From contig MFPR01000028.1 in NCBI GenBank assembly GCA_001784175.1, positions 163,955 to 227,954 on the forward strand: DNA of 64,000 nucleotides. Direction: 5' to 3'. Source of the stretch: Candidatus Lindowbacteria bacterium RIFCSPLOWO2_12_FULL_62_27. GTDB lineage: Bacteria > Lindowbacteria > 2-12-FULL-62-27. Shown one piece after another: positions 1-64,000 of this stretch. The notes below the pieces were generated by a model. The model did not search any database, had not been told where the DNA came from, and worked only from the letters and a program-made list of their open reading frames with translations. How positions within the stretch are numbered: position 1 is the first letter of the stretch; every line of letters starts with the position of its first letter. The translations under genes were made by a program, and so were the position numbers.

Positions 1-2
1 GT

Positions 3-266
3 GTCGCGGTGCTGGCGGAAGACGCGCCCGCCCAGGCGCCGGAGGATCGGTCCGGCGAGCCGCTCTTCGCGGAGTTTGTCGGCCCCACGTCGGTCGAATT
101 CGACACCGGCGAATCGCCTTTCCCGCCTACCGTCGTCCTCTACCGGTCCACCTTTGAGTCGGCCTGCCGGTCGAAATCAGAGCTTCGCGAAGAACTCTAC
201 CGCACCCTCGTTCACGAACTGGGACACTTCCTCGGATTCGACGAAGACGCCCTCGAGGACGTCTGA
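3..266 (+). CDS. Zincin-like metallopeptidase (5'-truncated by window)
   Basis: HExxH motif in 'TLVHELGHFLGFDED' and an 'VVLYR' strand typical of minimal zincins; frame is open from the window start. Confidence 0.8.
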   Translation, partial: VAVLAEDAPAQAPEDRSGEPLFAEFVGPTSVEFDTGESPFPPTVVLYRSTFESACRSKSELREELYRTLVHELGHFLGFDEDALEDV

Positions 267-289
267 CCGCCGTCCACCTCAAAACTCTT

Positions 290-318
290 TTGCAAATGCC
301 GCCCGCATTATATACCAT
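290..318 (+). promoter_or_regulatory. Sigma70-type promoter for tRNA-Leu
   Basis: TTGCAA(290-295)-17 bp-TACCAT(313-318) just upstream of the tRNA. Confidence 0.5.
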
Positions 319-336
319 CACCCGTAGTGATTGATC

Positions 337-419
337 GCCGGTGTGGCGGAACGGCAGACGCACCAGGTTCAGGGCCTGGCGGCCGCAAGGTCGTGGGGGT
401 TCAAATCCCTCCACCGGCA
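337..419 (+). tRNA. tRNA-Leu(CAG)
   Basis: Acceptor stem GCCGGTG/CACCGGC, anticodon arm CCAGG-TTCAGGG-CCTGG, long variable arm GGCCGCAAGGTC, T-loop GTTCAAATC; CCA not encoded. Confidence 0.96.
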
Positions 420-531
420 TACATGGATGTATCGTCCCTGTTGCCCCAGACTCAGGATTTTCCAGGGATGGAAAATCCCTCAACCCAAGCAACAGGGACA
501 TGCTGGATGATATATCGAAATCGATAATGCC

Positions 532-1932
532 ATGAAAAATCCATTTCTCAGAATGCTCTGCTCGCTGCTGTTGGTCGCTGGCCTGTCGCTTCGTGACGCC
601 GAAGCAACGGACACGCGCGTGATCCTGTTCATCGTCGACAGCGTCAGCGCGGACCTTCTCTACGAGATGCTCGCCGCGGGCGATCTGCCGAACATGGCGG
701 CGGCGTTGAAAGAGCGTGGCGTTCGCGTGGACGAGGCGATCGCGCCCTTTCCCACCATCTCGTTTTCGGCGCACGCGTGCATCCTGACCGGCTGTTTCTC
801 CGACCGCCACAACGTGCCGGCCATTCGATGGTACGACCACCGCACCGGGCACAGCCGGTCATACGCGGGATTCGGGTCCGAGCTGATCGACCGCGACATG
901 GATTCGGCTGTGCCGACGATTTTTGAATCCCTCGCGGACTTGCACACCGCCGCGATCGGCTCGGTCGTCCATCGCGGCGCGGACGAATATGTCCGGCCGT
1001 GGCTGCCGCCGGACGGGCTTCGCATGCGGAGTTTGCTCAAACGATTTCGCCGCGCCGACCCCCCGCGCCTCTCGGTCGTCGTCCTGACGGGCATCGACTG
1101 GCCCGCGCACCGGTATGGGCCAAAATCGGAATGGGTCCGGATCGATTTGCGCAAGCTCGACCGCCGCATGGGGGAGATGTTCGAACTCCTGCGGCGGCGG
1201 GGACTCGACCGAAGCACTTACGTTTTTTTTACGGCCGACCACGGCCACGCGCCGCGCGCCGGATATGTCGATCTCTACGCCCTCCTCACGCGGCTCGGGT
1301 TTGACCCTCTCGACAAATTCCTCTATACCGGCCGGACCGACGGATTCACGTCGTACGACGCCATTCTCTGGATGGCGGGTGTCGGCTACTCGTTTCTCTA
1401 TCTTCCCCATCGCACGGACACGGCGATCGACTGGCGGACCCGGCCCGGCGTTGAGATGCTTCGTTCGTATCCGGTGGGCGGCCGGCGGGTCGATCTGATC
1501 GGCGCTCTGACCGCCCGGACCGAAATTGCCTTTGTTGTTGTGCGCGATCCTCGCACAGGCAGGGTGCAGGCGTTTGACGCAAATGGCGCGATCGATCCCG
1601 CCAACGACCTCGCCGACTATCCGGACGCCGCTGTCCAGTTGCCGCGGCTGATGGCGGGCGCGCGCGCTCCGGACATTCTCGTCGTGACCCGCGATGGATA
1701 CGAAACCGCATGGAGCTGGCATCGCGGCCGGCATGGCGGCTACAGCCGCGAAGAAATCGTGGTCCCGCTCATCGTCTGGGGTCCCGGTGTAACCCCCGGC
1801 CGCATTGCCCGCGCGCGCACGATCGACATCGCGCCGACGATCCTCCGTTTGTTCGGACGATCCATCCCGCCGGGCATGGATGGCGTCCCGCTCGATCTTC
1901 AGATCGCCCCCCACCATGGTCGAGCGCCCTGA
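532..1932 (+). CDS. Secreted alkaline phosphatase superfamily / nucleotide pyrophosphatase-phosphodiesterase
   Basis: Signal peptide; motifs FIVDSV, PTIS (nucleophile), DWPAH, TADHG, GRHGG, DIAPT. Confidence 0.85.
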   Translation: MKNPFLRMLCSLLLVAGLSLRDAEATDTRVILFIVDSVSADLLYEMLAAGDLPNMAAALKERGVRVDEAIAPFPTISFSAHACILTGCFSDRHNVPAIRWYDHRTGHSRSYAGFGSELIDRDMDSAVPTIFESLADLHTAAIGSVVHRGADEYVRPWLPPDGLRMRSLLKRFRRADPPRLSVVVLTGIDWPAHRYGPKSEWVRIDLRKLDRRMGEMFELLRRRGLDRSTYVFFTADHGHAPRAGYVDLYALLTRLGFDPLDKFLYTGRTDGFTSYDAILWMAGVGYSFLYLPHRTDTAIDWRTRPGVEMLRSYPVGGRRVDLIGALTARTEIAFVVVRDPRTGRVQAFDANGAIDPANDLADYPDAAVQLPRLMAGARAPDILVVTRDGYETAWSWHRGRHGGYSREEIVVPLIVWGPGVTPGRIARARTIDIAPTILRLFGRSIPPGMDGVPLDLQIAPHHGRAP

Positions 1933-2191
1933 TCTCGACGCCGAAACGCGCACGGCCCTCATCCGCAAGGGCAACGAGTACATGAACCGCGGGGAACTCG
2001 ACTTGGCCGAGCGCATCTTCCTGACGGCCGGCTACAGCGACGGCATCCGCAGGTTGGCGGATTATCACTTCCGAAAAAAGAAAAACGTCCGAAAGGCCCT
2101 CGAACTCTACCGCGCCATCGGCGGCAAGGAGGAGGAGGCCCTCTACGAACTCATCGCGATGGGCATCAAGCGGCTGCTCGCAGAAAACTGA
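1916..2191 (+). CDS. Small helical (TPR-like) hypothetical protein
   Basis: ATG at 1916 overlaps the upstream gene end; 'LIRKGNEYMNRGELDLAERIF' is TPR-like; typical codon usage. Confidence 0.65.
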   Translation: MVERPDLDAETRTALIRKGNEYMNRGELDLAERIFLTAGYSDGIRRLADYHFRKKKNVRKALELYRAIGGKEEEALYELIAMGIKRLLAEN

Positions 2192-2193
2192 GA

Positions 2194-3282
2194 CTAACCC
2201 CACACTTCCCCGACGACCTTCTCCATCTCCTCCCTCTGCCCCGCCATCGACTCGTAGAGGAACAGGCATCCCTTCGCTCGCGCAAGATTGTGCGCCGGCC
2301 GGGACGCGAATCGCGCCGCGTCCCAGCCGAAGTAGCGGTCTTCCAGCGCGTCTCTCAAAAAACGCGACGCCAGCTCCAGCGTGATCAGCCGGCACGACGG
2401 CGCGATCAGCGGCCGTTCGGCGCCGCTAAGCGGTGCGTCCGACTGACGGTACCCCTCGCAAAACGCGCGGAACCGGTCGGCCAGAAACGGCGTCGCTTGA
2501 TCCTCCGGCCCCTCACGGCACCACGATCGGACGGCGTCGCCGATGTCGACCAGGACCGTGTGCCGCGCGCACGAGTCAAGATCGATCAGCCCGACGGCCC
2601 GGCCGGTCGCGGGATCAAAGAGCACGTTGCTGATTTTCGGATCCCCGTGCACTACCCGGCTCGCCCAAGGGGTCGGCAGAAAATGCCGCGGTAGATCGGT
2701 CGAGACCTTCTCCGCAAGCGGACCGACCTCGCCCATCATCGGATGATTGCGAAACTGCCGCAGCGCGGATTGCAAGAACTCCAAATGTTTCGGCGAATCA
2801 TGAAGTGGCCGGCCCGCTTGGAACTCGTACCGGAAATCCGCCATCGCGGTGTGGAAACTTCCCAGCATGAGCGCGGCCTCCTTGACCATCCGGGTGTTCT
2901 TCACACAGTCGTATGATTCGCCTTTCAAAAACGTTGTCAGCCGGTATCGGTCGCCCCGAACGTCCGCCGAAGGGTTTCCTTCGCCCGTCAGAATCAGCCG
3001 GGGCGCCGGAAAGGATTGGTCCGCCAGATGGGCGGTGACGGCCTGATAATCACGCAGATTTGAATCGGAAGAAAGATCCGGATGCAGGCGCTGCACGATA
3101 TACATGCCCGTGGCGCTTTCCACCCGATACGTGCCATGAATCAGGCCCATCGGGATATGTTCGACCCCGACCCTGTCCCCGATCGGATAGTGCGTCAGCG
3201 CCTGCTCGACTTGTTTCGCCCGCTCTGCATCATCCCGATCCTGCATCCTCTGAAGCGTAGGAGCGTCCGGCCGCATCGTCAA
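2194..3282 (-). CDS. Aminoglycoside phosphotransferase-family kinase (N-acetylhexosamine kinase-like)
   Basis: Brenner motif HGDPKISN, IDLD, DIGDAVRS. Confidence 0.85.
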   Translation of the reverse strand: MTMRPDAPTLQRMQDRDDAERAKQVEQALTHYPIGDRVGVEHIPMGLIHGTYRVESATGMYIVQRLHPDLSSDSNLRDYQAVTAHLADQSFPAPRLILTGEGNPSADVRGDRYRLTTFLKGESYDCVKNTRMVKEAALMLGSFHTAMADFRYEFQAGRPLHDSPKHLEFLQSALRQFRNHPMMGEVGPLAEKVSTDLPRHFLPTPWASRVVHGDPKISNVLFDPATGRAVGLIDLDSCARHTVLVDIGDAVRSWCREGPEDQATPFLADRFRAFCEGYRQSDAPLSGAERPLIAPSCRLITLELASRFLRDALEDRYFGWDAARFASRPAHNLARAKGCLFLYESMAGQREEMEKVVGEVWG

Positions 3283-3331
3283 GCGCTCAATTTTTATGTG
3301 CGTCTGAAAACATTTGTGGTACGCTAAGGCG

Positions 3332-6316
3332 ATGGCTCAGCATCCGGGGTGGGGGCGCTGCCCTGTCGCAGTTGCAGGACTCATATTGGGGGCTCTCTTG
3401 TTCAGAAGCGGGCCGGCCGCCGCCGAACCGATCGGCGCGATGTCCCGGTATCAGATGGGACTCGAGGCCGAGCGGGGCGGCAATCTCGATGCGGCGCTGC
3501 AGCTCTATCAGGAGGCCGTGCAGATCGGCGGGGATGAGCGGGCCACCGTCGACGCGCTGACGCGCATCGCGCACATCCAGATGCTGCGGCGCGCCGACGC
3601 CGACGCCGAAAAGGCCATCCTCGGCGCGCTCGAACGCGACCCCCAGCATTCGGAAGCCCGCCTCGCGCAGGCCCGCCTCTGGCTCCTTCAGGACAAACCG
3701 CGACTGGCCATTCGGAATTTCGAAGACCTCTCCAAACGGGAACCGGTCGCGCTTCCCTCCCTCCTCGGCCTGATCGAAGCTGCCCTCGTACGCAACGATG
3801 AAAAACTCTTCAAACTGTCCCGGACCCGCCTCGTGGCATGGATCGGTCAGCGGTCGGAATTCCGCCAGAAGGCGGCGATCCAGGCGCGCGGCGATGCTGA
3901 ATTCTTCGCGGCGGCCGACAAACCCGATCTCGCCCTCCAACTGGCCGAACTCTCATTCTCAATCGATCCATCCGGGTCCTCGAAACAGTTTCTCGCACAG
4001 ACCCTTTACCAGGCCAACCAGCTCGACGATGCGGCGCAGATGTATCAGGAACTCCTCCCGGATCCGGAATTGCGGGAGTGGGCGCAGATCATGCTCAAGC
4101 AGATCGAAGTCCAGCGCGGGGAACTGCAGCTCGGAACCAAACGGGCCAGACTCCGCGAACTTCAGGCGCGCGCCCGGGAGGCGGAAATCGAAGGCCGGCT
4201 TCCGGACGCGATTTCCATCCATGAGGAAATCATCTCGTTCGGCAAGGGGGTCTTTGATGTGGAAGTCCGGGATGCGGAGGCCAGGCTGGGGTCATTGCAA
4301 AAACGGCATGTCGAAAAAACCGCAACGGACGCGCGCGTTCAGGCGTCGGAACTCATGCGAACTGCCCGGCACCGCGAGGCCGCGGAGATTCTGAAACGCG
4401 CGAGGTCCGTCGTCGGGACCGACCTGGTCCTCGACGGCATGCGGGCCGACGCGCTCCTCAAGTCTTCCGATGAGTTGCGCGCGGCGGAGAAGGAATCGGC
4501 GTTGCGGGAAATTCTCGAGATCGAGGCCGGACTGGAAGCGGCGGCGTCGGCGCTGCGGTCCGACGTCCTCGCACAGACCCATGCACAACTGGCGCGCATC
4601 CTGGAATCGAAACGTCTGTGGGCCGAAGCCGCGGAGCATTATCGCAAAGCCCTGGAGATGTCCCCGGGCCTTCCCGGCGTCTCCCGCCGCCTGATGACGG
4701 CGCGCCTGCGGGCCAACCTGCCGCGTCTCTTGATGATCGGCGCCGTTCTCGCCGTCGCCGCCGGCATCCTCTATTTCCGCCGGCCCAAATTCTATCACAG
4801 CGCCCTGGCGTACCTCCGGTATCAAATCGCCGTCCGCCAAAACAACCGCGAGGGTGAATATCACGCCCTGACGGCGCTCGCAGCCCTTCGCCCGCACCGC
4901 ATCGACTGGCGCCGGCGGCTCGCCGCGCTGGCGCTGGAAAAAGGCGACCAGGAGGTCTGCCTCTATCTGCACGAACAGCTTCGGAGAGAGCGGAGTCTGG
5001 ACCTGAAGGGAATGTTGAACCTGTATGACATCTATGAGCAGCGGCGGGAGGCCGGCAAATTGTATGATCTCATCCTCGAAATGATCAAGGAATCTCCCGC
5101 CGAGCCTGTCCGGTCCAGAATTCTCGAAACCAAATTCCGCCTCGAGATGGAGTCGCAAAAATCCAACGACGCGTTCCTGACCGGCCGCGACTTGATGGCG
5201 GCGAAACCCTCCGCATGGGTGGCCGAACAGATGGTGAAATTGATTCGGACACGGTCCGCCGAGCCGGATCTTCGCATGTTGCTTTCGACCTACCGCGTCT
5301 GGCTGCGCCTCCAGCCTGCGGCCGCCGACCGGATCATCGGCCAGGCGGAGGAGATTCTGCGGAAGGCCGCATCCGACCCGCCGGCTGCACCGGCAGAACC
5401 GGCCCGGCAGGATGTCCAGCCGCTCACGCAGTTTGTCCTCGACGCGCTGCAGAAAAGCGGGGATTTGAAACGCGCGGCGGATCTGCTCGAGTTCGTCCGT
5501 TTGTCGGAGAAGGACCCGGTGACGACGTTGCGCACGCTCCTCAAACTCTACTCGGCCCTCGGCGATCCGGAGGCGGTCTTTCGGACGACCGGCCTTATGC
5601 ATGAGGCGTCCCCGTCCAATTTCGATTTCGGGATGAATTACGCGCAGCTCCTCGAGAAACGCGGCGACCAGGCGCGCGTCGAATCCGTCCTCCTGACCCT
5701 CCTGCCGCACCATCCCAACAGTGTCGAGCTGGTCCGTGCATTGACGGACCGCGCCCGGGCCCTCTACGAATCCGACCGGCCCGAAGATCCGGAGCGGGCC
5801 ATCGAGCTTCTCCGCGGCATTCTCGGCCGGACGTTTCTCGACAACAAGGAAATCCGGCTGCTGCTCGCACGCTGCCTCTTGAAAAACGATCGCGCGGATG
5901 AGGCCATCGCGATCCTCCAGGCGGTCGAAGGCGGCGGATACCCGCGCCTCCGGGCCCAGGCGGTCGCGGCGGAGGCGTTTCTTCGTAAAAATCAGCCGGG
6001 GCTCGCCGTCGATATCCTGTCCAAAGTCAATTTCCAGGATCCGCAGATCACGGAGGATCTCTTCAAGGAAATGCGATACCTCCAGTCGTTGGCCCTCGAG
6101 GCCGAAAACCGTCTCGAAGAGGCTGCGGCCATTCTCGACGAACTCATCCTTCGCGACATCACGTTCAGGGACGTGAAGGCCAGACACGAGCGGCTCGCGC
6201 CGGTCCGCCGGCCTCAGCCAAAGGAAGAGTGCCCGGCCTGTGGTAAATCCAGCCCCGCGGGGTCGCGCTTCTGCACCTCGTGCGGCGCGCCCCTCGGCGT
6301 GGACTCCACCGGTTGA
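3332..6316 (+). CDS. Large TPR membrane protein with C-terminal zinc ribbon
   Basis: Signal peptide, many TPR-like helices, central TM helix (LLMIGAVLAVAAGILYF), CPACG..FCTSCG at the end. Confidence 0.8.
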   Translation: MAQHPGWGRCPVAVAGLILGALLFRSGPAAAEPIGAMSRYQMGLEAERGGNLDAALQLYQEAVQIGGDERATVDALTRIAHIQMLRRADADAEKAILGALERDPQHSEARLAQARLWLLQDKPRLAIRNFEDLSKREPVALPSLLGLIEAALVRNDEKLFKLSRTRLVAWIGQRSEFRQKAAIQARGDAEFFAAADKPDLALQLAELSFSIDPSGSSKQFLAQTLYQANQLDDAAQMYQELLPDPELREWAQIMLKQIEVQRGELQLGTKRARLRELQARAREAEIEGRLPDAISIHEEIISFGKGVFDVEVRDAEARLGSLQKRHVEKTATDARVQASELMRTARHREAAEILKRARSVVGTDLVLDGMRADALLKSSDELRAAEKESALREILEIEAGLEAAASALRSDVLAQTHAQLARILESKRLWAEAAEHYRKALEMSPGLPGVSRRLMTARLRANLPRLLMIGAVLAVAAGILYFRRPKFYHSALAYLRYQIAVRQNNREGEYHALTALAALRPHRIDWRRRLAALALEKGDQEVCLYLHEQLRRERSLDLKGMLNLYDIYEQRREAGKLYDLILEMIKESPAEPVRSRILETKFRLEMESQKSNDAFLTGRDLMAAKPSAWVAEQMVKLIRTRSAEPDLRMLLSTYRVWLRLQPAAADRIIGQAEEILRKAASDPPAAPAEPARQDVQPLTQFVLDALQKSGDLKRAADLLEFVRLSEKDPVTTLRTLLKLYSALGDPEAVFRTTGLMHEASPSNFDFGMNYAQLLEKRGDQARVESVLLTLLPHHPNSVELVRALTDRARALYESDRPEDPERAIELLRGILGRTFLDNKEIRLLLARCLLKNDRADEAIAILQAVEGGGYPRLRAQAVAAEAFLRKNQPGLAVDILSKVNFQDPQITEDLFKEMRYLQSLALEAENRLEEAAAILDELILRDITFRDVKARHERLAPVRRPQPKEECPACGKSSPAGSRFCTSCGAPLGVDSTG

Positions 6317-6374
6317 CTGTGAACGCTCCCGCGCTTACACTCGGCCGGTGTCTATCTCGGAAGAGGTGTGGACC

Positions 6375-6890
6375 ATGAGCATTCCTGTTCGGCGTTTCGC
6401 CGCGGCCGCCGCCTGCCTCCTGATCGGCTGCACCCCGGAGTCCAGAAACTTGACGGTCCCCGAAGGACTGCGGCAGATTCACGTGCGAACATTTGAAAAC
6501 AACACCTACGAACTGGGCATCGAAGATCTGGTCACGCATAAAACAGTGGAAGCGCTCCTCAAGGACGCCCAGGTGGCGGTGGTCGAGGAGGCCCATGCCA
6601 ACGCCGTTCTGCGCGGGAAAGTCCAAAAGTACATCCGGGAACCGATCGCATTTGACCAGAACAACGTCGCAACGCTCTACCGCGTGTATCTGGTCGTCCA
6701 GGCGGAACTCTACGACCAGAAAACCCAACAGAGTTTCTGGGTCGAGCCGCTCATCGATCATCAGACAACCTATTCCCCCATCTCCCCGCCGATCGAGACC
6801 GAGGCGATGGCCAAGGAACGGCTGGCAGGACTCGTGGCCACAGATCTTTTGACCCGGGTCACCCAGGGCTGGATCAATCTGAAAAAATAA
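6375..6890 (+). CDS. lptE: LPS assembly lipoprotein LptE family
   Basis: Lipobox LLIGC; 'IHVRTFENNT..GIE' pattern; directly upstream of holA. Confidence 0.75.
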   Translation: MSIPVRRFAAAAACLLIGCTPESRNLTVPEGLRQIHVRTFENNTYELGIEDLVTHKTVEALLKDAQVAVVEEAHANAVLRGKVQKYIREPIAFDQNNVATLYRVYLVVQAELYDQKTQQSFWVEPLIDHQTTYSPISPPIETEAMAKERLAGLVATDLLTRVTQGWINLKK

Positions 6891-6911
6891 TCCCGACGCC
6901 CCGCGGATCGC

Positions 6912-8021
6912 ATGGCTCCCTCAGCAAAAACCCCCATTCCCGTCGTCGCCGTCCGGCCGGACAAGGCCGTTCAGATGGTCACGTCCGGCGGCCGCCAGCC
7001 CCGTTCGTGGCCGGCCTGGATCATGATCCGATGGGAGGAATCATTTCTCTTTAAACGGCTACTCGATCAGCTCTGGGCCGGCCTCGGCAATCTGGATCAG
7101 GGCGCCGAACGCGTGGTGCTCCATGTCAAGGATTCCGCGTCGGCGCAGGCGTTCTTCCGCGAAATATCGTCCTCGTCCCTGCTCGCCGAAACACGTCTCG
7201 TCATCGCACACGTGTCACGGCCCATCAGGCGCTTCATCGATCTGGACGTGTTCGGTAGAGAACTCCTGACGGCCTCCGAACGGACATTGCCCGTTCTCGC
7301 CGTCGAGGGAATGGCGAAACTCGATGAGGAAAGTGCGCGCCTCGCCCTCGCGTCCGCCGGATGCGGCCGGAAGGGAATGGAGATCGCGGTGTGGCGCCCC
7401 TATGATCGGGACCGGGCGCTCGACATCGCCCGGGAAATTATCGGCGTGTGCGGCGTGCGGGCCGATGACCTGACCCTGAATTTCTGGCTGGACCGGCTCG
7501 GCTCCAATCTGGATCGCCTTCAGTCGGAGGCCCGGCGGATGAAGATTCTGTTGCAGAACGATGAAGTGACTCAGGAGCGTCTGGAGGAGGTTTTCGAGGT
7601 CCCGCACGTCCATGACGAAACCGTCTGGGACATCCTGCGTCATGTCCTGGACGGCGACGGCTCGAAGGCGGCGGCGCACCTCAAGGCGTTCCTGCAATCG
7701 ACCGACGCGTTCCTGGCCGCCTCGGAGCTGACAAGAATCCTTCTCTGCCTGCAGGCGCTGTCCTTGGCGGCGCGGGAGGGCGCCTCGGCGACGCCGGCTG
7801 AAACATTCCTGCGATTCGAAATGAAAGGAAAACGTCGTCAGGATAAACTGCTCGGATTGGCGTCCCGCTTCGACGGCTCGTCCCTTCCGATCCACGACCT
7901 CGCGTCGCGGCTTCTCGCGCTCGATCTTGCCGTCAAGCAATCAAAAACGGCCGGCGCGCGTCAGGAAGTCGTGGTGCGGACGTTTCTGGCGCTATGCCGC
8001 GAGCCGCAGCCGGCGGCTTAG
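6912..8021 (+). CDS. holA: DNA polymerase III delta subunit (divergent)
   Basis: Size and clamp-loader-like segments (SSSLLAETRLVI, LQSEARRMKI, LDLAVKQS); lptE-holA-rpsT synteny. Confidence 0.7.
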   Translation: MAPSAKTPIPVVAVRPDKAVQMVTSGGRQPRSWPAWIMIRWEESFLFKRLLDQLWAGLGNLDQGAERVVLHVKDSASAQAFFREISSSSLLAETRLVIAHVSRPIRRFIDLDVFGRELLTASERTLPVLAVEGMAKLDEESARLALASAGCGRKGMEIAVWRPYDRDRALDIAREIIGVCGVRADDLTLNFWLDRLGSNLDRLQSEARRMKILLQNDEVTQERLEEVFEVPHVHDETVWDILRHVLDGDGSKAAAHLKAFLQSTDAFLAASELTRILLCLQALSLAAREGASATPAETFLRFEMKGKRRQDKLLGLASRFDGSSLPIHDLASRLLALDLAVKQSKTAGARQEVVVRTFLALCREPQPAA

Positions 8022-8255
8022 GCGCGCGATTTTTCGGGCCGCCGTGTTTTTGTGAATGACGCGGCGCTTGGCCGCCTTGTCGACTGCGCTCTGCATCTCT
8101 CTCAACGCATTCGTCGCTTCTTCCCGGTTCTTCGCCTTGAGCGATTCCAGCACCTTGCGCGTCAGCGTGTGAATTCTCGTTCGGTAGCGCCGGTTGTCCG
8201 CGTAGCGCCGCACGTCCTGCCGCGCTTTCTTGATCGACGATTTAATGTTCGGCAC
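7992..8255 (-). CDS. rpsT: 30S ribosomal protein S20
   Basis: MPNIKSSIKKARQ..DKAAKRRVIHKNTAARK; RBS AAGGAGG. Confidence 0.97.
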   Translation of the reverse strand: MPNIKSSIKKARQDVRRYADNRRYRTRIHTLTRKVLESLKAKNREEATNALREMQSAVDKAAKRRVIHKNTAARKIARLSRRLRLAA

Positions 8256-8276
8256 GTGCTCACCTCCTTGGCGCGC

Positions 8277-8305
8277 ACTCTATCTTCCGCGCACCCCACC
8301 GTCAA
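8277..8305 (-). promoter_or_regulatory. Sigma70-type promoter for rpsT
   Basis: Minus strand TTGACG-17 bp-TAGAGT upstream of the rpsT RBS. Confidence 0.5.
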
Positions 8306-8315
8306 CCGGCGATGG

Positions 8316-10337
8316 GTGGCCTGGGCGGTCGGCGTTGGAATGGCCCTCTCTATTGCAACGCCCTGCGCCGCAAGAGAAATGGGACTGATCAAGCTTCGCA
8401 GTTCCGGGGCGGTCGATATGTCCTTCGACGAGGGTCGCAGGCTGGTCAGGTTTGGTGACAGCGTGGCGTTCGATTACGGCGCCTACGACCTCGTCGCCGG
8501 CCGATTGACCCTGGATGAGGCGGTGGGCCGGGCCTGGGCCGAAGGAGACGTGAAGCTGTCCGGCCCCGCCGGCCGGGCCCGCGCGACGAAAGTGTGGCTG
8601 GACCTGGCGACCGAACGGATCGTGCTGGAGGACTTGGAGGCGAACGTGGGGCTCTGGTCGGCGCGCGCGAAAAACGCGGAGATCCTCGGAGATCGCATCG
8701 TTCTGAATCATGCGCTTGTCACCCTCTGCCCGGCGCCCCACCCCCTCTACTCCCTGCGCGTGCGCCGGATGTCGAAAGAGTCCCGGACACGGTACGTCGC
8801 GCATGGCGTTGTCCCTTATTTCTACTTCGTGCCGTTTTTTTATCTCCCTTGGTACACCTATGAGCTCGAGGAAACGGAGGAGGGCGGACCGCTGGTGCCC
8901 AGCCGGCAGGGATTCGAATTCAATCCGGGCCGGGGAAATTTCACCGGTCTGTTTGTCAAAACCTCCTGGCGGAAAAAATTCTTCGACCGCCAGCTCCTCT
9001 CCGTCAGCAGGCTTGATTACTATTCCAAACCCGGGCTCGCGCTCGGCCAGGAGATGCATTTCAAGTCCAGGACGGCGGAACATTTCACGTTCCTCTATTA
9101 CATCCGCCAGCGCGTCATCAACCGGAACAACTTCTCCCGCGCCGACGGCCGCGACTCGCGCTGGAGGCTGTGGCAGGTCTGGAATAAGAATTTTTCGTTC
9201 GGGCATTTCAAATCCTTTGTCAACGAGGTTTCCGACAGCCATCTCGAAGACGATTATCGCTTCAATCTGGATGAACGCAGGCTGCCGGAACGGGAGATCA
9301 ACGCCGAATTCGTCTATGACCGGCCGCAGTTCAGAATGAAAGTTCTTGGCGAAAGACTGCGGACGCTGAATCTCCACGGCGCGGAGGAATACCGGGTCGA
9401 GCGGCGCCGGGCCCCGGCGCTCCGCTTCCTGACCTTTCCGTTTCTCATCCTTTCCGGAAACGCCGCCCCGGACCGGCGGGGCTGGGCCTTCTACGGTCAG
9501 GCGGAAGGACTTGGGGGAAGGGGCCGCGACCGGTTCGACCGGCCGGACGGGGCGTTCGGCGACGGCCGGATGGCGGCGCTCTTCAGCGTTCCGCTCACCG
9601 CCGCGCTCTCGGCAACCTCCGAACTCGGCGCTCAAACAGAATTTCGCCGCAACCGGATCGCCGGCGAGTCCTCCTCCACGACGCCGGCGGGAAATTTCCG
9701 CCTGACCCTTCACCGGCCCTGGTGGGGCGGCGATATTCAGAGCGACGCGGGCTTCACCTACCGGAGGGCCTTCGCCAATAAATCCGTTTATTCCTCCGGC
9801 GGCGTCATCGAGGATCTCCTCTTCGTCTCGCTTCGCCGGTTCCGCCCTCGCTGGAAAACGTCCCTCGACGCCGGGTATGACTTTCGCCCGGCCCTCCGCG
9901 GGCTCTCGACAGTCGATTTCCAGACGCGCTGGGGAGACGACCGCCGTGAGGTTTCATCGATCGTCCGCTACGATCCTCAAAAATCGAGGACCCAGAGCGT
10001 TTACACAAATGCCTGGTTCAAGATCGGTGACGTACTTCACGCCGGAATGGGATTCCAGACCGTCCAGACGGATACGGAAATTCAGGTGCAATTCACGCCC
10101 ACGGCCACATTCGAAACCCCCGGAAAAAAATACCGGATTGGCCTGAACGCCTTCTATGACGCCAAACTCAAAAAATGGCGCACGACGGACCTCCGCCTCG
10201 GCCGGACGTTCGATTGCGTCGAAATCACGCTCAGACTCTCCAAACGCGACAACGACTTCAGATTCTCCTTCAGCTTCGACCTCGCCGGATTCGGCCAGCC
10301 ACAGGACCTCTTCAGACAGGAGGACGCCCTTAAATAA
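8316..10337 (+). CDS. lptD: LPS assembly protein LptD-like outer-membrane barrel (start uncertain)
   Basis: OstA-like N-terminus (AEGDVKL, LCPAPHPLY), amphipathic beta strands, near lptE and lptF. Confidence 0.7.
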   Translation: MAWAVGVGMALSIATPCAAREMGLIKLRSSGAVDMSFDEGRRLVRFGDSVAFDYGAYDLVAGRLTLDEAVGRAWAEGDVKLSGPAGRARATKVWLDLATERIVLEDLEANVGLWSARAKNAEILGDRIVLNHALVTLCPAPHPLYSLRVRRMSKESRTRYVAHGVVPYFYFVPFFYLPWYTYELEETEEGGPLVPSRQGFEFNPGRGNFTGLFVKTSWRKKFFDRQLLSVSRLDYYSKPGLALGQEMHFKSRTAEHFTFLYYIRQRVINRNNFSRADGRDSRWRLWQVWNKNFSFGHFKSFVNEVSDSHLEDDYRFNLDERRLPEREINAEFVYDRPQFRMKVLGERLRTLNLHGAEEYRVERRRAPALRFLTFPFLILSGNAAPDRRGWAFYGQAEGLGGRGRDRFDRPDGAFGDGRMAALFSVPLTAALSATSELGAQTEFRRNRIAGESSSTTPAGNFRLTLHRPWWGGDIQSDAGFTYRRAFANKSVYSSGGVIEDLLFVSLRRFRPRWKTSLDAGYDFRPALRGLSTVDFQTRWGDDRREVSSIVRYDPQKSRTQSVYTNAWFKIGDVLHAGMGFQTVQTDTEIQVQFTPTATFETPGKKYRIGLNAFYDAKLKKWRTTDLRLGRTFDCVEITLRLSKRDNDFRFSFSFDLAGFGQPQDLFRQEDALK

Positions 10338-10343
10338 ACGGCG

Positions 10344-11399
10344 CTAAAACAAAAATATCATCCGGTAAAAAAAGTACCCCAGCACCAGAAGAAGCGCATT
10401 CGGCGACCACACGGTCGCGCATGCCAGCTCGTGGGAGGTCGAGTGGAGCGCTGACGCCACCGCAAGAAGAATGTAATACCCCGCCAGGATGGTCAGCGTC
10501 AGCAAAAAGCCCAGAACGCGGTTCCCGCGCTTGATCAGCATCGAAAGCGTCGCCGCGAACACGGCGAAAAAAAACGGCGACAGCACCAGCGCGGCTTTCT
10601 TGTGAAATTCAAAACGCTCCGGTTCGCTCAGGCCGGCGGTCAGAGGCGTCATCTCCAGCAGGCTCTTGTCTTTCGCCCTGGCCTTCGACTCGGACCGGCC
10701 GGGGACCGGCAGGACATGGGCGGCGGTTTGGAATTGGACCGAAAGATGTTTCTCGGCGTCGGTCCAGAGAATCTGGCCGTTTTCGAAAACAAACCGGGCC
10801 TGGCCGTTCACCCGCTCCACCTGGGCCGTTCGGGCCAGGATCCGGAAGCCGGGCGAATCGGAGTACTCGAAGAAAACGTTTTTGAAAAGTGGGCTTACGC
10901 CGACTTCCAGCTCCTGGCACGAGAATTTGATCGGCCCGTGCGTCAGAAGCTGGCCCGGAACGATCAGGTTCTCGATCCGGATGTCCTTCCGCGCGTCCTG
11001 CAGCTTGTCTCGAAACATAAGACGCGCCGGCGGCGCCAGCCACGCCTCGTTGACGAACAGCAGCCCCGAAAGGGCCACGCCCAGAAAAATGGCCGGCGTC
11101 AACAGCTCCGCCGGAAACACGCCCGCCGCGCGGATCGCCGTCAGTTCCTCCTGCTGCGCCATCTGGCCGTAGCCGATCAGAATCGCGAACAGCAGGCTCA
11201 TTGGAATCGCGTACGAAATGCCCGTCGGAAACCACAGCGCCACGATCGACAGAATGTTCCACAGCGCCGCGCCCTCCTTCAGCACCAGCCGCAAGAGGTT
11301 CATGACCTGCCCGAGAAGCAGCAGGCCCGAAAAGAAAAACAGGGCGGCCAGGAACAATTTCAATTCCTCCCGCAGACAGTACTTCGTCAGGATTCGCAT
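10344..11399 (-). CDS. LptF/LptG family permease
   Basis: MRILTKYCLRE start, ELTAIRAAG motif, 3+3 TM layout. Confidence 0.9.
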   Translation of the reverse strand: MRILTKYCLREELKLFLAALFFFSGLLLLGQVMNLLRLVLKEGAALWNILSIVALWFPTGISYAIPMSLLFAILIGYGQMAQQEELTAIRAAGVFPAELLTPAIFLGVALSGLLFVNEAWLAPPARLMFRDKLQDARKDIRIENLIVPGQLLTHGPIKFSCQELEVGVSPLFKNVFFEYSDSPGFRILARTAQVERVNGQARFVFENGQILWTDAEKHLSVQFQTAAHVLPVPGRSESKARAKDKSLLEMTPLTAGLSEPERFEFHKKAALVLSPFFFAVFAATLSMLIKRGNRVLGFLLTLTILAGYYILLAVASALHSTSHELACATVWSPNALLLVLGYFFYRMIFLF

Positions 11400-11443
11400 G
11401 GGCCATATTTACATTTTTCTCCGGACATTTTAAGTTGTACCTC

Positions 11444-12202
11444 ATGTCCGGTCATTCCAAGTGGGCCAATATCAAATACCGCAAATCCGCGCAGGACGCA
11501 CGCAAGGGGCTCCTCTTCTCCAAACTCGCACGCGCCGTTCTCGTGGCGGCCCGGCGCGGCGGAAAAGATCCCGAAGTCAACTTCGACCTCAAAACCGCCA
11601 TCGGCAAGGCCCGCGACATGGGACTGCCCAAGGAAAACATCCAGCGCGCCATTGCGCGCGGCGTCGGTGAGGTGGAGGGCATCGTGCTGGAGGAGATCAC
11701 CTACGAGGGGTTCGGCACGGGCGGGGTCGGGATCGTGGTCGAGGCGGTTTCGGAAAACCGGAATCGCACGACCTCCGACGTCCGCCATCTGTTCTCCAAG
11801 TACGGCGGATCCCTCGCGACGCTGGGGGCCGTTTCCTGGAAATTCAAACGCATGGGGCTCATCGTCGTGCTTTCCAAGCGGAAGGAAAAATCCCTGACCG
11901 AGGACATCGTGCTGGAGGACGCGGCCGAGCTCGGCGCCGCCGACGTGAAGGCCATCCAGGACGGGTTCGAGATACTGACGCCGGTCGATCAGTTCGGCCG
12001 CATCCGCGGCGAACTCGATAAAAAATCCTATTCCATCCGCCTCTCCGAGCTGACCCTCATCCCCACCCTGCAGATCCCGCTCCAGGGGGACGAGGCCCGG
12101 CAGGTCTTTGACCTGGTCGTGGAGCTGCAGGACCTGGAGGACGTTCAGAACGTGACGACGGACGCCGACCTGCCGGACGATCTCTTCGTGCAGGCCGCAT
12201 GA
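11444..12202 (+). CDS. yebC: YebC/PmpR family protein
   Basis: MSGHSKWANIKYRK, YEGFG, NRNRT. Confidence 0.95.
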   Translation: MSGHSKWANIKYRKSAQDARKGLLFSKLARAVLVAARRGGKDPEVNFDLKTAIGKARDMGLPKENIQRAIARGVGEVEGIVLEEITYEGFGTGGVGIVVEAVSENRNRTTSDVRHLFSKYGGSLATLGAVSWKFKRMGLIVVLSKRKEKSLTEDIVLEDAAELGAADVKAIQDGFEILTPVDQFGRIRGELDKKSYSIRLSELTLIPTLQIPLQGDEARQVFDLVVELQDLEDVQNVTTDADLPDDLFVQAA

Positions 12203-12786
12203 TCCACCATCTCCGGGGTAAATTGCTGAAACGAAATCCCACCCTCGTGATCGTCGATTGCGCCGGGGTCGGCTTCGGGGTTCATATCTCCCCCAAGGAC
12301 GCCGAACGGATCGGGGCGCCGGGAACGGAAGTTGCTCTCCATATATATATGCACCTGTCGGAGGGCGATGTACGGCTCTTCGGGTTCCTGGACGAAAAAG
12401 ATCTGGAATTCTTCCTCCTCCTCTTTTCGGTGGATCGTGTGGGCCCCAAAACGGCCATGGCGGTGGTCTCCGTTCTTCCCCGCGATGCATTCTTTGTGGC
12501 CGTGTCGGCCAAGGACACGAATGCGCTTCTCAGGGTGCCCGGGATCGGCCAGAAAACGGCCGAACGGATCCTTTTCGAGCTGCGCGAAAAAATCCCGGCG
12601 TCGGTCGCCGCCCAGGGCGCCGCCCCGATCGATGCGCAGGCCATCGAGGCCCTGCTCTCGCTCGGATTCGATCGCCGCTCCGCGGAAAAAGCCGTCGCGG
12701 CCGCCAGACGCTCCGGCGCGGCCTCCCTCGAATCCCTCGTGACGGCGTCCCTCCGCAGTCTCGGCGCCGCCGCGGGCGCCGCGTAG
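12199..12786 (+). CDS. ruvA: Holliday junction branch migration protein RuvA
   Basis: MIHHLRGKL, GVGF, VGPKTA, PGIGQKTAERI, ALLSLGF. Confidence 0.95.
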   Translation: MIHHLRGKLLKRNPTLVIVDCAGVGFGVHISPKDAERIGAPGTEVALHIYMHLSEGDVRLFGFLDEKDLEFFLLLFSVDRVGPKTAMAVVSVLPRDAFFVAVSAKDTNALLRVPGIGQKTAERILFELREKIPASVAAQGAAPIDAQAIEALLSLGFDRRSAEKAVAAARRSGAASLESLVTASLRSLGAAAGAA

Positions 12787-12835
12787 CGCCTCCGGCTCTT
12801 GTCAAACCCGCATTCCTCCAAGTAGGGTAGTCGCC

Positions 12836-13213
12836 GTGGCGCGCGTGCTGGTGATCGACGATGACAAGGATACGATGCGGATCCTTGAAGCCAAGCTGAC
12901 CGACGCGGGGTATCAGGTGCTCCAGGCGGCCGACGGCCGGGAAGGGTTGGAGAAGGCAAAGCTCACGAAGCCGGACCTGATTCTTCTGGATGTCATGATG
13001 CCCGAAATCGACGGTCTGTCGCTTTTGCGCCAGTTGAAGTTCGACGCGCAGACCGACAAGATTCCGGTCGTCATCATGACGGCCAAGGGAGAGAAAATGG
13101 AGAAGTTATTTGAGATGGAGGGGGCGGAAGCGTACCTGACAAAACCTTTTGTGTTCGCCGACCTCCTCGACCGGATACGCGCGAGCCTTGGCGACAAGGC
13201 GGAGCCGTCATGA
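12836..13213 (+). CDS. Single-domain response regulator
   Basis: VIDDD, LLDVMMP..DG, TA, KP receiver motifs. Confidence 0.92.
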   Translation: MARVLVIDDDKDTMRILEAKLTDAGYQVLQAADGREGLEKAKLTKPDLILLDVMMPEIDGLSLLRQLKFDAQTDKIPVVIMTAKGEKMEKLFEMEGAEAYLTKPFVFADLLDRIRASLGDKAEPS

Positions 13214-14178
13214 TCGAGGCCAAGTCCACCATCGCGGAATTTCGATCGCGCTTGAAGTCCGCCGTCGGGCGCAGGATTGTCGGCCAGGAGGAGGTGCTCG
13301 ATCAGATGACGGTGGCCTTGATCGCCGGCGGGCATGTCCTCCTCATCGGTGTGCCCGGGCTGGCCAAAACGCTCATGGTTCAAAGCCTCGCCTCGGCCTG
13401 CGATCTCTCCTTTTCCAGAATCCAGTTCACGCCCGATTTGATGCCCTCCGACATCATCGGCACGGAAATCCTCGTCGAGGACGCCGACCGGCGGAGAGAA
13501 TTTCGATTCCAGCGCGGCCCGGTCTTCCATTCCATCATCCTCGCCGATGAGATCAACCGCACGCCGCCCAAAACTCAGGCCGCGCTCCTCGAGGCCATGC
13601 AGGAACGCAAGATCACCGTCGCCGGGACCGACCATCCGCTCCCCGATCCGTTCTTCGTCCTCGCCACGCAAAATCCCATCGAGCAGGAGGGAACCTATCC
13701 GCTCCCGGAGGCGCAGCTCGACCGGTTCCTCTTTTCGATCCGCGTCGGATATCCCGGAGAGGAGGAGGAGAAGCTCGTGTTGACGCGGGAAAGCGCGCCG
13801 GCCGACGCGCCCATCCAGCCCGTCGTTTCGCTGGAGGAGATCAAGCACTTTCAGCGGCAGGCCCGCGAAATCCTCGTCGCCGACAGCCTCGTCACCGCGG
13901 TCGTCCGCATGCTTCGCGAAAGCCGCCCCGAAGGATCGTCCATCCCCGAAGTCCGCCGCCATGTGCGGCTGGGCGTGGGTACGCGGGCCGGGACATTTCT
14001 CCTGATGGCCGCCAAGGCGCGCGCGCTTCTGGCCGACCGGCCGCACGTGACGCCCGAGGACCTCCGCGCCGTCGCGCCGCCGGTCCTTTCGCACCGGCTC
14101 CTCATGGATTTTACGGCCGAGGCCGAGGGTGTCCGGTCGGCCCAGCTCATCGACCGGCTTCTTGATTTGTTGGCTTGA
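13210..14178 (+). CDS. MoxR family AAA+ ATPase
   Basis: GVPGLAKT, RIQFTPDLMPSD, DEINR, ATQNPIEQEGTYPLPEAQLDRF. Confidence 0.95.
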   Translation: MIEAKSTIAEFRSRLKSAVGRRIVGQEEVLDQMTVALIAGGHVLLIGVPGLAKTLMVQSLASACDLSFSRIQFTPDLMPSDIIGTEILVEDADRRREFRFQRGPVFHSIILADEINRTPPKTQAALLEAMQERKITVAGTDHPLPDPFFVLATQNPIEQEGTYPLPEAQLDRFLFSIRVGYPGEEEEKLVLTRESAPADAPIQPVVSLEEIKHFQRQAREILVADSLVTAVVRMLRESRPEGSSIPEVRRHVRLGVGTRAGTFLLMAAKARALLADRPHVTPEDLRAVAPPVLSHRLLMDFTAEAEGVRSAQLIDRLLDLLA

Positions 14179-15062
14179 CCGCGCAAGACCTCCAGACCGT
14201 TTCCCGAACCCTCTTTAACGCCGTGACCGGCTTGAAAGTCCGCCCGCGGTTCTGCCGCGCCGAGGGACCTTCGGGACTTCACCGCTCGCCCCAGCGCGGC
14301 GAGACGGTCGAATTCTCGGAATACCGCCCCTATGCGCCCGGCGCCGAACTGCGGTTTCTGGACTGGAAGCTCTACGCCCGGTGTGACAGGCTGTTCGTCA
14401 AGTCCTTTTGTGATGAACGGGCATCGAGGTTCCTCATCGTTCTCGACGACAGCCCCTCCATGGTGTATCCGCTCGAGGGATTCACCAAACTCAACCTCGC
14501 CTGCGAACTCGCCATGGGGATCGCTTACCTCGCCGCGCATCGGCAAAAAGACGCGGTCAGACTCCTGCCCCTGTCCTCCGTTCCGGCGGGACCGAACGAA
14601 CAGCATCAGGCCCTGGGCCACATGATGCTCGAATTGCAGAAAATATCGTCGTCCGCCCGGATCAGCGCGGCGGCGCGCGTTCCGTCGGGCATCGCGGACA
14701 GCCTGTCGAAACTGGAGTTTCGCCGTCCCACGACCGTCATCTTCATTTCGGACCTCTATGAACATCCGGCCGAACTCCAGAAATTGAGTCTCCGTGCGCG
14801 CCGGCAGGGACACGAATACTGGTTTCTGCATGTGCTCTCAAAAGAAGAAATCGCGCTTCCCTACGAATCCCTCCATAATTTTATCGACGTCGAGTCCAAC
14901 CAGCGCATGCAGCTCGATCCCCGCGCCATCCGCGCACACTACAGCCGCGCGGTCCACGACCACATCTCGGCCCTCCGGACCCTGGCCGCCCACGGACGAT
15001 TCGTCCTCGGCATCGTGGGCCAGGACCCGGCGGAAATATTGAAACGGCTTCTGCAGGACTAA
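14175..15062 (+). CDS. DUF58 domain protein
   Basis: EFSEYRPY, LDWKLYAR, LDDSPSM, ISDL; follows MoxR. Confidence 0.9.
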   Translation: MTAQDLQTVSRTLFNAVTGLKVRPRFCRAEGPSGLHRSPQRGETVEFSEYRPYAPGAELRFLDWKLYARCDRLFVKSFCDERASRFLIVLDDSPSMVYPLEGFTKLNLACELAMGIAYLAAHRQKDAVRLLPLSSVPAGPNEQHQALGHMMLELQKISSSARISAAARVPSGIADSLSKLEFRRPTTVIFISDLYEHPAELQKLSLRARRQGHEYWFLHVLSKEEIALPYESLHNFIDVESNQRMQLDPRAIRAHYSRAVHDHISALRTLAAHGRFVLGIVGQDPAEILKRLLQD

Positions 15063-15078
15063 GGAGCCGCGAAGCAGA

Positions 15079-17013
15079 ATGATTTTCTCTTTCCCGACTC
15101 TTCTCCCATGGCTCGCGGTGGCCCTCCTGCCGTGGGTTCTGCACCTCTTTTTGTTTCGCCGGGCGGAATCCCTCTATTTCCCGTCCCTCTTTTTCCTCAA
15201 ACAGTGCCATGGCTGGTCCACCCGCCTCCAATTGCGCCGGCTCCTGCTCTTGCTGACCCGCTCCGCGCTCATCCTCTACTTTATTCTTGGCATGCTCGAT
15301 CCCCGCATGGAACGCGCCGCGTCGACCAACGAAGGCCGCCGGGCGGCCGGACCCGTCCTCTTCATTCTCGACGACCGGCCGGCCATGCGGATGAAACTCC
15401 TGGCCAGAACGGAAACGCTCTTCGATTCCTACCGGCAGGCCGCCCTCGAGGAGCTGGCGCGCCGGTCCGAATCGCAGGAGGTTGCGGCGATCTCTCTCTC
15501 CGATCTCGCCCTGCGGTCGCCCATTCGATTCGGATCGCCCCGGGACGCGGCCGCAAAAATACGGAATGCATCGATCCAGTCCCTCACACCGGAAGTTGTG
15601 GCCAACCTCCGGTTCGCCCTGGACAGAGTTCACGCGCAGGTGCTGTTTTACAGTCCCTTCCACCTCGCGCTCAAGGACCCCGACCTCTCCAGAGTCGGGC
15701 CTGCGCCGGCCTGCGAACCCAATTTCTCGCTCCTCTCCTTGAAAGCCCCCGACCGCATCGCCCTCGGCCAGCCTCTGTCGGTCCACGGCGAGGTCACCGA
15801 TTTTTACGGCCGACCGGCCGAGGTCCCTGTGCGGCTCTCGGTCGATGGCCGGGAGGCCGCGGTGACCGGCGCGGTCCGCGGCCGGGCCGCGTTTCTTTTG
15901 ACGGACATCCCCGCGGGCCGCCACTGGTTGAAGGCCCAGATTGTTCGCCCGGGGTCGGACGGGTATCCCGACGACGATGCGAGGACACTGCAAATTGAGG
16001 TGGTGTCCCGCCAGTCGGTCGGATTTGTCACAGACCGACTCCCGGCGTCGCTCGATGCGGCCCTCAGAGCCTTTGAACAGCGCGATCAAACGGTGCGGGG
16101 ATTGTTGAAAACGCCGCAGGATTGGGAATCGGTCCGGCGTGCCGTCGCGCTCGACCTCCGGGCAACTTCGCTCGATCTCGCCCGGAAACACGTCGAGCGC
16201 GGCAACGAGCTCGTCATCTTCGCGGATGCCTTCAAATCAAAAACGGACGCGGACCGGATCGCGGCGCTTTGGAAAATTCAGCACTACTCCGATCCCGACC
16301 TCGCCACGCTGCCAATCCACGAGCTTCTCGCGCTCGGCAACGGGCGCGCGCATGCGCCCACAGACATCGAACCGCAGGATCCGAGGTTCGTCCAGATGGT
16401 CCGGCAGATCCGATGGGTGGCGCAGCCCTCGGACGTTGTGCTGGCGGCCTTCTCGGATGGCAGTCCGGCGGCCCTGCGCCGCGCGGTCGGCGCGGGGTCG
16501 GTGGTCATGGTCGCCTTCTCAGTGGAGGATCCCATGTTGCAAACGGACCCCGCCTATTTGTTGTTCGTCCAGAGTCTCTTGGCAGCGCCGGATCGCCCGG
16601 ATGAATCGGCCGGCAAAACGCGCGTCGACGCTGTCGCAAAATATGTTGAAATCCCCCTTCAAAAAAATTCGTCCATCCCCATCGGTGCATCCGCCCCGCA
16701 GGCGGCCGTCCGTCTGGTTTCTGAATCGTCCATGACCACCCTCACGCTCGGTTATGCGCAGGGCCGGTTCTTCGCCGAAATCCCGTCTCCCGCGCCGCCT
16801 CCGGGAATGTATCGCCTGGTCATGGGCAGCGAGGAAATGGCGACGGTATTCCTCTATCCCACGCCGCCGGATCCGCTCGCCCTTCCGGAAACCTCGAAGG
16901 AAATGCGGCGGAGCATGCCGTTCGAGTCGTTTTTCTTCTGGATCGCCGTCCTCCTCATGGCCGTCGAACTCCTGCTCCTCCGTCAAATGCGGGCCCCCGC
17001 TGATGCGGCTTGA
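15079..17013 (+). CDS. BatA-domain membrane protein
   Basis: N-terminal BatA motif (LPWVLHL..FPSLFFL), C-terminal TM. Confidence 0.8.
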   Translation: MIFSFPTLLPWLAVALLPWVLHLFLFRRAESLYFPSLFFLKQCHGWSTRLQLRRLLLLLTRSALILYFILGMLDPRMERAASTNEGRRAAGPVLFILDDRPAMRMKLLARTETLFDSYRQAALEELARRSESQEVAAISLSDLALRSPIRFGSPRDAAAKIRNASIQSLTPEVVANLRFALDRVHAQVLFYSPFHLALKDPDLSRVGPAPACEPNFSLLSLKAPDRIALGQPLSVHGEVTDFYGRPAEVPVRLSVDGREAAVTGAVRGRAAFLLTDIPAGRHWLKAQIVRPGSDGYPDDDARTLQIEVVSRQSVGFVTDRLPASLDAALRAFEQRDQTVRGLLKTPQDWESVRRAVALDLRATSLDLARKHVERGNELVIFADAFKSKTDADRIAALWKIQHYSDPDLATLPIHELLALGNGRAHAPTDIEPQDPRFVQMVRQIRWVAQPSDVVLAAFSDGSPAALRRAVGAGSVVMVAFSVEDPMLQTDPAYLLFVQSLLAAPDRPDESAGKTRVDAVAKYVEIPLQKNSSIPIGASAPQAAVRLVSESSMTTLTLGYAQGRFFAEIPSPAPPPGMYRLVMGSEEMATVFLYPTPPDPLALPETSKEMRRSMPFESFFFWIAVLLMAVELLLLRQMRAPADAA

Positions 17014-18973
17014 ATTTTTCGCCGACCGGCAGACCTTCATCCTCGTCCTGGTCGCCCTGGTCACGCTGGCCATGCTGGCGACGGGCTTCGTTTATCCGCG
17101 GCCGTTCTCCCGGCGTCTCTCCGCGCTGAGACTCGCCATCCTCGTCTGCTTTTTCGCGGGCGCGGTGTCCCTCACCCTCGTGTATCCGGCGCCCTTCGCC
17201 CGGTCCTCCACGCTCTTTGTCCTCGTCGACCGGTCTCTCAGTATGGATCAGAAGCTTGCGCCGGATGGAAAGACGCGCGGACAACTGCTGGACGATATTC
17301 AGGCGAAGTTGGAGGCGGCCTGTGAATCGGCGGCCATTCAGATGAAATCCGTTTATTTCGCGGAAGAGGCGTCGGATCAGTCGGCGCGGATCGGAGACCG
17401 CCGGACAACGCGCTTCTCGCCGGCGCTTTCCCTCCTCCTCGAGAAAATCTCCGCCGCCGATGGGAACCCGGCTCGAACCCGCGCCCTCTTGATCTCCGAC
17501 GGCGCGGCGGCGGACGAACCCATGATCGATCCCTACCTGAGCGCGTTCGTGGGGCGCGGCGTTTCAATCGACGTCTGGTCGGTGGGCGGAACTTCGGAGG
17601 CGTCGCTTCCAAAAATTTATTTCCGTATTCCGCCTCCGCCGGTCGCCACAGTGGGCGAAAGCGTCCCGCTCGATCTGGGCGTCATGTCCCCGGCATCGGC
17701 GCGACTCACCGTTTCGGATGGCGTCAGAGTCGTCTCGGAGGCGAAATGGTCCGGACAGGCGGATCCTCCGCAGCTTTTCTTCTCGCCTCATATGCCCGGT
17801 CTCCGGCGAATGACCGTGACCGCTGAGTCGGCGTCCGGATCCTCCAAATTGAATTTCAGAATCAAGGTTCTTCCCCGCCTCCTCTTCGAAATGTCCGGCC
17901 GGCCCTCTTGGGACGCCCGGTATTTCATGGTCGCGGCCTCCGAACAACCGGCCATCCAGATTCAAGGCCGCTGGTCGGCCGCGCAACCGTCCGCCCCGGC
18001 CTCCGGCAGAATCCACGTCGTCTTCGGCGCGGCGTCGCGCCCCACCCCCGCGGACGAGCCGGTTGTGTACTGGCCGCAATCGGACATGACCGGCACGGAT
18101 CGCGGGATTCGATGGCTGGGCCGCGAAGCCGGTTCGTTCTCGACCGCCCGCCCCGCTGAATCTCCGGCGCCCCAAGTGCCGGCGTCTCCGACGCCGGCCG
18201 GGCACCCGCCGTTGACGGGGCGTCAGAAAGTTTCTCTGGATTTGAGCTGGAGGGTCCTGGAGCGGTATGGCGACGGAACCGTTTTTCTCGCCGAGCGGAC
18301 CGACTCCCTCGCCGCGCCGGCTTTTCTGGTCAACGGCGAAGGCGTCTGGCGCTGGTGGGTCAATCCTCTCCTGTCCCCCGCAAAGTCTCCCGCCGCCGAA
18401 TACGAACGATTCCTCGACCGAGTGCTGTCCTGGGCGCGCCAGACTTCCTTTCCGCCGGCCGAACTTTTTGCGCTCCAGGAAGAGGGACAGATCGGCGCGC
18501 CGATGGATCTGATCGCGCTCTTCTCCACGCCCCAGTCGTCCGTTCCCGGTCTGAAAATTATTTCGCCCGATCAATCTGAACAGATCATCTACGGCACGGG
18601 AGGAACGACGGTCCGGTTTTCCTTCGTTCCGAAAACCCCCGGCGCATGGCGCGCGGAACTTTCAGGAGCGTCGCGGCAGCCCGTCCAGACAGAATTCGTA
18701 ATTTCGGATGCGCCCTTCGACCTCACCCATCCCGAACCCCGGCCCGATCTCCTCCGGCACATCGCCGCCCGAACCGGCGGCCGGCTCCTCGCGCAGGACG
18801 AGGCCGCCTCCGGCATCCGGCAGGCGGTCGCACACTTGATGGATGCCGCGCATTCCCCGGCGGAGCGTATCGAGGAAAAGAGAATCCGGCTGTCTCACAC
18901 GCCCGCCTTCTTCCTCGCGGTCTCCCTCCTCTTCGCGCTCCTCTGGACCCTCGAATCCCGGTGGCTCCGGTGA
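17003..18973 (+). CDS. VWA-domain membrane protein (MoxR partner)
   Basis: Two N-terminal TMs, MIDAS DRSLSM, LISDG, LRHIAARTGG, C-terminal TM. Confidence 0.8.
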   Translation: MRLEFFADRQTFILVLVALVTLAMLATGFVYPRPFSRRLSALRLAILVCFFAGAVSLTLVYPAPFARSSTLFVLVDRSLSMDQKLAPDGKTRGQLLDDIQAKLEAACESAAIQMKSVYFAEEASDQSARIGDRRTTRFSPALSLLLEKISAADGNPARTRALLISDGAAADEPMIDPYLSAFVGRGVSIDVWSVGGTSEASLPKIYFRIPPPPVATVGESVPLDLGVMSPASARLTVSDGVRVVSEAKWSGQADPPQLFFSPHMPGLRRMTVTAESASGSSKLNFRIKVLPRLLFEMSGRPSWDARYFMVAASEQPAIQIQGRWSAAQPSAPASGRIHVVFGAASRPTPADEPVVYWPQSDMTGTDRGIRWLGREAGSFSTARPAESPAPQVPASPTPAGHPPLTGRQKVSLDLSWRVLERYGDGTVFLAERTDSLAAPAFLVNGEGVWRWWVNPLLSPAKSPAAEYERFLDRVLSWARQTSFPPAELFALQEEGQIGAPMDLIALFSTPQSSVPGLKIISPDQSEQIIYGTGGTTVRFSFVPKTPGAWRAELSGASRQPVQTEFVISDAPFDLTHPEPRPDLLRHIAARTGGRLLAQDEAASGIRQAVAHLMDAAHSPAERIEEKRIRLSHTPAFFLAVSLLFALLWTLESRWLR

Positions 18974-19629
18974 CCCTCCCGCGCGCCGTTCTCTGTCTGT
19001 GCCTCCTCCTCCTTCATGGCCCGGCCGGAGCCTCGGAACTGCCTGGCTTCGCGCGGCTCGCCTATGAGGGCGGTGGCGATTGGTACAACGACCCGGGAAT
19101 ATTGCAGAATCTCCATCGCTTCGCGCAAAAATCAACGGGCCTTCCCTTCGACCTTCAGGAACCCGTCGTTCGGCTGACCGACCCGGACCTCGCGGAACAT
19201 CCGTTCCTGTATCTGACGGGACACGGCGACGTCCGCCTCTCGGACGACGGCATCGCTCGCCTTCGGGCCTTCCTCCTCGCGGGTGGGTTCCTCTACGCGG
19301 ACGACGATTACGGGATGGATGAATCCTTTAGGCGGGAAATGAAAAAGGTCTTCCCGGAAAAATCATGGGTCGAATTGCCAAAATCTCATCCGCTCTTCTC
19401 GATCTTCTTCCACTTCCCCGCCGGCGCGCCCAAAATCCACAAACACTACGAAGGCCCCCCGCGCGTCCTCGCGCTCATGGAAAAAGACCGCATCCTCGTC
19501 CTCTACACCTTCGACACCAACATCAGCGATGGCTGGGCCGACCCGGAAGTCCACCAGGACCCCCCGGCCCTCAGGGAAGCGGCGCTTCAGTTCGGCGTGA
19601 ACATCCTCCTCCTGCCCTTCCTGCAGTAG
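18970..19629 (+). CDS. DUF4159 domain protein
   Basis: GGGDWYNDP, PFLYLTGHG, GGFLYADD, DISDGW-like motif. Confidence 0.85.
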   Translation: MTLPRAVLCLCLLLLHGPAGASELPGFARLAYEGGGDWYNDPGILQNLHRFAQKSTGLPFDLQEPVVRLTDPDLAEHPFLYLTGHGDVRLSDDGIARLRAFLLAGGFLYADDDYGMDESFRREMKKVFPEKSWVELPKSHPLFSIFFHFPAGAPKIHKHYEGPPRVLALMEKDRILVLYTFDTNISDGWADPEVHQDPPALREAALQFGVNILLLPFLQ

Positions 19630-19665
19630 CCCCGGTCGCCCGGGTGTTCGTTGCTCATTGCTTCA

Positions 19666-20517
19666 TTATTTCATCGCCGATTTTTCCCTCTTGTCCTTCT
19701 CCGTCTCCCCGCCGCCTTTCCGAATGAGCTTCCACGGATGCCGGCGCACGTCCGTAGACAGCGCCTTCAGATTTTCGCTCGTCGCGTTCAGATTCTTCAC
19801 GATCTCCTGGATCTCCGGCCGGTTCTCCGCGCTCATGCCTTTGAGATGGTCCGCCAGCGCCGCCAGCGACTTCGAGGACTCCTCGATCCGGCGCACCGCG
19901 GCCTCGCCGCTTTTCATCATGCCCGGAAAATGGTCCGTCCCGGCCGAGAGATTCGTCAGAATCCGGTCGATGTCGTCCCCGTTCTCGGCGCCGATCCGGC
20001 GCAGCGTCGAAGTGAAAACGTTCAGGTCCTCCGTCAGCTTCACGATGTTGTGCGTCACCTGCCGGATGTTCCCGGAGGTCCGCTCGTCGAACATCGTCCG
20101 CACCTGATCGAAAATCCGCGACAACTGCACGGGGTCCGTCCCCCGCAGGACCGCGCCCTCCGCCGGCGGCGTCCCGCCGGCCGCCGGCATAATTTCGACA
20201 ACTTTGTCGCCCATGAATCCCGTGGACGCGATGCTGACCTCGGACGCGGTTGTGATCGGCAGGTCCCGCGGCACTCGAATTGTCGTGAGGAGCATCATCG
20301 GCGCGCCCGGCTTGATCCTGACCGATTCGACCTGCCCCACGCGGTAGCCGGCATACTGCACCGGCGAGCCGGCGCCCAGCCCGTCGACGTTGCTGAATTC
20401 CACCGTCACCGTCCGGGACGGCCCCGTAAACCGCTTGAGATTGAAAACAAAAAATGCAAACAACACGATTCCGGCGGCGATAAATAATCCGACGATAAAT
20501 TCTTTACTCCGTTTCAT
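19666..20517 (-). CDS. mlaD: MlaD/MCE family protein
   Basis: N-terminal TM, GL..GSPVQYAGYRVGQV MCE motif, coiled-coil tail ending HPWKLI. Confidence 0.9.
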   Translation of the reverse strand: MKRSKEFIVGLFIAAGIVLFAFFVFNLKRFTGPSRTVTVEFSNVDGLGAGSPVQYAGYRVGQVESVRIKPGAPMMLLTTIRVPRDLPITTASEVSIASTGFMGDKVVEIMPAAGGTPPAEGAVLRGTDPVQLSRIFDQVRTMFDERTSGNIRQVTHNIVKLTEDLNVFTSTLRRIGAENGDDIDRILTNLSAGTDHFPGMMKSGEAAVRRIEESSKSLAALADHLKGMSAENRPEIQEIVKNLNATSENLKALSTDVRRHPWKLIRKGGGETEKDKREKSAMK

Positions 20518-20527
20518 CGTTCACCCC

Positions 20528-21328
20528 TCACGCTTTGGAATGGCCATTCAGCATGCTCCTCACGTACTCGTCCCGGTTCCGTCGAAGCGGAATGGGGCCG
20601 TCCGGCAGGCCGTCGATGAACTGCCGGATCAGCGGGTCCAACGATTCGCGCATGTCCGCCGGTCGGCCGTCGGCCACGACCACGCCCTCGTGCAGAAGTA
20701 TCATCCGGTCGGCGACGGCGAAGGCGCTTTTCATTTCGTGCGTCACCAGAATGGTCGTGATCTTCGTTTTCTTTGCCAGATCCAGAATCAACTGGTCGAT
20801 GGCCGCCGACATCACCGGGTCCAGGCCCGCCGACGGCTCGTCCATGAACAGGACCTCCGGGTCCAGCGCCATCGCCCTCGCCAGCGCCACGCGCTTGGCC
20901 ATCCCGCCGCTGATCTGCGAGGGATAGAGATCGCCGAACCCCGTCAGGCCTACCATGTCCAGCTTCATTTTTACCATGATGTCGACGACCTTCCCGCCCA
21001 GAGTCGTATGCTCATGGATCGGAAACGCCACGTTCTCCCCGACGGTCAGCGAGCCGAAGAGCGCTCCGCCCTGGAAACAGAAACCCCACCGCTTCCGCAG
21101 CCGGTCCAGATCCTCCTCCGTCATCCGCACGATGTCCTGCCCGTTGTACAGAACCCGGCCGGCGCTCGGTTTCTCAATCCCCGACAGCACCCTGAGAAGC
21201 GTCGACTTGCCGCACCCGCTGCCGCCCATGATCACCATGGTCTCGCCCGGCGCCACTTTGAAGCTCACGCCCCGAAGCACCGCCCGCGGCCCGTACCGCT
21301 GCTCGATGCCTTCCACGGCAATGTCCAT
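20528..21328 (-). CDS. mlaF: MlaF-type ABC ATPase
   Basis: GGSGCGKST, ISGGMAKR, DEPSAGLDP. Confidence 0.92.
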   Translation of the reverse strand: MDIAVEGIEQRYGPRAVLRGVSFKVAPGETMVIMGGSGCGKSTLLRVLSGIEKPSAGRVLYNGQDIVRMTEEDLDRLRKRWGFCFQGGALFGSLTVGENVAFPIHEHTTLGGKVVDIMVKMKLDMVGLTGFGDLYPSQISGGMAKRVALARAMALDPEVLFMDEPSAGLDPVMSAAIDQLILDLAKKTKITTILVTHEMKSAFAVADRMILLHEGVVVADGRPADMRESLDPLIRQFIDGLPDGPIPLRRNRDEYVRSMLNGHSKA

Positions 21329-21330
21329 CG

Positions 21331-22101
21331 TCAGGCGAAATAGAACAGCGCGGTGAACAGAAGATCCGCGATGATGATCGCCACGATCGACTGCACCACG
21401 GTCTCCGTCGTCGCCGTCCCCACGCCCACGGCGCCGCCGCGCACGTAGTAGCCCTTGTAGCAGGAGATGAGTCCGATCAGCACGGCAAAGATCACGCTCT
21501 TCGCAAAGCCGGTCAGAAAATCCTTCATCACCAGGCCCTCGATCGCCACTTTGTAAAACAGGCTCGGCGCAAGATTCAGATACGCCCAGCCGATCACCAG
21601 TCCCCCCAGAATCGCGACGGCGTCGCCGATCAACGTCAGGATCGGCAGCGAAATCACCAGGCCCGCCACGCGCGGCACCAGCAGAATCCGCACGGGATTC
21701 AGCGCCATCGTCCGAAGCGCCGTGATCTCCTCTGAAACCGACATCGTGCCCAGCTCCGCCGCCACGCCGGCGCCCACACGTCCCGAGACGAGAATCGCCG
21801 TGATCAGCGGGCCCAGCTCGCGCACGACCGACACCGACACGAGCGACGCCACGTACAGCGTCGCGCCGAACTTCGCCAACTGGTATGCCGTCTGCATCGC
21901 AAGGATCATCCCGACGAAACTGCAGATCAGACACACGATCGGCACCGACCCGATCCCCATCCGGTACACACACCGCACGACCTCCGACAGCTTCGCAAAT
22001 TCCCCGCGCAACGGCCGCACCACGCCCCGGTGAAAAATCTCGCCCGCCAGCAGGCAAAACCGCCCGAACCGCTCCATGCCTTCGATGAATCTAGTCGACA
22101 A
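21331..22101 (-). CDS. mlaE: MlaE family permease
   Basis: RELGPLITAILVSGRVGA..AAELGTM..EEI.AL. Confidence 0.93.
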   Translation of the reverse strand: MSTRFIEGMERFGRFCLLAGEIFHRGVVRPLRGEFAKLSEVVRCVYRMGIGSVPIVCLICSFVGMILAMQTAYQLAKFGATLYVASLVSVSVVRELGPLITAILVSGRVGAGVAAELGTMSVSEEITALRTMALNPVRILLVPRVAGLVISLPILTLIGDAVAILGGLVIGWAYLNLAPSLFYKVAIEGLVMKDFLTGFAKSVIFAVLIGLISCYKGYYVRGGAVGVGTATTETVVQSIVAIIIADLLFTALFYFA

Positions 22102-22402
22102 TCTCGAATACCTCCGTCAGATGCGCGATCTCGAATACCGCCTTCACTTCCGGTTTCATCGCCTTCAGTATCAGCCGGCCTTTTTTGGCCGTCAGCGTCT
22201 GGAGCATCTCCACCAGCGTCGCGATCCCCGACGAGTCCATGTAGGTCACGCCGGAAAGGTCCACCGTGACCTTCTTCATCCGCTGCGCCTCGGACGATTT
22301 CAAAAGATCCCGCAGTTTGGGCGACGTGTTCATGTCGATCTCGCCTTTCACGTGGATCACGGCCTCCTCCAGCGCGGTCACTTCGCTCCTGAGCTCCATC
22401 AT
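22091..22402 (-). CDS. STAS-domain anti-sigma-factor antagonist (RsbV/SpoIIAA-like, possibly MlaB-like)
   Basis: GEID..TSPKLR, DLSGVTYMDSSG. Confidence 0.9.
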   Translation of the reverse strand: MMELRSEVTALEEAVIHVKGEIDMNTSPKLRDLLKSSEAQRMKKVTVDLSGVTYMDSSGIATLVEMLQTLTAKKGRLILKAMKPEVKAVFEIAHLTEVFEIVD

Positions 22403-24075
22403 CCCACGCGCTTCCTCATCCGCAGCCGGTTCCCTTCCGCCGTGTCGTCATACGAAACTTCGTCGAATACGGTCTTGATGAAATGGATCCCCAGCCCGCC
22501 TGGCCTCACTTCCTCCAGCGGCCGGCTCACCAGACTGTCCGGATCCACCTTCGGCCCGTAATCCCGCACGACGATTTCAAACATGCCTCCCAAGAGCGCC
22601 ATCTCGATCTCGATCGACTGCGTCTGATCGTTCTTGTACGTGTGCCGGATCACATTGCTCACGGCCTCCGACAGCGCGACCTGGATCTCGGAGACGACTT
22701 TCGCGTCGCCGCCTGCTAGCAGCCGGCCGGCCGCGCTGCGAACGAGACTCAGATACGCCGGATGCGACCGCATCTCAAAGGCGGCCGTCCGCGAGGCGCG
22801 CACATCGCCGAAGACGACCAGCGTCGTGTCGTCCGCAGGCTCGGCGCCGCCCACGAACCGCTCCAGGTCCAGACATATCTTTTCGCAGAGGACCCCCGGC
22901 GTGAGATTCGTCCGGGCCAGCATCCCGTTCAGGCGATCCTGGCCGAACATCCCGCCCTGCTCGTTCCTTGCCTCCGTCACGCCGTCCGTGATCGCGAGAA
23001 TCCGAAACCCGGCCGGCAACTCGAACGTCTCGGTCTCGTACCGGCGCCCGGGCAGAATCCCGATCGGCGGATTGCGGCCGATCCGCGTCTCCTCCCACCG
23101 GCCGCCCCGGTAAAATAAAAATGGAAGATGCCCGGCGTTCGCCGCCACCACCGCCCGCCGCGCCGGATCCAGCAAAAACAGGATCATCGTCACAAACATC
23201 CCCCGCGTCGTCTGATCGCACAGCGCCTCGTTCACCCTCGACAACGCGTCCGACGCGGTCTCCCCGCGCTTCAGGCCCGCCCGCAGCTCCGTCAACAGCC
23301 GGCACATGTAGAGCGCCGCCGGAAGGCCCTTCCCGGACACGTCGCCGAGCAGGATCGCGGTGTGCCCGTCCGGAGTCTGGAACGCGTCATAAAAATCACC
23401 GGAGACCTGCCGCGCCGGCAGAAGCCGCCCCGCGAATTCATATCCGGCGACCTCCGGAAACTGCCGCGGGATGTAACTCTCCTGCACCTGCCGCGCCGCC
23501 AGGATCTCCTGCCGCATCTTTTCCTCGTCCAGGAGCTGCCGGTGAAGCCTCGCGTTTTCGAGCGCCACCGCCAGCGTGCCCGCAAAGACCGAAAACAGCA
23601 CCAGGTCCTCCTCTGTGAAACTCCCGCCGTCCGCGCGGTTGATCGCTTGCGCCACTCCGATCAGCCGGTCATGGCTCTGAATGGGAACGCACAGCACGCT
23701 CTTCGTCTGAAACCCGGTCTTCGAGTCGAAATAGGCGTTGAACCGCTTGTCCTTTCGCACATCCCGGATCAAGAGCGGCGCCTTCGTCCGGCCCACATAT
23801 CCGCAGATGCCCTCGCCGATCCGGATCCGGTGGTTTTTCAGGATGTTCTCCGCATCCCCCAGCGCCACCGCGAACTCCAGATACTCGCCGGTCGGATCCA
23901 GCAGCAGTATGCTGCCGGTCTCCGCGTCCACCACGTCCCGCTCCAGCTCCAGGCTCCGGCGCAGCACTTCCGTTATGTCCAGGGTCCCGGCCACAGTCTG
24001 ATTGATCCGCAACAACTTCTCCAGCTTGCGGGAAAGTTCCGGCGTCTCGGGCGGCGCGTCCGGGGATGAGGTCAT
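22399..24075 (-). CDS. GAF + PP2C (SpoIIE/RsbU) phosphatase + RsbW-like kinase fusion
   Basis: GAF; SGDFYD, GDVSGKG, TDGVTE, DDTT; then EAVSNVIRH, D.G, GGLG. Confidence 0.9.
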   Translation of the reverse strand: MTSSPDAPPETPELSRKLEKLLRINQTVAGTLDITEVLRRSLELERDVVDAETGSILLLDPTGEYLEFAVALGDAENILKNHRIRIGEGICGYVGRTKAPLLIRDVRKDKRFNAYFDSKTGFQTKSVLCVPIQSHDRLIGVAQAINRADGGSFTEEDLVLFSVFAGTLAVALENARLHRQLLDEEKMRQEILAARQVQESYIPRQFPEVAGYEFAGRLLPARQVSGDFYDAFQTPDGHTAILLGDVSGKGLPAALYMCRLLTELRAGLKRGETASDALSRVNEALCDQTTRGMFVTMILFLLDPARRAVVAANAGHLPFLFYRGGRWEETRIGRNPPIGILPGRRYETETFELPAGFRILAITDGVTEARNEQGGMFGQDRLNGMLARTNLTPGVLCEKICLDLERFVGGAEPADDTTLVVFGDVRASRTAAFEMRSHPAYLSLVRSAAGRLLAGGDAKVVSEIQVALSEAVSNVIRHTYKNDQTQSIEIEMALLGGMFEIVVRDYGPKVDPDSLVSRPLEEVRPGGLGIHFIKTVFDEVSYDDTAEGNRLRMRKRVG

Positions 24076-24153
24076 GCGCCCAAAATACGTGACTCGGGCC
24101 CGATCTTCAAGAAAAATTTGCCTCCCGGAGGAAAATGATATAAAATCCATTTA

Positions 24154-25425
24154 ATGAATGCCGCGACCGTTGCCAGGTTCCTGGACTACGTCCGTACCAG
24201 CGGGACGTTTGACGATGCCAAAATCCGCAAGGTGGTGCATCAATACCGGTCCTTTGATCGCCGCATGGGCCAGCTCGGATGCTTCCTCGGATATATCCAG
24301 CCTGAACAGATCAACGACGTTTTGTTGGAACAGGCCGCGCGCGACGGATCCTTCGGAGATTGCGCCGTCCGGTTGAACTTGTTGACGCCCCCGCAGATAT
24401 CACGACTCGCCAACCTTCAGAAAGACCACCTCTCCATCTTCGCGCAGGCCGTCGGAATTCAAAAGGCGCTTACCCCGCTCGAAATTTTCTCCGCGCTCGA
24501 TGAGTATGTCTCCCGGCATCCCGAGGCCCTCCGGCCGGCGGATGCGGTCACCGAGGTCGATGAGAATCTCCGCGGGAAAGTTCGCGTCGCCCTCCAGCGG
24601 GTCCAGCATATCGCGCCGCTGCCGCAGACCGTCGAAAAAGTCGCCTCCATGCTGCAGGACCCCGAGGTCGACCTCGACGCCGTCGCGGAGGTGCTCCGCA
24701 TGGATCCCGGCCTGACCTCCTCCATCCTCAGACTCTCGAACTCCGCGTTCTACGGCCTGCGGTCCAAGATCGGCAGCATCAAGAAGGCCCTCTCGGTCGT
24801 GGGAACCACGAAACTGCGGCAGATCGTGATCGCCGCCGGCATCATGCAGAAATTCCAGGAAATCCCGCAGGACACCGCCGCACGCCTCTGGGAACAAGCC
24901 CTCCGCGCCGCCGAGTGCGCCAAGGAGCTGGGCAAATACTGCCGGATCGCCGAACTCGATGAACTCTTCGTCTGCGGGCTCCTCCACAACGTCGGCGAAA
25001 TGCTCATCGAGCAGTACTTCCCGGAGGAGGCCGGGCAGATTCGGGATAAACGCAATTCCAAACCCGCGCAGATCGCCGCCGAACGGCAGCTCCTCGGCGG
25101 CACCCACGCCGACCTCGCCGGAGTCCTCCTCCACATCTGGAATCTTCCCCGGCCGACGGTCCTCAGCGCCATGTTTCACCACCACGACTGCAATATCCTG
25201 GTCCATACGCCCGGCGTCCCGGACGAGGTCTTCATCGTCCACATGGCCGCCACCATCTGCGACCTCCCGACCGGCCTCGACGCCTTCTCCTACAGCAAGG
25301 CCCTCGATCTCATCTCGGTGATTTACCGGGAACGGCTCAAATACCCGGAGATCCTCGATCTCACCACGCTGGTGGCCCACGTCGACGCCAACATCGAACA
25401 ACTCGATCAAAAGTATTTCCGCTGA
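24154..25425 (+). CDS. HDOD-domain protein
   Basis: LP..V, DPGLTSSILRLSNSAFYG, GLLHNVG, HA..WNLP, HH. Confidence 0.9.
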   Translation: MNAATVARFLDYVRTSGTFDDAKIRKVVHQYRSFDRRMGQLGCFLGYIQPEQINDVLLEQAARDGSFGDCAVRLNLLTPPQISRLANLQKDHLSIFAQAVGIQKALTPLEIFSALDEYVSRHPEALRPADAVTEVDENLRGKVRVALQRVQHIAPLPQTVEKVASMLQDPEVDLDAVAEVLRMDPGLTSSILRLSNSAFYGLRSKIGSIKKALSVVGTTKLRQIVIAAGIMQKFQEIPQDTAARLWEQALRAAECAKELGKYCRIAELDELFVCGLLHNVGEMLIEQYFPEEAGQIRDKRNSKPAQIAAERQLLGGTHADLAGVLLHIWNLPRPTVLSAMFHHHDCNILVHTPGVPDEVFIVHMAATICDLPTGLDAFSYSKALDLISVIYRERLKYPEILDLTTLVAHVDANIEQLDQKYFR

Positions 25426-25462
25426 TCTTGTAACTCCCCCGGCCGTAGGATATATCCGTTCC

Positions 25463-27520
25463 ATGGCCAAAGAACGCGAAATCATTTTTCAGTTCCGGCT
25501 TGACGACGATCCGGCCAAAAATAACGCCGCCATCGAGCGATTCTTGCGCGAACTTGAGCGCACTTGGGAAAAAAATGAGGAGGTCCGGACCGAACGCGAA
25601 TCGATCCGCGCCGAGGGCGGGACCTACGAGGTCCAGTTCCGGCTCTATGTGCCGAAACTGTCCACGGACTCCAGGGGCATCGAGATCGTCGGCACGGGGG
25701 AGGAGGAGTACGACCAGCTTTTTGAGCTCGCGATCCTGGTGCTCGAAGAGCGCCTCCAGAAAAAAGAAATCCCCTACATCATGCGCGCCTCCAAGGAACG
25801 GTTCACCGCCGGATTCGAGGACCTCCACATGAAACTCGACGAGATCGACGAGGTCCTCAAGGAGAAGAAGCTGACGGAGGCCGAACGCAAGGAGATCGTC
25901 GCGGAACTCTCCGGGATCGTGTCCAAACTCGATTTCCTCGCGCTCAACATCCGCCTCATCGAAGACCGCATCGTCGAAATGATGAACCGATACGAGCTGG
26001 AGATTCCCAAGTCCCCCCCGTCCGCGGCTTCCCCCGCGCCCCAGCCGGCGGTCGACTTCGCCATCAACCGGCCCCGCGACGATTTCGTCCAGCATTTCTC
26101 CGCCGGCAGCGGCTATTTCGACCTCGGCCTCTACAAGGAGGCCGCGGAGGAATTCGCGCGGGCCATCGCGATCGACAAAAAGGATTTCGGCGCGCGCACG
26201 AACCTCGCATGGGCCTATCTCCTCGACAACAAGATCGACGCGGCCATCGACAAGTTCCACGAAATCCTCAAGGCCCGGCCCGACTACGTCCACGCCTACA
26301 ACGGGCTCGGCTACGCGCTCCTCCGCGCCGACCGGCTCTTCGAGGCGCGCACGGCCTTCCAGAAGGTCCTCGAGTCGCCCGCGGCCGATAAAAATACGCG
26401 ATACTTCGCACACATCAATCTCGGGCTTCTCTACGAAAAGGAAAACGACCCCGACCGCGCCATCCGCGAGTTCGAAAAGGCGGGCGCGCTTTTGCCCAAC
26501 AATCCCGACGCCTATTTCAATATCGCCAATGTCTATTACAACCTCGGCCTCTACGACGAGGCGGAACGAAAATACAAGAAAACCCTTGAACTCAAACCCG
26601 GGTCCATCCCGGTCAAACATTATCTCCTCGCCGCGCAGGCCCAGATGGCCATCCAGGACCGCAGCTTCGACAAGGCCAAAACGCTCTACCAGCAGATTCT
26701 CGCCGACAAGCCCGCCGAACCCATCTTTTACAATAATTTCGGCTCCCTCCTCGAAAAAATCGGCGATTATCACGGCGCGCTCGACGCCTACAAGGACGCC
26801 ACGCGGCTCGATCCCTCGTACGCCATCTCTTATTTCAACCTTGGGTACATCTGCGACCGCATGATGAACGCCCGACGGGCGATCAGCTACTACAAGAAAT
26901 TTCTGGAGTTCCACCCGGACGACAAAATCGCGCTCAACAACCTTGGATGGGACTTTTTCGTCCTGGGTGAAAATGATAAAGCCATTTACTATTACAAAAA
27001 AGCCGCCGCACTCGACGATCAGTTCACCTATCCGGTGAACAATCTCGGCTGGCTCTACATCAAAACCGGAAAGTATGAGGAGGCTGCGACATGTTACGCG
27101 CAAGTGTTGAAGAAGGATCCCAAAAATGCCCTCGCTTACAACGATTTGGGATACCTCTATTACCTCAAGGGCATGTACGACCATGCGATCGTGGAACTGA
27201 AGAAGTCGATCAAGTTCGCCAAGAAGGACGACGTGGCCTACGTCTACGCCTACTACCACCTGGGCCTGGTCTATCACACGATCGGCAAGGAGGATCGTGC
27301 CTTGGAAGCGTTTACTCAGGCCCTCGCCACGGACGACAAATACGTTTCGGCCCACGAGAAAGTGGGCGAATTGTACGAGTCGCTTGGGAATTTCAAGAAA
27401 GCCCGGGAGCATTACAAGCGCTGCCTGGAACTCTTGGATACCAGGAGCTCAATCCGGGAGAAAATCCACAGCAAGCTCCAGAGCCTGTCGTCGAAAGAGA
27501 AATCCAAAGGCGCCCTGTAA
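25463..27520 (+). CDS. TPR repeat protein
   Basis: Many canonical TPRs (AYNGLG, AYFNIA, YNNFG, ALNNLG, YYHLG). Confidence 0.92.
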   Translation: MAKEREIIFQFRLDDDPAKNNAAIERFLRELERTWEKNEEVRTERESIRAEGGTYEVQFRLYVPKLSTDSRGIEIVGTGEEEYDQLFELAILVLEERLQKKEIPYIMRASKERFTAGFEDLHMKLDEIDEVLKEKKLTEAERKEIVAELSGIVSKLDFLALNIRLIEDRIVEMMNRYELEIPKSPPSAASPAPQPAVDFAINRPRDDFVQHFSAGSGYFDLGLYKEAAEEFARAIAIDKKDFGARTNLAWAYLLDNKIDAAIDKFHEILKARPDYVHAYNGLGYALLRADRLFEARTAFQKVLESPAADKNTRYFAHINLGLLYEKENDPDRAIREFEKAGALLPNNPDAYFNIANVYYNLGLYDEAERKYKKTLELKPGSIPVKHYLLAAQAQMAIQDRSFDKAKTLYQQILADKPAEPIFYNNFGSLLEKIGDYHGALDAYKDATRLDPSYAISYFNLGYICDRMMNARRAISYYKKFLEFHPDDKIALNNLGWDFFVLGENDKAIYYYKKAAALDDQFTYPVNNLGWLYIKTGKYEEAATCYAQVLKKDPKNALAYNDLGYLYYLKGMYDHAIVELKKSIKFAKKDDVAYVYAYYHLGLVYHTIGKEDRALEAFTQALATDDKYVSAHEKVGELYESLGNFKKAREHYKRCLELLDTRSSIREKIHSKLQSLSSKEKSKGAL

Positions 27521-27621
27521 GGCCGCAGGGCGGGCACGGCGCGCACCGGCGCCACCAGGACAATCGGTCCCTCGTACGCACCGTCCGGTCCCAGCCCCCG
27601 GCAAGGCTCCGCGACCAGCGC

Positions 27622-28083
27622 TTGGCGATCCTCGTGGACGTGCAGAACATGTTTTATTCGGCCAAGTACCAGCACAACGCCAAGCTCAATTTCTCGCGTC
27701 TCAAGGACACCGTCGTCGGCGGCCGGCAGCTCATCCGGTCCATCTGCTACATCGTCCAGACACCGGAAATCGACCAGACCAACTTCATGAAAACGCTCGA
27801 CGTGCTCGGCTACGAGGTCAAGAGCAAGGACCTCAAGCTCCGGCAGGACGGCTCGGCCAAGGGCGACTGGGACATGGGAATCGCCATTGACGCCATGTCG
27901 ATCGCCCCGCGCGTCGATGTCGTCGCCCTCGTCACCGGCGACGGCGATTTCGCCGAACTCGTCTGGCACCTGCGCGGCCAGGGCGTCCGCGTCGAGGTCT
28001 ATTCCTTCACGCAGAGCACCGCCGAGGAACTCAAGCGCGCCGCCACCGTGTTCTGCCCGCTGACCGAACACGTCCTGATGTAA
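27622..28083 (+). CDS. NYN/LabA-DUF88 domain protein (start uncertain)
   Basis: VDVQN, KGDWDMGIAID, TGDGDF; first available start is TTG at 27622. Confidence 0.85.
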   Translation: MAILVDVQNMFYSAKYQHNAKLNFSRLKDTVVGGRQLIRSICYIVQTPEIDQTNFMKTLDVLGYEVKSKDLKLRQDGSAKGDWDMGIAIDAMSIAPRVDVVALVTGDGDFAELVWHLRGQGVRVEVYSFTQSTAEELKRAATVFCPLTEHVLM

Positions 28084-28103
28084 GCCCGGTCGCGGTCGGC
28101 GGA

Positions 28104-28868
28104 ATGAAGCCCGGGTCTCTCAACGAAGAGGCTCTGAGCGTCCTCTCGGACCTCCGTCTCTATCTGCACCAGCGGTACGGGGTGCCTCTGGGTGTTGCCC
28201 CCTCTCCCCCTCTTGCATTTCCCCTTGTATTTCCCCCTCTCCCCCGTGAGGGGGAGAGGGTTGGGGTGAGGGGGTCTACGACGCCGCCCGCCTCAGAAAT
28301 CCCAGCTTCGGCGCGAACGCTCGAAGAGGTGCGCCGGATTCTGGGCGACTGCCGCCGCTGTGGCCTCTGCGCGGGCAGGACAAACATCGTTTTTGGAGAC
28401 GGCCCGGACGCGGCGGGCCTCATGATCGTCGGAGAGGCGCCGGGCGCGGAAGAAGACGCCCAGGGGAAGCCTTTTGTCGGCCGCTCGGGCCAGCTCTTGA
28501 GCCGGATGCTCAAAGCCCTCGGTCTCGAGCGCGAACAGGTTTACATCACCAACGTGGTCAAATGCCGCCCGCCGGAAAATCGAAATCCCAAAGTCGACGA
28601 AGTATCGGCCTGTTCGCCGTTTCTCACGGAACAGGCCCGGCTGGTTCGCCCGAAGGTCCTCCTCGCCCTCGGAACCTTCGCCGCGCAGACGCTCCTGCAA
28701 ACCAACGAGCCCATCATGAAACTCCGTGGCAAACCGTACACGTATGCCGGCCTGCCGCTCATCGTCACGCTCCATCCCGCAGCCTGCTTGTACAATCCGG
28801 GCAATAAAAAATATGTCTGGGAGGACATCAAGGGCATCCCGGAGATGCTGAAGATGGACCCCGCTTGA
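28104..28868 (+). CDS. udg: Family-4 uracil-DNA glycosylase
   Basis: CRRC.LC, GEAPG..ED, PFVGRSG, NVVKCRPP.NR, HPA. Confidence 0.93.
   Translation: MKPGSLNEEALSVLSDLRLYLHQRYGVPLGVAPSPPLAFPLVFPPLPREGERVGVRGSTTPPASEIPASARTLEEVRRILGDCRRCGLCAGRTNIVFGDGPDAAGLMIVGEAPGAEEDAQGKPFVGRSGQLLSRMLKALGLEREQVYITNVVKCRPPENRNPKVDEVSACSPFLTEQARLVRPKVLLALGTFAAQTLLQTNEPIMKLRGKPYTYAGLPLIVTLHPAACLYNPGNKKYVWEDIKGIPEMLKMDPA
28233..28274 (-). repeat. REP-like palindromic element, in-frame in udg
   Basis: CCCTCTCCCCC-GTGA-GGGGGAGAGGG-TTGGGGTGAGGGG. Confidence 0.8.
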
Positions 28869-31432
28869 GTTCCGCCCTCTGCCAGGTCGTGGTTAACGCG
28901 CCGCTCGGTAGGAAACTGCTCGCCTACGAATGCCCGCCCGCATCCGGTCCCCTCCGGCCAGGCGACGCGGTGGTCGTCCCGCTCGGTAGCCGCGAATGCG
29001 CCGGCTGGGTCATTCGAACGGACATTTCCGTGTCCGAACTCGAGATCGCAGGCCCGCTAAAATCAATCATCGAAAAAATCGAGGGCGGCGGAGTCCGTCC
29101 TGAAGATCTCCGGCTTTGCGAAGCGATGCACGCCTGGTATGGAACAAATTTTCCCGATATTTTGTCCCTTTTTGTTCCACCGGTGGCGCCCAAACTCGTC
29201 CGCCGGATCGTCCAGGTCCTCGACGCTCCCCCCACGGGTCTGTCTCCCGCCGCGGCGCAACTGGCGGAGTTGGTCCAACAAGCCGGCGGGAAAATGGACG
29301 TGCGCAGAGCCAAAACGGCATTCGGCGCGAAACCGGCGTCCGCGTTTCAGTCCGCCCTTCAGGAACTGACCTCAGCCGCAGCGTATGCCGTTCGGCCGGA
29401 ATTGTTGAGCACAACGCCCAGGCAAAAAAAATTTCTAGGTCCAGTGCAACTTCCATCGGGCCGGACCGATCTTTCCGCAAGCGAAAAAATGGTCCTGACG
29501 CTCGCCGATCAACATCCCTGGCAATACGGCGTCGCGGAACTCGCCGGACTTGCTCAAACCTCGACCCACGTCGTTCGTTCGCTGGTGGCCCGGAGGCTTC
29601 TTCTGGAACGCGCAAGCCGGAAATGGCGGACGCCCCTCGAACGGGACGATGTGGCGCAGGTGTCCGCGCCCGAAGTCGTCCCGACGCCCAGCCAGGCCCG
29701 GGCGATCGGCGAGCTGGTCCCGGCCGTCCGGGACCAAACCGGAGAGTTTTTCCTTCTGTATGGACCCACCGCTTCCGGTAAGACGCACGTGTATGAGGCG
29801 GCGGCCAAGGAGGCTCTGAGGCTGGGCCGGCAGGTGCTGCTCATGGTTCCGGAAATCGCGCTGACGCGGCCCTTGATCGAGCGCATCCGCCGCACGATCC
29901 ACGAACCGGTCGCGGTCGTTCACAGCCGCCAGACCCCGGCCGAACGCAGGGACGAATGGGAACGCTCGTCGACGGGCGAAGCGCGTCTGCTCGTCGGCCC
30001 GCGGTCGGCCGCGTTCGTGCCTTTGCCGGAGATCGGCCTTGCGATCATCGACGAATGCCACGACGCGGGATACAAGCAGTCCGAATCGCCCTATCTGGAC
30101 GCGCGCCGCGTGGTGGAAGAAAAGTGCGCCATCACGCGGGCGCCGCTCATCGTCGGATCCGCCACGCCCGCGGTCGAACAATGGCACGAGGCGGAGGCTG
30201 CGGGAGGGCCTCGGTACAGGCGGCTCGATCTCACCGAGTTTCCCACCCGCGTCAGCCGACCCGTTGTTTCCATCGTCGATCTTGGAAAGTTGCCGGCATC
30301 GAAACCGCAGACCGACCTGGACCGCGTGTGCCGGCAGAGTTTCCTGTCTCCGGTCCTCCAGGGCCTCATCGAAGAAACGCTGGCCCGGCGGCAAGCTTGC
30401 GTCCTCCTGATGAATCGCCGTGGATTTGCGCCGCAGATCCTATGCCCGGCCTGTGGCCACACGGAAACATGCGGCGACTGCCTCATGGCCATGGTCTACC
30501 ACGCCCAGGACCGCCAAATCTCTTGCCACGGCTGCGGCGCCCGCCGCAACCCCCCGGCCGCCTGTCCGGCCTGCGCGTATGCCCCCCTGGGATATATGGG
30601 CGCCGGCACGGAGCGGATCGTGGAGGCGTGCCGGGCCAGGTTCCCGTCGGCGCGCGTCGCCCGGCTGGATCAGGATTCTTTTCGGAAAAACCGCCGGAGG
30701 GCCTTCGAAACCCTGGAGGACCTCAAAAATGGCCGGCTGGATATTTTAATCGGAACTCAGATGATCGCCAAAGGGTTGGATGTTGAGCACGTGTCCCTTT
30801 CCGCCGTGATTCTCGCCGATGTTGGCCTCAACATGCCCGATTACAGGGCGAGAGAGAAAACCTTTCAGCTTCTGGCGCAACTGATCGGCCGGTCCGGCCG
30901 GCACGGAATCCCGGGCCGCGCCGTGCTTCAGACGTTCCAACCGGCATCTCCCGCGATCGTACTCAGCGCACAGGAAGAGGCGCCGCGGTTCGTTGAGAGC
31001 GAGCTGGAATCGAGAAAAGCGGGCCACTGGCCGCCGTTTTTCCGGATCCTCCGGATCGTATCCCAAAGCTCAAACGCGCCTAGGGCACTGCAGGTCATCA
31101 GGAAGATATATGAGCATATGACAAGTATGGACTTCCTCTCCCCCCGGAGGGGGGAGAGGAATGAGGTGAGGGGGGTGGACGGTGACGACGAGAGTCTGCC
31201 ACCCTCACCCCAACCCTCTCCCGCCGGAGGCGGGAGAGGGGAGGGCATGATTGTATCCCCCCCCCTGCCTTGCGTTAGAGCGAAATGGAAGGGCGAATAC
31301 CGGTTTCAGATCATCGCCCGCCTTCCCTGGCAGGCGCCCGTGCCGCATGGACTGCTGGACGAGATCGTGAGCCGTTATCGCACGGCCGGCGTGAAAATCA
31401 TGACGGAGCCGGATCCCGTTTCGCTCCTGTAG
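28865..31432 (+). CDS. priA: Primosomal protein N'
   Basis: GPTASGKT, VPEIAL, DECH, NRRG, four CxxC pairs, GTQMIAKG, GRSGR. Confidence 0.95.
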   Translation: MSSALCQVVVNAPLGRKLLAYECPPASGPLRPGDAVVVPLGSRECAGWVIRTDISVSELEIAGPLKSIIEKIEGGGVRPEDLRLCEAMHAWYGTNFPDILSLFVPPVAPKLVRRIVQVLDAPPTGLSPAAAQLAELVQQAGGKMDVRRAKTAFGAKPASAFQSALQELTSAAAYAVRPELLSTTPRQKKFLGPVQLPSGRTDLSASEKMVLTLADQHPWQYGVAELAGLAQTSTHVVRSLVARRLLLERASRKWRTPLERDDVAQVSAPEVVPTPSQARAIGELVPAVRDQTGEFFLLYGPTASGKTHVYEAAAKEALRLGRQVLLMVPEIALTRPLIERIRRTIHEPVAVVHSRQTPAERRDEWERSSTGEARLLVGPRSAAFVPLPEIGLAIIDECHDAGYKQSESPYLDARRVVEEKCAITRAPLIVGSATPAVEQWHEAEAAGGPRYRRLDLTEFPTRVSRPVVSIVDLGKLPASKPQTDLDRVCRQSFLSPVLQGLIEETLARRQACVLLMNRRGFAPQILCPACGHTETCGDCLMAMVYHAQDRQISCHGCGARRNPPAACPACAYAPLGYMGAGTERIVEACRARFPSARVARLDQDSFRKNRRRAFETLEDLKNGRLDILIGTQMIAKGLDVEHVSLSAVILADVGLNMPDYRAREKTFQLLAQLIGRSGRHGIPGRAVLQTFQPASPAIVLSAQEEAPRFVESELESRKAGHWPPFFRILRIVSQSSNAPRALQVIRKIYEHMTSMDFLSPRRGERNEVRGVDGDDESLPPSPQPSPAGGGRGEGMIVSPPLPCVRAKWKGEYRFQIIARLPWQAPVPHGLLDEIVSRYRTAGVKIMTEPDPVSLL
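31133..31241. repeat. Two inverted REP-like palindromic elements, in-frame in priA
   Basis: 31133-31175 (minus orientation) and 31202-31241 CCCTCACCCCAACCCTCTCCCGCCGGAGGCGGGAGAGGG. Confidence 0.8.
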
Positions 31433-31508
31433 AACCCTCTAAAGGCCTTTCTCACCTAAAACTGACCTAAAGGCGGCTCCCCGGATCGCCGAAAAAGACG
31501 GTAATGAA

Positions 31509-31587
31509 GTGGGTCATTTTATCATAGGATTTTTAGACTTGACCAATTTATCAGGAACCATCGCCCCACGTGGGTCATTTTATCATA
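31509..31587. repeat. 18-bp direct repeat, candidate activator sites
   Basis: GTGGGTCATTTTATCATA at 31509-31526 and 31570-31587. Confidence 0.85.
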
Positions 31588-31705
31588 AGCTGATTACTTT
31601 TTGCCTGTTAAGTCAGGTTATCCACATGGTTTGAGAGTAGCGAGGCAAACGTAACAACCAGACTTTCAAGCTATAGAATTAAAGGGCTTGAGCGCTGACA
31701 GGCAA

Positions 31706-31721
31706 AGGCACAGATTTTGCT
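31706..31721 (+). promoter_or_regulatory. Sigma54 (-24/-12) promoter candidate
   Basis: AGGCACAGATTTTGCT: GG-N10-GC with consensus flanks, ~70 bp before the ATG at 31790. Confidence 0.6.
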
Positions 31722-31789
31722 TGCTTTTCAGGTATCATAGCGATTTAACGAACTAATTTTGTTGATATTACGTGATGCAGGGAGAGAGG

Positions 31790-33328
31790 ATGAATCTCAA
31801 AATTGCCGCTGGATTGATCGCTATAACTGCCATTGTGCTGACTGCCACCATTGCAGGCGCGGAAGATCCTACGTTTATTGGGGCTTACGGAACGTTTTCC
31901 AACGCCAACCTTGCGATCGACGGGGACCCCGCCACATTCGCGGAAACCTCCAAAACCTACCGTAATGAGTATTTTCTGATCGTCCGATTCAACGCTCCTT
32001 CCGTCCTGCGTAACGTCAAGGTAAAGTTTGAAGGCAAGAAGCCCAAGGACTACCTCGTCGAAATGAGCATGGACGCTGTGGCTTGGAGGTCTTACGAAAT
32101 TGGCGAGAAGACGCTGTACATCCGGGTGAGAGTTCCCGGGGCCACGGACAACGATGTTTACCGGATCGCCGAGATCGAGTCCAAGTCCGACGTCGCCGGC
32201 TTGGAGCCTTTCGAGATGGTGCGCATGAATATCACCAACGTCGAAACCACGACGGCCACCTTGGAATTCACGTTCAATAAACCGGCCCGGCTGTCCATGT
32301 CATACGGGTTGGATGCCAATCCCAGTAATCACAAGAATTTCACGGAATACACCTCGTACATGACGAACTACACGCTCCGCCAGACGGACCTGATTGAGGG
32401 CGCGGACTACTATTTCCGGATCAAGGCCATCACGGCCGAGGGCGAGGTTTTCGTGCCATCTGAAACTGAGGCCTTGCCGCACTTCCGAACCCTCGGGACA
32501 CCTCCGCTTTCTTTGCTATCCGTGGGTGTCGGGTATGTCAGCCCCTTGTCGCTGTCGATCGTCGTTCGGACCAATATTCCCTCCAATTGCGTTTTCTATT
32601 TCGGCGAGCAGGTCTATTTCACCGACGTTCGGAGCAAACCCACGTTCGACACCACGCACGTCTTTGAGTTCAAGGACCTGGTGCCGAATCATCTCTATTC
32701 TTATATGGCCTTCCTGACCGACTTCCGGGGTCTGAATGTGAACATCCAAAAGCGGTTCATCACGACAACCGCCGTGAACATCGCCAGGAACAAGCGCGTG
32801 ATCGCCGGGACCTTCACACAGCAGCGCGAGTCCAATTTCCAGGGCGGCGGACTCGTGAAGGGCGACACGACCATGCAGAAATTGACGGACGGCAAGAACG
32901 ACTATTTTAACGGCATGGCGCATTCCGAAAACCTGATCAAGTACGACCAGTGGGCCGTCATCGATCTCGGCAAAGTCTATACTCTGGAAAGCCATGCGAC
33001 CGTGTGGCGCACACTCGCGTATCCTTACACCTACCAGCTCCTCGCGTCCGAGGACAACAGAACATGGAAGCAGGTCTTCACCATGAATCCTCAGCGCATG
33101 GGCGCCGGCGAAAAAATCCGGTCCGGCGGTGGCGACCCGCTCCTTGTGGCGGGGGGACCCCTGGAGCAGGCGAAGGCCCGTTACGTCAAATTGTTCATTC
33201 CGAAGGGCACCGAATTCTTCAAGCGTCACAAGACTTGGTACAACGTGGACCTCGCGGAGATCATGATCTATCCGGGCGGAGACTACGCCGAAATCAAACG
33301 GATCGTCGAGGAGGAATGGCAGCCTTGA
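31790..33328 (+). CDS. Secreted protein with discoidin (F5/8 type C)-like and FN3-like domains
   Basis: Signal peptide; LAIDGD..T and WAVIDLG..ARYVKL discoidin motifs; L..G..YYFRIKA FN3 pattern. Confidence 0.7.
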   Translation: MNLKIAAGLIAITAIVLTATIAGAEDPTFIGAYGTFSNANLAIDGDPATFAETSKTYRNEYFLIVRFNAPSVLRNVKVKFEGKKPKDYLVEMSMDAVAWRSYEIGEKTLYIRVRVPGATDNDVYRIAEIESKSDVAGLEPFEMVRMNITNVETTTATLEFTFNKPARLSMSYGLDANPSNHKNFTEYTSYMTNYTLRQTDLIEGADYYFRIKAITAEGEVFVPSETEALPHFRTLGTPPLSLLSVGVGYVSPLSLSIVVRTNIPSNCVFYFGEQVYFTDVRSKPTFDTTHVFEFKDLVPNHLYSYMAFLTDFRGLNVNIQKRFITTTAVNIARNKRVIAGTFTQQRESNFQGGGLVKGDTTMQKLTDGKNDYFNGMAHSENLIKYDQWAVIDLGKVYTLESHATVWRTLAYPYTYQLLASEDNRTWKQVFTMNPQRMGAGEKIRSGGGDPLLVAGGPLEQAKARYVKLFIPKGTEFFKRHKTWYNVDLAEIMIYPGGDYAEIKRIVEEEWQP

Positions 33329-33485
33329 ATACATTATTCGGAAATATCCTGAACATGTTTCAGTTGTTTCAGTATCCACACCACACAATCGGCTCGCCTG
33401 ACGGCAGCCTGCGCATAGATCAAGACTTGTCCGGGCGACTTTCGCACCGGATGGGCGAAACTCTAATTTAGGAGGCCAAGAAGTT

Positions 33486-35132
33486 ATGAAATCTTTCGTC
33501 AAAGGATTAATGCTTGTGGCGATCATGGCGTGGGTGATGCTCGCGCTGTCGGATATGCCGGCCATGGCATGGTTTGACGCCGACACAGCATCGCGCGTTG
33601 ACACCTCGTATGCCGCCACCGACATCGACACCATCATTCAAAGCGGTATCCCCGGTGACGGTCTGGAAGGCGCCGCCGATGAAACCAGTGCGGGACGTTT
33701 GTGGGTTACCTATGTCAAGACCAACGGACAGAAGACCAGCGCCCAGAAGACGGGTACGCAGTACGACACGTATGTGTCCGACACGGTGCTGGGTGTGCCG
33801 ACAGGCATGCTGAGCATTCAGTGGGCCTATGACAATGACAGCCGCCAGCGCCAGTTCGCCCCGCCATTGGAGGGCTTTACCGGATGGGTCGGCAACAACA
33901 CGAAGATGGAGAAACTGCCGCGTGACACGCAGTGGGTGTTGCCGGAGAGCGGCGAAACCGTGCCGCTGGATGACCAACTCTGCTTTTTGGTCATTGAAAC
34001 CGCCGACACCGGGTCGGTCAAGCTCAACATCGTCAACACCAGCAACTACGCCTGTTCGTTCGTCCTGCTGGTCAACTTCCCGGACACCGATTTCAACGTC
34101 GGCCAAGTCCCGCAGGGCGCGAAATGGCTCACGGAGGGATCGAGCCTTCGGGACCGCTTTATTGTCAGCGTCGGCCAGAATGCCGACTCCGGCAACGGTC
34201 TGGACGGCAACCGCCTGGACACCATCTCGGTGCAAGGCACCGTCGTGAAGATTGACGCGCACATCAACAGCGTGCTCCTGGCGGAAGAAGCGGAGACACA
34301 ACTCTGGTTGCGATTCGCCGCCGATACGAGCGCCGCGGCTCGAGACTCGATGAGCGTCACCGTCCAGCTCATTGGTGACACGGAATACGGCGGCCTTCAG
34401 TGGGGCACGAGTCGCCACACCCGTATCTTTCACGACAGCGGGTACTACGGCGACAACGACACCCACTACGGCGAAGGCGGCTCCTCGGATTCGGTGTCGA
34501 TCTTCGTGCTGGTGGCGACCGCGATCGTGCGGGTCAAGAAGACCGACTCGGTCTTCGCCCCCACCAGTTATGTCAACGTGACCGCAAGTAGAATTTTCGG
34601 AGACACGGCCCAGCGCGAGCGCGACACAGTGCCCGGCGCGACCATCATCTACGAGATAACCTATGATAACGATGGAAACCGCCGAGCGGACACCGTCGAC
34701 ATCATAGACTTTTTGGACAGCAACGTCGACTTTGCGATCGACACGATCAACTCCCGGTGGGATACGACGTATTTCAACACCGGCGTCGACACGCGTATGA
34801 CGCATGCGCGGCCCGCCAACGCGGACACGTATGTCTACGTTGCGTTCAGTTTGCGCGGAACGCCGTCCGTGTTCGGCGAAACGCAGGTCAACTTTAACGC
34901 GATTGGCAACGGGAAATCCACCGTTGAGACGGTCGCAGCCGTTCGGATTCGCTGGAACCCAGCGACGAACAACGATGCGGCTCTCAGGCGCGACCAGATT
35001 GACGAGCCGGCGGGCAACTCGACCGCCACGTGGGATCCGCTCGACAGGGTGGAGAGCTGCACCATTTTGACCACCGCCAACAGCGACAGCGGCGACTGCG
35101 GCCGGATTCGCTACCACGTAGTGATCCGGTAA
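33486..35132 (+). CDS. Secreted DT-rich surface protein with DUF11-like C-terminal module (paralog 1)
   Basis: RBS AGGAGG; signal peptide PAMA; VRVKKTD..PGATIIYEITYDNDG; ends RYHVVIR. Confidence 0.85.
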   Translation: MKSFVKGLMLVAIMAWVMLALSDMPAMAWFDADTASRVDTSYAATDIDTIIQSGIPGDGLEGAADETSAGRLWVTYVKTNGQKTSAQKTGTQYDTYVSDTVLGVPTGMLSIQWAYDNDSRQRQFAPPLEGFTGWVGNNTKMEKLPRDTQWVLPESGETVPLDDQLCFLVIETADTGSVKLNIVNTSNYACSFVLLVNFPDTDFNVGQVPQGAKWLTEGSSLRDRFIVSVGQNADSGNGLDGNRLDTISVQGTVVKIDAHINSVLLAEEAETQLWLRFAADTSAAARDSMSVTVQLIGDTEYGGLQWGTSRHTRIFHDSGYYGDNDTHYGEGGSSDSVSIFVLVATAIVRVKKTDSVFAPTSYVNVTASRIFGDTAQRERDTVPGATIIYEITYDNDGNRRADTVDIIDFLDSNVDFAIDTINSRWDTTYFNTGVDTRMTHARPANADTYVYVAFSLRGTPSVFGETQVNFNAIGNGKSTVETVAAVRIRWNPATNNDAALRRDQIDEPAGNSTATWDPLDRVESCTILTTANSDSGDCGRIRYHVVIR

Positions 35133-36389
35133 TCCAGCATGGAGGAGACGGTATCGACAGAGCGTAGAGCATAACCACACGCGTCGTTCGAAAGCGACAG
35201 GCCAATGCGCCCCAAAAGGGCCGGCCAGGCCTGTCACGCGGAGAATGGACGCAGAACGGAGCGGCAAAGATGGTTCCAGTTGGAGATCGATCACCCTCGG
35301 AAGGTGGTGATGGGCCGAAAGGCTGAAGGACAACCGAGGGCGTTGGTTGAAACGCCGGGAGAGAGTGTCCAAGACGGGGATGTTCCAGGCCACGAGGTCG
35401 GTAAGCGCCTCGCATGCGCGTGGAGTGTCCACCCCGTGGGCTCTGTAGACCCGGCACAACGACGGAACCTGTTTTGTGTTGCTTCGATCTGCGCAAGCAG
35501 TACATTCTTCCACGCTGACAGGGCTGTGGACGGTGCTAGACCTAATTTAACCGAGGGATCGGGGTCGGTGAGTACGATGGACCCGGTTTCCGGAGCGACG
35601 ACGGACACGCGGAACATCCGTGTCCCAGCTTCCATTACCGCCGGCCAAGCCTCCGGCCGGGCGGTAGGGTATGAGTTTCGTTCCGAACGTCTTGATCAAT
35701 GTGAGCGTTCAGCGATGGTCCAATCCCATCGATCCACGCTTCGAGATCGGGCGGCGCGGACATCCCGGAGGTATTTTCCCCGCCATCTGTTTTACCTTCG
35801 ATACCGCCTCAGACAAGCCATGACTTTTGCTCATGGCATGGGTCTGGGATCTCGTCGTGGTTTGTCCCTGGGGGCAACGGGGGCGGAAACAGAGAGCGGC
35901 CTCATGGAGAGAGGTGATGTGAGACTGCGATAGAGGATGCCGGCCGGCGAGATGCGGCCGAGAAAAACAAATACAGGTACGGCCTCCTAACTTGGATGTA
36001 TCAAGGGTTCAAATCCCGAATACATGCCGTAGGGGAGAGGAACCTAGGGAATATTGCTGGCCCTGCGACGCAGGTTGGAACGCGGGGAATATTCCCAACA
36101 TATTGAGAGCGTAAAAGCTCTCAGCGAAGTCGGTGAGGTGAGGCTGCGCGTTCGGTAGGTCTGCGCAGCAGATACCAGGCCGCAGTCGATGTGGATAGTT
36201 TACACGCAAAGTCCTTCAAGACTTTGAGCGGAGAGAGTCTGTCCCCAACGGCTGACGAGACTTAGCAGGGTAAAGGTCTTGCCCCTGATGGCGGGCAAGG
36301 TGAGCGAAGCGATTGACCGCTTTGCATAGGAAAGGTGTTGCCCAATGAGATTGACGAAGGCGAACGATAATAAGGAGGAATATAAGGGT
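35133..36389 (+). ncRNA. Candidate large structured RNA (unassigned)
   Basis: 1.25 kb without a credible ORF; dense hairpins with GNRA loops and G-U pairs in + orientation; T-loop hairpin at ~36005-36017; long-range complementarity to other spacers. Confidence 0.6.
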
Positions 36390-37802
36390 TTGTTAAAGTT
36401 ATTCCTACAGCGGAATAACTTCACGCCCCTCGTCTGCCTCCTCGCCTTCGGACTTGTTTCGCTCTTCATCCTTCCGGCGAACGCCGTTTTCTTCAACTAC
36501 AGCTCCGGCAGCACCGGCGCCTACAACACCGACTCCGGCACAGCCATTCGCAGCGAGGGCCAATCGAGCGCGATCACCCCGACGCCCGGATCGTTCGGCC
36601 TGACCTACTACCGCGCGAACGTCAAGGTTGCGGCCAACACCGACACGCGCTACGGCGTCGTCGGGCCGGCGGATTCGAGCAGTCCGCGGGTCAAGGCGAT
36701 CTACGGCGATACGCTGTCCGTCCTTTCCGGGCCTTCCACGCCGAACGACACGGTCGTCATCGCCGGCACGTCCGACTTCGACACCGTTTACCTCACGGCC
36801 GACACCGCCGTTTCCGGCGATGTCCTGACTTACGTCCTCGCCGTCACCAATTACGGCAACGCCGCCGATACCATCGGCCTCATCGTCGACAGCGCCTGGA
36901 CCCGCGGCGCCGGCACCGATACGTCCACCGGCCGGTTCAGCTACCAGTTCTTCGACCGGACCGGCGCGGCTCTGACCGGGATCCTGACGCTGGCGCATCA
37001 GGACACGGCGAAGGTCGCGCTCAAGGCGGACACGGGCGTCGAGACCGCGAGCCTGAAGATTTACACCGCCGGCGCCTCCAACGCCGACACCGTCCGGATG
37101 TTCGTCCGGGCCTTCGCGAACAACGGCAGCGGCCGGGCCATGGCGACGAGCGGCGAGGTCGCGCCGTATGTGGGGTTGAACGGCGTCAAGTACGGCGGGA
37201 GCGGCAACGCCTCGACCTTCTTTGAGGTCACCGTCAGCGGGCCGCTGGTGCGGCTGGCCAAGTTCGACACGGTATTCGCGCCGGTGTCGCTGGGCGGCGC
37301 CACCGGCGCGGCCGTGGATGACACGCAGCACTACGTGCCCGGCGCGATGCTGGTCTATACGATCTGGTTCGACAACGACGGCAACGACACCGCCGACACG
37401 ATCGTCATCGAGGACTGGATCGACACGCGGCACCTGCGGTTTGACAGCGCCGGCCTTTCGCAACTGCGCGGCGTCGCGCAGATCGCGGCCTCCGGCGCGC
37501 TTGCGGACTCATTCTACGGAAACATTTATGCCGACAGCAGGATGCCGAACATCGGCGGGGCGGTCTTCAGCATATCGATCCAGTATTCCTCCGGCGGCGA
37601 CTCCTTTGCCGGATTGACGGAGGCCACGCCGCTCGAGTCGGTCGGCCGCTTGCGGTGGACGATCGGCCGGGTCGGCACGCGGGGCGTGGTGGGCGCGAAC
37701 AACGGCGACGATGTCGAGGCCGTCGACCTGCCGCCGGTTGCGGCGGGCGCGGCGTCCGACGTGGACATGGGCTACGTGCGCTTCGCGGTGGTGATCCGAT
37801 GA
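36390..37802 (+). CDS. Secreted DT-rich DUF11-like protein (paralog 2)
   Basis: TTG after TAAGGAGG; signal peptide PANA; VRLAKFD..PGAMLVYTIWFDNDG; ends RFAVVIR. Confidence 0.85.
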   Translation: MLKLFLQRNNFTPLVCLLAFGLVSLFILPANAVFFNYSSGSTGAYNTDSGTAIRSEGQSSAITPTPGSFGLTYYRANVKVAANTDTRYGVVGPADSSSPRVKAIYGDTLSVLSGPSTPNDTVVIAGTSDFDTVYLTADTAVSGDVLTYVLAVTNYGNAADTIGLIVDSAWTRGAGTDTSTGRFSYQFFDRTGAALTGILTLAHQDTAKVALKADTGVETASLKIYTAGASNADTVRMFVRAFANNGSGRAMATSGEVAPYVGLNGVKYGGSGNASTFFEVTVSGPLVRLAKFDTVFAPVSLGGATGAAVDDTQHYVPGAMLVYTIWFDNDGNDTADTIVIEDWIDTRHLRFDSAGLSQLRGVAQIAASGALADSFYGNIYADSRMPNIGGAVFSISIQYSSGGDSFAGLTEATPLESVGRLRWTIGRVGTRGVVGANNGDDVEAVDLPPVAAGAASDVDMGYVRFAVVIR

Positions 37803-40800
37803 TGGCCCTGCTGCGAGTCCTGATGGCGTCGATTGCGGTCGCGTTCGTGTTCATGACTGCGTTCGTCGGCGCGCCCGTTTGGGCGGATGACACGGCGAGC
37901 CTGTTCGGCCCGGTGCAGAAGACGACGCCGGGCGGGATGGGCCTGACGGCGACGGTGGCCGACGGCGTCGCGGTCACGACGCCGACGCAGGCGGGCGCGT
38001 ACTACTTCAAGATCAGCACAACGCTTGATTCGACCTACGCCCTGCGCACGGCGCTCAGTTCCTACGCCGCGCGCGTGGACACGATTCCGTACATCCGGCG
38101 GGTCGACACGATCTACAGCGACACGATCGGCCTCACGAGCGAGAACGTCGCGAGCGATCCGCTCAAGGACACGGGGCGGACCATCTTCAAGGGCGACACC
38201 GCGACCTACATCCTGGCGCTGACGAACCTCGGCAACTCGACCGATTCGATCGGCCTCGTGATCGACACCGCCACCGTCGACAGCTACGCCGGCGTGAACT
38301 TCGACACGATCCCGAACTGGTCCGCGCACTACTACGACTCGCGCGGCGTCCTCATCGGCAAGGCCTCCGGCCTGGACCGCGACACGGTCTTCATCCGCCT
38401 GTCGGCCGGCAAGTCGGAGACGGTCACGGTCAGGATCTACAGCGACTCGGCCGCCTGGGACACATCGTCCATTCAGCTTACGCTCGGGGCGTTTGCGGCG
38501 AACGGCAACCGGTACAAGTTCGCGGTTCGGGCCTACCGCGGATTCACGGGCGACACGTTCGGCGGGGATGGGCACGACTCGATCACGCTGTATGTGAAAC
38601 TCAAGGCGACGACGGTCCTGCGCGTCGCCCGCGCCGACACGGCGCTGTCCGTGTCGCTCGGCAGTCACGCGTCGGACGCGAACATCACCGACACGCAGCA
38701 TTTCGTGCCGGGCGCGATCGTGGTGCGGACGATCTGGTTTGACAACGACGACAGCTCGCCGGTCGACACGCAGGTGGTGGTCGAAGACTGGATCGACACG
38801 CGGTTCCTGCAGTTCAGCAGCGCCGGCGCCGGGGCCTTGGGCGCGGGCCAGACCGCCGCGTCGGGCGCGCTCGTCGCCGGCCAGTACGGAAACATCTTCG
38901 TCGACAGCGGCATGCCGAACAACATGACCGGCGCCACTCAGATCGACGTCCGCGTTGAATATCTAACCGGCGCCGGCTGGACGCAGCTTACGCAGGCGAT
39001 TCCGGCGTCGAGCGTCGGGCGGCTGCGCTGGACGATCACGCGCGTCGCCGGGACGGGGGCGCTGGTCGGCGCGACGAACGGCGACGGCGCGCTGGCGATC
39101 GATGCGGCGCCGGCGGCCTTCGGCGCGGCCACCGATTCCGACATGGGGTACGTCCGGTACTCGGTCGTGATCCGGAGCGACAGCAGCGCGGCGAAGGGTC
39201 CGGGGCGGCCGGAGTCGGGGGTTCTCGTCGGCATCAATCCGTCGGCCGCCGGGTTCGACTCGGCCTTCATCGAGCCTGACACGAAGGGTCTGAGCGCGCG
39301 GACAACCTTTGTGTCCGCACTGCTCGCCGAGTATCTGCCGAACGTCGACATCGTGCCGGAGACGCTGTCGGCCCAGAAGATCCAGCAGACCGCCGGCGAC
39401 ACGTTCTACTTCCCGCACCGGATTGGCAGCCACGGCAACGCGCCCGACAGCTTCGCGGTGAGCGGCACGACCACGATCGACGCCATCGGCGGCCGGGTCA
39501 CGTTCCTGCTTGACATCGGCAACGCCGGGTCGTTTGACGGATTCGAGCCGAAGCTCGATACCTTCACGCTCAACGGGTCGATGACCGACTCGAAGGACGT
39601 CCTGGTCGCCGTGTTTGTGCCCGCGGGATACTCCGGCCATGACACCGCCTATCTGCGGGTGGCGTCGGTCCGGAACCGCGCGTTCTACGACACGGGCACG
39701 GACGTGTTCCGGGTGGTCGGCGCATCGCAGGTGGCGCCGGACACGGCCCAGCCGCAGACGGTGGGATCGGGCGATTCGGTCTCGTTCACGTTCTTCCTGA
39801 ACGTTCCGCCGACGGAGGACACGATCATCCTCGTTCTGGATTCGCCGCCGCTTGGCGGCCCGGCAGCCGACTCGGTCGTCATCACGATTACCGAGTCCGG
39901 TACCGTGAAAGTGTCGGACAGTTCGGTCACGGTGACGCTCGATACGACCACCGGCCAGCTCACGATCACGTTCACGGAAACGCCGCGGTCCGACACGTAC
40001 GTGTGGCAGGTGACGGTCCAGGAGACGGACAGCGGCTCGATCAAGGTCACGTTCAGTGACAGCGGCCAGTTCATCATCGACACCGTGCCGCCGTTCGTCA
40101 CGGACACGAACCCGGCCCGGCTGTTCATTGTGGACACCACGCTGGTGGGCGCCGAGACGACGATCAGCATCCGGATCATGGATACGGCCCTCGGCGACAC
40201 GACGACCGGGATCGATTCGCTCGTCATCACGATCCTTGACACGGCCGGCACGGTGGTCCGGGTCGACACGATCGACGCCTACACGCTGTATCAGTTCCCG
40301 TTCGACACGAGCGGCGCCTTTACCGTGCAGGTCGTCGCGATCGACAACGCCGGCAACACCGTGGCCCTGCCCGACTCGCTGCCGGTCGTGATCCCGGTCA
40401 AGCGCGTGATCGACCTCGTGGCCGCCGACAAGTTCAGCGCGGAGGAGAAGGACGACGTGGCGAAGGGCCTGACGGCGCAGGGGATTGTGCGGGTGAAGGA
40501 TCCGGGCGCGAACAAGGACGGGACGAGCTTCGACCGGATCGAAGTCACCATCCTCTCGGACGCCGACCTCATCGGATTCACGCTGCAGCTCGACGAGACG
40601 TCGATCAACAGCGGGATGTTCCAGGGGACGCTTGGATTCACCAACGGCGTCACCAACGCCAACGCGAAGAAGATCAAGGTCCGCGACGGCAGCGTCATCA
40701 CCGCCAAGTATGACGCGGATGGCAGCGCCGGGCCGGTCGTGTTCATCGCGGACCAGATCGCGTGGCAGGGCGAGGTCATCAAGGATCTGGACCGCGTGCG

Positions 40801-41077
40801 GACGTGGCCCAATCCGTACAACCAGTTGACCGATCCGTGCGCCTACTTCCACAACCTCCCGTCGGATCCGCACATGACGATCGAGCTCTACAACCTGAAC
40901 GGCGAGATCGTCATGACGCTGCGGGTCGGCCAGGAGATCACCCACTCGGCGAACCAGAACCTCGGATGCTGGGACGGTCGGAACAGCCGCGGCCAGATGG
41001 TGTCCAGCGGCACGTACATTTACCTCGTGCGGTCGAGCGCCGGCACGAAGGTCGGAAAGATGACGATAGTGCACTAA
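37799..41077 (+). CDS. Large secreted DT-rich protein: DUF11-like module, Ig-like repeats, C-terminal T9SS-CTD/FlgD-like domain (paralog 3)
   Basis: Signal peptide PVWA; internal PGAIVVRTIWFDND..RYSVVIR; C-terminal WPNPY..IELYNLNGE..WDGRN..G..VSSGTYIY. Confidence 0.85.
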   Translation: MMALLRVLMASIAVAFVFMTAFVGAPVWADDTASLFGPVQKTTPGGMGLTATVADGVAVTTPTQAGAYYFKISTTLDSTYALRTALSSYAARVDTIPYIRRVDTIYSDTIGLTSENVASDPLKDTGRTIFKGDTATYILALTNLGNSTDSIGLVIDTATVDSYAGVNFDTIPNWSAHYYDSRGVLIGKASGLDRDTVFIRLSAGKSETVTVRIYSDSAAWDTSSIQLTLGAFAANGNRYKFAVRAYRGFTGDTFGGDGHDSITLYVKLKATTVLRVARADTALSVSLGSHASDANITDTQHFVPGAIVVRTIWFDNDDSSPVDTQVVVEDWIDTRFLQFSSAGAGALGAGQTAASGALVAGQYGNIFVDSGMPNNMTGATQIDVRVEYLTGAGWTQLTQAIPASSVGRLRWTITRVAGTGALVGATNGDGALAIDAAPAAFGAATDSDMGYVRYSVVIRSDSSAAKGPGRPESGVLVGINPSAAGFDSAFIEPDTKGLSARTTFVSALLAEYLPNVDIVPETLSAQKIQQTAGDTFYFPHRIGSHGNAPDSFAVSGTTTIDAIGGRVTFLLDIGNAGSFDGFEPKLDTFTLNGSMTDSKDVLVAVFVPAGYSGHDTAYLRVASVRNRAFYDTGTDVFRVVGASQVAPDTAQPQTVGSGDSVSFTFFLNVPPTEDTIILVLDSPPLGGPAADSVVITITESGTVKVSDSSVTVTLDTTTGQLTITFTETPRSDTYVWQVTVQETDSGSIKVTFSDSGQFIIDTVPPFVTDTNPARLFIVDTTLVGAETTISIRIMDTALGDTTTGIDSLVITILDTAGTVVRVDTIDAYTLYQFPFDTSGAFTVQVVAIDNAGNTVALPDSLPVVIPVKRVIDLVAADKFSAEEKDDVAKGLTAQGIVRVKDPGANKDGTSFDRIEVTILSDADLIGFTLQLDETSINSGMFQGTLGFTNGVTNANAKKIKVRDGSVITAKYDADGSAGPVVFIADQIAWQGEVIKDLDRVRTWPNPYNQLTDPCAYFHNLPSDPHMTIELYNLNGEIVMTLRVGQEITHSANQNLGCWDGRNSRGQMVSSGTYIYLVRSSAGTKVGKMTIVH

Positions 41078-41130
41078 TGCCCGCTTGGAGCGGGATAGAT
41101 CGGGCCAGGAAAACGAAAGAGGTGATGTGT

Positions 41131-42636
41131 ATGAACCAGGGGAAGAAGTTGAAAGGGGCACTGAGGGAGTACGGCCTGCTGTGGACGTACTATCTCCTTG
41201 TATTAACAGTGCTGATTGTCGCGTCGCGGCCGGCGATGGGGGCGTCGACCGGCACGACGGGCGCGCCGTTTCTGAAGATTTCGGTCGGGTCCCGGCCGGC
41301 GGCGATGGGGTCGGCCTACACGGCCGTGGCGGAGGAGCCGTATGCGCTCCATTACAACCCCGCGTCGATCGGCCACATGGACCGGTGGGACCTGTCGGCC
41401 ATGCACCAGGACCAGTTCGGCGAGGTGAGCTTCGACTATTTCGGGCTTGCCGCGCCCGCGATCAAGAACCGTTCCGGCTGGGGGATGTCGTTCGTCCGCA
41501 TGGCGGTGGACGACTTCTCCCGGACGGAACTGGACGACGGCGTCAAGTTCACGAACGCGGACATGGCGCTGACGGCGACGTATGCGCACCGGATCTTCAA
41601 GCCGCTCAGCTTGGGCGTGAGCGGCAAGCTGATCAAGCAGACGCTGGCGCAGTACACGGCGAACGGCTGGGCCGTGGATTTTGGAGCGCATCTCAAAGTG
41701 AACCCGCGCCTGTCCCTGGGCGCGTCCATTATGAATATCGGCCCCGACATCACCTTCATCGCGATCGGCGATCCCCTGCCGACGACCCTCCGCGCGGGCG
41801 GCGCATTGAAGCTCCTGCCGCGGGGAAACCTCCTGGCCACGATGGATTACTGGATGCCGAAAGACGACGCGAAGGGATTCGGCATGGGCGTCGAGTATCG
41901 TCCGAGCCGGTTTCTGGCGTTTCGCGGCGGCTATCAACTTGGCACGTCGTTCCGCGGATTCAACGCGTCCTCTTTTGGATTGACCTTTGATTTTGACAAT
42001 TTCGGAATCGAATACGCGTTTGTTCCGCGCGAGAAGCTGGGCGACGTGCATCGCGCGGGTCTGAACGTTTCGTTTGGCGGGAAGAAGCCGGAAGTCATCG
42101 CGCAGCGGAAGCGGGATGTGCGCCGGAAGGAAACCGTGCGGCGCCCGCAGCGCGAGCCGGCCGTTCAGTCGGTGTCGGTGCGCGCGGAGAAAGCGCCGGC
42201 GCCGAGCGTGCCGGTGGCGGCGCCGGTGGCCGCGCCGGTTGAGCAAGAGGTACCGGCGTGGAAGAGCGTGCTGGCGGAGAGCGGAGAAGGAACGTGGGCG
42301 GTGGCGGCGCAAGAGGAAAGATCGGCGAAGGAATCAGCGCCGGCAGAGGCGCCTGTCTCACCGGCGCCGGCGCAGGAGGAAAGGCCGGCATCGGCGTCCA
42401 CGGAAGCGATCGTTCAGGAGAAACTCTCGATCGCATCAGGGCTGCTCCGGGATCAGCGGTATGAAGAGGCGGTGGCGATCATTCGCAGCGGACTGAAGGA
42501 AGATCCTCGGAACGTCCCGCTCTGGTACCTGCTGTCGGAGAGTCTGTACAAAATCGGCGAGTATGACGAGGCGATGGAAGCGGTGAACAGGGCGCTGACC
42601 CTGATTCACAGCGGACGGGGTGGCATAGCTCCATAA
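41131..42636 (+). CDS. PorV/PorQ-like outer-membrane barrel with C-terminal TPR
   Basis: APFLKISVGSRPAAMGSAYTAVAE..ALHYNPA N-terminal motif; barrel strands; Pro/Ala linker; TPR. Confidence 0.8.
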   Translation: MNQGKKLKGALREYGLLWTYYLLVLTVLIVASRPAMGASTGTTGAPFLKISVGSRPAAMGSAYTAVAEEPYALHYNPASIGHMDRWDLSAMHQDQFGEVSFDYFGLAAPAIKNRSGWGMSFVRMAVDDFSRTELDDGVKFTNADMALTATYAHRIFKPLSLGVSGKLIKQTLAQYTANGWAVDFGAHLKVNPRLSLGASIMNIGPDITFIAIGDPLPTTLRAGGALKLLPRGNLLATMDYWMPKDDAKGFGMGVEYRPSRFLAFRGGYQLGTSFRGFNASSFGLTFDFDNFGIEYAFVPREKLGDVHRAGLNVSFGGKKPEVIAQRKRDVRRKETVRRPQREPAVQSVSVRAEKAPAPSVPVAAPVAAPVEQEVPAWKSVLAESGEGTWAVAAQEERSAKESAPAEAPVSPAPAQEERPASASTEAIVQEKLSIASGLLRDQRYEEAVAIIRSGLKEDPRNVPLWYLLSESLYKIGEYDEAMEAVNRALTLIHSGRGGIAP

Positions 42637-42914
42637 GCTCAAGAGTTCAGAACTAAGTACTCGAAGCTTTCTTCGAAGAGAAGAAAGATCGCGGAAAAAA
42701 ACGTTTTCGATGAGGTGGGTCATAAAGAAGCAGGGGTGGGTAAAAAAGATGAAGTGGGACCAGTAGAAAGTGGGAAATTCGTAAGGAGGTGGTGGATCAA
42801 GGGTAAGTGAGGTTCGGTAGAGTGGGTTCCAGAAAAAGGCGGTAAGCTGATCTTCAGGAAAAAAGCAACTTCCTGAAGGCGTGGTAATTATATCCCATCT
42901 GTCAAAGATTTTCA

Positions 42915-42943
42915 TTGACAGAGGCTGTTTCCAACTGTATAAT
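42915..42943 (+). promoter_or_regulatory. Consensus sigma70 promoter
   Basis: TTGACA(42915-42920)-17 bp-TATAAT(42938-42943), a perfect match. Confidence 0.85.
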
Positions 42944-43325
42944 TTGGGAACGGGATACGATTATAGGCACATAAGGCTGAAAAGTGAATTTCAGCCCGAA
43001 AGTTAAAAAATTTTTTGGAGCGAAACGTCATGATCGAAATGAAAACAGAAGTCGAAAGTCAAACAGATACGAACGAGGTCGAAGCGGTTGTTCAGGATCG
43101 TCGCACCGTTTTGGCGCAGGCCATCGGGCGCACTACGGCCGGCCCGGCCTGCGATAAACCCGCAAGACCGAGTTCAACCACAGCGTGTGGCTATGCTCTA
43201 CGCTCAAACACGCAGGGCGACCCTCCGATGGCCCGGAGCGAGATGGTTCCAACCCATCCGGATTGCCTTATGAAGGGTAACTGAAGCAACGGCGGAAACG
43301 CCGAACAAAGAAGGAGGTCAACACG

Positions 43326-44948
43326 GTGGGGTGTTGGCGGAACAAGGTGGGGTTGAATTTCATAGTGGGGCTCGTTCTGGCCACGATGATCGTGTGCCCG
43401 GCCGAGGCCTATCCGCCGAACCAGACGGACACGTGGGCGGGCGCCACGAACATGGATTCGTCCATCATCAACGGCGTGCCCGCGGATCTGAACACATCGG
43501 CCGACAGTCTTCCCGGGCGATTGTTTGTGGGTTACACGAAAGGCAACGGCGTGCGGACGAGCGCCGCGCAGGCGGGAACGCAGAGCGACACGTATGTGTC
43601 CGACACGGTGCTGGGCGTTCCAACGGCCGAGCTGACGATCGAATGCATCTACGACGTGGACAGCCGAAGCCGGCAGATCCTGCCGGGTCTGGAGGGATTT
43701 GGCGGGTTTTCCGGCGTATCGGGCGAAACGTACCCGCGGTGGCCGCTCCCGCTCGAAAGCGGGGACACCGTTCCCGTGGTGGACAGTCTCGCGATCGTGA
43801 TGCTGGAGACCAACGACACTGCGGCCGTTCTCATCAACATATACAACACGAGCAACTATTCGTGTTCCTTCGTCATCCTCATTAATTTCCCCGACACGGA
43901 TTTTCACGTTGGCCGGCCTCCGACCGGCGGGACCTACGACAGCGAGGAGGCGGTTTTGCTGGACAAGTTCATCGTGGGCTTGGGCGTGAATCCGGAGACG
44001 GGCGTGGGTCCCAACGGCCGGGTCGACAACATCACGACGGCGAGCAACGGCGGCTCGCCCGTCGTGGCGTATCCGCACGTGTTGAGCGTTCTGATCGCCG
44101 AGGAGGCCGAGACGTCCTTTTATCTGCGAATCGCCTCGGACACCAACGCCTTCGCGCGGGATTCGCTGTGCATCACGGTCTTGTGCATCGGCGACAGCGA
44201 GTACAACAGCGTGGCGTACGGCGGCCGGCGGCACACGCGGATCTGGGACGACAGCGGGTACTTCGGCGACAACGACTCGCACTATGGCCGGGGCAGCTCG
44301 CAGGATTCGGTGTCGATCTGGGTCCTGGTGGCGACCGCGGTGGTGCGCGTGAAGAAGACCGACTCGATCTTCGCGCCCATCGGCTACCGGATGGCGGTGC
44401 AGGGCGGCGCGGGGACCGACACGAACGCGCGCGCGCGGGACACGGTGCCGGGCGCGACGATCGTGTACGAGATCACGTACGACAACGACGGCAACCGGCG
44501 CGCCGACAGCATCTTGATCATCGATTTTCTGGACAGCAACGTCGATTACAACGTGGGCCCCTTCTACAACGCCAACGGCAGCGACTCGTTCTACTCGACG
44601 AACGGCGTCGACACCCGGATGACGCATGCGCGGTGGATGGCGGACAACGTCGACACGCAGGTGATCGTGGAGTTCAGCCGGCGGAACGCCATGGACGAGT
44701 TCATTCAGGAAACGACGATGCTGGTCCAGTCGACCGACTCGATCATGGACTCGGTGGCGGGCATCCGGATCCGGTGGTCCGTGGCGACGCTGAACGGATC
44801 GCTCAAGCGGGACCAGGCGGACGACGGCTCGTATTCGGGATCGGTCCTGGACGATCTGACGACGGTGGACGGTTGTGCGATCACGACGGCGGCGTCGAGC
44901 GACAGCGGCGACTGCGGCCGGATCCGGTTTTCGGTGGTGATCCGGTAA
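43326..44948 (+). CDS. Secreted DT-rich DUF11-like protein (paralog 4)
   Basis: AAGGAGG then GTG; signal peptide PAEA; colinear homolog of 33486; ends RFSVVIR. Confidence 0.85.
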   Translation: MGCWRNKVGLNFIVGLVLATMIVCPAEAYPPNQTDTWAGATNMDSSIINGVPADLNTSADSLPGRLFVGYTKGNGVRTSAAQAGTQSDTYVSDTVLGVPTAELTIECIYDVDSRSRQILPGLEGFGGFSGVSGETYPRWPLPLESGDTVPVVDSLAIVMLETNDTAAVLINIYNTSNYSCSFVILINFPDTDFHVGRPPTGGTYDSEEAVLLDKFIVGLGVNPETGVGPNGRVDNITTASNGGSPVVAYPHVLSVLIAEEAETSFYLRIASDTNAFARDSLCITVLCIGDSEYNSVAYGGRRHTRIWDDSGYFGDNDSHYGRGSSQDSVSIWVLVATAVVRVKKTDSIFAPIGYRMAVQGGAGTDTNARARDTVPGATIVYEITYDNDGNRRADSILIIDFLDSNVDYNVGPFYNANGSDSFYSTNGVDTRMTHARWMADNVDTQVIVEFSRRNAMDEFIQETTMLVQSTDSIMDSVAGIRIRWSVATLNGSLKRDQADDGSYSGSVLDDLTTVDGCAITTAASSDSGDCGRIRFSVVIR

Positions 44949-45132
44949 TGGCCTCATCTGAAACGGTGGAAGGAATTCTGAGCGGCACAGGAGTCACCGC
45001 AACAATGGGTCTCACACCCTCTCCCTCTCTGCGAATGAAGAGAGAGGTTGAGGGTGGAGGACTTTTCGATAGATCGAAATGGGTTACGGCGATTTTCGCC
45101 GTAGCAGAAGTCTGAATCAGGGGGTTAGAGGT

Positions 45133-46776
45133 ATGAAACCGATTGTAAAAGGGTTGATTTTGGCGGCGTTTCTTGCGGGGGTTTTGGCGGCGTTCATGGC
45201 CACACCGGCCATGGCATGGTATGACGCTGACACGGCATCCCGTGTGGACACTTCGTATACCGCCACGGACATCGACACGAGCATTATCAACGGTATCCCC
45301 GGTGACGGTCTGGAAGGCACCGATGATACACAGGCCGGACGTTTGTGGGTTCGCTATGTCAAGACCAATGGGCAGTTGACCAGCGCCCAGAAGACGAGTA
45401 CGCAGTATGACACGTACACGTCCGACACGGTGCTGGGCGTGCCGACGGGCATGCTGAGCATTCTGTGGGCCTATGACAACGACAGCCGACAGCGACAGTT
45501 CGCTCCGCCTTTGGAGGGCTTTACCGGCTGGGTCGGCAACAACACGAAGATGGAGAAACTGCCGCGTGACACGCAGTGGGGGCTGCCGGAGAGCGGCGAA
45601 ACCGTGCCGTTGGATGACCAACTCTGCTTTTTGGTCATTGAAACCGCCGACACCGGGTCCGTCAAGCTCAACATTGTCAACACCAGCAACTACGCCTGTT
45701 CGTTCGTCCTGCTGGTCAACTTCCCGGACACCGATTTCAACGTAGGCCAGGTTCCGCAGGGCGCCACATGGGGCACAGAGGGATCGAGCCTTCGGGACCG
45801 GTTTCTCGTCAGCATCGGCGAGAGTGCCGACACCAGCTTGGGCCTGAACGGCGCTTCCCGGGACACCATCTCGACGGAAGGGACCGTCGTGCGGGTCCAG
45901 CCCCACATTCTCGGCGCGCTCCTGGCGGAAGAAGCGGAGACGCAACTCTGGTTGCGATTCGCCGCTGACACGACCGCCAGCGCCCGGGATTCGCTCAGCA
46001 TCACCGTCCAGCTCATTGGTGACACGGAATATGGCGGCGTTCAGTGGGGCACGCTTCGCCACACCCGGATCTGGCACGACAGCGGGTACTACGGCGACAA
46101 CGACACCCACTACGGCGAGGGCGGTTCCTCGGACTCGGTGTCGGTTTTTGTGTTGGTGGCGACCGCGATCGTGCGTGTCAAGAAGACCGACACGGTCTTC
46201 GCCCCGACGAGTTACGTTCGTGCCACCGCGGCCGCAATCTTCGGAGACACGACCTCGCGCGAGCACGACACCGTGCCGGGTGCGACGATCCTTTACGAGA
46301 TCACCTATGACAACGATGGAAACCGCCGAGCGGACACCATCGACATCATAGACTTTCTCGACAGTAACGTCGACTTCAAGATCGACACGTTCAACGACCG
46401 GTGGGATTCGTCGTATTTCAACACCGGCGTGGACACGCGTATGACGCATGCGCGGCCCCGCAACAAGGACACGCTTGTTTACGTTTCGTTCAGTTTGCGC
46501 GGCACGCCGTCTGTGTTCGGCGAAACGCAGGTCAACTTTAACGCGATTGGCAACGGGAAATCCACCGTTGAGACGATCGCGGCCGTTCGGATTCGATGGA
46601 GCCCATCGGCGAACAACGACGGGTCCCTCAGGCGCGACCAGGTTGACGAGCCGGGGGGCAACTCGGCCGCCACGTGGGATCCGCTCGACAGGGTGGAGAG
46701 CTGCACCATTTTGACCAGCGCCAACAGCGACAGCGGCGACTGCGGCCGGATCCGGTTCGCGGTGGTGATTCGGTAA
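45133..46776 (+). CDS. Secreted DT-rich DUF11-like protein (paralog 5, near-duplicate of 33486)
   Basis: Signal peptide PAMA; long DNA blocks nearly identical to 33486-35132; ends RFAVVIR. Confidence 0.88.
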   Translation: MKPIVKGLILAAFLAGVLAAFMATPAMAWYDADTASRVDTSYTATDIDTSIINGIPGDGLEGTDDTQAGRLWVRYVKTNGQLTSAQKTSTQYDTYTSDTVLGVPTGMLSILWAYDNDSRQRQFAPPLEGFTGWVGNNTKMEKLPRDTQWGLPESGETVPLDDQLCFLVIETADTGSVKLNIVNTSNYACSFVLLVNFPDTDFNVGQVPQGATWGTEGSSLRDRFLVSIGESADTSLGLNGASRDTISTEGTVVRVQPHILGALLAEEAETQLWLRFAADTTASARDSLSITVQLIGDTEYGGVQWGTLRHTRIWHDSGYYGDNDTHYGEGGSSDSVSVFVLVATAIVRVKKTDTVFAPTSYVRATAAAIFGDTTSREHDTVPGATILYEITYDNDGNRRADTIDIIDFLDSNVDFKIDTFNDRWDSSYFNTGVDTRMTHARPRNKDTLVYVSFSLRGTPSVFGETQVNFNAIGNGKSTVETIAAVRIRWSPSANNDGSLRRDQVDEPGGNSAATWDPLDRVESCTILTSANSDSGDCGRIRFAVVIR

Positions 46777-46969
46777 GAGGCAGCGTGAAGAAAGGGGTGG
46801 TGTGATCGGGATGCTTGGGATCTTACACTCATGCGTCACGTGATCCCATGCAGCGGGCTTTAACCCTCTGAGGCAGGCGGCGGTCCGACCCCGCCGCGCA
46901 ACACGCCGCCGAGGCCGCGGGTTTGATCCCCGCCGTCAAACGGACAGAGGGAGGCTCATGCCCGTCCGA

Positions 46970-48433
46970 CTACATCTTGGGGAGATCGCCTCTGGCTCGG
47001 AGGAATTCGTAGAAGAGCCGGACGCCGATGCCCGTGGCGCCGGGGGGCCGGCCATCGCGGCCCCGGGTGTCCCATGCTGTGGCGGCGATATCGAGGTGGG
47101 CCCATGGGACGTGTTCGTCGGCCAGGAATTTTTTGAGAAACATTCCGCCGATGATGGTCCCGGCCAGCCGTCCCTCGGGGATGTTCTGGACATCGGCCAC
47201 GGAGCTTTTGATGAGCCGGTCGTATCCGTCGTGGAGGGGCAGTCTCCAGAGTCGTTCGCCGCAGGTTTCGCCGGCCTCCTGGAGGGACTGCGCGAGCGCG
47301 TCATTGTTGGAGAGGATGGCGGCGTAGACATCCCCGAGCGCGATGGAACACGCGCCCGTGAGGGTGGCCATGTCGATGACGGCTTCGGGCCGGAAGCGGC
47401 CGGCGTAGAAAAGCGCGTCGGCGAGGATGAGGCGGCCCTCGGCGTCGGTGTTTTTGACCTCGATGGTCTTGCCGGAGAGGCTTCGGACGACGTCTCCCGG
47501 CCGGGTGGCGGCGCCTCCGGGCAGATTTTCCGTGAGGGGCGCAAGGCCCACGAGCGGGACGCGCGGTTGGAGCGTGCGTGCGGCGGAAAAGATTCCGATG
47601 ACCGCCGCCGCTCCGGACTTGTCGTGTTTCATCTCCTCCATCTTGTCGGAGGGCTTGATGGAGATGCCGCCGGAATCGAAGGTGACGCCTTTGCCGACGA
47701 GGACGATCGGACGGCCCGCGGTCGGAGATTTTGGATTTTGGGTTTTGGATTTTGGATTGTATTGAAAAACCAGAAAGGCCGGGGGCTCGTGGCTGCCGCG
47801 GGCGACGGCCAGGAAGGCGCCCATGCCGAGCCGTTCGCAGGCGCGGCGGTCGAGGACTTGGACGCGGACGGCGCCGCCGGAAAGTTTGCGGGCGCGCCGG
47901 GCGAGTTCGGCCGGGGAACCCATGTTGCCCGGGAGATTGGAAAGGTCGCGCGCGAGATCGACGCCGTCGGCGACGGCTTCGATGTAATGGAGGAGGGACC
48001 CGATCCGTCCGCGTTCGGCGGCGGACCGGCACACGATGGCAAGGGATTCCAGTGGTTTGTCTTTGGGCGCTTCGGAACGAAGAGAAAACCGGTATTGCGA
48101 CAATCGGACGCTTTCGGCGAAGATTCCCGCGGCTTCTTCCGCATCCGGCAGGGGCCATGCGTCCGTTTCAAAGGTCACGTGCCGGACGCCGCGGCCGGCG
48201 AGTTCCTGCGCGGCTTCCGCAGAGGCTTTTCTCAGGCCATCGCGCTCGAATTTGTCTTTCGGGCCAAGTCCGACCGCGAGCCGGTGCGCGTCATCGCCGG
48301 GCAGGAAGAGCCGCTCGCCGGATTTTCCGTGAAAATCGGCGGCCGGCGTCGGTTTCTGACCTTCAAAGAAAAATCGGATGCTGCATCCTTTGCGAGGCGG
48401 CCTTCGCCCGCCAACTTCCGCGAACAATCTCAC
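46970..48433 (-). CDS. pepA: Leucyl aminopeptidase (M17)
   Basis: VGKGVTFDSGG, MKHDKSG, NTDAEGRL, ATLTG, WAHLDIA; GTG start overlaps the upstream stop. Confidence 0.93.
   Translation of the reverse strand: MRLFAEVGGRRPPRKGCSIRFFFEGQKPTPAADFHGKSGERLFLPGDDAHRLAVGLGPKDKFERDGLRKASAEAAQELAGRGVRHVTFETDAWPLPDAEEAAGIFAESVRLSQYRFSLRSEAPKDKPLESLAIVCRSAAERGRIGSLLHYIEAVADGVDLARDLSNLPGNMGSPAELARRARKLSGGAVRVQVLDRRACERLGMGAFLAVARGSHEPPAFLVFQYNPKSKTQNPKSPTAGRPIVLVGKGVTFDSGGISIKPSDKMEEMKHDKSGAAAVIGIFSAARTLQPRVPLVGLAPLTENLPGGAATRPGDVVRSLSGKTIEVKNTDAEGRLILADALFYAGRFRPEAVIDMATLTGACSIALGDVYAAILSNNDALAQSLQEAGETCGERLWRLPLHDGYDRLIKSSVADVQNIPEGRLAGTIIGGMFLKKFLADEHVPWAHLDIAATAWDTRGRDGRPPGATGIGVRLFYEFLRARGDLPKM
47727..47758. 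repeat. Heptamer tandem repeat (GATTTTG)n inside pepA
   Basis: About 4.5 copies; encodes NPKSKTQNPKS. Confidence 0.85.
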
Positions 48434-49635
48434 TTGATGACGACTCTGAACCGGATCCGCATGGTGTCGCCCGGGAGGAAGGGCTGGATGGGGGTATCGA
48501 TCTGGACAAACAGCGAATCGCTCGTGGCGGTGGCCATGACGAATTTGACGTGATCGCCGTCGTTGGTGTCGGTCTGGGTAATGAACCTGTGCCGTGTGTC
48601 GATGTCGATGTTCGAGACCACTTTGGTTCCCTTGTACTCCGTGTTGGTGGGCACAAAGTCCACGATGCGGACATTGTGGGCCGGGGTGTAGCCTTCCGTG
48701 TTGGAGACGGTGATGGTGTAGACGAGGGTCGCGCCCGGAATGGTTTCGCCGGGGCGTTCGCCCTTGGTGGAGACGCTGTCGGCGAGTTTTCGGACAAAGA
48801 GGAATTCGGCGCCGATGGAGTCGCCGTAGCCGGTCAGAAGTTCCTGCTGGTTGTCCCAAGTGTCGATGGCCGTGATGTACCAGACCCAGTAGGTGTCGAT
48901 CCGGGGAGACCGTTCGCCGGGCCCTTTGCCGACGTGGGTGTCGATGAAGCGGAACTGTCCGAGTCCTGCGTTGTAGTAGTAGTTGTCCGGTTTTGAATCA
49001 TCCCCTGTGACGGCCCTGGTGACATTAATGAAGAGCTCGGTGTCGTTGGGCGGATATCCGGAATCGCGCCAGACGACGTAGTATTTGGCGTAGGTGTCCT
49101 GGTACCAGGTGAATCGCACCGTGTCGGTCTGGTCGGCCTGCGCGGCGATTGTTTCCGGCGGTTCGGCGAGGACCGTGCGAATGCCCATGGGCGTGACGAT
49201 GGTTTCGCCGAGGGTGGCGCCGGTATCGGCGCTGAAGACGCGGATGCGGAGGCGCGTATTAGGGATGAGGGTGTCGGGCACGTCGGCCCGGACGTTCCAG
49301 CGGGCGCTGTAGGTGGACCCGGGCGTGAGGCAGGTGTAGCGGGGCGTGGAGTCGCCGTTTCCATCGAGCGGCCCGCGGTTTTGCGCGCCGCCCTCGTTGG
49401 TGTAGAAGGTCATTGAGTCGTAGGTGTCGTCGACATAGGTATCGTATTCGAAAATCACCGTGCAGGAGTTGACGCCCACGTAGGACAGTTTGAACCTGTA
49501 GGCGGCGCGCCGCCCGCCGACGGTGTCGTTGGTGACGAAGTCGAAGAGTTCGACCGTATCGTCCGCGCGCGCGCAAGCGGGAACCAAGAGCATCCCGATC
49601 CCAAACAAAATTCCGAACCAGCGAAAATTTGCCAT
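48430..49635 (-). CDS. Secreted DT-rich DUF11-like protein (paralog 6)
   Basis: Signal peptide; FVRKLAD..PGATLVYTITVSNTEG..DFVP; ends RFRVVIK. Confidence 0.85.
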   Translation of the reverse strand: MANFRWFGILFGIGMLLVPACARADDTVELFDFVTNDTVGGRRAAYRFKLSYVGVNSCTVIFEYDTYVDDTYDSMTFYTNEGGAQNRGPLDGNGDSTPRYTCLTPGSTYSARWNVRADVPDTLIPNTRLRIRVFSADTGATLGETIVTPMGIRTVLAEPPETIAAQADQTDTVRFTWYQDTYAKYYVVWRDSGYPPNDTELFINVTRAVTGDDSKPDNYYYNAGLGQFRFIDTHVGKGPGERSPRIDTYWVWYITAIDTWDNQQELLTGYGDSIGAEFLFVRKLADSVSTKGERPGETIPGATLVYTITVSNTEGYTPAHNVRIVDFVPTNTEYKGTKVVSNIDIDTRHRFITQTDTNDGDHVKFVMATATSDSLFVQIDTPIQPFLPGDTMRIRFRVVIK

Positions 49636-49678
49636 CCGGTGCTATTCTATCCTGAATCTTTTGCGCGTCAAAGTTTTT

Positions 49679-51871
49679 TTATCGCACGACGACCCGGAAG
49701 CGGATCCGGGCCGTATCGCCCGCATTGAAGGGCTGGAGGGGCGTGTCGATCTGGAGGATGAACGAATCCTGGTCCATCTTGTACGTCACATGATCGCCGT
49801 CGGCCGTGTCGGTCTGGGTGATGTAACCGTGGCGTGTGTCGAGGTCGGTGTTGGTCGTGACCTTGGTCCCGCGGTAATCGGCCAAGGCGGGGATGAAATC
49901 GATGACGCTGACGTTATACGCCGGCGAATATCCTTCGGTGTTGGAGAGATCGATCCGGTAGATGATGGTGGCGCCGGGGATGGTCTCGCCCGGAAACGCT
50001 CCGCGCGTGGAGATGCTGTCGGTGAATTTTCGCGCATACAAATACTCGGCGGAAAGGGAATCGGTGAATTCCGTCAGGAATTCCTGCTGGTTGTCATAGG
50101 TGTCGACGGCCGTAATGTACCAGACGAAGTAGCTGTCGAACCTCGGCGACCGTTCGCCCGGGGGCTGGCCGACGGCGGTATCGATCAGGCGAAAGCGGCC
50201 GAGGGATGCGTTGTAGTAGAAATTGTCCGGCCGGGAGTCCAGTCCTGTCAGGGCGAGGGTCACGTTGACAAACCGTTCGGTGTCGTTGGGCGGATATCCG
50301 GTATCGCGCCAGACGGTGTAATATTTGGCGTCGGTGTCGTGATACCAGGAGATCATGACGGTGTCGGTCGGATCGGTTTTGGCGTCCGGCGTGTCCGGCC
50401 GGTTGGCGAAGATGGTCTGGATGCCGACGGAGTCGAGGGTGGTGTCGCTCAGAAACTCTCCGGTGGCGGCGTTGAAACACCGGATACGTATCTGCGTCCG
50501 CGGGATGCGGGTATCCGGCATATCGAAGCGGACGTTCCAGCGGATCCGGTGAAGTTCGCCGAAGGTATCGGACGCGAGCAGGGGCGTGGAGTCGCCGCCG
50601 GCGTCGAGGCCCGGCCCGCGCGCCTGCGCGCCGCCGGAGTCGGTAAAGAACGTCATCGAATCGAACGGCGGGTCGCTGCCGACCGTCGTATCGTACTCGA
50701 TGATCGCCGTACAGATCGTGGCGCCGGGATAATTGAGGCGGACATCGAAAACAGCGCGCCGGCCGCCGACGGTGTCGTTGCTGTTCGGCGAGACAATCAT
50801 GAGGCGCGTGTCTTTGTAGAGGAAGATGCTGGCGTATCCGGTGCAATAGGCGTCGGCCACCGTGAGGGTGATCGTGTCGAAGGCGTCGACGATGCTGATG
50901 ATGTAGTTGTTGAGGACGCCGTTGGTGAAGGTGCTGTCCCCGCCGAGGCCGATGAGTGTGCCGGTGGAGGAGGTGATATCGGCCCATGCCTTGCTGCCCG
51001 TATAGTGCGGAACGATCGAGTCGTAAAAAGGCGTGCCTTCCCAATTGTTCAGTCCATTCAATTTCCCGAATTTGATGTGCGCGGTGCAGGACATGGAGAA
51101 CCGCGTGCCCACGTTGATGAGCGGGGTCGCCGTGCACTGAAACGCCATGCGGTCGGTGAAGCCCCGCTTGCGGTTCAGGAAGCTCTGCGGGTCGGTGGTG
51201 CGCGTGTCGTGATAGAGGTCGGAGTCGCCGAGCCGGTTGATCATGCCGCCGCCGCCGAACACGGGGCTGTCGGACGCACCCGCTTGGCGATAGTTCAGGA
51301 GGACGACGGGCCGGCGGAAGATGAAGACGGCGCCGCCGCCCCACGCGAGCGGCGACGTCTCTTTTTTGTCGCCGTGATAATTGGTGGCATCCGAGAGCGC
51401 CCACCAGTCGAGGATGGGTCCGCCGGACCAATAGAGGGAGACCGAATCGATGGTATTGGCGATGGCGTCCGTTGCGGCCATATCGAGCAATTCGTTCTCG
51501 GCGGTGCTGCCGTCGCCGACGAACAGGAATCCAAAAGGGCTGATGGTGTCGTTTCCGGCGAACGTGATGATGTTTCCTTCAGCACCGCCTTCGAGAATCA
51601 GATTATTGAGTGTGATCGAGTCGGGCGTGGGATTGTAGAGGATGAAGGCGTCGTCATTGGCGGTGCCGTTGACGCCGTTGATGGCGGCGAAGATGACGAT
51701 CGAGTCGGCGATCATTTTGGCGTCGGCGGCCGGCGCAAGCGCGGTCAGGAGCAGGACGAGCGAAAGGGCGCGGGTCGCGCACCTCAACGCTGGCCCCCTC
51801 ACCCCAGCCCTCTCCCCCTGCGGGGGAGAGGGGGCTGAATAGTTACAAGCCAGCCTGAAGAGGCCGATCAT
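49679..51871 (-). CDS. Secreted DT-rich protein with lamin-tail-like N-domain and DUF11-like module (paralog 7; start uncertain)
   Basis: FILYNPTPDSITL..L LTD-like motif; C-terminal half homologous to 48430-49635; ends RFRVVVR. Confidence 0.8.
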   Translation of the reverse strand: MIGLFRLACNYSAPSPPQGERAGVRGPALRCATRALSLVLLLTALAPAADAKMIADSIVIFAAINGVNGTANDDAFILYNPTPDSITLNNLILEGGAEGNIITFAGNDTISPFGFLFVGDGSTAENELLDMAATDAIANTIDSVSLYWSGGPILDWWALSDATNYHGDKKETSPLAWGGGAVFIFRRPVVLLNYRQAGASDSPVFGGGGMINRLGDSDLYHDTRTTDPQSFLNRKRGFTDRMAFQCTATPLINVGTRFSMSCTAHIKFGKLNGLNNWEGTPFYDSIVPHYTGSKAWADITSSTGTLIGLGGDSTFTNGVLNNYIISIVDAFDTITLTVADAYCTGYASIFLYKDTRLMIVSPNSNDTVGGRRAVFDVRLNYPGATICTAIIEYDTTVGSDPPFDSMTFFTDSGGAQARGPGLDAGGDSTPLLASDTFGELHRIRWNVRFDMPDTRIPRTQIRIRCFNAATGEFLSDTTLDSVGIQTIFANRPDTPDAKTDPTDTVMISWYHDTDAKYYTVWRDTGYPPNDTERFVNVTLALTGLDSRPDNFYYNASLGRFRLIDTAVGQPPGERSPRFDSYFVWYITAVDTYDNQQEFLTEFTDSLSAEYLYARKFTDSISTRGAFPGETIPGATIIYRIDLSNTEGYSPAYNVSVIDFIPALADYRGTKVTTNTDLDTRHGYITQTDTADGDHVTYKMDQDSFILQIDTPLQPFNAGDTARIRFRVVVR
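51794..51834 (+). repeat. REP-like palindromic element
   Basis: CCCCCTCACCCCAGCCCTCTCCCCCTGCGGGGGAGAGGGGG. Confidence 0.8.
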
Positions 51872-51966
51872 TGTCTATAGTGTACCAAAAGGCCCGCGGC
51901 TCCTCAATGGCGTATTTGCAACCGGTGCGAAAAGCATATATATATATGGAGAGGAGGGGGGCGCTC

Positions 51967-52695
51967 ATGGACGTCATACCAGCCATAGATTTGTCGGAAG
52001 GCGCTGTGGTGAGGCTGCTTCGGGGGGAGTTTGGAAAAAAGACCGTGTATTCGGACGATCCTGTGGGGACGGCGCGGAAATTTGTCGCGGCCGGGGCCAA
52101 ACGTCTGCACGTTGTGGACTTGGACGGGGCGAAATCGGGGGCGCCCGTGCATTATGACCTGATCCGGCGGATTGCCGAGTCGGCCGGGGTTCCGGTTCAG
52201 GTGGGCGGAGGGATGCGGACGGCGCAGACGGCAAAAAGAATGGCGGACATTTCGAATGTCGAGCGGATCATTCTTGGAACCGCCGCGGTTGAGAAGCCGA
52301 GGGTCCTGAAACAGATTCTGGGGGTATTGGGAGATCAGCGCGTGGTGTTGTCGGTGGACGTGAAGGGCGGTGTCGTTGCAACGCGGGGATGGCTGGCGGA
52401 GACGGAGGGGGATCCGATCGCGTTTGGGCGGAGCGCGTACGAAGCGGGATTGCGGATCGCGATCTATACGGACGTGAAGCAGGACGGGACATTGCGGGGT
52501 CCGAATTTGGAGGCCACGACCCGATTTGCGCGGGAGACGGGCCTCAAGGTGATCGTGGCGGGCGGAGTCTCAAGTTTGGCAGACATCGAGATGATCAAGG
52601 GAGAGTGTGATGCAGGTCTCATCGGCATCATCGTCGGCCGGGCGATCTATGAGGGTGCGCTGGATCTGGCGGAAGCCGTGCGCGCGGTTGCCTGA
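51967..52695 (+). CDS. hisA: ProFAR isomerase
   Basis: [30 protein letters not shown]. Confidence 0.95.
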
Positions 52696-52696
52696 G

Positions 52697-53455
52697 ATGC
52701 TGGCCAAGCGTGTGATTCCGTGTCTGGATGTGGATGGCGGGCGCGTGGTGAAAGGCGTGCGGTTCGTGAACATCCGCGACGCCGGCGATGTTGCGGACTG
52801 TGCGGCGGCCTATGACGCGGCCGGCGCGGACGAGGTCGTATTTCTGGACATCACCGCGTCTGCGCATGCGCGGGCGATCCGGAAGGACTGGGTGGGCCGG
52901 GCCGCGGAGTCGTTGTCGGTGCCGTTTACGGTGGGCGGAGGACTGCGAAGTCTGGAGGAGATGCGGGAGGTTCTGGGCGTGGGCGCGGACAAGATCTCGA
53001 TCAACACGGCGGCGGTGGAGAACCCCGCGCTGATCCGCGCGGCGGCGGAGGCGTTTGGATCGCAGTGTGTGGTGGTGGCGATCGATGCGAAAAGGGCTTC
53101 AAAGCGGTGTGAGGTTTATGTCCATGGAGGGCGGACAGCGACGGGGCGGGATGCGGTGGAATGGGCGGCGGAGGTGGCGGCGCTGGGGGCGGGGGAAATA
53201 CTTTTGACGAGCATGGACCGGGACGGCACCAAAGAGGGATACGATCTGGAGCTTTTGCGGGCGGTGGTTGCGCGCGTGACGATTCCGGTGATCGCGTCCG
53301 GCGGGGTGGGGACGCTGGCGCATTTGAAGGACGGGTTGGAGGCCGGCGCATCCGCGGTTTTGGCGGCGTCGATTTTTCATTACGGGGAGCACACGATCCC
53401 GGAGGCGAAGGCGTATTTGAAAAAATGCGGGATTCATGTGAGGATCACGCAATGA
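52697..53455 (+). CDS. hisF: Imidazole glycerol phosphate synthase cyclase subunit
   Basis: [26 protein letters not shown]. Confidence 0.97.
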
Positions 53456-54108
53456 AAACTTTAGATTTTAGGAAAGGCGGGGGGCTGATTCCGGCGATCG
53501 CGCAGGATGCGCGTACCGGCGATGTGCTCATGCTGGCCTACATGAACCGGGAGAGCCTGAAACGGACGCTGGCGACGGGTTACGCTCACTATTATTCGCG
53601 GTCGCGTCAGGAGCAGTGGAAAAAAGGTGAAACCTCCGGGCACGTGCAGCGCGTGAGGGAAATCCGGGTGGACTGCGACCGGGACACCCTATTGCTCAAA
53701 GTCGATCAGACCGGGCCGGCCTGTCACACCGGCCGCGCGAATTGTTTTTTCCGGCCTGTGGGAAAAACAAGAGCGGGTCAGGATCGGGGAGGATCGAACG
53801 GGCTGGGCGTGATCCTCAACCGATTATTTTTGACCATCGACGACCGTCTCCGCCGGCGGCCGCGCGGATCCTACACGGTGAAGCTGACGAGGCCGAACCG
53901 GAAGAAGAACAAGACCGGCCTGGACAAGGTCCTCGAGAAAATCGGCGAAGAGGCGACGGAAGTGATTCTGGCGGCGGTCCGCAAGCCCAAATCGTATGTC
54001 GTGTCCGAAGTTTCCGATCTCATGTTCCACCTCATGGTGATGCTCAGGTTAAGAGGCTTGACGCCCGATGAGATAGCGAGGGAGCTGGAACGCCGGGAAC
54101 GCGAATAA
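53452..54108 (+). CDS. hisIE: Bifunctional PR-AMP cyclohydrolase / PR-ATP pyrophosphatase
   Basis: [31 protein letters not shown]. Confidence 0.95.
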
Positions 54109-54132
54109 CATCAAAAAGACGGAGGAGGATAT

Positions 54133-54717
54133 ATGGAAACTGAAATTCAACTGATTGTCCGGTGGATTCACGTGATTGCGGGAGTGGCGTGGATCGGCCA
54201 TCTGTATTTTTTCAATTTTGTGAATGTCCCGCTGCAGGGCGCGCTGGACGACGCGGGCAAGAAGGCGGTGAACCCGCAGCTCATGCCGCGGGCGCTGTGG
54301 TGGTTTCGGTGGGGCGCAATGATCACGTTTCTGGCCGGATTGGCGCTCTTTTATCTCATGTACATGCAGGGCGGCCTGATGCGGGAGGCCGACGGCGCGC
54401 TGTCGCTTCGCGCGAAGTGGATCATGGGCGGGATGGCGCTGGGGATTATCATGTGGTTCAACGTGTGGTTCATCATCTGGCCGGCCCAGAAGAAGCTCCT
54501 GGGCGGCACGGCCGGAGAGGCCGCGCCGGCGTTGCGCAAGCGGGCGATGCTGGCGTCGCGGACCAACACGTATCTGTCCGCGCCGATGCTGGTGGGGATG
54601 GTGGCGGGATCGCATGTGCCGACGAACTCGGCGGTGATGTGCGGCGTTGCGGCGGTGAGTCTCCTCGTCGTCTGGCTATGCATCAAGGCGTCGTATGGGG
54701 TGGGGAAGACGGTTTAG
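54133..54717 (+). CDS. PuuD (urate hydroxylase N-terminal)-like membrane protein
   Basis: RWIHVIAGVAWIGHLYFF, WFRWGA, NVWFIIWPAQ, RTNTYLS. Confidence 0.75.
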   Translation: METEIQLIVRWIHVIAGVAWIGHLYFFNFVNVPLQGALDDAGKKAVNPQLMPRALWWFRWGAMITFLAGLALFYLMYMQGGLMREADGALSLRAKWIMGGMALGIIMWFNVWFIIWPAQKKLLGGTAGEAAPALRKRAMLASRTNTYLSAPMLVGMVAGSHVPTNSAVMCGVAAVSLLVVWLCIKASYGVGKTV

Positions 54718-54728
54718 TCTGGGAGAAG

Positions 54729-54765
54729 ACAGAACACAGAATACAGAATACAGAAGAAACAGAAG
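54729..54765. repeat. Heptamer tandem repeat (ACAGAAN)n
   Basis: ACAGAAC ACAGAAT ACAGAAT ACAGAAG..ACAGAAG upstream of leuS. Confidence 0.75.
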
Positions 54766-54780
54766 AAGGCGGGATCGGGG

Positions 54781-57336
54781 ATGAGTGAGTACGATCCGCA
54801 GAGGATTGAGACCGAATGGCAGGAGGCGTGGCGCCGGCGGGGGTTCTGGCCGGCGCCGGCGCGTCCGGCGCCGGCGAGGAAATACTATTGCCTGGTGATG
54901 TATCCGTATCCCTCGGGGCGGATTCACATGGGGCACGTGCGCAACTACGCGATCGGCGACGCGCTGGCCCGGTACCGCCGGCAGGAAGGCTGTGAGGTGC
55001 TGCATCCGATCGGATGGGACGCGTTCGGACTTCCCGCCGAGAACGCGGCGATCGATCGCGGGATTCATCCGGCGAAATGGACCTACGACAACATCGCGCA
55101 CATGAAGCGGCAACTTCAGCGTCTGGGGATCTCCTACGATTGGAGCCGCGAGGTGACCTGCTGCGCGCCCGACTATTACCGGTGGGGCCAGTGGTTTTTC
55201 CTGAAACTTTATGAGAACGCGCGGGCCCTGGCCTACCGCAGCGAGGGTTTGGTGAATTTCTGTCCGAGCTGCGAGACGATTCTTGCAAACGAGCAGGTGG
55301 AGGAGGGCCGGTGCTGGCGGTGCGAGAGCGTGATAGAGCTTCGGCGGCAGAACGAGTGGAAACTCCGGATCACCGCCTACGCGGAGGAGTTGTTGGGGGG
55401 GCTGGACGATTTGAAAAAGGGCTGGCCGTCCCAGGTGCTCGAAATGCAGCGGAACTGGATCGGCCGGTCGACCGGCGCGCATATTGTGTTTCCGGTTGTG
55501 GGGGAGGAAGCCGCCGCGTTGACCGTGTTCACGACGCGCGTGGACACGCTGTTTGGCTGCACGTACATGGTGCTGGCGCCGGAGCATCCGCTGACCGGCA
55601 AGCTCTGCGATCTGGGACGATGTTCGGCGTCGGGGCGGCGCGAGATCGACGAGATGATGCGGACGTCGAAGGCGCGGCGGACGGATGAGTCGGCCGAGAA
55701 GGTGGGGGTCGACACGGGCGCGCGCTGCGTGAATCCGGCGACGGGGGATCAGATTCCGATTTATGTGGCGAACTACGTGGTGATGGACTACGGCACGGGC
55801 GCCGTGATGTGCGTGCCGACGCACGACCAGCGGGATTTTGAATTTGCGAAGAAGTACGGGCTGCCGCTCAGGGTGGTGATTGAGCCGCCGGGCGTAACGT
55901 TAAAGGAGAGCGAGATGCGCGCCGCCTATGAGGGAGACGGTGTCCTTGCCCGATCGGGTCCCTTTGACGGCCTGTCCAACCGCGAGGCGATGGAGAAAAT
56001 GGCCGGGTGGCTGAAAGACCGCGGGCAGGGCGGCCCGACGGTGACGTACCGGCTGAGGGACTGGGGCATTTCGCGGCAGCGGTACTGGGGCAATCCCATT
56101 CCGATCGTGTATTGTGACGGGTGCGGGATTGTTCCAGTTCCGTATCCGGATTTGCCGGTGCGATTGCCGGAGCAAGCCGTTTTTTCAGCGCACGGCGGCA
56201 ACCCGCTGAACAAGGCGGCGGATTTTGTGAATACGGCCTGCCCGTCGTGCGGCAAGCCGGCGCGCCGGGAGACGGACACGATGGACACGTTCGTGGACTC
56301 GTCGTGGTATTTCGCGCGCTACACGGACCCGACCAACGCCGAGTCTCCTGTCGACCGGGACAAGGCCGACGCGTGGCTTCCGGTCGACCAGTACATCGGC
56401 GGTATTGAACACGCGTGCATGCATCTTTTGTACGCGAGGTTTTTCCACAAAGTGATGCGCGATCTCGGCCTCGTTTCGAGCGACGAGCCGTTCGCGCGGC
56501 TTCTCACGCAGGGCATGGTGCGGAAGGAGACGCATGCGTGCGCGCAGCACGGGTATTTGTATCCGGAGGAGGTGACCGCCGCACGCGCCTGCGGGAAGTG
56601 CGGCGCGGAGGTGTCCATCGGGCGTGTGGAGAAGATGAGCAAGTCGAAGAAGAACGTGGTGGATCCGGACGAGATGGTGAAAAAATACGGGATCGACACG
56701 ATCCGCCTCTTCATCCTTTTTGCGGCCCCGCCGGAAGGGGACCTGGACTGGAGCGAGTCCGGGGTGCAGGGGTGTTACCGCTTTTTGAAGCGGGTCTGGC
56801 GGCAGATCGATCAGGCCGGCGAGCCGGGGGATGCCTCCGGAGAAGATGCGCCCGCCGATCGGGTCGTTTATGTGAAGCTGCAGCAGACGATCGCGAAATT
56901 TCGTTCGGACATTTCCGGCCGGTTTCAATTCAACACCGCGATCGCCGCGTGCATGGAGCTTCTGAACGTTCTCGAATCAAGCGATGTCCGGCCCGCGATG
57001 CGTCGCTCCGCGATGAAGGCGATGCTCGCCCTGCTGTCGTCCCTCGTCCCGCATATTGCGGCGGAGGGCTGGCGCCGTCTCGGATTTCCGGGCGAAGCCG
57101 AAGCCGCGCCGCTGCCGGAACCGGACAGGTCCGCGCTGGTTGCGGAGCGGGTAACGATCGGGGTGCAGGTGAACGGCAAGATCCGCGACCGGATCGAGGT
57201 GGCCGCGGATGCGGACGAGTCGACGGTGGCGCGCGCCGTGCTGGCGCTGCCGAAGGTGGCGGAGATGATCAACGGGAAGCGGATCGAGAAGCAGATCTAC
57301 GTGCCCAAACGACTCTTTTCGGTGGTTGTGAGCTGA
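54781..57336 (+). CDS. leuS: Leucine--tRNA ligase
   Basis: PYPSG.IHMGH, GWDAFGLPAENAA, KMSKS. Confidence 0.97.
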   Translation: MSEYDPQRIETEWQEAWRRRGFWPAPARPAPARKYYCLVMYPYPSGRIHMGHVRNYAIGDALARYRRQEGCEVLHPIGWDAFGLPAENAAIDRGIHPAKWTYDNIAHMKRQLQRLGISYDWSREVTCCAPDYYRWGQWFFLKLYENARALAYRSEGLVNFCPSCETILANEQVEEGRCWRCESVIELRRQNEWKLRITAYAEELLGGLDDLKKGWPSQVLEMQRNWIGRSTGAHIVFPVVGEEAAALTVFTTRVDTLFGCTYMVLAPEHPLTGKLCDLGRCSASGRREIDEMMRTSKARRTDESAEKVGVDTGARCVNPATGDQIPIYVANYVVMDYGTGAVMCVPTHDQRDFEFAKKYGLPLRVVIEPPGVTLKESEMRAAYEGDGVLARSGPFDGLSNREAMEKMAGWLKDRGQGGPTVTYRLRDWGISRQRYWGNPIPIVYCDGCGIVPVPYPDLPVRLPEQAVFSAHGGNPLNKAADFVNTACPSCGKPARRETDTMDTFVDSSWYFARYTDPTNAESPVDRDKADAWLPVDQYIGGIEHACMHLLYARFFHKVMRDLGLVSSDEPFARLLTQGMVRKETHACAQHGYLYPEEVTAARACGKCGAEVSIGRVEKMSKSKKNVVDPDEMVKKYGIDTIRLFILFAAPPEGDLDWSESGVQGCYRFLKRVWRQIDQAGEPGDASGEDAPADRVVYVKLQQTIAKFRSDISGRFQFNTAIAACMELLNVLESSDVRPAMRRSAMKAMLALLSSLVPHIAAEGWRRLGFPGEAEAAPLPEPDRSALVAERVTIGVQVNGKIRDRIEVAADADESTVARAVLALPKVAEMINGKRIEKQIYVPKRLFSVVVS

Positions 57337-57371
57337 TTCGATCTTCGTTTATGTCGCGCCATCGTTCACGG

Positions 57372-57413
57372 CCCCCCTCACCTCAATCCTCTCCCCCCTG
57401 CGGGGGGAGAGGA
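57372..57413 (+). repeat. REP-like palindromic element
   Basis: CCCCCCTCACCTCAATCCTCTCCCCCCTGCGGGGGGAGAGG. Confidence 0.8.
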
Positions 57414-57427
57414 GGTGAGTAGACACA

Positions 57428-57855
57428 TGGCGTCCCTTTTCACGGTGACGGCCGTGATCCATTTTCTGGCGTTCAGCCTTTTCTTCGGCGCGTTTCTTTT
57501 GCGACTGGCCGCGGTCAAATTCCGCCAGCCACTCGGTGAGCCGCGCGCGGAGTGGGTCCGGAAGGTGGATACCGTTTATTTCAACATCGGCGGGATCAGC
57601 ATCATTGCGTTGTTCGGCAGCGGGATGATGAACGTTTTTTCGAACATATTCATGGGGATGCCGGTGGACCGGGGATACCTCGTGACGCTGGGCTGGAAGC
57701 TGGGCGTGGCGCTTCTGGTCATTTTATTTTTCATCGGCGATCTCATGATGTGCCGCCGGGAGAAGCATTCGCTTCCGATGCAACTGACGCAGGCCCTCCT
57801 GTTTTTAGCGACGGGGATTCTCGGATTTTTTCTGATCGAATGGCGGGCGAGCTGA
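57428..57855 (+). CDS. Four-TM membrane protein (CopD/DUF2269-like; start 57415 or nearby ATG)
   Basis: Four hydrophobic helices, H in TM1, SG in TM2, KL in TM3. Confidence 0.6.
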
Positions 57856-59393
57856 AGGACCCCGAGGGCCGGGCGCACCGCCTGGCGGTATCCGCCGTCT
57901 CGGGCGGCATTCTGGTATCGCGGGTGCTGGGATACGTGCGGGATGTCGTAATCACGGCGGTGTTTGGCGTCGGCGGTGTGACCGACGCGTATCTGGTGGC
58001 GTTTCTCATTCCGAATTTTTTCCGTCGTCTGGCCGGCGAAGGGGCGCTGGGGGCGAGTTTCATTCCGATCTTCGCCGAGAAGGACAAGACGAACCGTGAT
58101 GACGCGGAGCGGTTTGCGAGCCGCGCCATCAGTTACGTGTGTGTTGTTCTGACGATCGTGTGCGTTTTCGCCGCGGTCGGTTCATCCGTCCTGGTTTCGG
58201 TGTTTGCGCCGGGTCTTCGTCAGACTCCCGCCGTCTTCGACCTGGCCAGCCGGCTCCTCGCCGTGCTGTTTCCCTACCTGCTGTTGATGAGCCTCTACGC
58301 CGTGATCAGCGGGATGCTGAACAGCCGCGGCCATTTTGGAATCCCGGCCGTCGCGTCCGCGCTGGAGAACATCTCGGTCATCACCGCCGCCCTGGTTCTG
58401 GCGCCGCGGATCGAGGGCGGCCCGGAGGCGCGGATCTGGGGCCTGGCCGCCGGCGTGCTGGTGGGAGGCGTTTTGCAGGTGGGCCTTGTGTGGTGGACGC
58501 TGAGCCGTACTGGGTTCAGGTTTCGGCCATCCCTTCGGCGCAGCCCGGAGCTGGTCGAGATGTTGCTTCTCATGGTCCCGGCCGCCGCGACGCTTGTGGT
58601 GTATCAGCTCAACAACATCATCAGCCAGGGAATTGCCTCGTTTCTTCCGCGCGGCACGATCACCGTTTTGTATCTCGCCTACCGCGTCATCGAATTTCCC
58701 TCCGCGCTCTTCGGCACCGCCGTCGGCACCGTGACGCTGCCGAAAGCGGCGCAGGCCGGCAACGCGGAGGAGTTCCGCGCGATCCTGGACCGGTCGGTCC
58801 GGCTGTGCCTTCTGTGGATGGTCCCGTCGATGACGGCCTTCATATTTTTCTCCGAGCCGCTGATCCGTCTCATGTTCGAATACGGCAAGTTCACCGCGGA
58901 CAGCGTGTCGGGCGTGTCGGCCGCGCTTCGCGCATACGCCCTGGCTCTTCCGTTCATCGGGTTGTCGAGGATCCTGAGTTCCGCCTGTTACGCGGTCAAG
59001 TCACCCGGCGTGCCGATGCGCGCCGGCGCGCAGGCGGTGGCGGCGAACGTGATCCTGTCGATTCTGTTTGTCTGGGCGTTTCCGTCTCCGTACAAAGCCT
59101 GCGGGATCGCGCTTGGCATGAGCCTCGCGAGCATGGTGAATCTTGCGCTTCTGATCCGGCAGACTGCGCGGTCCGGGATACTGCGGGGATTCCAGTTGAA
59201 TGCGTTCCCGACGCCGGGCGTGCTTTTTCTCGCGTGTTCGCTGGTCTTTGCGATCCCGCTGTATTTTCTGACGCCGCACGTTCTGCGGCTGGCGCCCGGC
59301 GCGCTGAAACTTTCGACGGCCGTGCTCGTGTTCGTGTCGATCGGGGTTTACTTCTTGTGTGTGAGGCGGCTTGGGGCAGGTCAAAAAAAGTAA
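57840..59393 (+). CDS. murJ: Lipid II flippase MurJ
   Basis: SRVLGYVRD, IPNFFRRLAGEGAL..SFIP, many TMs. Confidence 0.95.
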   Translation: MAGELKDPEGRAHRLAVSAVSGGILVSRVLGYVRDVVITAVFGVGGVTDAYLVAFLIPNFFRRLAGEGALGASFIPIFAEKDKTNRDDAERFASRAISYVCVVLTIVCVFAAVGSSVLVSVFAPGLRQTPAVFDLASRLLAVLFPYLLLMSLYAVISGMLNSRGHFGIPAVASALENISVITAALVLAPRIEGGPEARIWGLAAGVLVGGVLQVGLVWWTLSRTGFRFRPSLRRSPELVEMLLLMVPAAATLVVYQLNNIISQGIASFLPRGTITVLYLAYRVIEFPSALFGTAVGTVTLPKAAQAGNAEEFRAILDRSVRLCLLWMVPSMTAFIFFSEPLIRLMFEYGKFTADSVSGVSAALRAYALALPFIGLSRILSSACYAVKSPGVPMRAGAQAVAANVILSILFVWAFPSPYKACGIALGMSLASMVNLALLIRQTARSGILRGFQLNAFPTPGVLFLACSLVFAIPLYFLTPHVLRLAPGALKLSTAVLVFVSIGVYFLCVRRLGAGQKK

Positions 59394-59429
59394 CCCCCCA
59401 CCCAACCTCCCCCACAAGGGGGGAGGGGG
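59394..59429 (+). repeat. REP-like palindromic element (variant)
   Basis: CCCCCCACCCAACCTCCCCCACAAGGGGGGAGGGGG. Confidence 0.7.
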
Positions 59430-59453
59430 TGAAAACAGAGCAATTCAAAAACA

Positions 59454-59481
59454 TTGACACCCCACCGTGTTTTGTTACAGT
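59454..59481 (+). promoter_or_regulatory. Sigma70-type promoter of the sdh operon
   Basis: TTGACA-16 bp-TACAGT with extended -10 TG; ends about 10 bp before the ATG. Confidence 0.5.
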
Positions 59482-59490
59482 GCGCGTTGT

Positions 59491-60291
59491 ATGAGTGATC
59501 CATCGGGCGCACAAGCGCGGAATCCGCTCTACCGGGCCGGGTTTGCCGTGACGGAACGCAGGGACTTGTGGTGGATGGAGCCCCTGCTGACGGTTCTGGG
59601 TCTTGGGGTCGGGTTTGGGTATCTGACGTGGGCTGCCTTCCTGGGGAACCCCGAACATGGGCATTACGGGCCGTATCTTTCCCCTGTCTACTCGCCGCCG
59701 GTGTACGAGTGGTTTCCGTCGATCATGACGTATCTGCCGGCGTTCGTGTCGCCGGCGCTGCTGATCCTGTGGGCGCCGGGCGGATTTCGCGCGACGTGTT
59801 ATTACTACCGCAAGGCGTATTACCGGTCTTTTTTTCTGAACCCCGCGTCATGCGCTGTCGGCAAGCCGTGGGAGAAGTACTGTGGCGAGACAGAATTTCC
59901 GCTGGTCGTGCAGAACATTCACCGGTATTTCATGTATCTGGCCGTCGTGATTCTGGCCTTTCTCTGGTACGACGCGTTGAAGGCTTTTACGCGCGATGGC
60001 CCCAAGGACTATGTGGCGGGCGCAGGCAGCGTTGTTTTGCTTCTGAATGCGGTGTTCCTGTCGCTGTACACACTGGGCTGTCATTCCCTGCGTCATTTGA
60101 TCGGCGGCTATCTCGACTGTTTTTCCACCTGCCCGACCTCGAAACTCCGGCACACGGCCTGGGGCGGCGTGACGTGTCTGAACGAGCGGCACATGCTGTG
60201 GGCGTGGGTGAGTCTGGGGTGGGTCGGATTCACGGACCTTTACATTCGTCTGGTGTCGTCCGGCCGGCTGGCCGATCCGGTGTTGTTTTAA
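59491..60291 (+). CDS. Succinate dehydrogenase membrane anchor, Sdh1 (Rv0249c-like) type
   Basis: GFRATCYYYRKAYYRSF, QNIHRY, GCHSLRHL, H..WAW; first gene before sdhA. Confidence 0.85.
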   Translation: MSDPSGAQARNPLYRAGFAVTERRDLWWMEPLLTVLGLGVGFGYLTWAAFLGNPEHGHYGPYLSPVYSPPVYEWFPSIMTYLPAFVSPALLILWAPGGFRATCYYYRKAYYRSFFLNPASCAVGKPWEKYCGETEFPLVVQNIHRYFMYLAVVILAFLWYDALKAFTRDGPKDYVAGAGSVVLLLNAVFLSLYTLGCHSLRHLIGGYLDCFSTCPTSKLRHTAWGGVTCLNERHMLWAWVSLGWVGFTDLYIRLVSSGRLADPVLF

Positions 60292-60294
60292 GCC

Positions 60295-62127
60295 ATGGAC
60301 AAATACGAAACGCACGAAAGCGACGTGCTGGTGATCGGCGCGGGCGGTGCGGGATTGCGCGCGGCCATCGAGTCGTCGGCGCAGGGCGCCCGGACGGCGC
60401 TCGTGTGCAAATCGCTTCTGGGGAAGGCGCACACCGTGATGGCGGAGGGCGGCATTGCGGCGGCGCTGGCGAACGTGGACGCGGAGGACGACTGGCGGGT
60501 GCATTTTCACGACACGATGGCCGGCGGCAAGATGCTCAACAACTGGCGGATGGCGGAGCTTCACGCGAAGGAGGCGCCGGATCGTGTGTACGAGCTTGAG
60601 CGCTGGGGCGCGGTGTTTGACCGGACCGGCGACGGCAAGATTCTCCAGAGGGCCTTCGGGGGCCACCGGTACAAGCGGCTGTCGCACGTCGGAGACCGCA
60701 CAGGCCTCGAGATGATCCGGACGCTTCAGGACAAAGGCGTTCATCAGGGGATAGACATCTATATGGAATGCACGATCACGCGCCTGTTGAAGGACGGTGA
60801 CCGGATTACCGGGGCGTTCGGATACTGGCGGGAGAGCGGCCGGTATGTCGTCTTCAAGTCAAAGGCCGTGGTTCTCGCGACCGGCGGGATCGGCAAGTCC
60901 TACAAGATCACGTCGAATTCCTGGGAATACACCGGCGACGGCCACGCGATGGCGTACGAGGCGGGCGCGGAACTGATCGACATGGAATTTGTGCAGTTTC
61001 ATCCGACGGGCATGGTGTGGCCGCCGGGCGTGCGGGGCCTTCTGGTGACGGAGGCCGTCCGGGGCGAGGGCGGGATATTGCGGAACTCCAAGGGCGAGCG
61101 GTTCATGTTCAAATACCTTCCGGAAGCGAACAAGAAGGATTTTGCGGAATCGGACGAGGAAGCGCGCCGGTGGGTGGACGAGGTGCTTGCGGGAAAGAAA
61201 CCGACCGTGCGCCGTCCGCCGGAGCTGTCGACGCGCGACAACGTGGCGCGGTCGATCTACACGGAGGTAAAGGAGGGCCGGGGATCTCCGCATGGCGGCG
61301 TGTTTCTGGACATCAGCTACCAGCCGGCGGAGCGCGTGAAGAAAAAACTGCCGAGCATGTATCACCAGTTTCTGGAGCTTGCGGACGTGGACATCACGAA
61401 GGAGCCGATGGAGGTGGGCCCGACGTGTCATTACAGCATGGGCGGAGTTCGAGTGGACGCGGACAGCGGAGCGTCTACCGTTCCGGGCCTGTTTGCGTGC
61501 GGGGAGGTGTCGGGCGGAATGCACGGCGGGAACCGGCTGGGCGGAAATTCGCTGTCGGACCTCGTGGTGTTCGGCCGGCGGGCCGGGCTTGGCGCGGCGG
61601 ACTATGCGAAGTCTGCCCCGTCGCCCCGCCCGGACGGCCGCGAGATCGAGGAGGCCGCGTCCATCGTATCGGCGCCGTTTGACCGGCCGGATGGCGAGAG
61701 CCCGTACGACATTCAGCGCGATCTGCAGACGGCGATGAGCGAGTTTGTCGGAATTTTCCGCACGGAGGCGGACTTGGAGGAGGGGCTGCGCCGGATCGAG
61801 ACCCTGAAGGCGCGCGCGAAGACCGTCGGTGTCGCCGAGGGAACGCGCCTGTACAATCCGGGCTGGCACCTGGCGCTGGATTTAAAAAATCTTCTGATTG
61901 TGAGCGAGGCCATCGCGCGCGCCGCGCTCCTGCGCAAAGAGAGCCGGGGCGCGCACAGCCGGCTGGACCATCCCAAAACGGACTCTCATTTCGGAAAAGT
62001 GAACCTTGCCGTCCGGAATGTGGGCGAGCGGATGGAAGTCCGGGAGACACCGCTCTTGGAGATGCCGGCCGAATTGAAGAAGGTCTACGACGAAGTCGAG
62101 ACCCCAAAAGCGGTCAAGGTTCCGTAG
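60295..62127 (+). CDS. sdhA: Succinate dehydrogenase/fumarate reductase flavoprotein
   Basis: GAGGAG, AHTVMAEGG, QFHPT, HGGNRLGGNSL, ESRGAH. Confidence 0.95.
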   Translation: MDKYETHESDVLVIGAGGAGLRAAIESSAQGARTALVCKSLLGKAHTVMAEGGIAAALANVDAEDDWRVHFHDTMAGGKMLNNWRMAELHAKEAPDRVYELERWGAVFDRTGDGKILQRAFGGHRYKRLSHVGDRTGLEMIRTLQDKGVHQGIDIYMECTITRLLKDGDRITGAFGYWRESGRYVVFKSKAVVLATGGIGKSYKITSNSWEYTGDGHAMAYEAGAELIDMEFVQFHPTGMVWPPGVRGLLVTEAVRGEGGILRNSKGERFMFKYLPEANKKDFAESDEEARRWVDEVLAGKKPTVRRPPELSTRDNVARSIYTEVKEGRGSPHGGVFLDISYQPAERVKKKLPSMYHQFLELADVDITKEPMEVGPTCHYSMGGVRVDADSGASTVPGLFACGEVSGGMHGGNRLGGNSLSDLVVFGRRAGLGAADYAKSAPSPRPDGREIEEAASIVSAPFDRPDGESPYDIQRDLQTAMSEFVGIFRTEADLEEGLRRIETLKARAKTVGVAEGTRLYNPGWHLALDLKNLLIVSEAIARAALLRKESRGAHSRLDHPKTDSHFGKVNLAVRNVGERMEVRETPLLEMPAELKKVYDEVETPKAVKVP

Positions 62128-62132
62128 CCTCG

Positions 62133-62867
62133 ATGCCGGAACAACGATCCTTTCGAGTTTTCCGCGGGGACGCGGGTGGCGGCCAGATGAAGGAATACAC
62201 GGTGGAAACAGGCCCGGGCATGGTCGTGCTGGACGCCGTCCATCAAATCCAGGCCACGCAGGCGCCGGACCTGGCCGTGCGGTGGAACTGCAAGGCCGCG
62301 AAGTGCGGATCGTGCAGTGCGGAAGTGAACGGCAAGCCGAAACTGATGTGCAAGACGCGCCTGGACGATCTGCCGGCGGACCGACCGGTGGAGGTGCGGC
62401 CGATGCGGACGTTTCCGTTGATCAAGGATCTGGTGACCGACGTTTCCTGGAATTATGAAGTGAACAAGAAGATCCCGCCGTTCACGCCGAAGCCGAACGG
62501 CGAGTGGCGATGGATGCAGGAGGACGTGGACCGCGTGCAGGAGTTCCGGAAATGCATTGAGTGTTTCCTGTGCCAGAACGTCTGCCACGTGTTGCGGGAG
62601 CATCAGAAGCAGCCCGAGTTTTTCGGCCCCCGTTTTTTTGTGCGCCTTGCCGCGCTGGAGATGCACCCGATGGACGCCGCGGACCGGCTGGACCTGACCC
62701 ATCGGCAATCGGGGGTCGGGTACTGCAACATCACCAAGTGCTGTACGGAGGTCTGCCCGGAGGACATCCACATTACGGACAACGCGATCATCCCGCTGAA
62801 GGAGCGCGTGGTGGACCGCTTTTACGATCCGGTCCGGCGACTCCTGCGGAAATTATTTCGGCGCTAA
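62133..62867 (+). CDS. sdhB: Succinate dehydrogenase/fumarate reductase Fe-S subunit
   Basis: CKAAKCGSC, CIECFLCQNVC, CNITKCCTEVCP. Confidence 0.95.
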   Translation: MPEQRSFRVFRGDAGGGQMKEYTVETGPGMVVLDAVHQIQATQAPDLAVRWNCKAAKCGSCSAEVNGKPKLMCKTRLDDLPADRPVEVRPMRTFPLIKDLVTDVSWNYEVNKKIPPFTPKPNGEWRWMQEDVDRVQEFRKCIECFLCQNVCHVLREHQKQPEFFGPRFFVRLAALEMHPMDAADRLDLTHRQSGVGYCNITKCCTEVCPEDIHITDNAIIPLKERVVDRFYDPVRRLLRKLFRR

Positions 62868-62870
62868 GGA

Positions 62871-62900
62871 TTGACAATCATTCCTCAGGTTTTATAGGAT
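62871..62900 (+). promoter_or_regulatory. Sigma70-type promoter candidate
   Basis: TTGACA-18 bp-TAGGAT in an AT-rich spacer. Confidence 0.4.
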
Positions 62901-63062
62901 ACGTGGTATTGGAAGGGCGTTCTATTCAAATTAGCTAAAAGTTCATAGCGACCACAACTTGGGAAGACATGGATCGAGCATCGGCGCGCCGCGCCGGATG
63001 CCAACGGAATCGATCATCCGACTGATCGAGCAGGGGAGATTTCTACACGGGAGGCGGGTTTC

Positions 63063-63533
63063 TTGGGCGGAAACAGCATTTTTGTCGTAGATGACGAACC
63101 GGACGTGCTTGAACTGGTCAAGGACCTGTTGACCATCAACCGGTACCGTGTGTGGACGTTCACGAGCGCCAAGGACATGATCGCGGGCCTGCGGGAGATC
63201 CGTCCGGACCTGATCGTACTGGACATCATGATGCCCGAGATGAACGGATACGAGCTGTGCAAGTTCATCAAAGGAAACGACAAGCTCAAAGGGATCAAAA
63301 TTTGTTTTCTTTCCGCCAAATCCGCGCCCGAAGACATTCAGAAGGGCAAGGAGATGGGCGCGGACGAATACATGACGAAACCTTTCGAAAACCGGAACAT
63401 GCTTGCGAAGATCAAGGCCCTCATCGGTTCGGCTTGGGAAGAGGCGGCCCCCAAACCCCGGGATGCAAAGCCGACCGCGTCGGTGATGACGACGAGCACG
63501 TTGAAGAAGCATAACGGCAACGGCATGATGTGA
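63063..63533 (+). CDS. Response regulator receiver protein
   Basis: VVDDE, LDIMMP.MNG, SA, KPF; GGGAGG before TTG. Confidence 0.9.
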   Translation: MGGNSIFVVDDEPDVLELVKDLLTINRYRVWTFTSAKDMIAGLREIRPDLIVLDIMMPEMNGYELCKFIKGNDKLKGIKICFLSAKSAPEDIQKGKEMGADEYMTKPFENRNMLAKIKALIGSAWEEAAPKPRDAKPTASVMTTSTLKKHNGNGMM

Positions 63534-64000
63534 CGTTTTTCCTCGCGCGCCGCTTCTTGTTTTCGCGCCACCGAAGCGGTTTCGTCCGGCTTCTGACCTA
63601 TCTCTCCATCGGCAGCGTCGGGCTGACGCTGGGCGCCTTCGTCATCGTGATGGCCGTGATGAACGGCTTTGACCGGGACCTTCAGGCGCGGATCATCTCG
63701 GGGACCGGCGCCGTGCGCGGGTTTCCACTGTCCGGATGGTTGAATTACACGGAAGACATTCAGCGCGCGGTTCTGGAGACGCCGGGCGTGACGAGCGCGT
63801 CGGCCGAGCTGCAGGTTTCCGGCCTGATGCGTCCGATTCCCGGCCGGCCCGGTCTTTCGGGACTGAGCGAAGCGGCCGTCACGGGGGTGGATGTATCGCA
63901 AAAGGCGCTCACCGGAACGCTTCGCCGTCAGTTGCAGGCGCAGTCTGTTTTTCCCGCCGACGAAGAAATCCTGCTGGGGTCCGCGCTGGCCGACAAGCTG
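63530..64000 (+). CDS. LolC/LolE-type lipoprotein-releasing ABC permease (3'-truncated)
   Basis: Translated by hand from GTG at 63530: MTFFLARRFLFSRHRSGFVRLLTYLSIGSVGLTLGAFVIVMAVMNGFDRDLQARI. Confidence 0.88.
   Translation, partial: MTFFLARRFLFSRHRSGFVRLLTYLSIGSVGLTLGAFVIVMAVMNGFDRDLQARIISGTGAVRGFPLSGWLNYTEDIQRAVLETPGVTSASAELQVSGLMRPIPGRPGLSGLSEAAVTGVDVSQKALTGTLRRQLQAQSVFPADEEILLGSALADKL

Follow-up and report, generated by a model that had tools for sequence, protein, structure and literature searches.

Pairing between the two ends of a messenger RNA has been described in a few bacterial systems. In Bacillus subtilis, the hbs mRNA is the site of a 5'/3'-UTR interaction (Braun et al. 2017, as summarized in the review PMC7821165), and the same review describes the hbs 3'UTR as not conserved among close relatives. 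In Staphylococcus aureus, according to that review, the 3' region of the icaR mRNA combines with its own 5' UTR to give a double-stranded RNase III substrate, and a UCCCC motif within the pairing covers the ribosome binding site and blocks translation (PMC7821165). RNase III processing stems flank the 16S and 23S rRNAs (PMC6582327), and the B. subtilis RNase III cuts long-range intramolecular mRNA structures (PMC11780869).

The window analyzed here, a 64-kb stretch of DNA, contains a surface-structure operon spanning about 31.7 to 42.6 kb, inside which lies the large spacer S1. The first paralog, presumed to be the major subunit, has orthologues in all three relatives compared (41-44% identity). 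These relatives are Candidatus Lindowbacteria-type MAGs, which with the window make the four genomes available for this candidate phylum, all of one family, and few independent contrasts; their contigs stop 564-839 nt past the PorV/TPR gene or earlier, and the comparison covers 4 of 14 proposed inter-spacer duplexes, those between the paralog 1 leader and S1. Overall, the best explanation, which we consider probable, is that two of these duplexes are real and belong to a conserved junction, the rest of the set being background.

Pairing between the paralog 1 leader and spacer S1

The original prediction placed four duplexes between the leader and S1. Two adjacent ones, helices A and B (Table 1), recur in all four genomes and carry compensatory changes, while 33373-80/36190-97 and 33394-401/35747-54 are not conserved, being absent from the 6 runs with support in at least three genomes. 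The window contains 128 leader-S1 runs of at least 7 bp, 3 of which recur at homologous columns in all four genomes. Reversing the leader or S1 gave 0 four-genome stems each, and 300 column permutations that preserve conservation averaged 0.09 such stems, with never more than 2, so that none reached the observed count; a minus-strand reading kept 1 four-genome stem as against 3. Among 15,967 windows of the 64 kb, the S1 site is the best partner of the leader (-25.2; next unrelated site -19.8; mean -4.2, sd 2.5), and it is also the top partner in the locus of each of the three relatives. In genome G001 a site within the looped-out ORF (8221) scores -23.0, close to the -23.2 of the S1 site.

Table 1. 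Features of the leader, spacer S1 and neighboring regions (window coordinates)
Feature	Position	Strand	Remarks
Leader motif AATCGGC, then hairpin H1 (33391-33409)	33387..33409	+	motif near-invariant in 4/4 leaders
Helix A 5' arm	33412..33426	+	leader of paralog 1; 14 pairs with 35689-35703
Hairpin H2	33429..33452	+	third junction arm, between the leader arms; in 4/4 cofolds
Helix B 5' arm	33453..33463	+	11 pairs with 35673-35683
Shine-Dalgarno (SD) AGGAGG of paralog 1	33470..33475	+	sequence reading; outside helices A and B
Paralog 1 ORF	33486..35132	+	548 aa, DUF11-like secreted protein; in the part predicted to be looped out by the junction
Spacer S1	35133..36389	+	1.26 kb here, about 1.3-1.6 kb in relatives
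Hairpin Ha	35196..35235	+	conserved island 1, directly past stop codon; GACAGGCC...GGCCTGTC in 4/4 genomes
Hairpin Hb	35635..35667	+	invariant GCCTCCGG (CCTCC 35650-35654) in or near loop
Helix B 3' arm	35673..35683	+	begins 540-808 nt past paralog 1 stop codon (4 genomes)
Helix A 3' arm	35689..35703	+	0-6 nt from helix B 3' arm
Hairpin Hc	35713..35731	+	GATGG-TCCNATC-CCATC; near-invariant core
S1 3' domain	36094..36389	+	conserved leader of second gene; hairpins 36103-24, 36143-69, 36278-95, 36304-25
Second gene	TTG start 36390	+	SD 36372-78
Sigma-70-type promoter TTGACA-17-TATAAT	42915..42943	+	within spacer S2; 12/12 consensus matches
Strong local hairpin	45007..45064	+	in S3 (spacer separating paralog 3 from paralog 4); -33.7 kcal/mol, z -4.27

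Cofolding produced the identical three-way junction in all four genomes, with ddG values of -22.7 to -25.2 kcal/mol as against shuffle means of -4.0 to -7.9 (lowest -19.6). The homologues of helix A in the three relatives have 10-15 pairs with differing outer extensions, and one pair is exchanged from A-U through G.U to G-C among genomes. In helix B, positions are altered on both sides, the arms of the relatives reading GGGCGAAAAT/ATTTTCGCCC, GGCGAAACC/GGTTTCGCC and GCGATTACC/GGTAATCGC. Each helix is only 9-15 bp long. The outer pairs of H2 vary among genomes with pairing retained, and the stem of H1 likewise varies in sequence and is paired in each genome. Helices A and B and H2 are predicted to make up a three-way junction in which almost every base pairs and which is conserved, with compensatory changes, in each of the four genomes. 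The junction would close a loop of 2.2-2.5 kb holding the whole paralog 1 ORF and the first part of S1, and would leave the SD free, with 20-32 nt between the end of helix B and the ATG in the four genomes.

The S1 partner lies in a spacer that is itself conserved, structured and non-coding. S1 contains colinear nucleotide islands of 78-92% identity and 20 four-genome stems as against 0-6 in 20 permutations. No conserved reading frame was found: a 242-aa ORF has no tblastn match, and tblastx matches are scattered over all frames. The stem of Hb covaries (TTACCGCC/GGCGGTAG, TCTGCCGG/TCGGCAGA, GGGCCGC/GCGGCCC), as do the stem extensions of Hc (CTCGATGG/CCATCGGG and TCTGATGG/CCATCAGG). Ha was not called as a terminator by the scan and has no T-run 3' of the hairpin. 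In the S1 3' domain, RNAalifold gives 46 pairs, 8 with two-sided changes, 13 with one-sided changes and 25 invariant; 15 of the 46 have at least one non-pairing sequence.

Possible roles and competing explanations

By analogy with rRNA-flanking stems or the icaR and hbs pairings, the junction could act as an RNA closing stem, a role that we put forward tentatively. In one option, the two helices would constitute an RNase III substrate whose cleavage would release the first cistron, its ends paired and protected, from the polycistronic transcript; a continuous RNase III helix of about 20 bp would assume coaxial stacking across the junction. In the other, the 5' leader would be shielded from RNase Y. 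The genome, which is 94% complete, has genes for RNase III and RNase Y, and the search of it turned up neither RNase E/G nor RNase J. With either option, mRNA of the presumed major subunit would acquire a lifetime, and hence a dose, separate from those of the genes downstream.

The junction might instead control translation in the manner of icaR, docking the Hb CCUCC (35650-54) on the SD GGAGG (33471-75) and shutting off the first gene, possibly with RNase III decay. The Hb motif is invariant in all four genomes and precedes the helix B 3' arm by about 20 nt, where an antiparallel extension of helix B would run toward the SD, and the UCCCC anti-RBS motif of icaR, as reviewed, is a precedent (PMC7821165). 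We nevertheless regard this role as unlikely: the CCUCC-SD pairing is absent from the cofolds, in genome G003 the Hb stem takes in part of the motif, any SD is matched by any CCUCC, and both motifs are invariant, so that no covariation support is possible.

Another explanation, quite unlikely in our estimate, is pairing in trans, in which S1 from about 35.6 kb would be a separate RNA, either the second-gene operon's long 5' UTR or a piece processed from it, that binds the leader of the first gene's mRNA and couples the two expression levels. The evidence for pairing is independent of whether the arms share one molecule, and S1 has a long conserved 3' domain that is plainly the second gene's leader. 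Against it, a scan for sigma-70-type promoters and intrinsic terminators found no plus-strand promoter-like or terminator-like sites in S0 and S1, leaving S1 without such a promoter and the first gene without such a downstream terminator.

Inverted bipartite sites in the DNA flanking the first gene, serving regulator looping or recombinase inversion, would also give inverted repeats that change in parallel, the parallel change in each genome reflecting protein specificity or gene conversion. The strand asymmetry within S1 is weak, with similar fractions of four-genome stems on the plus strand allowing G.U (20/1522) and on the minus strand allowing A.C (16/1234), and the strand evidence therefore consists of the gene direction and four G.U pairs. 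These four are the only non-Watson-Crick pairs among the 92 pairs tabulated for helices A and B over four genomes, and all are G(leader).U(S1) on the coding strand. The half-sites are also unequally spaced, by 24-30 nt with a covarying hairpin in the leader as against 0-6 nt in S1. Together with the minus-strand loss, these features lead us to infer that RNA is favored over DNA. A scan of the 14 neighboring ORFs identified no recombinase family, and the contigs of four DNA runs contain no strand-changing joint, a weak observation as contigs drop rare forms. Sites acting in DNA are thus very unlikely. More improbable still is that helices A and B are themselves coincidental matches between two independently conserved motifs; the helices are short and just four related genomes were compared, but the permutations, the both-sided changes at several positions and the first rank of the S1 site in all four loci already disfavor this.

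The spacer duplexes as a set

The original prediction listed 14 duplexes, of which 12 pair ungapped with 0-1 mismatch and two (46781-92/35505-17 and 46825-36/35416-28, arms of 12 and 13 nt) require a 1-nt bulge. Their nested complementarity does not exceed that of the controls. Ungapped runs of Watson-Crick and G-U pairs between the leader (33329-33485) and S1+S2+S3 were compared with 200 dinucleotide shuffles. Runs of at least 8 bp number 85 as against 79.5 +/- 13.9 (85 is reached by 32.5% of shuffles), and those of at least 11 bp number 5 as against 4.1 +/- 2.4. The best nested chain, 99 bp in 12 stems, exceeds the 8-stem chain of the prediction itself, and 40.5% of shuffles reach it (97.2 +/- 6.3). 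Chains between the S1 3' part and S2 (70; shuffles 66.8 +/- 7.2) and between S4 and S1 (100; shuffles 98.7 +/- 7.2, scored as nested, whereas a colinear order had been described) behave similarly. When 200 random stretches of 2041 nt from the same genome were used as partners, runs of at least 8 bp numbered 66 +/- 12.7 (9% reach 85) and chains 93.4 +/- 7.8 (26% reach 99). RNAduplex energies for seven spacer pairs gave z values of -0.91 to +0.53, and by whole-spacer duplex energies even helices A and B are indistinguishable from chance. The 14 duplexes as a set are background short complementarity, as found between any 150-nt leader and 2 kb of sequence. Reading the G-U positions of the whole set as a sign of RNA was circular, because G-U had already been permitted when the pairs were picked.

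The full model, a single 13.5-kb mRNA whose five spacers all pair in nested order as an RNA core with every paralog ORF looped out, has in its favor that the duplexes are present in the sequence, that two are real and that the S2-S4 pairs lie beyond the reach of the comparison with relatives, but it is scarcely credible given the controls and the two unconserved leader-S1 pairs. The S1 arms of its second nested set fall in a window-specific insertion (36199-36240) or in conserved, covarying local hairpins (36278-83 paired with 36290-95, and 36304-11 with 36318-25). For paralogs 3 and 4, no downstream partner of the leader stands out (the best scores, -16.5 and -16.3, fall in the tail of the background), and paralogs 1 and 4 lack homologous flanks. 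The perfect promoter in S2, in a region with 9 promoter-like sites as against 4.1 +/- 1.9 in shuffles, argues against a single obligatory 13.5-kb mRNA. Looping out by spacer pairing is thus retained for paralog 1, by way of helices A and B, the innermost pair of duplexes in the first nested set, and not as a general five-spacer arrangement.

Comparison with described systems

OLE, GOLLD and ROOL, bacterial non-coding RNAs with no known function, are large and structured, at several hundred to more than 1000 nt, with islands of strong nucleotide conservation, covarying hairpins and a narrow taxonomic range. S1 resembles them in all of these respects, length included, and differs in matching none of 4227 Rfam families, in lying inside an operon and in its predicted pairing with an upstream mRNA leader. 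The pap fimbrial and cellulosome operons are cases of selective processing and stabilization. As such processing is described for operon mRNAs (PMC10667835), the likeness lies in an operon for a multi-subunit surface structure whose segments may have differing lifetimes through spacer structures, S3 here having a strong hairpin; in contrast to the local stem-loops of the described cases, the predicted structure joins partners 2.2 kb apart.

As in the rRNA and RNase III stems of the sources cited above, complementary flanks would pair with a long RNA looped out, and an RNase III gene is present. The loop here is a protein-coding message, and the predicted stem is split by the junction into two 9-15 bp helices. 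The locus shares with icaR, as reviewed, the 5'/3' pairing and a gene of a surface or biofilm system. Helices A and B differ in ending 20-32 nt before the start codon, with the SD free, and the nearby CCUCC loop is only a lead as a counterpart of UCCCC.

With hbs, as that review presents it (PMC7821165), the locus shares a short pairing of the 5' UTR with a region past the ORF, upstream of the ribosome binding site. In the hbs host RNase Y initiates decay, and the genome analyzed here likewise has an RNase Y gene, with no RNase E/G detected. Unlike in the account of hbs, a three-way junction is predicted from two helices and a hairpin, the partner is located 540-808 nt past the stop codon in an operon spacer rather than beside a terminator, the loop would be 2.2-2.5 kb, and the pairing is kept across genera with proteins only about 41-44% identical.

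Operon layout and the predicted duplexes

The surface-protein region is of high G+C and carries the paralogs P1 to P4, with the leader S0 positioned 5' of P1 and the large spacer S1 between P1 and P2. The AlphaFold model of P1 has a mean pLDDT of 31.4. The C-terminus of P1 to P4 and of their orthologues reads ...SDSGDCGRIRFxVVIR, exactly or nearly so; because the genes adjoin that of a PorV-like plus TPR outer-membrane protein, it may serve as a signal for sorting or assembly. The 531-aa ORF at 46958-48553, previously taken as a paralog, has 18% identity to P1 and no family; it is overlapped by long opposite-strand ORFs, leaving 46.8-48.4 kb without a secure gene.

Coordinates of genes, spacers and RNA elements of the surface-protein region
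Feature	Coordinates	Strand	Remarks
priA			upstream neighbour of the operon region
Gene with F5/8 type C and fn3 domains	31772-33328	+
S0 (leader)	33329-33485
P1	33486-35132	+
S1	35133-36389
P2	36390-37802	+	second DUF11/DUF7619-like gene
1140-aa protein	37655-41077	+	weak CHU_C-like C-terminus, under the Pfam cut-off
PorV-like plus TPR protein	40762-42636	+
S2	42637-43325
P3	43326-44948	+	53-55% identity to P1
S3	44949-45132
P4	45133-46776	+	84% identity to P1
S4	46777-46957
Further DUF11-like gene	48430-49635	-
Helix A	33412-26/35689-703
Helix B	33453-63/35673-83
Hairpin H2	33429-52		between the leader arms
Hairpin Hb	35635-35667		in S1
Hairpin Hc	35713-35731		in S1

The original prediction held that 14 nested or colinear duplexes among the spacers form the RNA core of a 13.5-kb mRNA, with the subunit ORFs as loops. 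All 14 are present in the sequence, 12 as written and two only via a 1-nt bulge, and as a set they do not rise above chance, their counts, chains and energies equalling the shuffle background. The leader forms 85 Watson-Crick plus G.U runs of at least 8 bp with S1, S2 and S3, compared with 79.5 ± 13.9 in 200 dinucleotide shuffles, and its best nested chain comprises 99 bp in 12 stems, compared with 97.2 ± 6.3 bp in shuffles; shuffled leaders therefore outdo the eight-stem nested series that had been described. Neither the second nested set nor the trailer set exceeds shuffle level, and RNAduplex energies for all seven spacer pairs fall within one standard deviation of shuffles. When the partner is drawn at random from the same genome (200 stretches), runs number 66 ± 12.7 and chains 93.4 ± 7.8. 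The shuffle control had been named beforehand as the first refuting test, and shuffles do give nested duplexes in equal measure. Duplex energies over whole spacers (RNAduplex) or 40-nt windows are powerless here, even the real leader/S1 pair standing at shuffle level.

Among the pairs testable in relatives, helices A and B are conserved and the other two are not. In the second nested set, the S1 arms lie within either an insertion specific to the window or conserved local hairpins. Judged from sequence comparison, the claimed pairings are mostly chance, the 12 pairs besides helices A and B being indistinguishable from it, and the conserved long-range RNA junction contained among them is real and unusual. 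Lists of short complementarities from a single genome are uninformative; comparison alone set the two real helices apart.

A leader-spacer junction conserved in four genomes

The phylum, which to our knowledge has no cultured member, is represented by four genomes in the collection, and the locus is present in all of them. Synteny is kept in the order F5/8-C gene, P1, a gap of ~1.3-1.6 kb, P2, large protein and PorV/TPR gene, ending before the last of these in G001, whose contig stops within the large protein. The contigs of the three relatives reach at most a short way past the PorV/TPR gene, which leaves S2 to S4 without counterparts for comparison. Orthologue identity is 41-44% for P1 and 52-57% for P2. 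Scanning the genome collection for the S1 motif gave matches in the three known relatives only, and a metagenome scan by P2 protein alignment gave only two loci, neither with new sequence: one is taken as the organism of G002 because its identity figures to the window equal those of that genome, and the other is 100% identical to the window. The sequencing runs listed as containing the stretch are of DNA, none of RNA; contigs from four of the DNA runs show both helices without variants and add no further sequence that could be used.

Leader/S1 runs of at least 7 bp were each placed on the alignment columns of the four genomes, and three of the 128 recur in all four, compared with 0 and 0 in reversal controls and one in the minus-strand reading; 300 permutations of the leader-alignment columns, which keep conservation and relatedness, gave a mean of 0.09 and never 3. 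Two of these stems are helices A and B, while the third (33389-95/35218-24) was not counted, being invariant and in competition with a local hairpin that covaries. Helix B reads GGGCGAAACTC/GAGTTTCGTTC in the window and GGGCGAAAAT/ATTTTCGCCC, GGCGAAACC/GGTTTCGCC and GCGATTACC/GGTAATCGC in the relatives, with pairing kept; in helix A one pair goes from A-U to G.U to G-C, and the outer extensions are unlike in each genome. Cofolds of all four genomes share the order helix A, local hairpin, helix B, with the 3' arms 0-6 nt apart and ddG values of -22.7 to -25.2 kcal/mol, compared with shuffle means of -4.0 to -7.9; helix A (10-15 pairs) and helix B (9-11 pairs) are divided by the hairpin arm. Pair tables were taken from the cofolds rather than from alignment columns because MAFFT shifts the arms by one column in two of the four sequences and splits the G003 arm. 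When the leader module was slid over all 38-nt windows, the S1 site ranked first of 15,967 in the 64-kb window and was the top match in each relative's locus too, with one near tie, in G001. A by-eye check for a hammerhead-type core was negative: the junction strands measure 0-6 nt, lack conservation and are missing from G003.

In all four genomes the P1 5' UTR pairs, with compensatory changes, with a segment 540-808 nt past the stop codon and within the operon spacer. Both arms would lie on one RNA molecule, closing a loop of 2209-2529 nt with the whole P1 ORF inside. The original prediction of looped-out ORFs stands for P1 and not for five ORFs.

The structured spacer S1

S1 holds no conserved ORF: a 242-aa ORF is without a tblastn match in the relatives, and tblastx matches are short and spread over all frames. 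The spacer contains colinear islands, 78-92% identical, and 20 stems kept in all four genomes, compared with 0-6 (mean 2.45) in 20 column permutations. In block-by-block folds of its alignment, several hairpins have changes on both sides of a pair, including Hb, which contains the invariant GCCTCCGG, and Hc, and these two flank the arms of helices B and A. The 3' domain of ~300 nt is the leader of P2. Rfam models, among them those of riboswitches, ribozymes, group I/II introns and tmRNA, match nothing in S0 or S1, with an E limit of 1 for the window (31000-49000) and of 0.1 for the loci of the three relatives, the sole matches being hairpin look-alikes of miRNA models elsewhere; ARAGORN finds no tRNA or tmRNA, and blastn against the source genome finds no second copy of the module, the spacers being unique. 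A group II intron, a DGR and a tRNA-like gene were rejected, with no Rfam or ARAGORN match and no reverse-transcriptase family in the 14 ORFs scanned. On this comparative evidence, one conserved long-range RNA junction lies inside a new large structured spacer.

Three further features of S1 were observed. The hairpin at 35993-36028, with the tip GGG-TTCAAAT-CCC, resembles a tRNA T-arm, although ARAGORN calls no tRNA; counterparts with other outer stems that still pair are found in G001 (GG-TTCGATT-CC) and G003, and none in G002. After the P1 stop (35133-35171) the frame stays open for 12-13 codons, to an invariant ...CGTAGAGCNTAA, in all four genomes with a 3-nt length difference, and the P1 C-terminal VVIR is otherwise invariant; this could reflect readthrough or chance, and we judge it indistinguishable from chance. 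A pyrimidine run at 35504-35511, beside the invariant GACAGGRCTGTGGACGG, can pair with the Shine-Dalgarno region of P2 (36374-36381) in all four genomes; this stem does not covary, and stems of its kind number 0-6 in controls.

Extent, proposed mechanism and known systems

A perfect sigma-70-type promoter (TTGACA-17-TATAAT, 12/12) is found in an AT-rich part of S2 at 42915-42943, and S0 and S1 contain no plus-strand promoter-like site. Homology between P1 and P4 is confined to the ORF (33482-35132 versus 45129-46776, 86.5%), and the P3 and P4 leader modules, scanned over 40000-56000, have no outstanding partner (best -16.5 and -16.3). This suggests two units, one from ~31.7 to 42.6 kb and a second from 42.9 kb. 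Downstream of the S2 promoter, an 84-aa ORF (43030-43284) that matches nothing in Pfam holds three of the claimed duplex arms. Two exact direct copies of GTGGGTCATTTTATCATA (31509-31526 and 31570-31587), 61 nt apart, are positioned in an AT-rich region 5' of the operon's first gene; two matches occurred in 0 of 100 shuffles, and the copies are candidate regulator sites. At 31651-31679 there is also a promoter-like site of lower strength.

Other hairpins were noted near the paralogs. A strong CT-rich/GA-rich hairpin between P3 and P4 (S3, 45007-45064; -33.7 kcal/mol, z -4.27) and a longer, similarly composed one just 5' of the P1 leader in G003 (L013, 10082-10177), matched by Rfam miRNA models by shape only, are candidate intercistronic stabilisers. 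The P1, P3 and P4 leaders (33434-33447, 43291-43302 and 45088-45100) each carry, 35-50 nt ahead of the start codon, a small hairpin of the type GGCG-N4-5-CGCC, which is why paralog leaders appear mutually complementary in duplex searches. GATGGTTCCAACCCATC at 43242-43258 in S2, ~70 nt before P3, matches Hc with 2 mismatches, but at least two matches occur in 23 of 100 shuffles, and this copy was rejected as chance.

In the proposed mechanism the junction is a closing stem, through which the first cistron would be processed or stabilised separately. The source genome encodes RNase III (PF14622, 101 bits, contig C36) and has an RNase Y match of 634 bits; searches of this genome (94% complete) gave neither RNase E/G nor RNase J. 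As a variant, the Hb loop could mask the P1 Shine-Dalgarno sequence, given that the invariant GCCTCCGG holds CCTCC (35650-35654), the complement of the Shine-Dalgarno core, beside the helix B arm in all four genomes. The leader arm of helix B stops 20-32 nt before the ATG, with AGGAGG (33470-75) outside it. Pairing of leader and S1 in trans is a further proposed variant. Plus-strand RNA is favoured by the unequal arm spacing, the covarying hairpin between the arms and the four G.U pairs, which are the only non-canonical ones among 92 predicted pairs of helices A and B, helix A in the window being broken by one A.A mismatch. Strand asymmetry within S1 is weak. Against an invertible DNA segment, the scan of 14 ORFs gave no recombinase family, and the contigs of four DNA runs contain no strand-changing joint, the latter being weak evidence because contigs drop rare variants.

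Compensatory upkeep of the contact, despite proteins diverged to ~41-44% identity, argues for a selected function, and the contact sits in a kilobase-long structured spacer without a known RNA family. Tentatively, and with more doubt than confidence, the leader and the 1.2-1.6 kb S1 may together make up a single structured RNA, large and discontinuous, of a new family restricted to Candidatus Lindowbacteria, in which a three-way junction loops out a complete 1.65-kb ORF as an RNA device setting the processing, lifetime or translation of cell-surface-structure subunits. If confirmed, the leader-S1 contact would be a clean natural case in which long-range RNA structure organises the transcript of an operon. 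It would also provide a new, large RNA element for study.

Among the closest precedents, 5'/3'-UTR pairing is described in one review (PMC7821165) as protecting hbs mRNA against RNase Y and as being cut by RNase III in icaR. The junction resembles the icaR type in that sequence 3' of the ORF pairs with its own gene's 5' UTR, here in four of four genomes, and differs in leaving uncovered the Shine-Dalgarno sequence that is covered in the icaR type. With the hbs type it shares a short 5' UTR pairing (9-15 pairs) 5' of the ribosome-binding site and an RNase Y gene in the host, whereas there the partner is the 3' UTR of a monocistronic mRNA, near the terminator, and here it is an operon spacer, S1, with no plus-strand terminator-like site. 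RNase III sites are described in long-range mRNA structures of B. subtilis (PMC11780869), and rRNA-flanking stems offer a precedent for a closing stem (PMC6582327): complementary flanks loop out RNA in both, here with the whole P1 ORF. The rRNA type has an unbroken duplex of some two helical turns, cleaved with a stagger; the two helices here, parted by a hairpin arm, would have to stack to give one. Group II introns also carry ORFs in loops, and the leader-S1 RNA may be likened to them, although no intron is present here. Few bacterial mRNAs are known in which one end pairs with the other. The review describes such pairing as not conserved even between close species (PMC7821165), whereas the contact in Candidatus Lindowbacteria spans 2.2-2.5 kb, is predicted to form a three-way junction and is kept across four genera by compensatory change.

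Follow-up and report, generated by a model that had tools for sequence, protein, structure and literature searches.

A candidate T-loop-containing leader fold and a conserved open frame in the spacer between two paralogous DUF11 genes of Lindowbacteria

The spacer between the DUF11 genes

The window analysed here is a 64-kb stretch of the genome of Candidatus Lindowbacteria bacterium RIFCSPLOWO2_12_FULL_62_27 (G000). Positions 35133–36344 are the gap between two paralogous DUF11 genes, and the same gap is found in all four Lindowbacteria genomes searched, with lengths of 1212, 1544, 1579, and 1277 nt and with an identical order of flanking genes. PorV/PorQ-like genes and genes with type IX sorting domains lie in the neighbourhood, in an operon-like + strand row of surface and secretion genes, and the genes around the element all share one strand. 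A DNA search found the region in G000 and in three of three same-family genomes, each belonging to another genus, and in none of the 57 other genomes sampled. The phylum contributes only four genomes to the set searched; all four carry the element, in one copy each. A pattern scan of genomes gave 23 loci, among which the three known relatives alone are homologous; the same kind of scan in metagenomes gave 26 loci, with a single homologous one, L031, identical to G002. The region is, then, real and conserved among the four genomes.

No sigma-70-like promoter was found on the + strand from 33000 to 38200, though the phylum's own promoter type may differ, and no terminator-like site was found on either strand of that interval. 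A 166-nt contig identical to 36008–36173 occurs in sequencing runs X9 and X10, both from one sample that is labelled metatranscriptomic and flagged as probably DNA. The search of sequencing runs had no RNA run among the holders, and stretches left uncovered there carry no weight as evidence. In a literature search on the phylum name, no paper on Lindowbacteria RNAs came up, the name appearing in none of the titles or abstracts.

The region was first singled out, in a sequence-only reading, as a continuous, hairpin-dense non-coding run of 1.25 kb and a candidate new large structured RNA. The stems on which that proposal was built are present, some of them displaced by 1–2 bases at most, as follows.

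35196–35203 with 35228–35235: stem
35603–35609 with 35619–35625: stem
35636–35642 with 35660–35666: stem
35817–35823 with 35831–35837: stem
35996–36001 with 36020–36025: stem around GGG-TTCAAAT-CCC
36047–36055 with 36088–36096: stem
36104–36110 with 36117–36123: stem
36278–36284 with 36293–36299: stem

Counting perfect Watson-Crick hairpins (stem of at least 6, loop of 3–40), we find 17 in 35133–36344, against 9.1 ± 2.9 in dinucleotide shuffles, only 1 of 200 of which reached 17. The description as hairpin-dense thus holds relative to shuffled sequence but not relative to the surroundings: two coding stretches beside it, matched in length, have 21 and 17. Since coding sequence next door has as many, the region cannot be told apart by its hairpin density in a genome so rich in GC. 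Somewhat more can be learned from folding energy. In 150-nt windows, the + strand of the region has a mean z-score of about −2.0 over 17 windows, every one of them negative, versus −1.2 for the − strand and −1.2 and −0.65 for the + strand of the flanking coding sequences. The strongest windows lie at 36000–36224 (−4.8, −2.7) and 36300–36449 (−4.0). The minimum free energy of the whole region is −520.4 kcal/mol on the + strand and −447.8 on the − strand, the + strand, which has more G than C, being more stable by 73 kcal/mol. The + strand folding excess of the region is therefore moderate.

Could these hairpins have arisen by chance in a neutral spacer, or in a third paralogue, now decayed, of the flanking genes? 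The hairpin counts, equal to those of coding sequence, and the paralogy of the two neighbours would suit such an origin. We regard it as scarcely credible, however, since invariant patches of 19–26 nt persist in the element among genera whose flanking DUF11 genes are 65–70% identical, and since all four genomes have a common helix architecture. The decayed-paralogue version is ruled out by the profile of the open frame described below, which hhalign finds unrelated to the paralogues (probability 0.2%).

The element matches no known RNA family, and the expectation of a conserved structured RNA outside Rfam 15 was borne out. At the Rfam gathering threshold, the sole match in the whole window is a tRNA at 337–419. 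With the cutoff relaxed to E ≤ 10, the segment 34900–36600 gives four matches, all with E of at least 4.2 and with 14.8–17.2 bits against gathering scores of 50–73; the loci of the three relatives give 16 matches at E ≤ 0.1, none within the homologous spacers. There is no covariance-model match at gathering score to GOLLD, ROOL, OLE, HEARO, or other Rfam 15 families, and 34900–36600 has no Rfam match to a T-box or riboswitch family. RNase P (RF00010) is absent from the region, as had been supposed, and its gene lies elsewhere in the genome (G000:C4:99517-99916, 212.4 bits). Nor is a tmRNA or tRNA-like gene present, again in line with the earlier reading: ARAGORN reports 0 tRNA or tmRNA genes in 34900–36600.

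The multi-helix fold at the 3′ end of the spacer

The spacer is probably organised as two modules rather than as one free-standing 1.25-kb non-coding RNA. Module 2, of about 440 nt (about 35980–36420), is a multi-helix fold that was predicted independently in all four genomes. Its parts are as follows.

35980–36040, + strand: D3a, with closing stem CCUCCU/AGGGGAG, a junction and the T-loop hairpin; mean z −2.2
36047–36096, + strand: V1, variable insert hairpin; mean z −4.2
36104–36182, + strand: D3b, with hairpin H2, the invariant GCGAAGUCGG, and a three-helix stack Pb/Pa/H3; mean z −3.6
36182–36258, + strand: V2, variable hairpin of 77, 38, 38, and 40 nt in the four genomes; mean z −1.8
36259–36344, + strand: D3c, with GACUU, H5 (36278–36299), H6 (36304–36325), and helix J
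36268–36273 with 36338–36343, + strand: helix J, GGGUAA with UUGCCC, predicted in three of four genomes
36331–36337, + strand: Shine-Dalgarno-like AAAGGUG, upstream of the AUG at 36345
36369–36419, + strand: conserved RNA inside the downstream gene, codons 9–25, with AAUAAGGAGGAAUAUAA followed by the hairpin GUUAUUCC (36398–36405)/GGAAUAAC (36412–36419)

The order of helices is shared by the four genomes, and the stems that differ on both strands are the T-loop outer stem, H2, H5, H6, and Pa; compensatory changes were read by eye from the printed folds of the four sequences. Averaged over the genomes, the z-scores of the module 2 pieces run from −1.8 to −4.2 on the + strand and are weaker on the − strand for four of the five, D3c being about equal on both. 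In a MAFFT sub-alignment, hairpins of unequal length were not in register, and the consensus that RNAalifold derived from it was consequently wrong. A covariance model of D3b, R1, finds one copy in each of the four genomes (75.6–103.6 bits). The same search also gave two noise matches in the window (E 0.036 and 0.039), and the R1 alignment kept a wrong register, so that no pair counts are taken from it.

The T-loop hairpin, to which the sequence-only reading had drawn attention, is the clearest compensatory stem. Its outer stem, 35996–36001/36020–36025, reads AUGUAU/AUACAU, GAUCACA/UGUGAUC, GUCC/GGGC, and GCUUUU/GAAGGC in the four genomes. A T-loop motif is defined by a loop with U at position 1 and A at position 5, carried on a G-C stem. 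The 7-nt loop (36008–36014) has both residues in all four genomes, as UUCAAAU, UUCGAUU, UCGUAUU, and UCCCAUA, on GGG/CCC or, in G001, GG/CC. H2 is GAGAGC/GCUCUC in two genomes, GGGAGC/GCUCUC in G002, and AGCGUCC/GGACGCU in G003; H5 exists in four sequence variants, and H6 as GCGAAGCG/CGCUUUGC versus GCAAAACG/CGUUUUGC. The V1 and V2 inserts have unrelated sequences among the genomes, V1 being a hairpin of 58, 81, or 35 nt in three of them and missing from G002.

Toward the downstream gene, AAAGGUCUUGCCC (36272–36284) is a near-repeat of AAAGGUGUUGCCC (36331–36343). GGGCAAG of G000 can pair with either CUUGCCC or UUGCCC; comparable options exist in G001 and G003, not clearly in G002. The predicted ensembles leave the Shine-Dalgarno-like box largely unpaired. 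In all four genomes, module 2 lies on the same strand as the next gene and is contiguous with its ribosome-binding site, the position of a cis-regulatory leader. The most conserved run of the locus, 36369–36419, is inside that gene; its rare A/T-ending codons TTA, CTA, AAT, and TAT are invariant in all four genomes, and the hairpin GUUAUUCC/GGAAUAAC is predicted in all four, with U-G wobble changes.

The open frame and the motifs of module 1

Module 1 (35133–35933) and the linker behind it contain the following features.

35141–35147, + strand: GGAGGAG box, 9 nt past the stop of the upstream DUF11 gene; core AGGAG invariant in four of four genomes
35162–35180, + strand: invariant patch GCGTAGAGCNTAACCACAC, with a small GUAGA-loop hairpin; its in-frame TAA (35172–35174) opens the long frame
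35175–35933, + strand: ORFX, 252 codons without a stop, 242 of them from the AUG at 35205 onward
35196–35235, + strand: 5′ hairpin GACAGGCC/GGCCUGUC around GCCC-loop-GGGC, predicted in four of four genomes
35517–35535, + strand: patch B, GACAGGGCTGTGGACGGTG, conserved at the nucleotide level
35636–35666, + strand: hairpin C, whose stem differs in all four genomes and whose loop has a conserved GCCUCC
35713–35731, + strand: hairpin D, CGAUGG-UCCAAUC-CCAUCG, predicted in four of four genomes
35941–35977, + strand: GC-rich hairpin (35941–35960) and A-rich linker that separate ORFX from the 3′ module

Openness and codon phase of ORFX are both conserved. The frame is free of stops over 252, 354, 385, and 289 codons in the four genomes; across its span, the stops in frames 0, +1, and +2 number 0/7/10, 0/10/14, 0/9/12, and 0/9/9, and the observed lengths were reached by 2, 0, 0, and 4 of 1000 dinucleotide shuffles. 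The anchors B, C, and D stand in one codon phase in all four genomes, while the phases of anchors T, E, F, and G, behind the frame, scatter. ORFX is also in phase with the upstream gene in every genome, but readthrough is unlikely because two stops separate them (TAA or TGA, then the invariant TAA). It ends 53–111 nt upstream of module 2 in all four. The stretch called continuously non-coding is, therefore, non-coding in appearance for about 35934–36344 only, since 35205–35933 is an open frame in the four genomes.

An ordinary protein gene is the first explanation to be weighed. ORFX would then encode an orphan protein that evolves fast, is disordered and rich in arginine, and carries a few short linear motifs, and only the last 410 nt or so would be a structured 5′ UTR. 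Besides the conserved openness and phase, and the stop 53–111 nt short of module 2, this is suggested by ORFX-like proteins that gene callers produced in further lineages (6 matches in a word-indexed search and 11 in an exhaustive profile search, together 12 proteins, of which P0005–P0012 stand for at least six additional lineages), 10 of the 12 beginning with M-[CR]-P-x-R-A-G, and by the recurring motifs FFHADRAVDG, GQASG, and SSMVxSHRVTF. Those extra lineages are a biased sample, however, because protein databases hold only open frames. In every genome, G occupies codon position 1 at a frequency of 0.37, a weak excess that would also fit a real gene. Several assemblies have ORFX annotated as a hypothetical protein by gene callers.

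The other usual signs of coding are missing. GC3 is flat, at 0.57–0.65 against 0.72–0.90 in ten real genes. Differences by codon position are 0.35/0.27/0.29, with no excess at the third (in only 106 usable columns); for the flanking genes, they are 0.32/0.23/0.51 and 0.30/0.23/0.375. Summed BLOSUM62 scores for frames 0, +1, and +2 are 430/381/386, so the true frame hardly stands out and aligns no better than the others, versus 6114/2023/1744 and 7468/4055/3949 for the flanking genes. AlphaFold2 predicts no fold (mean pLDDT 35.5, 0 of 242 residues at or above 50), no Pfam or NCBIfam entry matches, and the 11 proteins that a profile search of 1.84 billion representatives returned include none from outside the group. 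The arginine content is, by estimate, about what base composition predicts. What the motifs conserve looks like RNA: they are invariant at third positions, use rare codons, and coincide with RNA hairpins. In patch B, the codons GAC AGG GCT GTG GAC GGT show 1 third-position change in 18 comparisons (an alignment count), and AGG, GCT, and GGT are rare for the genome. Moreover, the metagenome-derived protein P0011 reads the hairpin D motif in frame +1, although an assembly error could account for this. Protein-level constraint on ORFX is absent, and two usual tests of a gene are in conflict here: the frame is conserved and in phase, and the rest does not look coding. Conservation of this frame had been named as grounds for giving up the non-coding proposal; it exists for openness and phase in all four genomes, not for protein sequence. 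We consider a protein gene possible but, on the whole, unlikely.

The RNA features of module 1 are of uneven strength. The 5′ hairpin has nearly invariant stems and a varying loop (CAAAA, GUUAA, CACAA), and holds the conserved AUG (35205–35207) in an internal loop. In the GCGTAGAGCNTAACCACAC stem, the pair next to GC/GC is A-U in G001, G-C in G002, and mismatched in G000 and G003. Hairpin C has CCUCC in the loop of its minimum-free-energy fold in three of four genomes, with weak folding z-scores (mean −0.6). The GGAGGAG box could pair with this loop (35650–35654), as could a second GGAGG box at 36373–36377; the C region is among the four best duplex partners of the 5′ end in three of four genomes, but for the GGAGGAG box, with 5 invariant pairs only, covariation cannot speak to the pairing. 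Hairpin D is closed by C-G, except in G003, which has U-A. At the linker, a hairpin of differing sequence and an A-rich run are seen by eye in all four genomes; the hairpin at 35941–35960 was not scored as a terminator in the terminator scan, and our guess is that it serves as a processing site or a promoter.

With both modules described, the proposal of a single giant RNA resembling GOLLD, ROOL, or OLE can be judged. It would make the whole 1.2–1.6 kb one free-standing structured non-coding RNA, with the open frame incidental. Motifs and hairpins conserved along the full length, the greater stability of the + strand with its uniformly negative windows, and the lack of a known family are all consistent with it. 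Against it, the openness and phase of the frame greatly exceed what chance would give in four genomes that cannot be aligned in the intervening sequence, and this in-phase frame takes up about 760 nt of the supposed 1.25 kb. The well-supported fold is only about 440 nt long, adjoins the ribosome-binding site, and enters the downstream coding sequence, so the giant size was not sustained. The z-scores of the middle part are near those of coding sequence, and the scan gave no promoter-like or terminator-like bounds. The 13-nt stem 35145–35157/35798–35810, which the sequence-only reading described as a long-range link, is present in this genome and has no counterpart at the equivalent place in the other three. 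We judge a free-standing giant RNA quite improbable.

Proposed arrangement and comparison with known systems

Provided that the region is expressed, our tentative preference is for an intercistronic leader that acts in cis and in which the upstream part, although translated, is only a spacer. One mRNA would span both paralogous DUF11 surface-protein genes, with the interval as its intercistronic part. Module 1 would start with the AUG-bearing conserved hairpin, followed by a frame of 250–385 codons that ribosomes probably traverse, because selection keeps it stop-free and in phase. The peptide itself would be uninformative, and the conserved content would be the RNA motifs, i.e., patch B, the CCUCC-loop hairpin C, and hairpin D. 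Module 2 would be the folded leader, with the T-loop junction, the three-helix stack behind the invariant GCGAAGUCGG strand, and the two variable inserts, and with a three-way junction ending at the ribosome-binding site; the Shine-Dalgarno-like box and then a hairpin in the first 25 codons would follow. Most likely, module 2 sets translation of the downstream gene, stability of the message, or both, with either a bound factor or a change of helix partners as the mechanism. The pairings that could form such a switch are GACUU with AAGUC or AAGGUCU, and GGGCAAG with either of the near-identical CUUGCCC/UUGCCC copies.

Some observations count against parts of this leader reading. The z-scores of module 1 are hardly better than those of flanking coding sequence. 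The ORFX AUG is inside a stable hairpin and lacks an evident Shine-Dalgarno sequence, both of which make efficient translation less likely. Shielding from Rho, for which a spacer might be translated, is not clearly needed here, since Rho loading sites are C-rich and the strand has more G than C. For D3c, the switch helices could be recognised in no more than two to three of the four genomes.

A bolder version is that of a bifunctional giant leader, in which ribosomes must traverse the non-informative frame of 250–385 codons, translation itself being the function, e.g., by remodelling or protecting the RNA motifs, and in which this is coupled to the T-loop fold of about 440 nt gating a type IX-linked surface-protein gene. 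We think this unlikely. A still different role would be for module 2 or the 5′ hairpin to act on the transcribing RNA polymerase, in the manner of processive antitermination, and so to promote read-through into distal genes. The argument for it is one of position, a structured RNA in an operon-like + strand row of surface and secretion genes; no terminators are predicted downstream, there is no Rfam similarity, and nothing connects the element to polymerase. Antitermination is accordingly very improbable. The eps-associated RNA of Bacillales and the phage put RNA are intra-operon antitermination RNAs of about 70–120 nt, and what such RNAs share with the element is structure and a place inside a surface-structure operon; the element has no similarity to either, nor predicted terminators to overcome in 33000–38200.

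To return to the leader with a translated spacer, among its nearest parallels are T-box leaders, large riboswitches, and the stabilising 5′ UTRs of outer-membrane protein genes, which are similarly on the same strand as, upstream of, and overlapping the gene start. The multi-helix fold, the possible alternative helices by the Shine-Dalgarno sequence, and the T-loop motif are further features shared with long cis-regulatory leaders. The element differs from T-box and riboswitch families in having no match to them, and from typical leaders in the length of module 2 (about 440 nt) and in being preceded by a long open frame rather than by a promoter-proximal 5′ end. GOLLD, ROOL, and OLE are free-standing RNAs. 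The likeness to them lies in the size of hundreds of nt or more, the many hairpins, the conserved single-stranded patches, and the variable inserts; the present element, however, is wedged between genes, enters a ribosome-binding site, has an open frame over 60% of its length, matches none of their covariance models, and is known from one small phylum only. In the known leader-ORF attenuators such as tnaC and dual-function RNAs such as SgrS/SgrT and RNAIII/hld, frames are only tens of codons long, and what matters in the leader-ORF systems is that translation takes place. Like them, the element would be a structured RNA that also holds a frame read by ribosomes, but its frame has 250–385 codons and no conserved peptide.

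The combination, in one spacer, of a folded leader with a frame kept open without conserved protein sequence is unusual. What is new is a candidate T-loop-containing leader fold outside the Rfam 15 families; with it, a phylum represented by just four genomes in the searched set gains a candidate structured RNA. If ORFX is a real protein, it would be an extreme disordered orphan overlaid with RNA structure; if it is only a translated spacer, it would be an unusual way to carry a kilobase of regulatory RNA in an operon. Were the bifunctional version true, translation as such would be reason enough for selection to keep a long bacterial frame open. On either reading, the segment 35980–36420 is a defined target for the study of how a surface-protein gene is controlled in these bacteria.

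The spacer and its neighbours

The interval 35133–36344 is a spacer between two plus-strand genes, as follows.

33486–35132, + strand: upstream gene, 548 aa, weak DUF11 match
36345–37802, + strand: downstream gene, 485 aa, DUF11-repeat

The two genes are paralogous, their products sharing 29% identity over 239 residues (E 1e-13) and the C-terminal residues VVIR. A 668-aa open frame without a Pfam match runs antisense to the upstream gene (33507–35513, − strand). The spacer 5′ of an F5/8-type gene (31400–31999) falls to a GC of 0.44–0.47, against the window's usual 0.6–0.7. In the relative G003, an almost perfect hairpin about 100 nt long lies between the F5/8-type and upstream DUF11 genes (L011:6072–6190); many microRNA-precursor models match it on either strand, all below threshold. 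Farther 3′ than the DUF11 pair, 37655–42636 encodes a PorV/PorQ-family protein fused to TPR repeats and a 1140-aa protein whose C-terminus weakly matches PorU and a type IX sorting tail, both below threshold. These matches suggest that the Lindowbacteria phylum may have a type IX-like sorting system.

Among 61 genomes searched at the DNA level, the spacer region was detected in the source genome and in all three same-family relatives, each of another genus, and in none of the remaining 57. In the collection searched, the phylum consists of these four genomes; each has one copy of the element, in identical gene order, with spacers of 1212, 1544, 1579 and 1277 nt. Pattern scans of metagenomes and genomes gave no new homologous DNA: of 26 and 23 loci, the real ones were the three relatives already known and a single copy that is identical to G002. 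The name "Lindowbacteria" is absent from the titles and abstracts of the literature that uses it, none of which, as far as these tell, appears to concern RNAs.

The flanking genes have a DNA identity of only about 65–70%. In an alignment of the four spacers, the following invariant patches alternate with unalignable stretches whose lengths vary by as much as 200 nt.

35141–35147: invariant patch
35162–35235: invariant patch, with the 5′ hairpin at 35196–35235
35517–35535: patch B
within 35636–35666: invariant GCCTCCGG of hairpin C
35713–35740: invariant patch, with hairpin D at 35713–35731
35986–36040, 36104–36150 and 36259–36344: invariant patches of the 3′ part

That the spacer is neutral is hardly credible.

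The sequence-only reading had described a hairpin-dense non-coding region as a candidate new large structured RNA. The stems that it listed are present. The spacer has 17 perfect hairpins, more than the 9.1 ± 2.9 of dinucleotide shuffles (at least 17 in 1 of 200), but two flanking coding stretches of equal length have 21 and 17, so hairpin density alone is no distinguishing mark here. In 150-nt windows, every plus-strand folding z-score is negative, with a mean of about −2.0 (17 windows); the minus strand averages −1.2, and the coding sequences on either side average −1.2 and −0.65. Folded as a whole, the region has a minimum free energy of −520.4 kcal/mol on the plus strand, where G exceeds C, and of −447.8 on the minus strand. 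Rfam 15 yields no known family for the region: at gathering thresholds its sole match in the entire window is a tRNA at 337–419, a permissive scan of 34900–36600 gives four matches, each with E at least 4.2, and the relatives' homologous spacers give none at E up to 0.1. RNase P RNA was discarded as a candidate, the genome's own being on another contig, and ARAGORN finds nothing in the region, in line with the earlier failure to see RNase P or tmRNA signatures.

An open frame and its coding tests

One plus-strand frame, ORFX (35175–35933), is stop-free in all four genomes (252, 354, 385 and 289 codons). It begins directly 3′ of an invariant TAA (35172–35174), and a conserved AUG (35205) lies close to its start. 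Stops in frames 0/+1/+2 of its span number 0/7/10, 0/10/14, 0/9/12 and 0/9/9; 3′ of the span, all three frames contain stops. Since long spurious frames are common in the source genome, ORFX was compared with shuffled sequence and among the four genomes. Its length is reached by 2, 0, 0 and 4 of 1000 dinucleotide shuffles. Patch B, GCCTCCGG and hairpin D keep a common codon phase in all four genomes, with distances between them varying by tens to hundreds of bases; the phases of four anchors 3′ of ORFX are scattered. The distance from the upstream stop to the invariant TAA (35130–35174 and homologues) is 13, 12, 13 and 12 codons, so that ORFX shares the reading phase of the upstream gene in every genome; readthrough across the two stops is unlikely.

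No protein-level constraint is seen. GC3 of the four copies is 0.57–0.65, against 0.72–0.90 for ten real genes of these loci. Differences by codon position are 0.35/0.27/0.29 (over only 106 alignable columns), with 0.32/0.23/0.51 and 0.30/0.23/0.375 for the flanking genes. Three-frame translations (stops as X) were compared by semi-global BLOSUM62 scores summed over six genome pairs. For frames 0/+1/+2, ORFX scores 430/381/386, and the flanking genes 6114/2023/1744 and 7468/4055/3949; the near-equal scores of ORFX place its similarity at the nucleotide level. Each peptide "motif" falls on an RNA feature: MCPxRAGQAC on the 5′ hairpin, its variable residue being at the loop; DRAVDG on patch B, where the codons are rare and differ at the third letter in 1 of 18 comparisons; and SMVxSHR on hairpin D. 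In one metagenome-derived database protein, P0011, the hairpin D motif is read in frame +1, either through a real frameshift that keeps the nucleotides or through an assembly error.

A real but disordered orphan protein, followed by a long 5′ UTR, is an unlikely alternative that would explain the openness of the frame. Its sole other coding-like trait is that G is slightly overrepresented at the first codon position (0.37 in each of the four genomes). AlphaFold2 gives a mean pLDDT of 35.5 with zero residues at 50 or above, ORFX has no Pfam or NCBIfam match, and it is unrelated to the flanking paralogues. Further lineages contribute ORFX-like predictions to the protein databases (6 matches in a word-indexed search, 11 in an exhaustive profile search). 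The sample is biased, because a protein is predicted only where a frame is open; all 11 profile matches, out of 1.84 billion representatives, belong to this group.

A conserved predicted fold in the 3′ module

The 3′ module (about 35980–36420) was divided at its anchors, and each piece was folded separately in the four genomes.

35980–36040: D3a
36047–36096: V1, insert hairpin
36104–36182: D3b
36182–36258: V2, insert hairpin
36259–36344: D3c

The same helix order is predicted in all four; the compensatory changes were read by eye from printed folds of four sequences, too few for a meaningful statistic. In D3a, a closing stem, CUUCCCU/AGGGGAG, encloses a junction and a hairpin whose outer stem has four versions (AUGUAU/AUACAU, GAUCACA/UGUGAUC, GUCC/GGGC and GCUUUU/GAAGGC). 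The 7-nt loop of this hairpin has U as its first and A as its fifth nucleotide in every genome, in agreement with the T-loop pattern. V1 is 58, 81 or 35 nt long, unrelated in sequence and missing from G002, and V2 has four unrelated versions. In D3b, hairpin H2 reads GAGAGC/GCUCUC in two genomes and AGCGUCC/GGACGCU in G003; the version in the remaining genome contains a G-U pair. The invariant strand GCGAAGUCGG separates it from three stacked helices, Pb, Pa (GGUG/UACC, GGU/ACU or GGGU/ACCC) and H3. D3c runs from GACUU through H5 (four versions) and H6 (GCGAAGCG/CGCUUUGC vs GCAAAACG/CGUUUUGC) to helix J, in which GGGUAA pairs with UUGCCC just 5′ of the AUG in three of the four genomes.

Averaged across genomes, the z-scores are −2.2 (D3a), −4.2 (V1), −3.6 (D3b), −1.8 (V2) and −1.8 (D3c); the minus strand scores about the same for D3c and is weaker for the other four pieces. 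A D3b covariance model detects a single strong copy per genome (75.6–103.6 bits), all other matches having E above 0.03; the alignment made with it leaves the register uncorrected.

The junction with the downstream gene and a possible leader

The most conserved run of the locus lies within codons 9–25 of the downstream gene (36369–36419); it consists of AAUAAGGAGGAAUAUAA and, 3′ of it, the hairpin GUUAUUCC/GGAAUAAC (36398–36419), in rare A/T-ending codons unvarying in the four genomes; the perfect 8-bp hairpin keeps its pairing through U-G changes. The first 25 codons also contain a strong Shine-Dalgarno-like box, AAGGAGGAA, with no conserved start codon 3′ of it; it may be a partner of the CCUCC loop or a pause site. 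A fold running past the gene start has the look of a cis-acting leader, unlike a separate RNA gene. One free-standing giant RNA, as the region's plus-strand folding might suggest, is accordingly improbable; 33000–38200 has zero terminator-like sites on either strand and zero sigma-70-like promoters on the plus strand. An RNA acting on polymerase is more improbable still.

D3c holds a near-identical direct repeat, AAAGGUCUUGCCC (36272–36284; also AAAGGTCTTGCCC) and AAAGGUGUUGCCC (36331–36343; also AAAGGTGTTGCCC), the second copy being the ribosome-binding region of the downstream gene. GGGCAAG (36293–36299) could pair with either copy, and GACUU has two possible partners, AAGUC, which is invariant, and AAGGUCU; the alternatives are clear in only two to three of the four genomes. 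In the predicted fold, the last junction has a Shine-Dalgarno-like AAAGGUG (36331–36337) in its single strand.

No sequencing run recorded as RNA contains the stretch. One 166-nt contig identical to 36008–36173, the core of the 3′ module, occurs in two runs of one sample, labelled metatranscriptomic and flagged as probably DNA; it is a weak hint of expression at most.

We tentatively favour, at somewhat less than even confidence, an intercistronic leader of one mRNA. The data show synteny, conserved motifs and helices, a frame that stays open and in phase, and no constraint on its protein; co-transcription, translation of ORFX and any regulatory role are inferred. Against it, the AUG of ORFX is enclosed in a stable hairpin and has no clear Shine-Dalgarno sequence, and module 1 (35133–35933) folds little better than coding sequence. 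Judged by Rho loading sites, there is no obvious need for Rho protection, because the strand is G-rich. The proposed leader would have two parts: a frame translated yet information-free, studded with RNA motifs, and a folded leader of about 440 nt, which may control the translation or stability of the downstream DUF11 gene's message.

Follow-up and report, generated by a model that had tools for sequence, protein, structure and literature searches.

In Escherichia coli, the small RNA IstR-1 carries 21 nt that are complementary to a far-upstream single-stranded site in the structured 5′ region of tisB (PMC4147584). The same species has further type I pairs of this kind with divergent genes, namely ohsC-shoB, orz-zor and agrB-dinQ (PMC4147584). 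In Staphylococcus aureus, the 5′-UTR and the 3′-UTR of the icaR mRNA pair with each other (PMC3868564). At the DNA level, invertible promoters and shufflons flanked by inverted repeats have been catalogued as invertons with PhaseFinder (PMC11892184, PMC11602134).

The locus that we analyzed lies in a Lindowbacteria genome (G000) and was followed in three relatives, one from each of three other genera (G001, G002 and G003). Similar to IstR-1/tisB as described in PMC4147584, a small RNA (here putative) is encoded at the locus with its own promoter, near-perfect complementarity of about 20 nt lies well upstream of a structure-buried start codon, and the pairing site stands apart from the ribosome-binding site, with a duplex long enough for RNase III. 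However, there is no small hydrophobic toxin here, and the frame behind the ATG runs to 242-375 codons without conserved sequence. Moreover, 8 kb separate the regulator from its target, both lie on one strand rather than as divergent neighbours, the similarity reaches, imperfectly, about 100 nt, and the organism, unlike E. coli, belongs to an uncultured candidate phylum known from sequence alone. As in icaR (PMC3868564), complementary segments would be found at both extremities of a single transcription unit, provided that the operon reads through; unlike icaR, the unit is an 8-kb polycistron, the 3′ partner has its own promoter and the 5′ partner is not at the Shine-Dalgarno sequence. As in the catalogued invertons, inverted repeats flank a promoter-bearing segment next to cell-surface genes. 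In contrast to them, only one orientation was seen, no recombinase lies nearby, the arm spacing is unequal, the segment measures 8 kb rather than a few hundred bases, and the right arm falls within a conserved predicted transcript.

A genome-unique inverted pair conserved among genera

Coordinates refer to the window, that is, the whole 64-kb stretch of DNA that was analyzed, and features lie on its plus strand unless the minus strand is named. The 23-nt inverted repeat described in the earlier note is present exactly as written there: the left arm (35160-35182, GAGCGTAGAGCATAACCACACGC) and the right arm (43183-43205, GCGTGTGGCTATGCTCTACGCTC) are complementary at 22 of 23 positions, and a repeat search of the window returned 23-nt arms, 96% complementary, with 8000 nt between them. 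The single mismatch places A opposite C in the plus-strand RNAs, which is no wobble, and in G000 the match has no convincing extension past 23 nt. When up to three mismatches were allowed, the 23-mer was found at two sites in the window, a number reached by none of 100 dinucleotide shuffles, and the whole genome of 4,388,263 bases (4.39 Mb) contains one forward and one reverse copy. A count of all inverted pairs with at least 22 of 23 complementary positions in the window returned the two arms and, in addition, pairs formed by GC-rich palindromic repeats near 28.25, 31.13-31.20, 51.79 and 57.37 kb; 29 of 30 shuffled windows contained no such pair, and one contained a single pair. The palindromic repeats are unrelated to the arms and form a separate sequence family with many copies, whereas the 23-mer has two. 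A profile of the roughly 100-nt element gave two matches in the genome (E 1.7e-22 and 1.3e-15), with the next best at E 0.6. Because of the two genome copies and the shuffle controls, the 23-mer is neither the common dispersed repeat that the earlier note had considered nor a product of chance. The many copies of a dispersed repeat, MITE or transposon terminal repeat were not found, the locus is constantly present where it is assembled, and no target-site duplication was seen by eye around the arms.

The same genes are enclosed by the pair in G000, where the arms are 8.0 kb apart, in G002 (8.7 kb) and in G003 (8.25 kb), and the complementarity is kept in both relatives in which the two sites are assembled (G002 and G003). 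The G001 contig stops within paralog 3. The element occupies the same place in every relative whose site is assembled, and an independent metagenome contig, a second assembly of G002, repeats the G002 arrangement. A BLAST search of 40 relatives with the right region gave no matches, and only contig-end reading and a pattern search located the right copies of G002 and G003. A pattern scan of the genome collection returned the G001-G003 contigs plus one match each in a Bacteroidia and a Coriobacteriales MAG, both of which were taken as chance. A metagenome scan with an alignment of the PorV/TPR protein yielded nothing beyond this organism, a further instance of G002 and two unrelated loci of 28% identity. 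A candidate second right-type leader on contig C20 was rejected as a chance match within coding sequence. The relatives carrying the conserved inverted pair are groundwater bacteria.

The left core differs at no more than one of 23 positions in G001 and G003 and at three in G002, compared with 65-78% identity for the flanking genes among the relatives. The inverted similarity spans about 100 nt (75 identical columns in G002 and 70 in G003), and the left and right elements align with scores of 38-72 in the inverted and 23-46 in the direct orientation. The arms are the best-kept core of an inverted duplicate of about 100 nt, which we take to be ancient. At 35160, both arms have A in G003 and G in G000; at 35161 and 35171, both G002 arms have G and C, respectively; and Box0, the outer part of the element, reads GGAGGAAGA in both arms of G003. 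As judged from these alignments, complementarity is kept across species with matching changes (35160, 35161, 35171 and Box0) in all three genera that have both sites, through few events. Because only three genera carry both arms, this co-variation rests on a handful of positions, and gene conversion or DNA-level homogenisation between the repeats would yield the same pattern. In alignments, two of the three left arms have their cognate right arm as best partner; duplex energies across the genomes indicated no clear cognate preference, with only the G002 left arm clearly favouring its own right arm. In a manual count, three of the four transition differences in matched helices were G-U compatible in the plus sense, which is not significant.

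The exact runs shared between the arms are 14 and 8 nt in G000, 11 and 8 nt in G002, and 10 and 11 nt in G003, and the length of the middle differs in G002 and G003. The gap between the two half-boxes of the core is 3 nt in all four left arms; in the right arms it is 3 (G000), 2 (G002) and 5 nt (G003). A duplex would tolerate such variation as a bulge or loop, whereas a recombinase core or a bipartite protein site would tolerate it poorly; a crossover short enough to fit into a single half-box could still occur. In single-sequence folds, the predicted probability of being unpaired was 0.18-0.62 for the left cores and 0.23-0.37 for the right cores, neither being consistently unpaired.

Left element, enclosed operon and predicted right transcription unit

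The left element follows paralog 1 (33486-35132), an ORF of a DUF11-like surface-protein family with weak DUF11/DUF7619 matches that ends in VVIR before its stop codon; it shares 84% identity with paralog 5 and 51% with paralog 4, and its orthologs hold the same position in G001-G003. Box0 (GGAGGAGACGG, 35141-35151) is kept in all four genera, and its inverted counterpart adjoins the right core in G002 (12/13) and G003. The left arm, identified by the repeat search and in the relatives, consists of the half-boxes GCGTAGAG and AACCACAC. It lies on the coding strand 28 nt past the paralog-1 stop and contains a TAA (35172-35174) in frame with that stop; a scan between the stop and the arm found no terminator-like site. 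The arm ends 22 nt upstream of an ATG (35205-35207) that is kept in all four genera and is buried in a conserved GC-rich hairpin (35195-35236). RNAalifold gave the stem of this hairpin 15 pairs, none of them covarying, with sequence variation in the apical loop.

Between the arms, a block of genes identified from ORFs and Pfam matches (36345-42636) encodes paralog 2 (36345-37802), paralog 3 with a CHU_C/FlgD_ig-like tail (to 41077) and a PorV-like barrel plus TPR protein (about 41.1 kb to 42636). The block is syntenic in G001-G003.

Downstream of it, a predicted sigma-70-type promoter (TTGACA-17-TATAAT, 42915-42943) matches the consensus at 12 of 12 positions. The counterpart matches at 11 of 12 positions in G002 and, by eye, at 8 of 12 in G003, where the scan did not call it, and a +1 motif, GGGAACGGGATACG (42946-42959), is kept in all three genera with a right site. 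From the promoter and the fold, we propose an R RNA of about 320 nt (42946-43275) in G000 and predict about 375-390 nt for G002 and G003. This unit has no reading frame that all three genera conserve. A small protein was considered and rejected, as the frames that span the core between two stops are not alike in the three genera, either in phase or in sequence. The unit includes a predicted GC-rich hairpin centred on GGCCGGCC (GCGCAGGCC ... GGCCTGCG, 43114-43153), with counterparts in G002 and G003. This hairpin is followed by the right arm, the complement of the left core, which has inverted copies in both relatives and which, in the consensus fold, can self-fold using G-U pairs with its length-variable middle as the loop. 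An outer stem (GGCGAC.../...GGATTGCC, 43215-43266; GGCGTC/GACGCC in the relatives), drawn from consensus pairs, encloses the second copy of a GATGG hairpin (43242-43258). This stem is terminator-like in G003 and G002 and weakened in G000. A terminator-like site was called in G003 only, with the tail GCCTTTTTGC, and the U-run after the stem is clear in G003 only. Most likely, the right arm lies in a predicted promoter-driven non-coding transcription unit of 320-390 nt.

The earlier note had placed the site in the leader of paralog 4, an arrangement that did not turn out to be ancestral. Paralogs 4 and 5 (43326-46776) lie 3′ of the right element in G000 only, followed on the minus strand by pepA (46970-48859), an M17 leucyl aminopeptidase gene (Peptidase_M17, E 3.3e-116). 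In G002 and G003, the convergent pepA adjoins the right element with no paralog 4 or 5 between them. By synteny, pepA is the ancestral convergent neighbour, and the right unit would be older than paralog 4 because the unit of the relatives faces pepA without this paralog. A CCUCC box masking the paralog-4 ribosome site was also discarded, as CCCUCC has other partners in the fold of the G000 leader, in which GGAGG stays about half open.

The two structures that were suggested to compete with the 23-nt pairing exist in G000 as described. The segment 36223-36235 is complementary at 12 of 13 positions to 43196-43208, which runs 3 nt beyond the 23-mer, and GCGTGT (43183-88) faces ACACGC (43208-13). 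However, the first partner is absent from the spacers of all three relatives, which speaks against a selector role, and ACACGC is absent in both relatives with a right site. In a control with the strict 23-mer and the inner 8 kb shuffled, a Watson-Crick match of 12/13 arose in 1 of 20 cases. Neither partner is conserved, and both are probably fortuitous.

Inversion, twin elements and relic as alternatives

The second idea of the earlier note, an invertible 8-kb cassette, would require an unlinked recombinase that flips the block at the arms and so uncouples the promoter at 42915-42943 from the DNA to its right. Genome-unique inverted repeats that bracket the block, with an outward-facing consensus promoter beside surface-protein genes, would suit this explanation, as would the likeness of the arms within each lineage, which is expected of recombination-homogenised repeats. 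The genome also has 13 tyrosine-recombinase matches over the cut-off and one resolvase-type match. However, there is no recombinase family among the Pfam matches in the window, in agreement with the earlier note; the nearest tyrosine-recombinase match (PF00589) is about 73 kb from the left arm, and the sole PF00239 match in the genome is on another contig. Contigs of all four runs examined (from four studies; three runs are possibly the assembly source) bridge both arms in the reference orientation only, and in runs X1 and X2 one contig of 9850 nt each covers 35078-43900 with zero differences. Among the six joints listed in the run contigs, none is at an arm and none changes strand; this check, which has low power, used assembled contigs, which drop rare variants. 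The same orientation was found in G002, in its second assembly and in G003, and the contigs of G000-G003 contain no hybrid junction. The G003 assembly is broken at a 141-nt overlap over the right element, as an inversion might cause, but the borders of this overlap are 70 nt to the left and 48 nt to the right of the core rather than at it, and the breaks in G002 join other repeated or mobile DNA. Furthermore, the half-boxes of the right arm are 1 nt closer together than those of the left arm in G002 and 2 nt further apart in G003, and an internal dyad is lacking. With its promoter directed into paralog 1 in antisense, the inverted state would also bring no obvious benefit. We therefore consider inversion of the block quite unlikely.

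The two copies might instead be twins of the same sense, with Box0, core and hairpin forming one module that is read on opposite strands, so that the complementarity is a by-product of orientation. The module could be a 3′-end or 3′-UTR element that follows paralog 1 on the plus strand and pepA on the minus strand, or both copies could be recognised by a single sequence-specific protein. Read on the minus strand in G002 and G003, the right element is indeed downstream of pepA, in the order Box0, core, hairpin that is seen after paralog 1. The left hairpin is kept in sequence and not only in pairing (0 of 19 pairs covarying), which suggests a specific binding partner, and the G000 mismatch would be a U-G wobble in minus-strand RNAs. 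On the other hand, 3.7 kb separate pepA from the right element in G000, a stretch that includes paralogs 4 and 5, and there is no copy of the element after pepA; nevertheless, the right core of G000 is better preserved than any other (22/23). Plus-strand transcription through the right element would be driven by the conserved promoter and +1 motif, the stem and U-run of G003 are oriented for the plus strand, and no sigma-70-like minus-strand promoter was found in 35183-36366, the nearest lying within paralog 2. The variable half-box gap does not suit one rigid protein site, and the GATGG hairpins that accompany both copies are direct, not inverted. Twin elements thus appear unlikely. In G000, the right copy has decayed flanks, as would be expected if the pair were an old inverted duplication that is functionless and merely undecayed. 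However, the cores are far better kept than the neighbouring coding DNA in four genera, the position and orientation of both copies are kept in three, and several changes are common to both arms within a lineage; an inert relic is very unlikely.

A putative antisense RNA and its possible effect on the operon

Pairing between RNAs fits better than inversion, because the right arm is predicted to lie in a promoter-driven non-coding unit and the left arm in a region that is transcribed in the same direction. The part of the earlier note that proposed an RNA switch is thus retained, as both arms are co-oriented, without the competing selector and the local fold, which are not conserved. We tentatively propose, at slightly less than even confidence, that an antisense-type R RNA encoded at the locus pairs with the left site and acts at the RNA level. 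The R RNA would be transcribed from a strong sigma-70-type promoter of its own, which closely follows the paralog 2-paralog 3-PorV/TPR operon, and the left copy, on the same strand after paralog 1, would head the long region that leads into this operon. The R RNA may act in trans, or it may form the 3′ terminus of an operon transcript that reads through. Because the scan found no terminator-like site between 42636 and 43183, read-through is possible, and the left and right sites would then pair in cis. The predicted duplex would comprise about 20 bp and be looser over the flanks. Pairing could alter the upstream transcript through ribosome access to the buried ATG or cleavage of the RNase III type, and could alter transcription or stability across the 1.2-kb region into the operon. 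We infer that both sites are transcribed, that they pair and that these effects follow. Twelve sequencing runs were listed as containing the stretch, none of them recorded as RNA.

The spacer behind the left site contains a long open frame (35205-35933; 242 codons from the ATG, 252 stop to stop) that is open in all four genera. Stop to stop, the frames have 252, 354, 385 and 289 codons, lengths that were reached by 2, 1, 0 and 3 per 1000 shuffles, respectively. The conserved spacer blocks share one relative reading frame across the genera, and the frame is Arg-rich with a GC3 of about 0.60; no protein sequence is conserved across the four genera, and there is no Pfam match. An ordinary protein gene was rejected, as six-frame segment BLAST gave short matches in all frames at the nucleotide-conserved blocks. 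Likewise, the frame is no relative of the paralogs (no similarity, E at least 0.44), and the toxin of a type I toxin-antitoxin pair does not fit 242 Arg-rich codons whose sequence is not conserved, with no small hydrophobic ORF. The spacer also includes the first copy of the GATGG hairpin (GATGGTCCAATCCCATC, 35714-35730), which is present in all four spacers. The genome has two copies of this hairpin only, both on the plus strand and in direct orientation to each other.

On chiPQ in Salmonella, the small RNA ChiX controls Rho-dependent polarity. By analogy, an sRNA that blocks translation of the upstream frame could expose RNA and stop transcription before the downstream genes. Polarity of the Rho type would explain an open frame of 250-385 codons without conserved sequence between the left site and the operon. 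We further speculate, although we consider it doubtful, that a three-part RNA device (open frame, locked start and far-end RNA) guards the 8-kb surface-protein/PorV operon. Such a device would combine a frame of 250-385 codons in which only openness and frame are conserved and no protein sequence is selected, its translation being needed for transcription across the 1.2-kb gap, with a start codon locked in the conserved hairpin behind a 23-nt landing site and an RNA of 0.3-0.4 kb that is encoded at the distal end of the operon and originated as an inverted duplicate of the landing region. The RNA at the landing site would decide operon expression, and on operon read-through the same pairing would clasp the two transcript ends together.

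If the proposed pairing is correct, a candidate phylum known only from metagenomes would possess a conserved regulatory RNA with its target site, and a PorV-like outer-membrane protein and surface-protein paralogs would be tied to an RNA encoded 8 kb away. The regulator would apparently have been born through inverted duplication of its own target, and the open, sequence-free frame would be a case of translation that matters as an act and not for its product. Should the block invert instead, it would rank as an inverton of unusual size whose recombinase is encoded far away. Among the matches listed by a full-text literature search for Candidatus Lindowbacteria, none names it in title or abstract, and nothing on its RNAs was seen.

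In the whole window, Rfam 15 at the gathering threshold returned one tRNA only; with E up to 5 in 35100-36400 and 42600-43400, the only matches had E 4.9 and 4.3, far under the gathering scores. Between the open frame and paralog 2, the alignment of four genera delimits a conserved non-coding leader (blocks E-G, 35934-36344), in which we noted a T-loop-like hairpin near 36000-36030 and a second hairpin at 36105-36122. By eye, the stem of the latter changes from GAGAGC/GCTCTC to AGCGTCC/GGACGCT in G003.

The inverted pair and its conservation

The genes of the locus lie on the plus strand in the order PriA, F5/8-type-C protein, paralog 1 of a DUF11-like surface-protein family (33486-35132), a 1.2-kb unannotated stretch, paralog 2, paralog 3 (with a CHU_C/FlgD_ig-like tail) and a PorV-like barrel fused to TPR repeats (the PorV/TPR gene, ending at 42636); an AT-rich gap with a promoter, the right arm, and paralogs 4 and 5 follow. 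A repeat search recovered the 23-nt inverted pair described in the earlier note as written (left arm, 35160-35182; right arm, 43183-43205; 96% complementary and 8000 nt apart), the sole mismatch being A opposite C. Two copies of the 23-mer occurred in the window at up to three mismatches, and 0 of 100 dinucleotide shuffles gave two matches. Nor is it the dispersed repeat that the note had considered it might be, as exactly one copy per strand was present in the whole 4.39-Mb genome. A script for inverted pairs matching at 22 or more of 23 positions returned this pair and pairs of an unrelated GC-rich palindromic repeat in the window, and its shuffle control gave none in 29 of 30 cases and a single pair in the other. 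Searching the genome with a profile of the wider element, made from all seven of its copies, gave two matches (E 1.7e-22 and 1.3e-15), ahead of a third at E 0.6.

For comparison we used three genomes of the same family, representing three genera (G001, G002 and G003); other relatives shared only the domain. All three share the same gene order between PriA and the PorV/TPR gene. The left arm was found at the orthologous site in each, with 1, 3 and 1 mismatches of 23, respectively, beside coding DNA that is merely 65-78% identical across the relatives. Their right arms were not picked up by BLAST; they lie 3′ of the PorV/TPR gene, as GACGTGTGGTTGGCTCTACGCC in G002 and GCGTGTGGTTGCAGACTCTACGC in G003, each inverted relative to its own left arm and 8.7 kb and 8.25 kb away from it. 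The complementarity is thus kept in both of these orthologous loci, and the G002 arrangement was repeated in an independent metagenome contig. No right arm was found in the 88%-complete genome of G001, whose contig stops within paralog 3. Both arms are carried by three genera only, including the one studied here. Across the whole genome collection, a pattern scan detected the element in G001-G003 only, plus two matches in unrelated MAGs.

The 23-mer consists of two half-boxes, GCGTAGAG and AACCACAC(G), separated by 3 nt in all four left arms and by 3, 2 and 5 nt in the right arms of this genome, G002 and G003. In the last two, the inverted similarity extends far beyond 23 nt: it takes in a GGAGGAGACG box (Box0) at one end, the core, and at the other end a GC-rich hairpin with GGCCGGCC at its centre, and 75 (G002) and 70 (G003) columns over ~100 nt are identical; alignment scores were 38-72 for the inverted orientation versus 23-46 for the direct one. 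The right copy of this genome has diverged in its flanks, but its core is the best kept, at 22 of 23. Lineage-specific states were shared by both arms (A/A at 35160 in G003; G/G at 35161 and C/C at 35171 in G002), Box0 is GGAGGAAGA in both copies of G003, and the best-matching right arm was the cognate one for two of the three left arms. Such co-variation is, however, equally expected from DNA-level homogenisation. The hairpin GATGGTCCAATCCCATC (GATGG) has just two genomic copies, at 35714-35730 in the 1.2-kb stretch and at 43242-43258 directly after the right arm. Because both are in direct orientation, the left and right regions are not simply one inverted duplicate.

The alternative partners proposed for the right arm are also present but not conserved. 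The segment at 36223-36235 does pair with 43196-43208 at 12 of 13 positions, but the stretch is missing in all three relatives; the local fold of GCGTGT (43183-88) with ACACGC (43208-13) is present here, but ACACGC is not retained in G002 or G003.

The right and left elements

A perfect TTGACA-17-TATAAT promoter on the plus strand (42915-42943) lies in the AT-rich gap. It is kept at 12 of 12 positions in this genome and 11 of 12 in G002; the G003 counterpart, with 8 of 12 by eye, was not called by the promoter scan. GGGAACGGGAKACG follows the promoter in all three genera. At ~235-300 nt beyond it, the GC hairpin is succeeded by the core and then by a stem (GGCGUC...GACGCC) that surrounds the GAUGG hairpin; the bases after this stem are UUUUU in G003 and UUAAGUUU in G002. 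A terminator-like site was called at the stem end in G003. No reading frame was common to the right units of the three genera, and neither the left nor the right region matched an Rfam family. In G003, the next contig, which overlaps by 141 identical bases, enters a convergent pepA directly from its 3′ end and continues into hisA; in G002, pepA adjoins a GAUGG hairpin copy, with other repeated DNA in between. Paralogs 4 and 5 follow the right element in this genome only. Because the promoter is kept, no frame is shared, the end is terminator-like in G003 and pepA follows in the relatives, the right element is predicted to be a free-standing non-coding unit of 320-390 nt that predates paralogs 4 and 5. 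In this genome the outer stem is weakened, and the RNA of the unit probably continues as the leader of paralogs 4 and 5. The placement of the right site in the leader of paralog 4, as in the earlier note, does not describe the ancestral state.

By eye, the 5′ bases (42946-42959) of the proposed transcript of this unit (R RNA, 42946-43275) look like Box0 (35141-35151) in direct orientation. In G002 (8 bp) and G003 (10 of 11 positions), these bases could pair with the complement of Box0 close to the 3′ end (43215-43226), a pairing not evident by eye in this genome; in the two relatives it would, judging by sequence, join the RNA end to end.

On the other side of the block, the left arm begins 28 nt past the paralog-1 stop on the coding strand, and the scan called no terminator-like site in between. 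A hairpin of ~-27 kcal/mol follows it, near-invariant in sequence across four genera, with variation confined to the apical loop and covariation at 0 of 19 predicted pairs. The 1.2-1.6-kb stretch behind the left arm comprises at least seven conserved blocks with variable DNA between them. One open frame spans most of it in all four genera (252, 354, 385 and 289 codons stop to stop, lengths reached by 2, 1, 0 and 3 of 1000 shuffles, respectively); the blocks stay in one relative frame, and the distances between them vary by tens to hundreds of bases, always in multiples of three. In this genome, the frame (35172-35933, plus strand) opens at a TAA inside the left core (35172-35174), and its first ATG (35205), which is conserved, lies within the 5′ strand of the left hairpin. 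It is the same frame as that of paralog 1, from which it is separated by two conserved stops, the paralog-1 stop (35130) and the core TAA (35172), 12-14 codons apart in all four genera. The sequences place the sole variable base within the left core at the third base of the Ala codon preceding this TAA. Amino-acid conservation was not found outside the nucleotide blocks, nor was a Pfam match for the frame; its translation is Arg-rich, and its GC3 is ~0.60 versus 0.73-0.90 in real genes here.

The paralog-2 leader (35934-36344) is conserved and non-coding, without an Rfam match. One hairpin in it has a 7-nt loop that looks like a T-loop, GGTTCAAATCC near 36008 and then GCC; the leader also holds the block GTAGGGGAGAGGAAC and a second hairpin (36105-36122), the stem sequence of which is replaced by another on both sides in G003.

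Proposed RNA pairing and its rivals

Our leading explanation, held tentatively and at somewhat less than even odds, is that R RNA pairs with the left site. Both arms would lie on the transcribed strand, the right one behind the conserved promoter and the left one behind paralog 1, and the plus-strand RNAs would be complementary over ~20 bp, the variable part of the right arm forming a bulge or internal loop; Box0 and the GC hairpins would add looser complementarity. Pairing of R RNA with the left site is the simplest account, and it could take place in trans or, if the operon transcript reads through to the right arm, in cis; the scan called no terminator-like site at 42636-43183. The left site is a stretch just upstream of a start codon predicted to be locked in structure. 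Should RNA polymerase depend on translation of the open frame to get across the 1.2-kb gap, the expression of paralogs 2 and 3 and the PorV/TPR gene would be governed by pairing at the left site. We infer every step of this action.

The scheme would resemble IstR-1 and its kin, locally encoded antisense-type sRNAs with ~20 nt of complementarity to a site upstream of a structure-locked start. In the IstR-1/tisB standby-site mechanism, which has this geometry, complementarity over 21 nt, far away from the ribosome site, is enough (PMC4147584). The cis variant would be reminiscent of the icaR 5′/3′-UTR pairing (PMC3868564). Unlike a type I toxin-antitoxin pair, the locus falls outside that class by its defining test, because it has no small toxin. 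The interest of the locus would lie in a predicted conserved long-distance pairing, in a regulator apparently born by inverted duplication of its own target, and in a frame kept open without conserved sequence. In a literature search by name, none of the matches listed carried the lineage name in its title or abstract.

The earlier note had also suggested that the arms bound an invertible cassette, and DNA inversion flipping the 8-kb block now seems improbable to us. Of four inverton features, the locus clearly shows just the first, inverted repeats that flank the segment. None of the sequencing runs listed as containing the stretch is recorded as RNA. We compared assembled contigs from four runs of four studies with 34600-43900, and those of all four runs bridged both arms in the reference orientation, with the limits that three runs may be the assembly source and that contigs lose rare variants. 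Two runs (X1 and X2) each gave one 9850-nt contig over 35078-43900 without differences, and two (X4 and X5) gave separate contigs over each arm. The six joints listed were paralog cross-matches, none of them at an arm and none with a strand change. The orientation was the same in G002, its second assembly and G003, and no hybrid junction was found in any assembly examined. In line with the note, which saw no recombinase encoded in the window, none of the Pfam matches there belonged to a recombinase family; the genome has 13 tyrosine-recombinase matches above the cut-off, of which the nearest is ~73 kb away from the left arm, and a single resolvase-type match lies on another contig. The contig breaks near the right arm in G002 and G003 lie off the core, and the half-box spacing is unequal between the arms, a poor fit to a recombinase core. 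Rare inversion events may still occur, but these results leave inversion without support.

Several observations weaken the RNA-pairing explanation: both arms are known from three genera only, the one mismatch here is A opposite C, duplex energies did not single out the cognate pairs, and the cores were not consistently unpaired in RNA folds. That the arms are instead same-sense twin elements or a protein site is, in our estimation, rather unlikely. We give very little credence to an inert relic. The remainder of our expectation goes to some explanation not yet thought of.

Neighbouring genes and other repeats

Paralogs 4 and 5 (43326-46776) and the minus-strand ORFs of the 48430-51871 region are missing at the G003 locus, where the right element, pepA and hisA are directly consecutive; therefore, the family expanded around pepA in this genome. 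A plus-strand ORF at 46958-48553 (531 codons) was rejected as an artefact of high G+C, the true gene being the minus-strand pepA, an M17 aminopeptidase (46970-48859; Peptidase_M17, E 3.3e-116). Two minus-strand ORFs flank pepA, one with a weak DUF11 match.

The G003 contigs that meet at the right element (L016 (C109) 1-141 and L027 (C19) 1-141) share an overlap of exactly 141 identical bases, which has the element at its centre and is not bounded by the core. In G002, a 30-nt stretch around the GATGG hairpin occurs twice at 100% identity, after the right element and beside pepA (L015 (C11) 135-165 and L043 (C90) near 12524-12553; L040 (C158) is also concerned). Different DNA separates these copies and by eye includes apparent transposase and small-endonuclease sequence; the R-unit end is a candidate hot spot for insertions in G002.

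The paralogs end in ...GDCGRI..VVIR*, whose RI and IR codons make a CCGGAT...ATCCGG inverted repeat (35096-35132, 44912-44948, 37777-37799 and 39153-39175); the VVIR motif is internal in paralog 3, which runs ~630 codons further. Further inverted pairs in the window come from the GC-rich palindromic repeats, CCCTCTCCCC..GGGGAGAGGG with GGGGTGAGGG, at about 28247-28275, 31134-31225, 51794-51832 and 57372-57412. These look like a BoxC/PIT-type family, and the copies at 31134-31225 sit within the long ORF called PriA.
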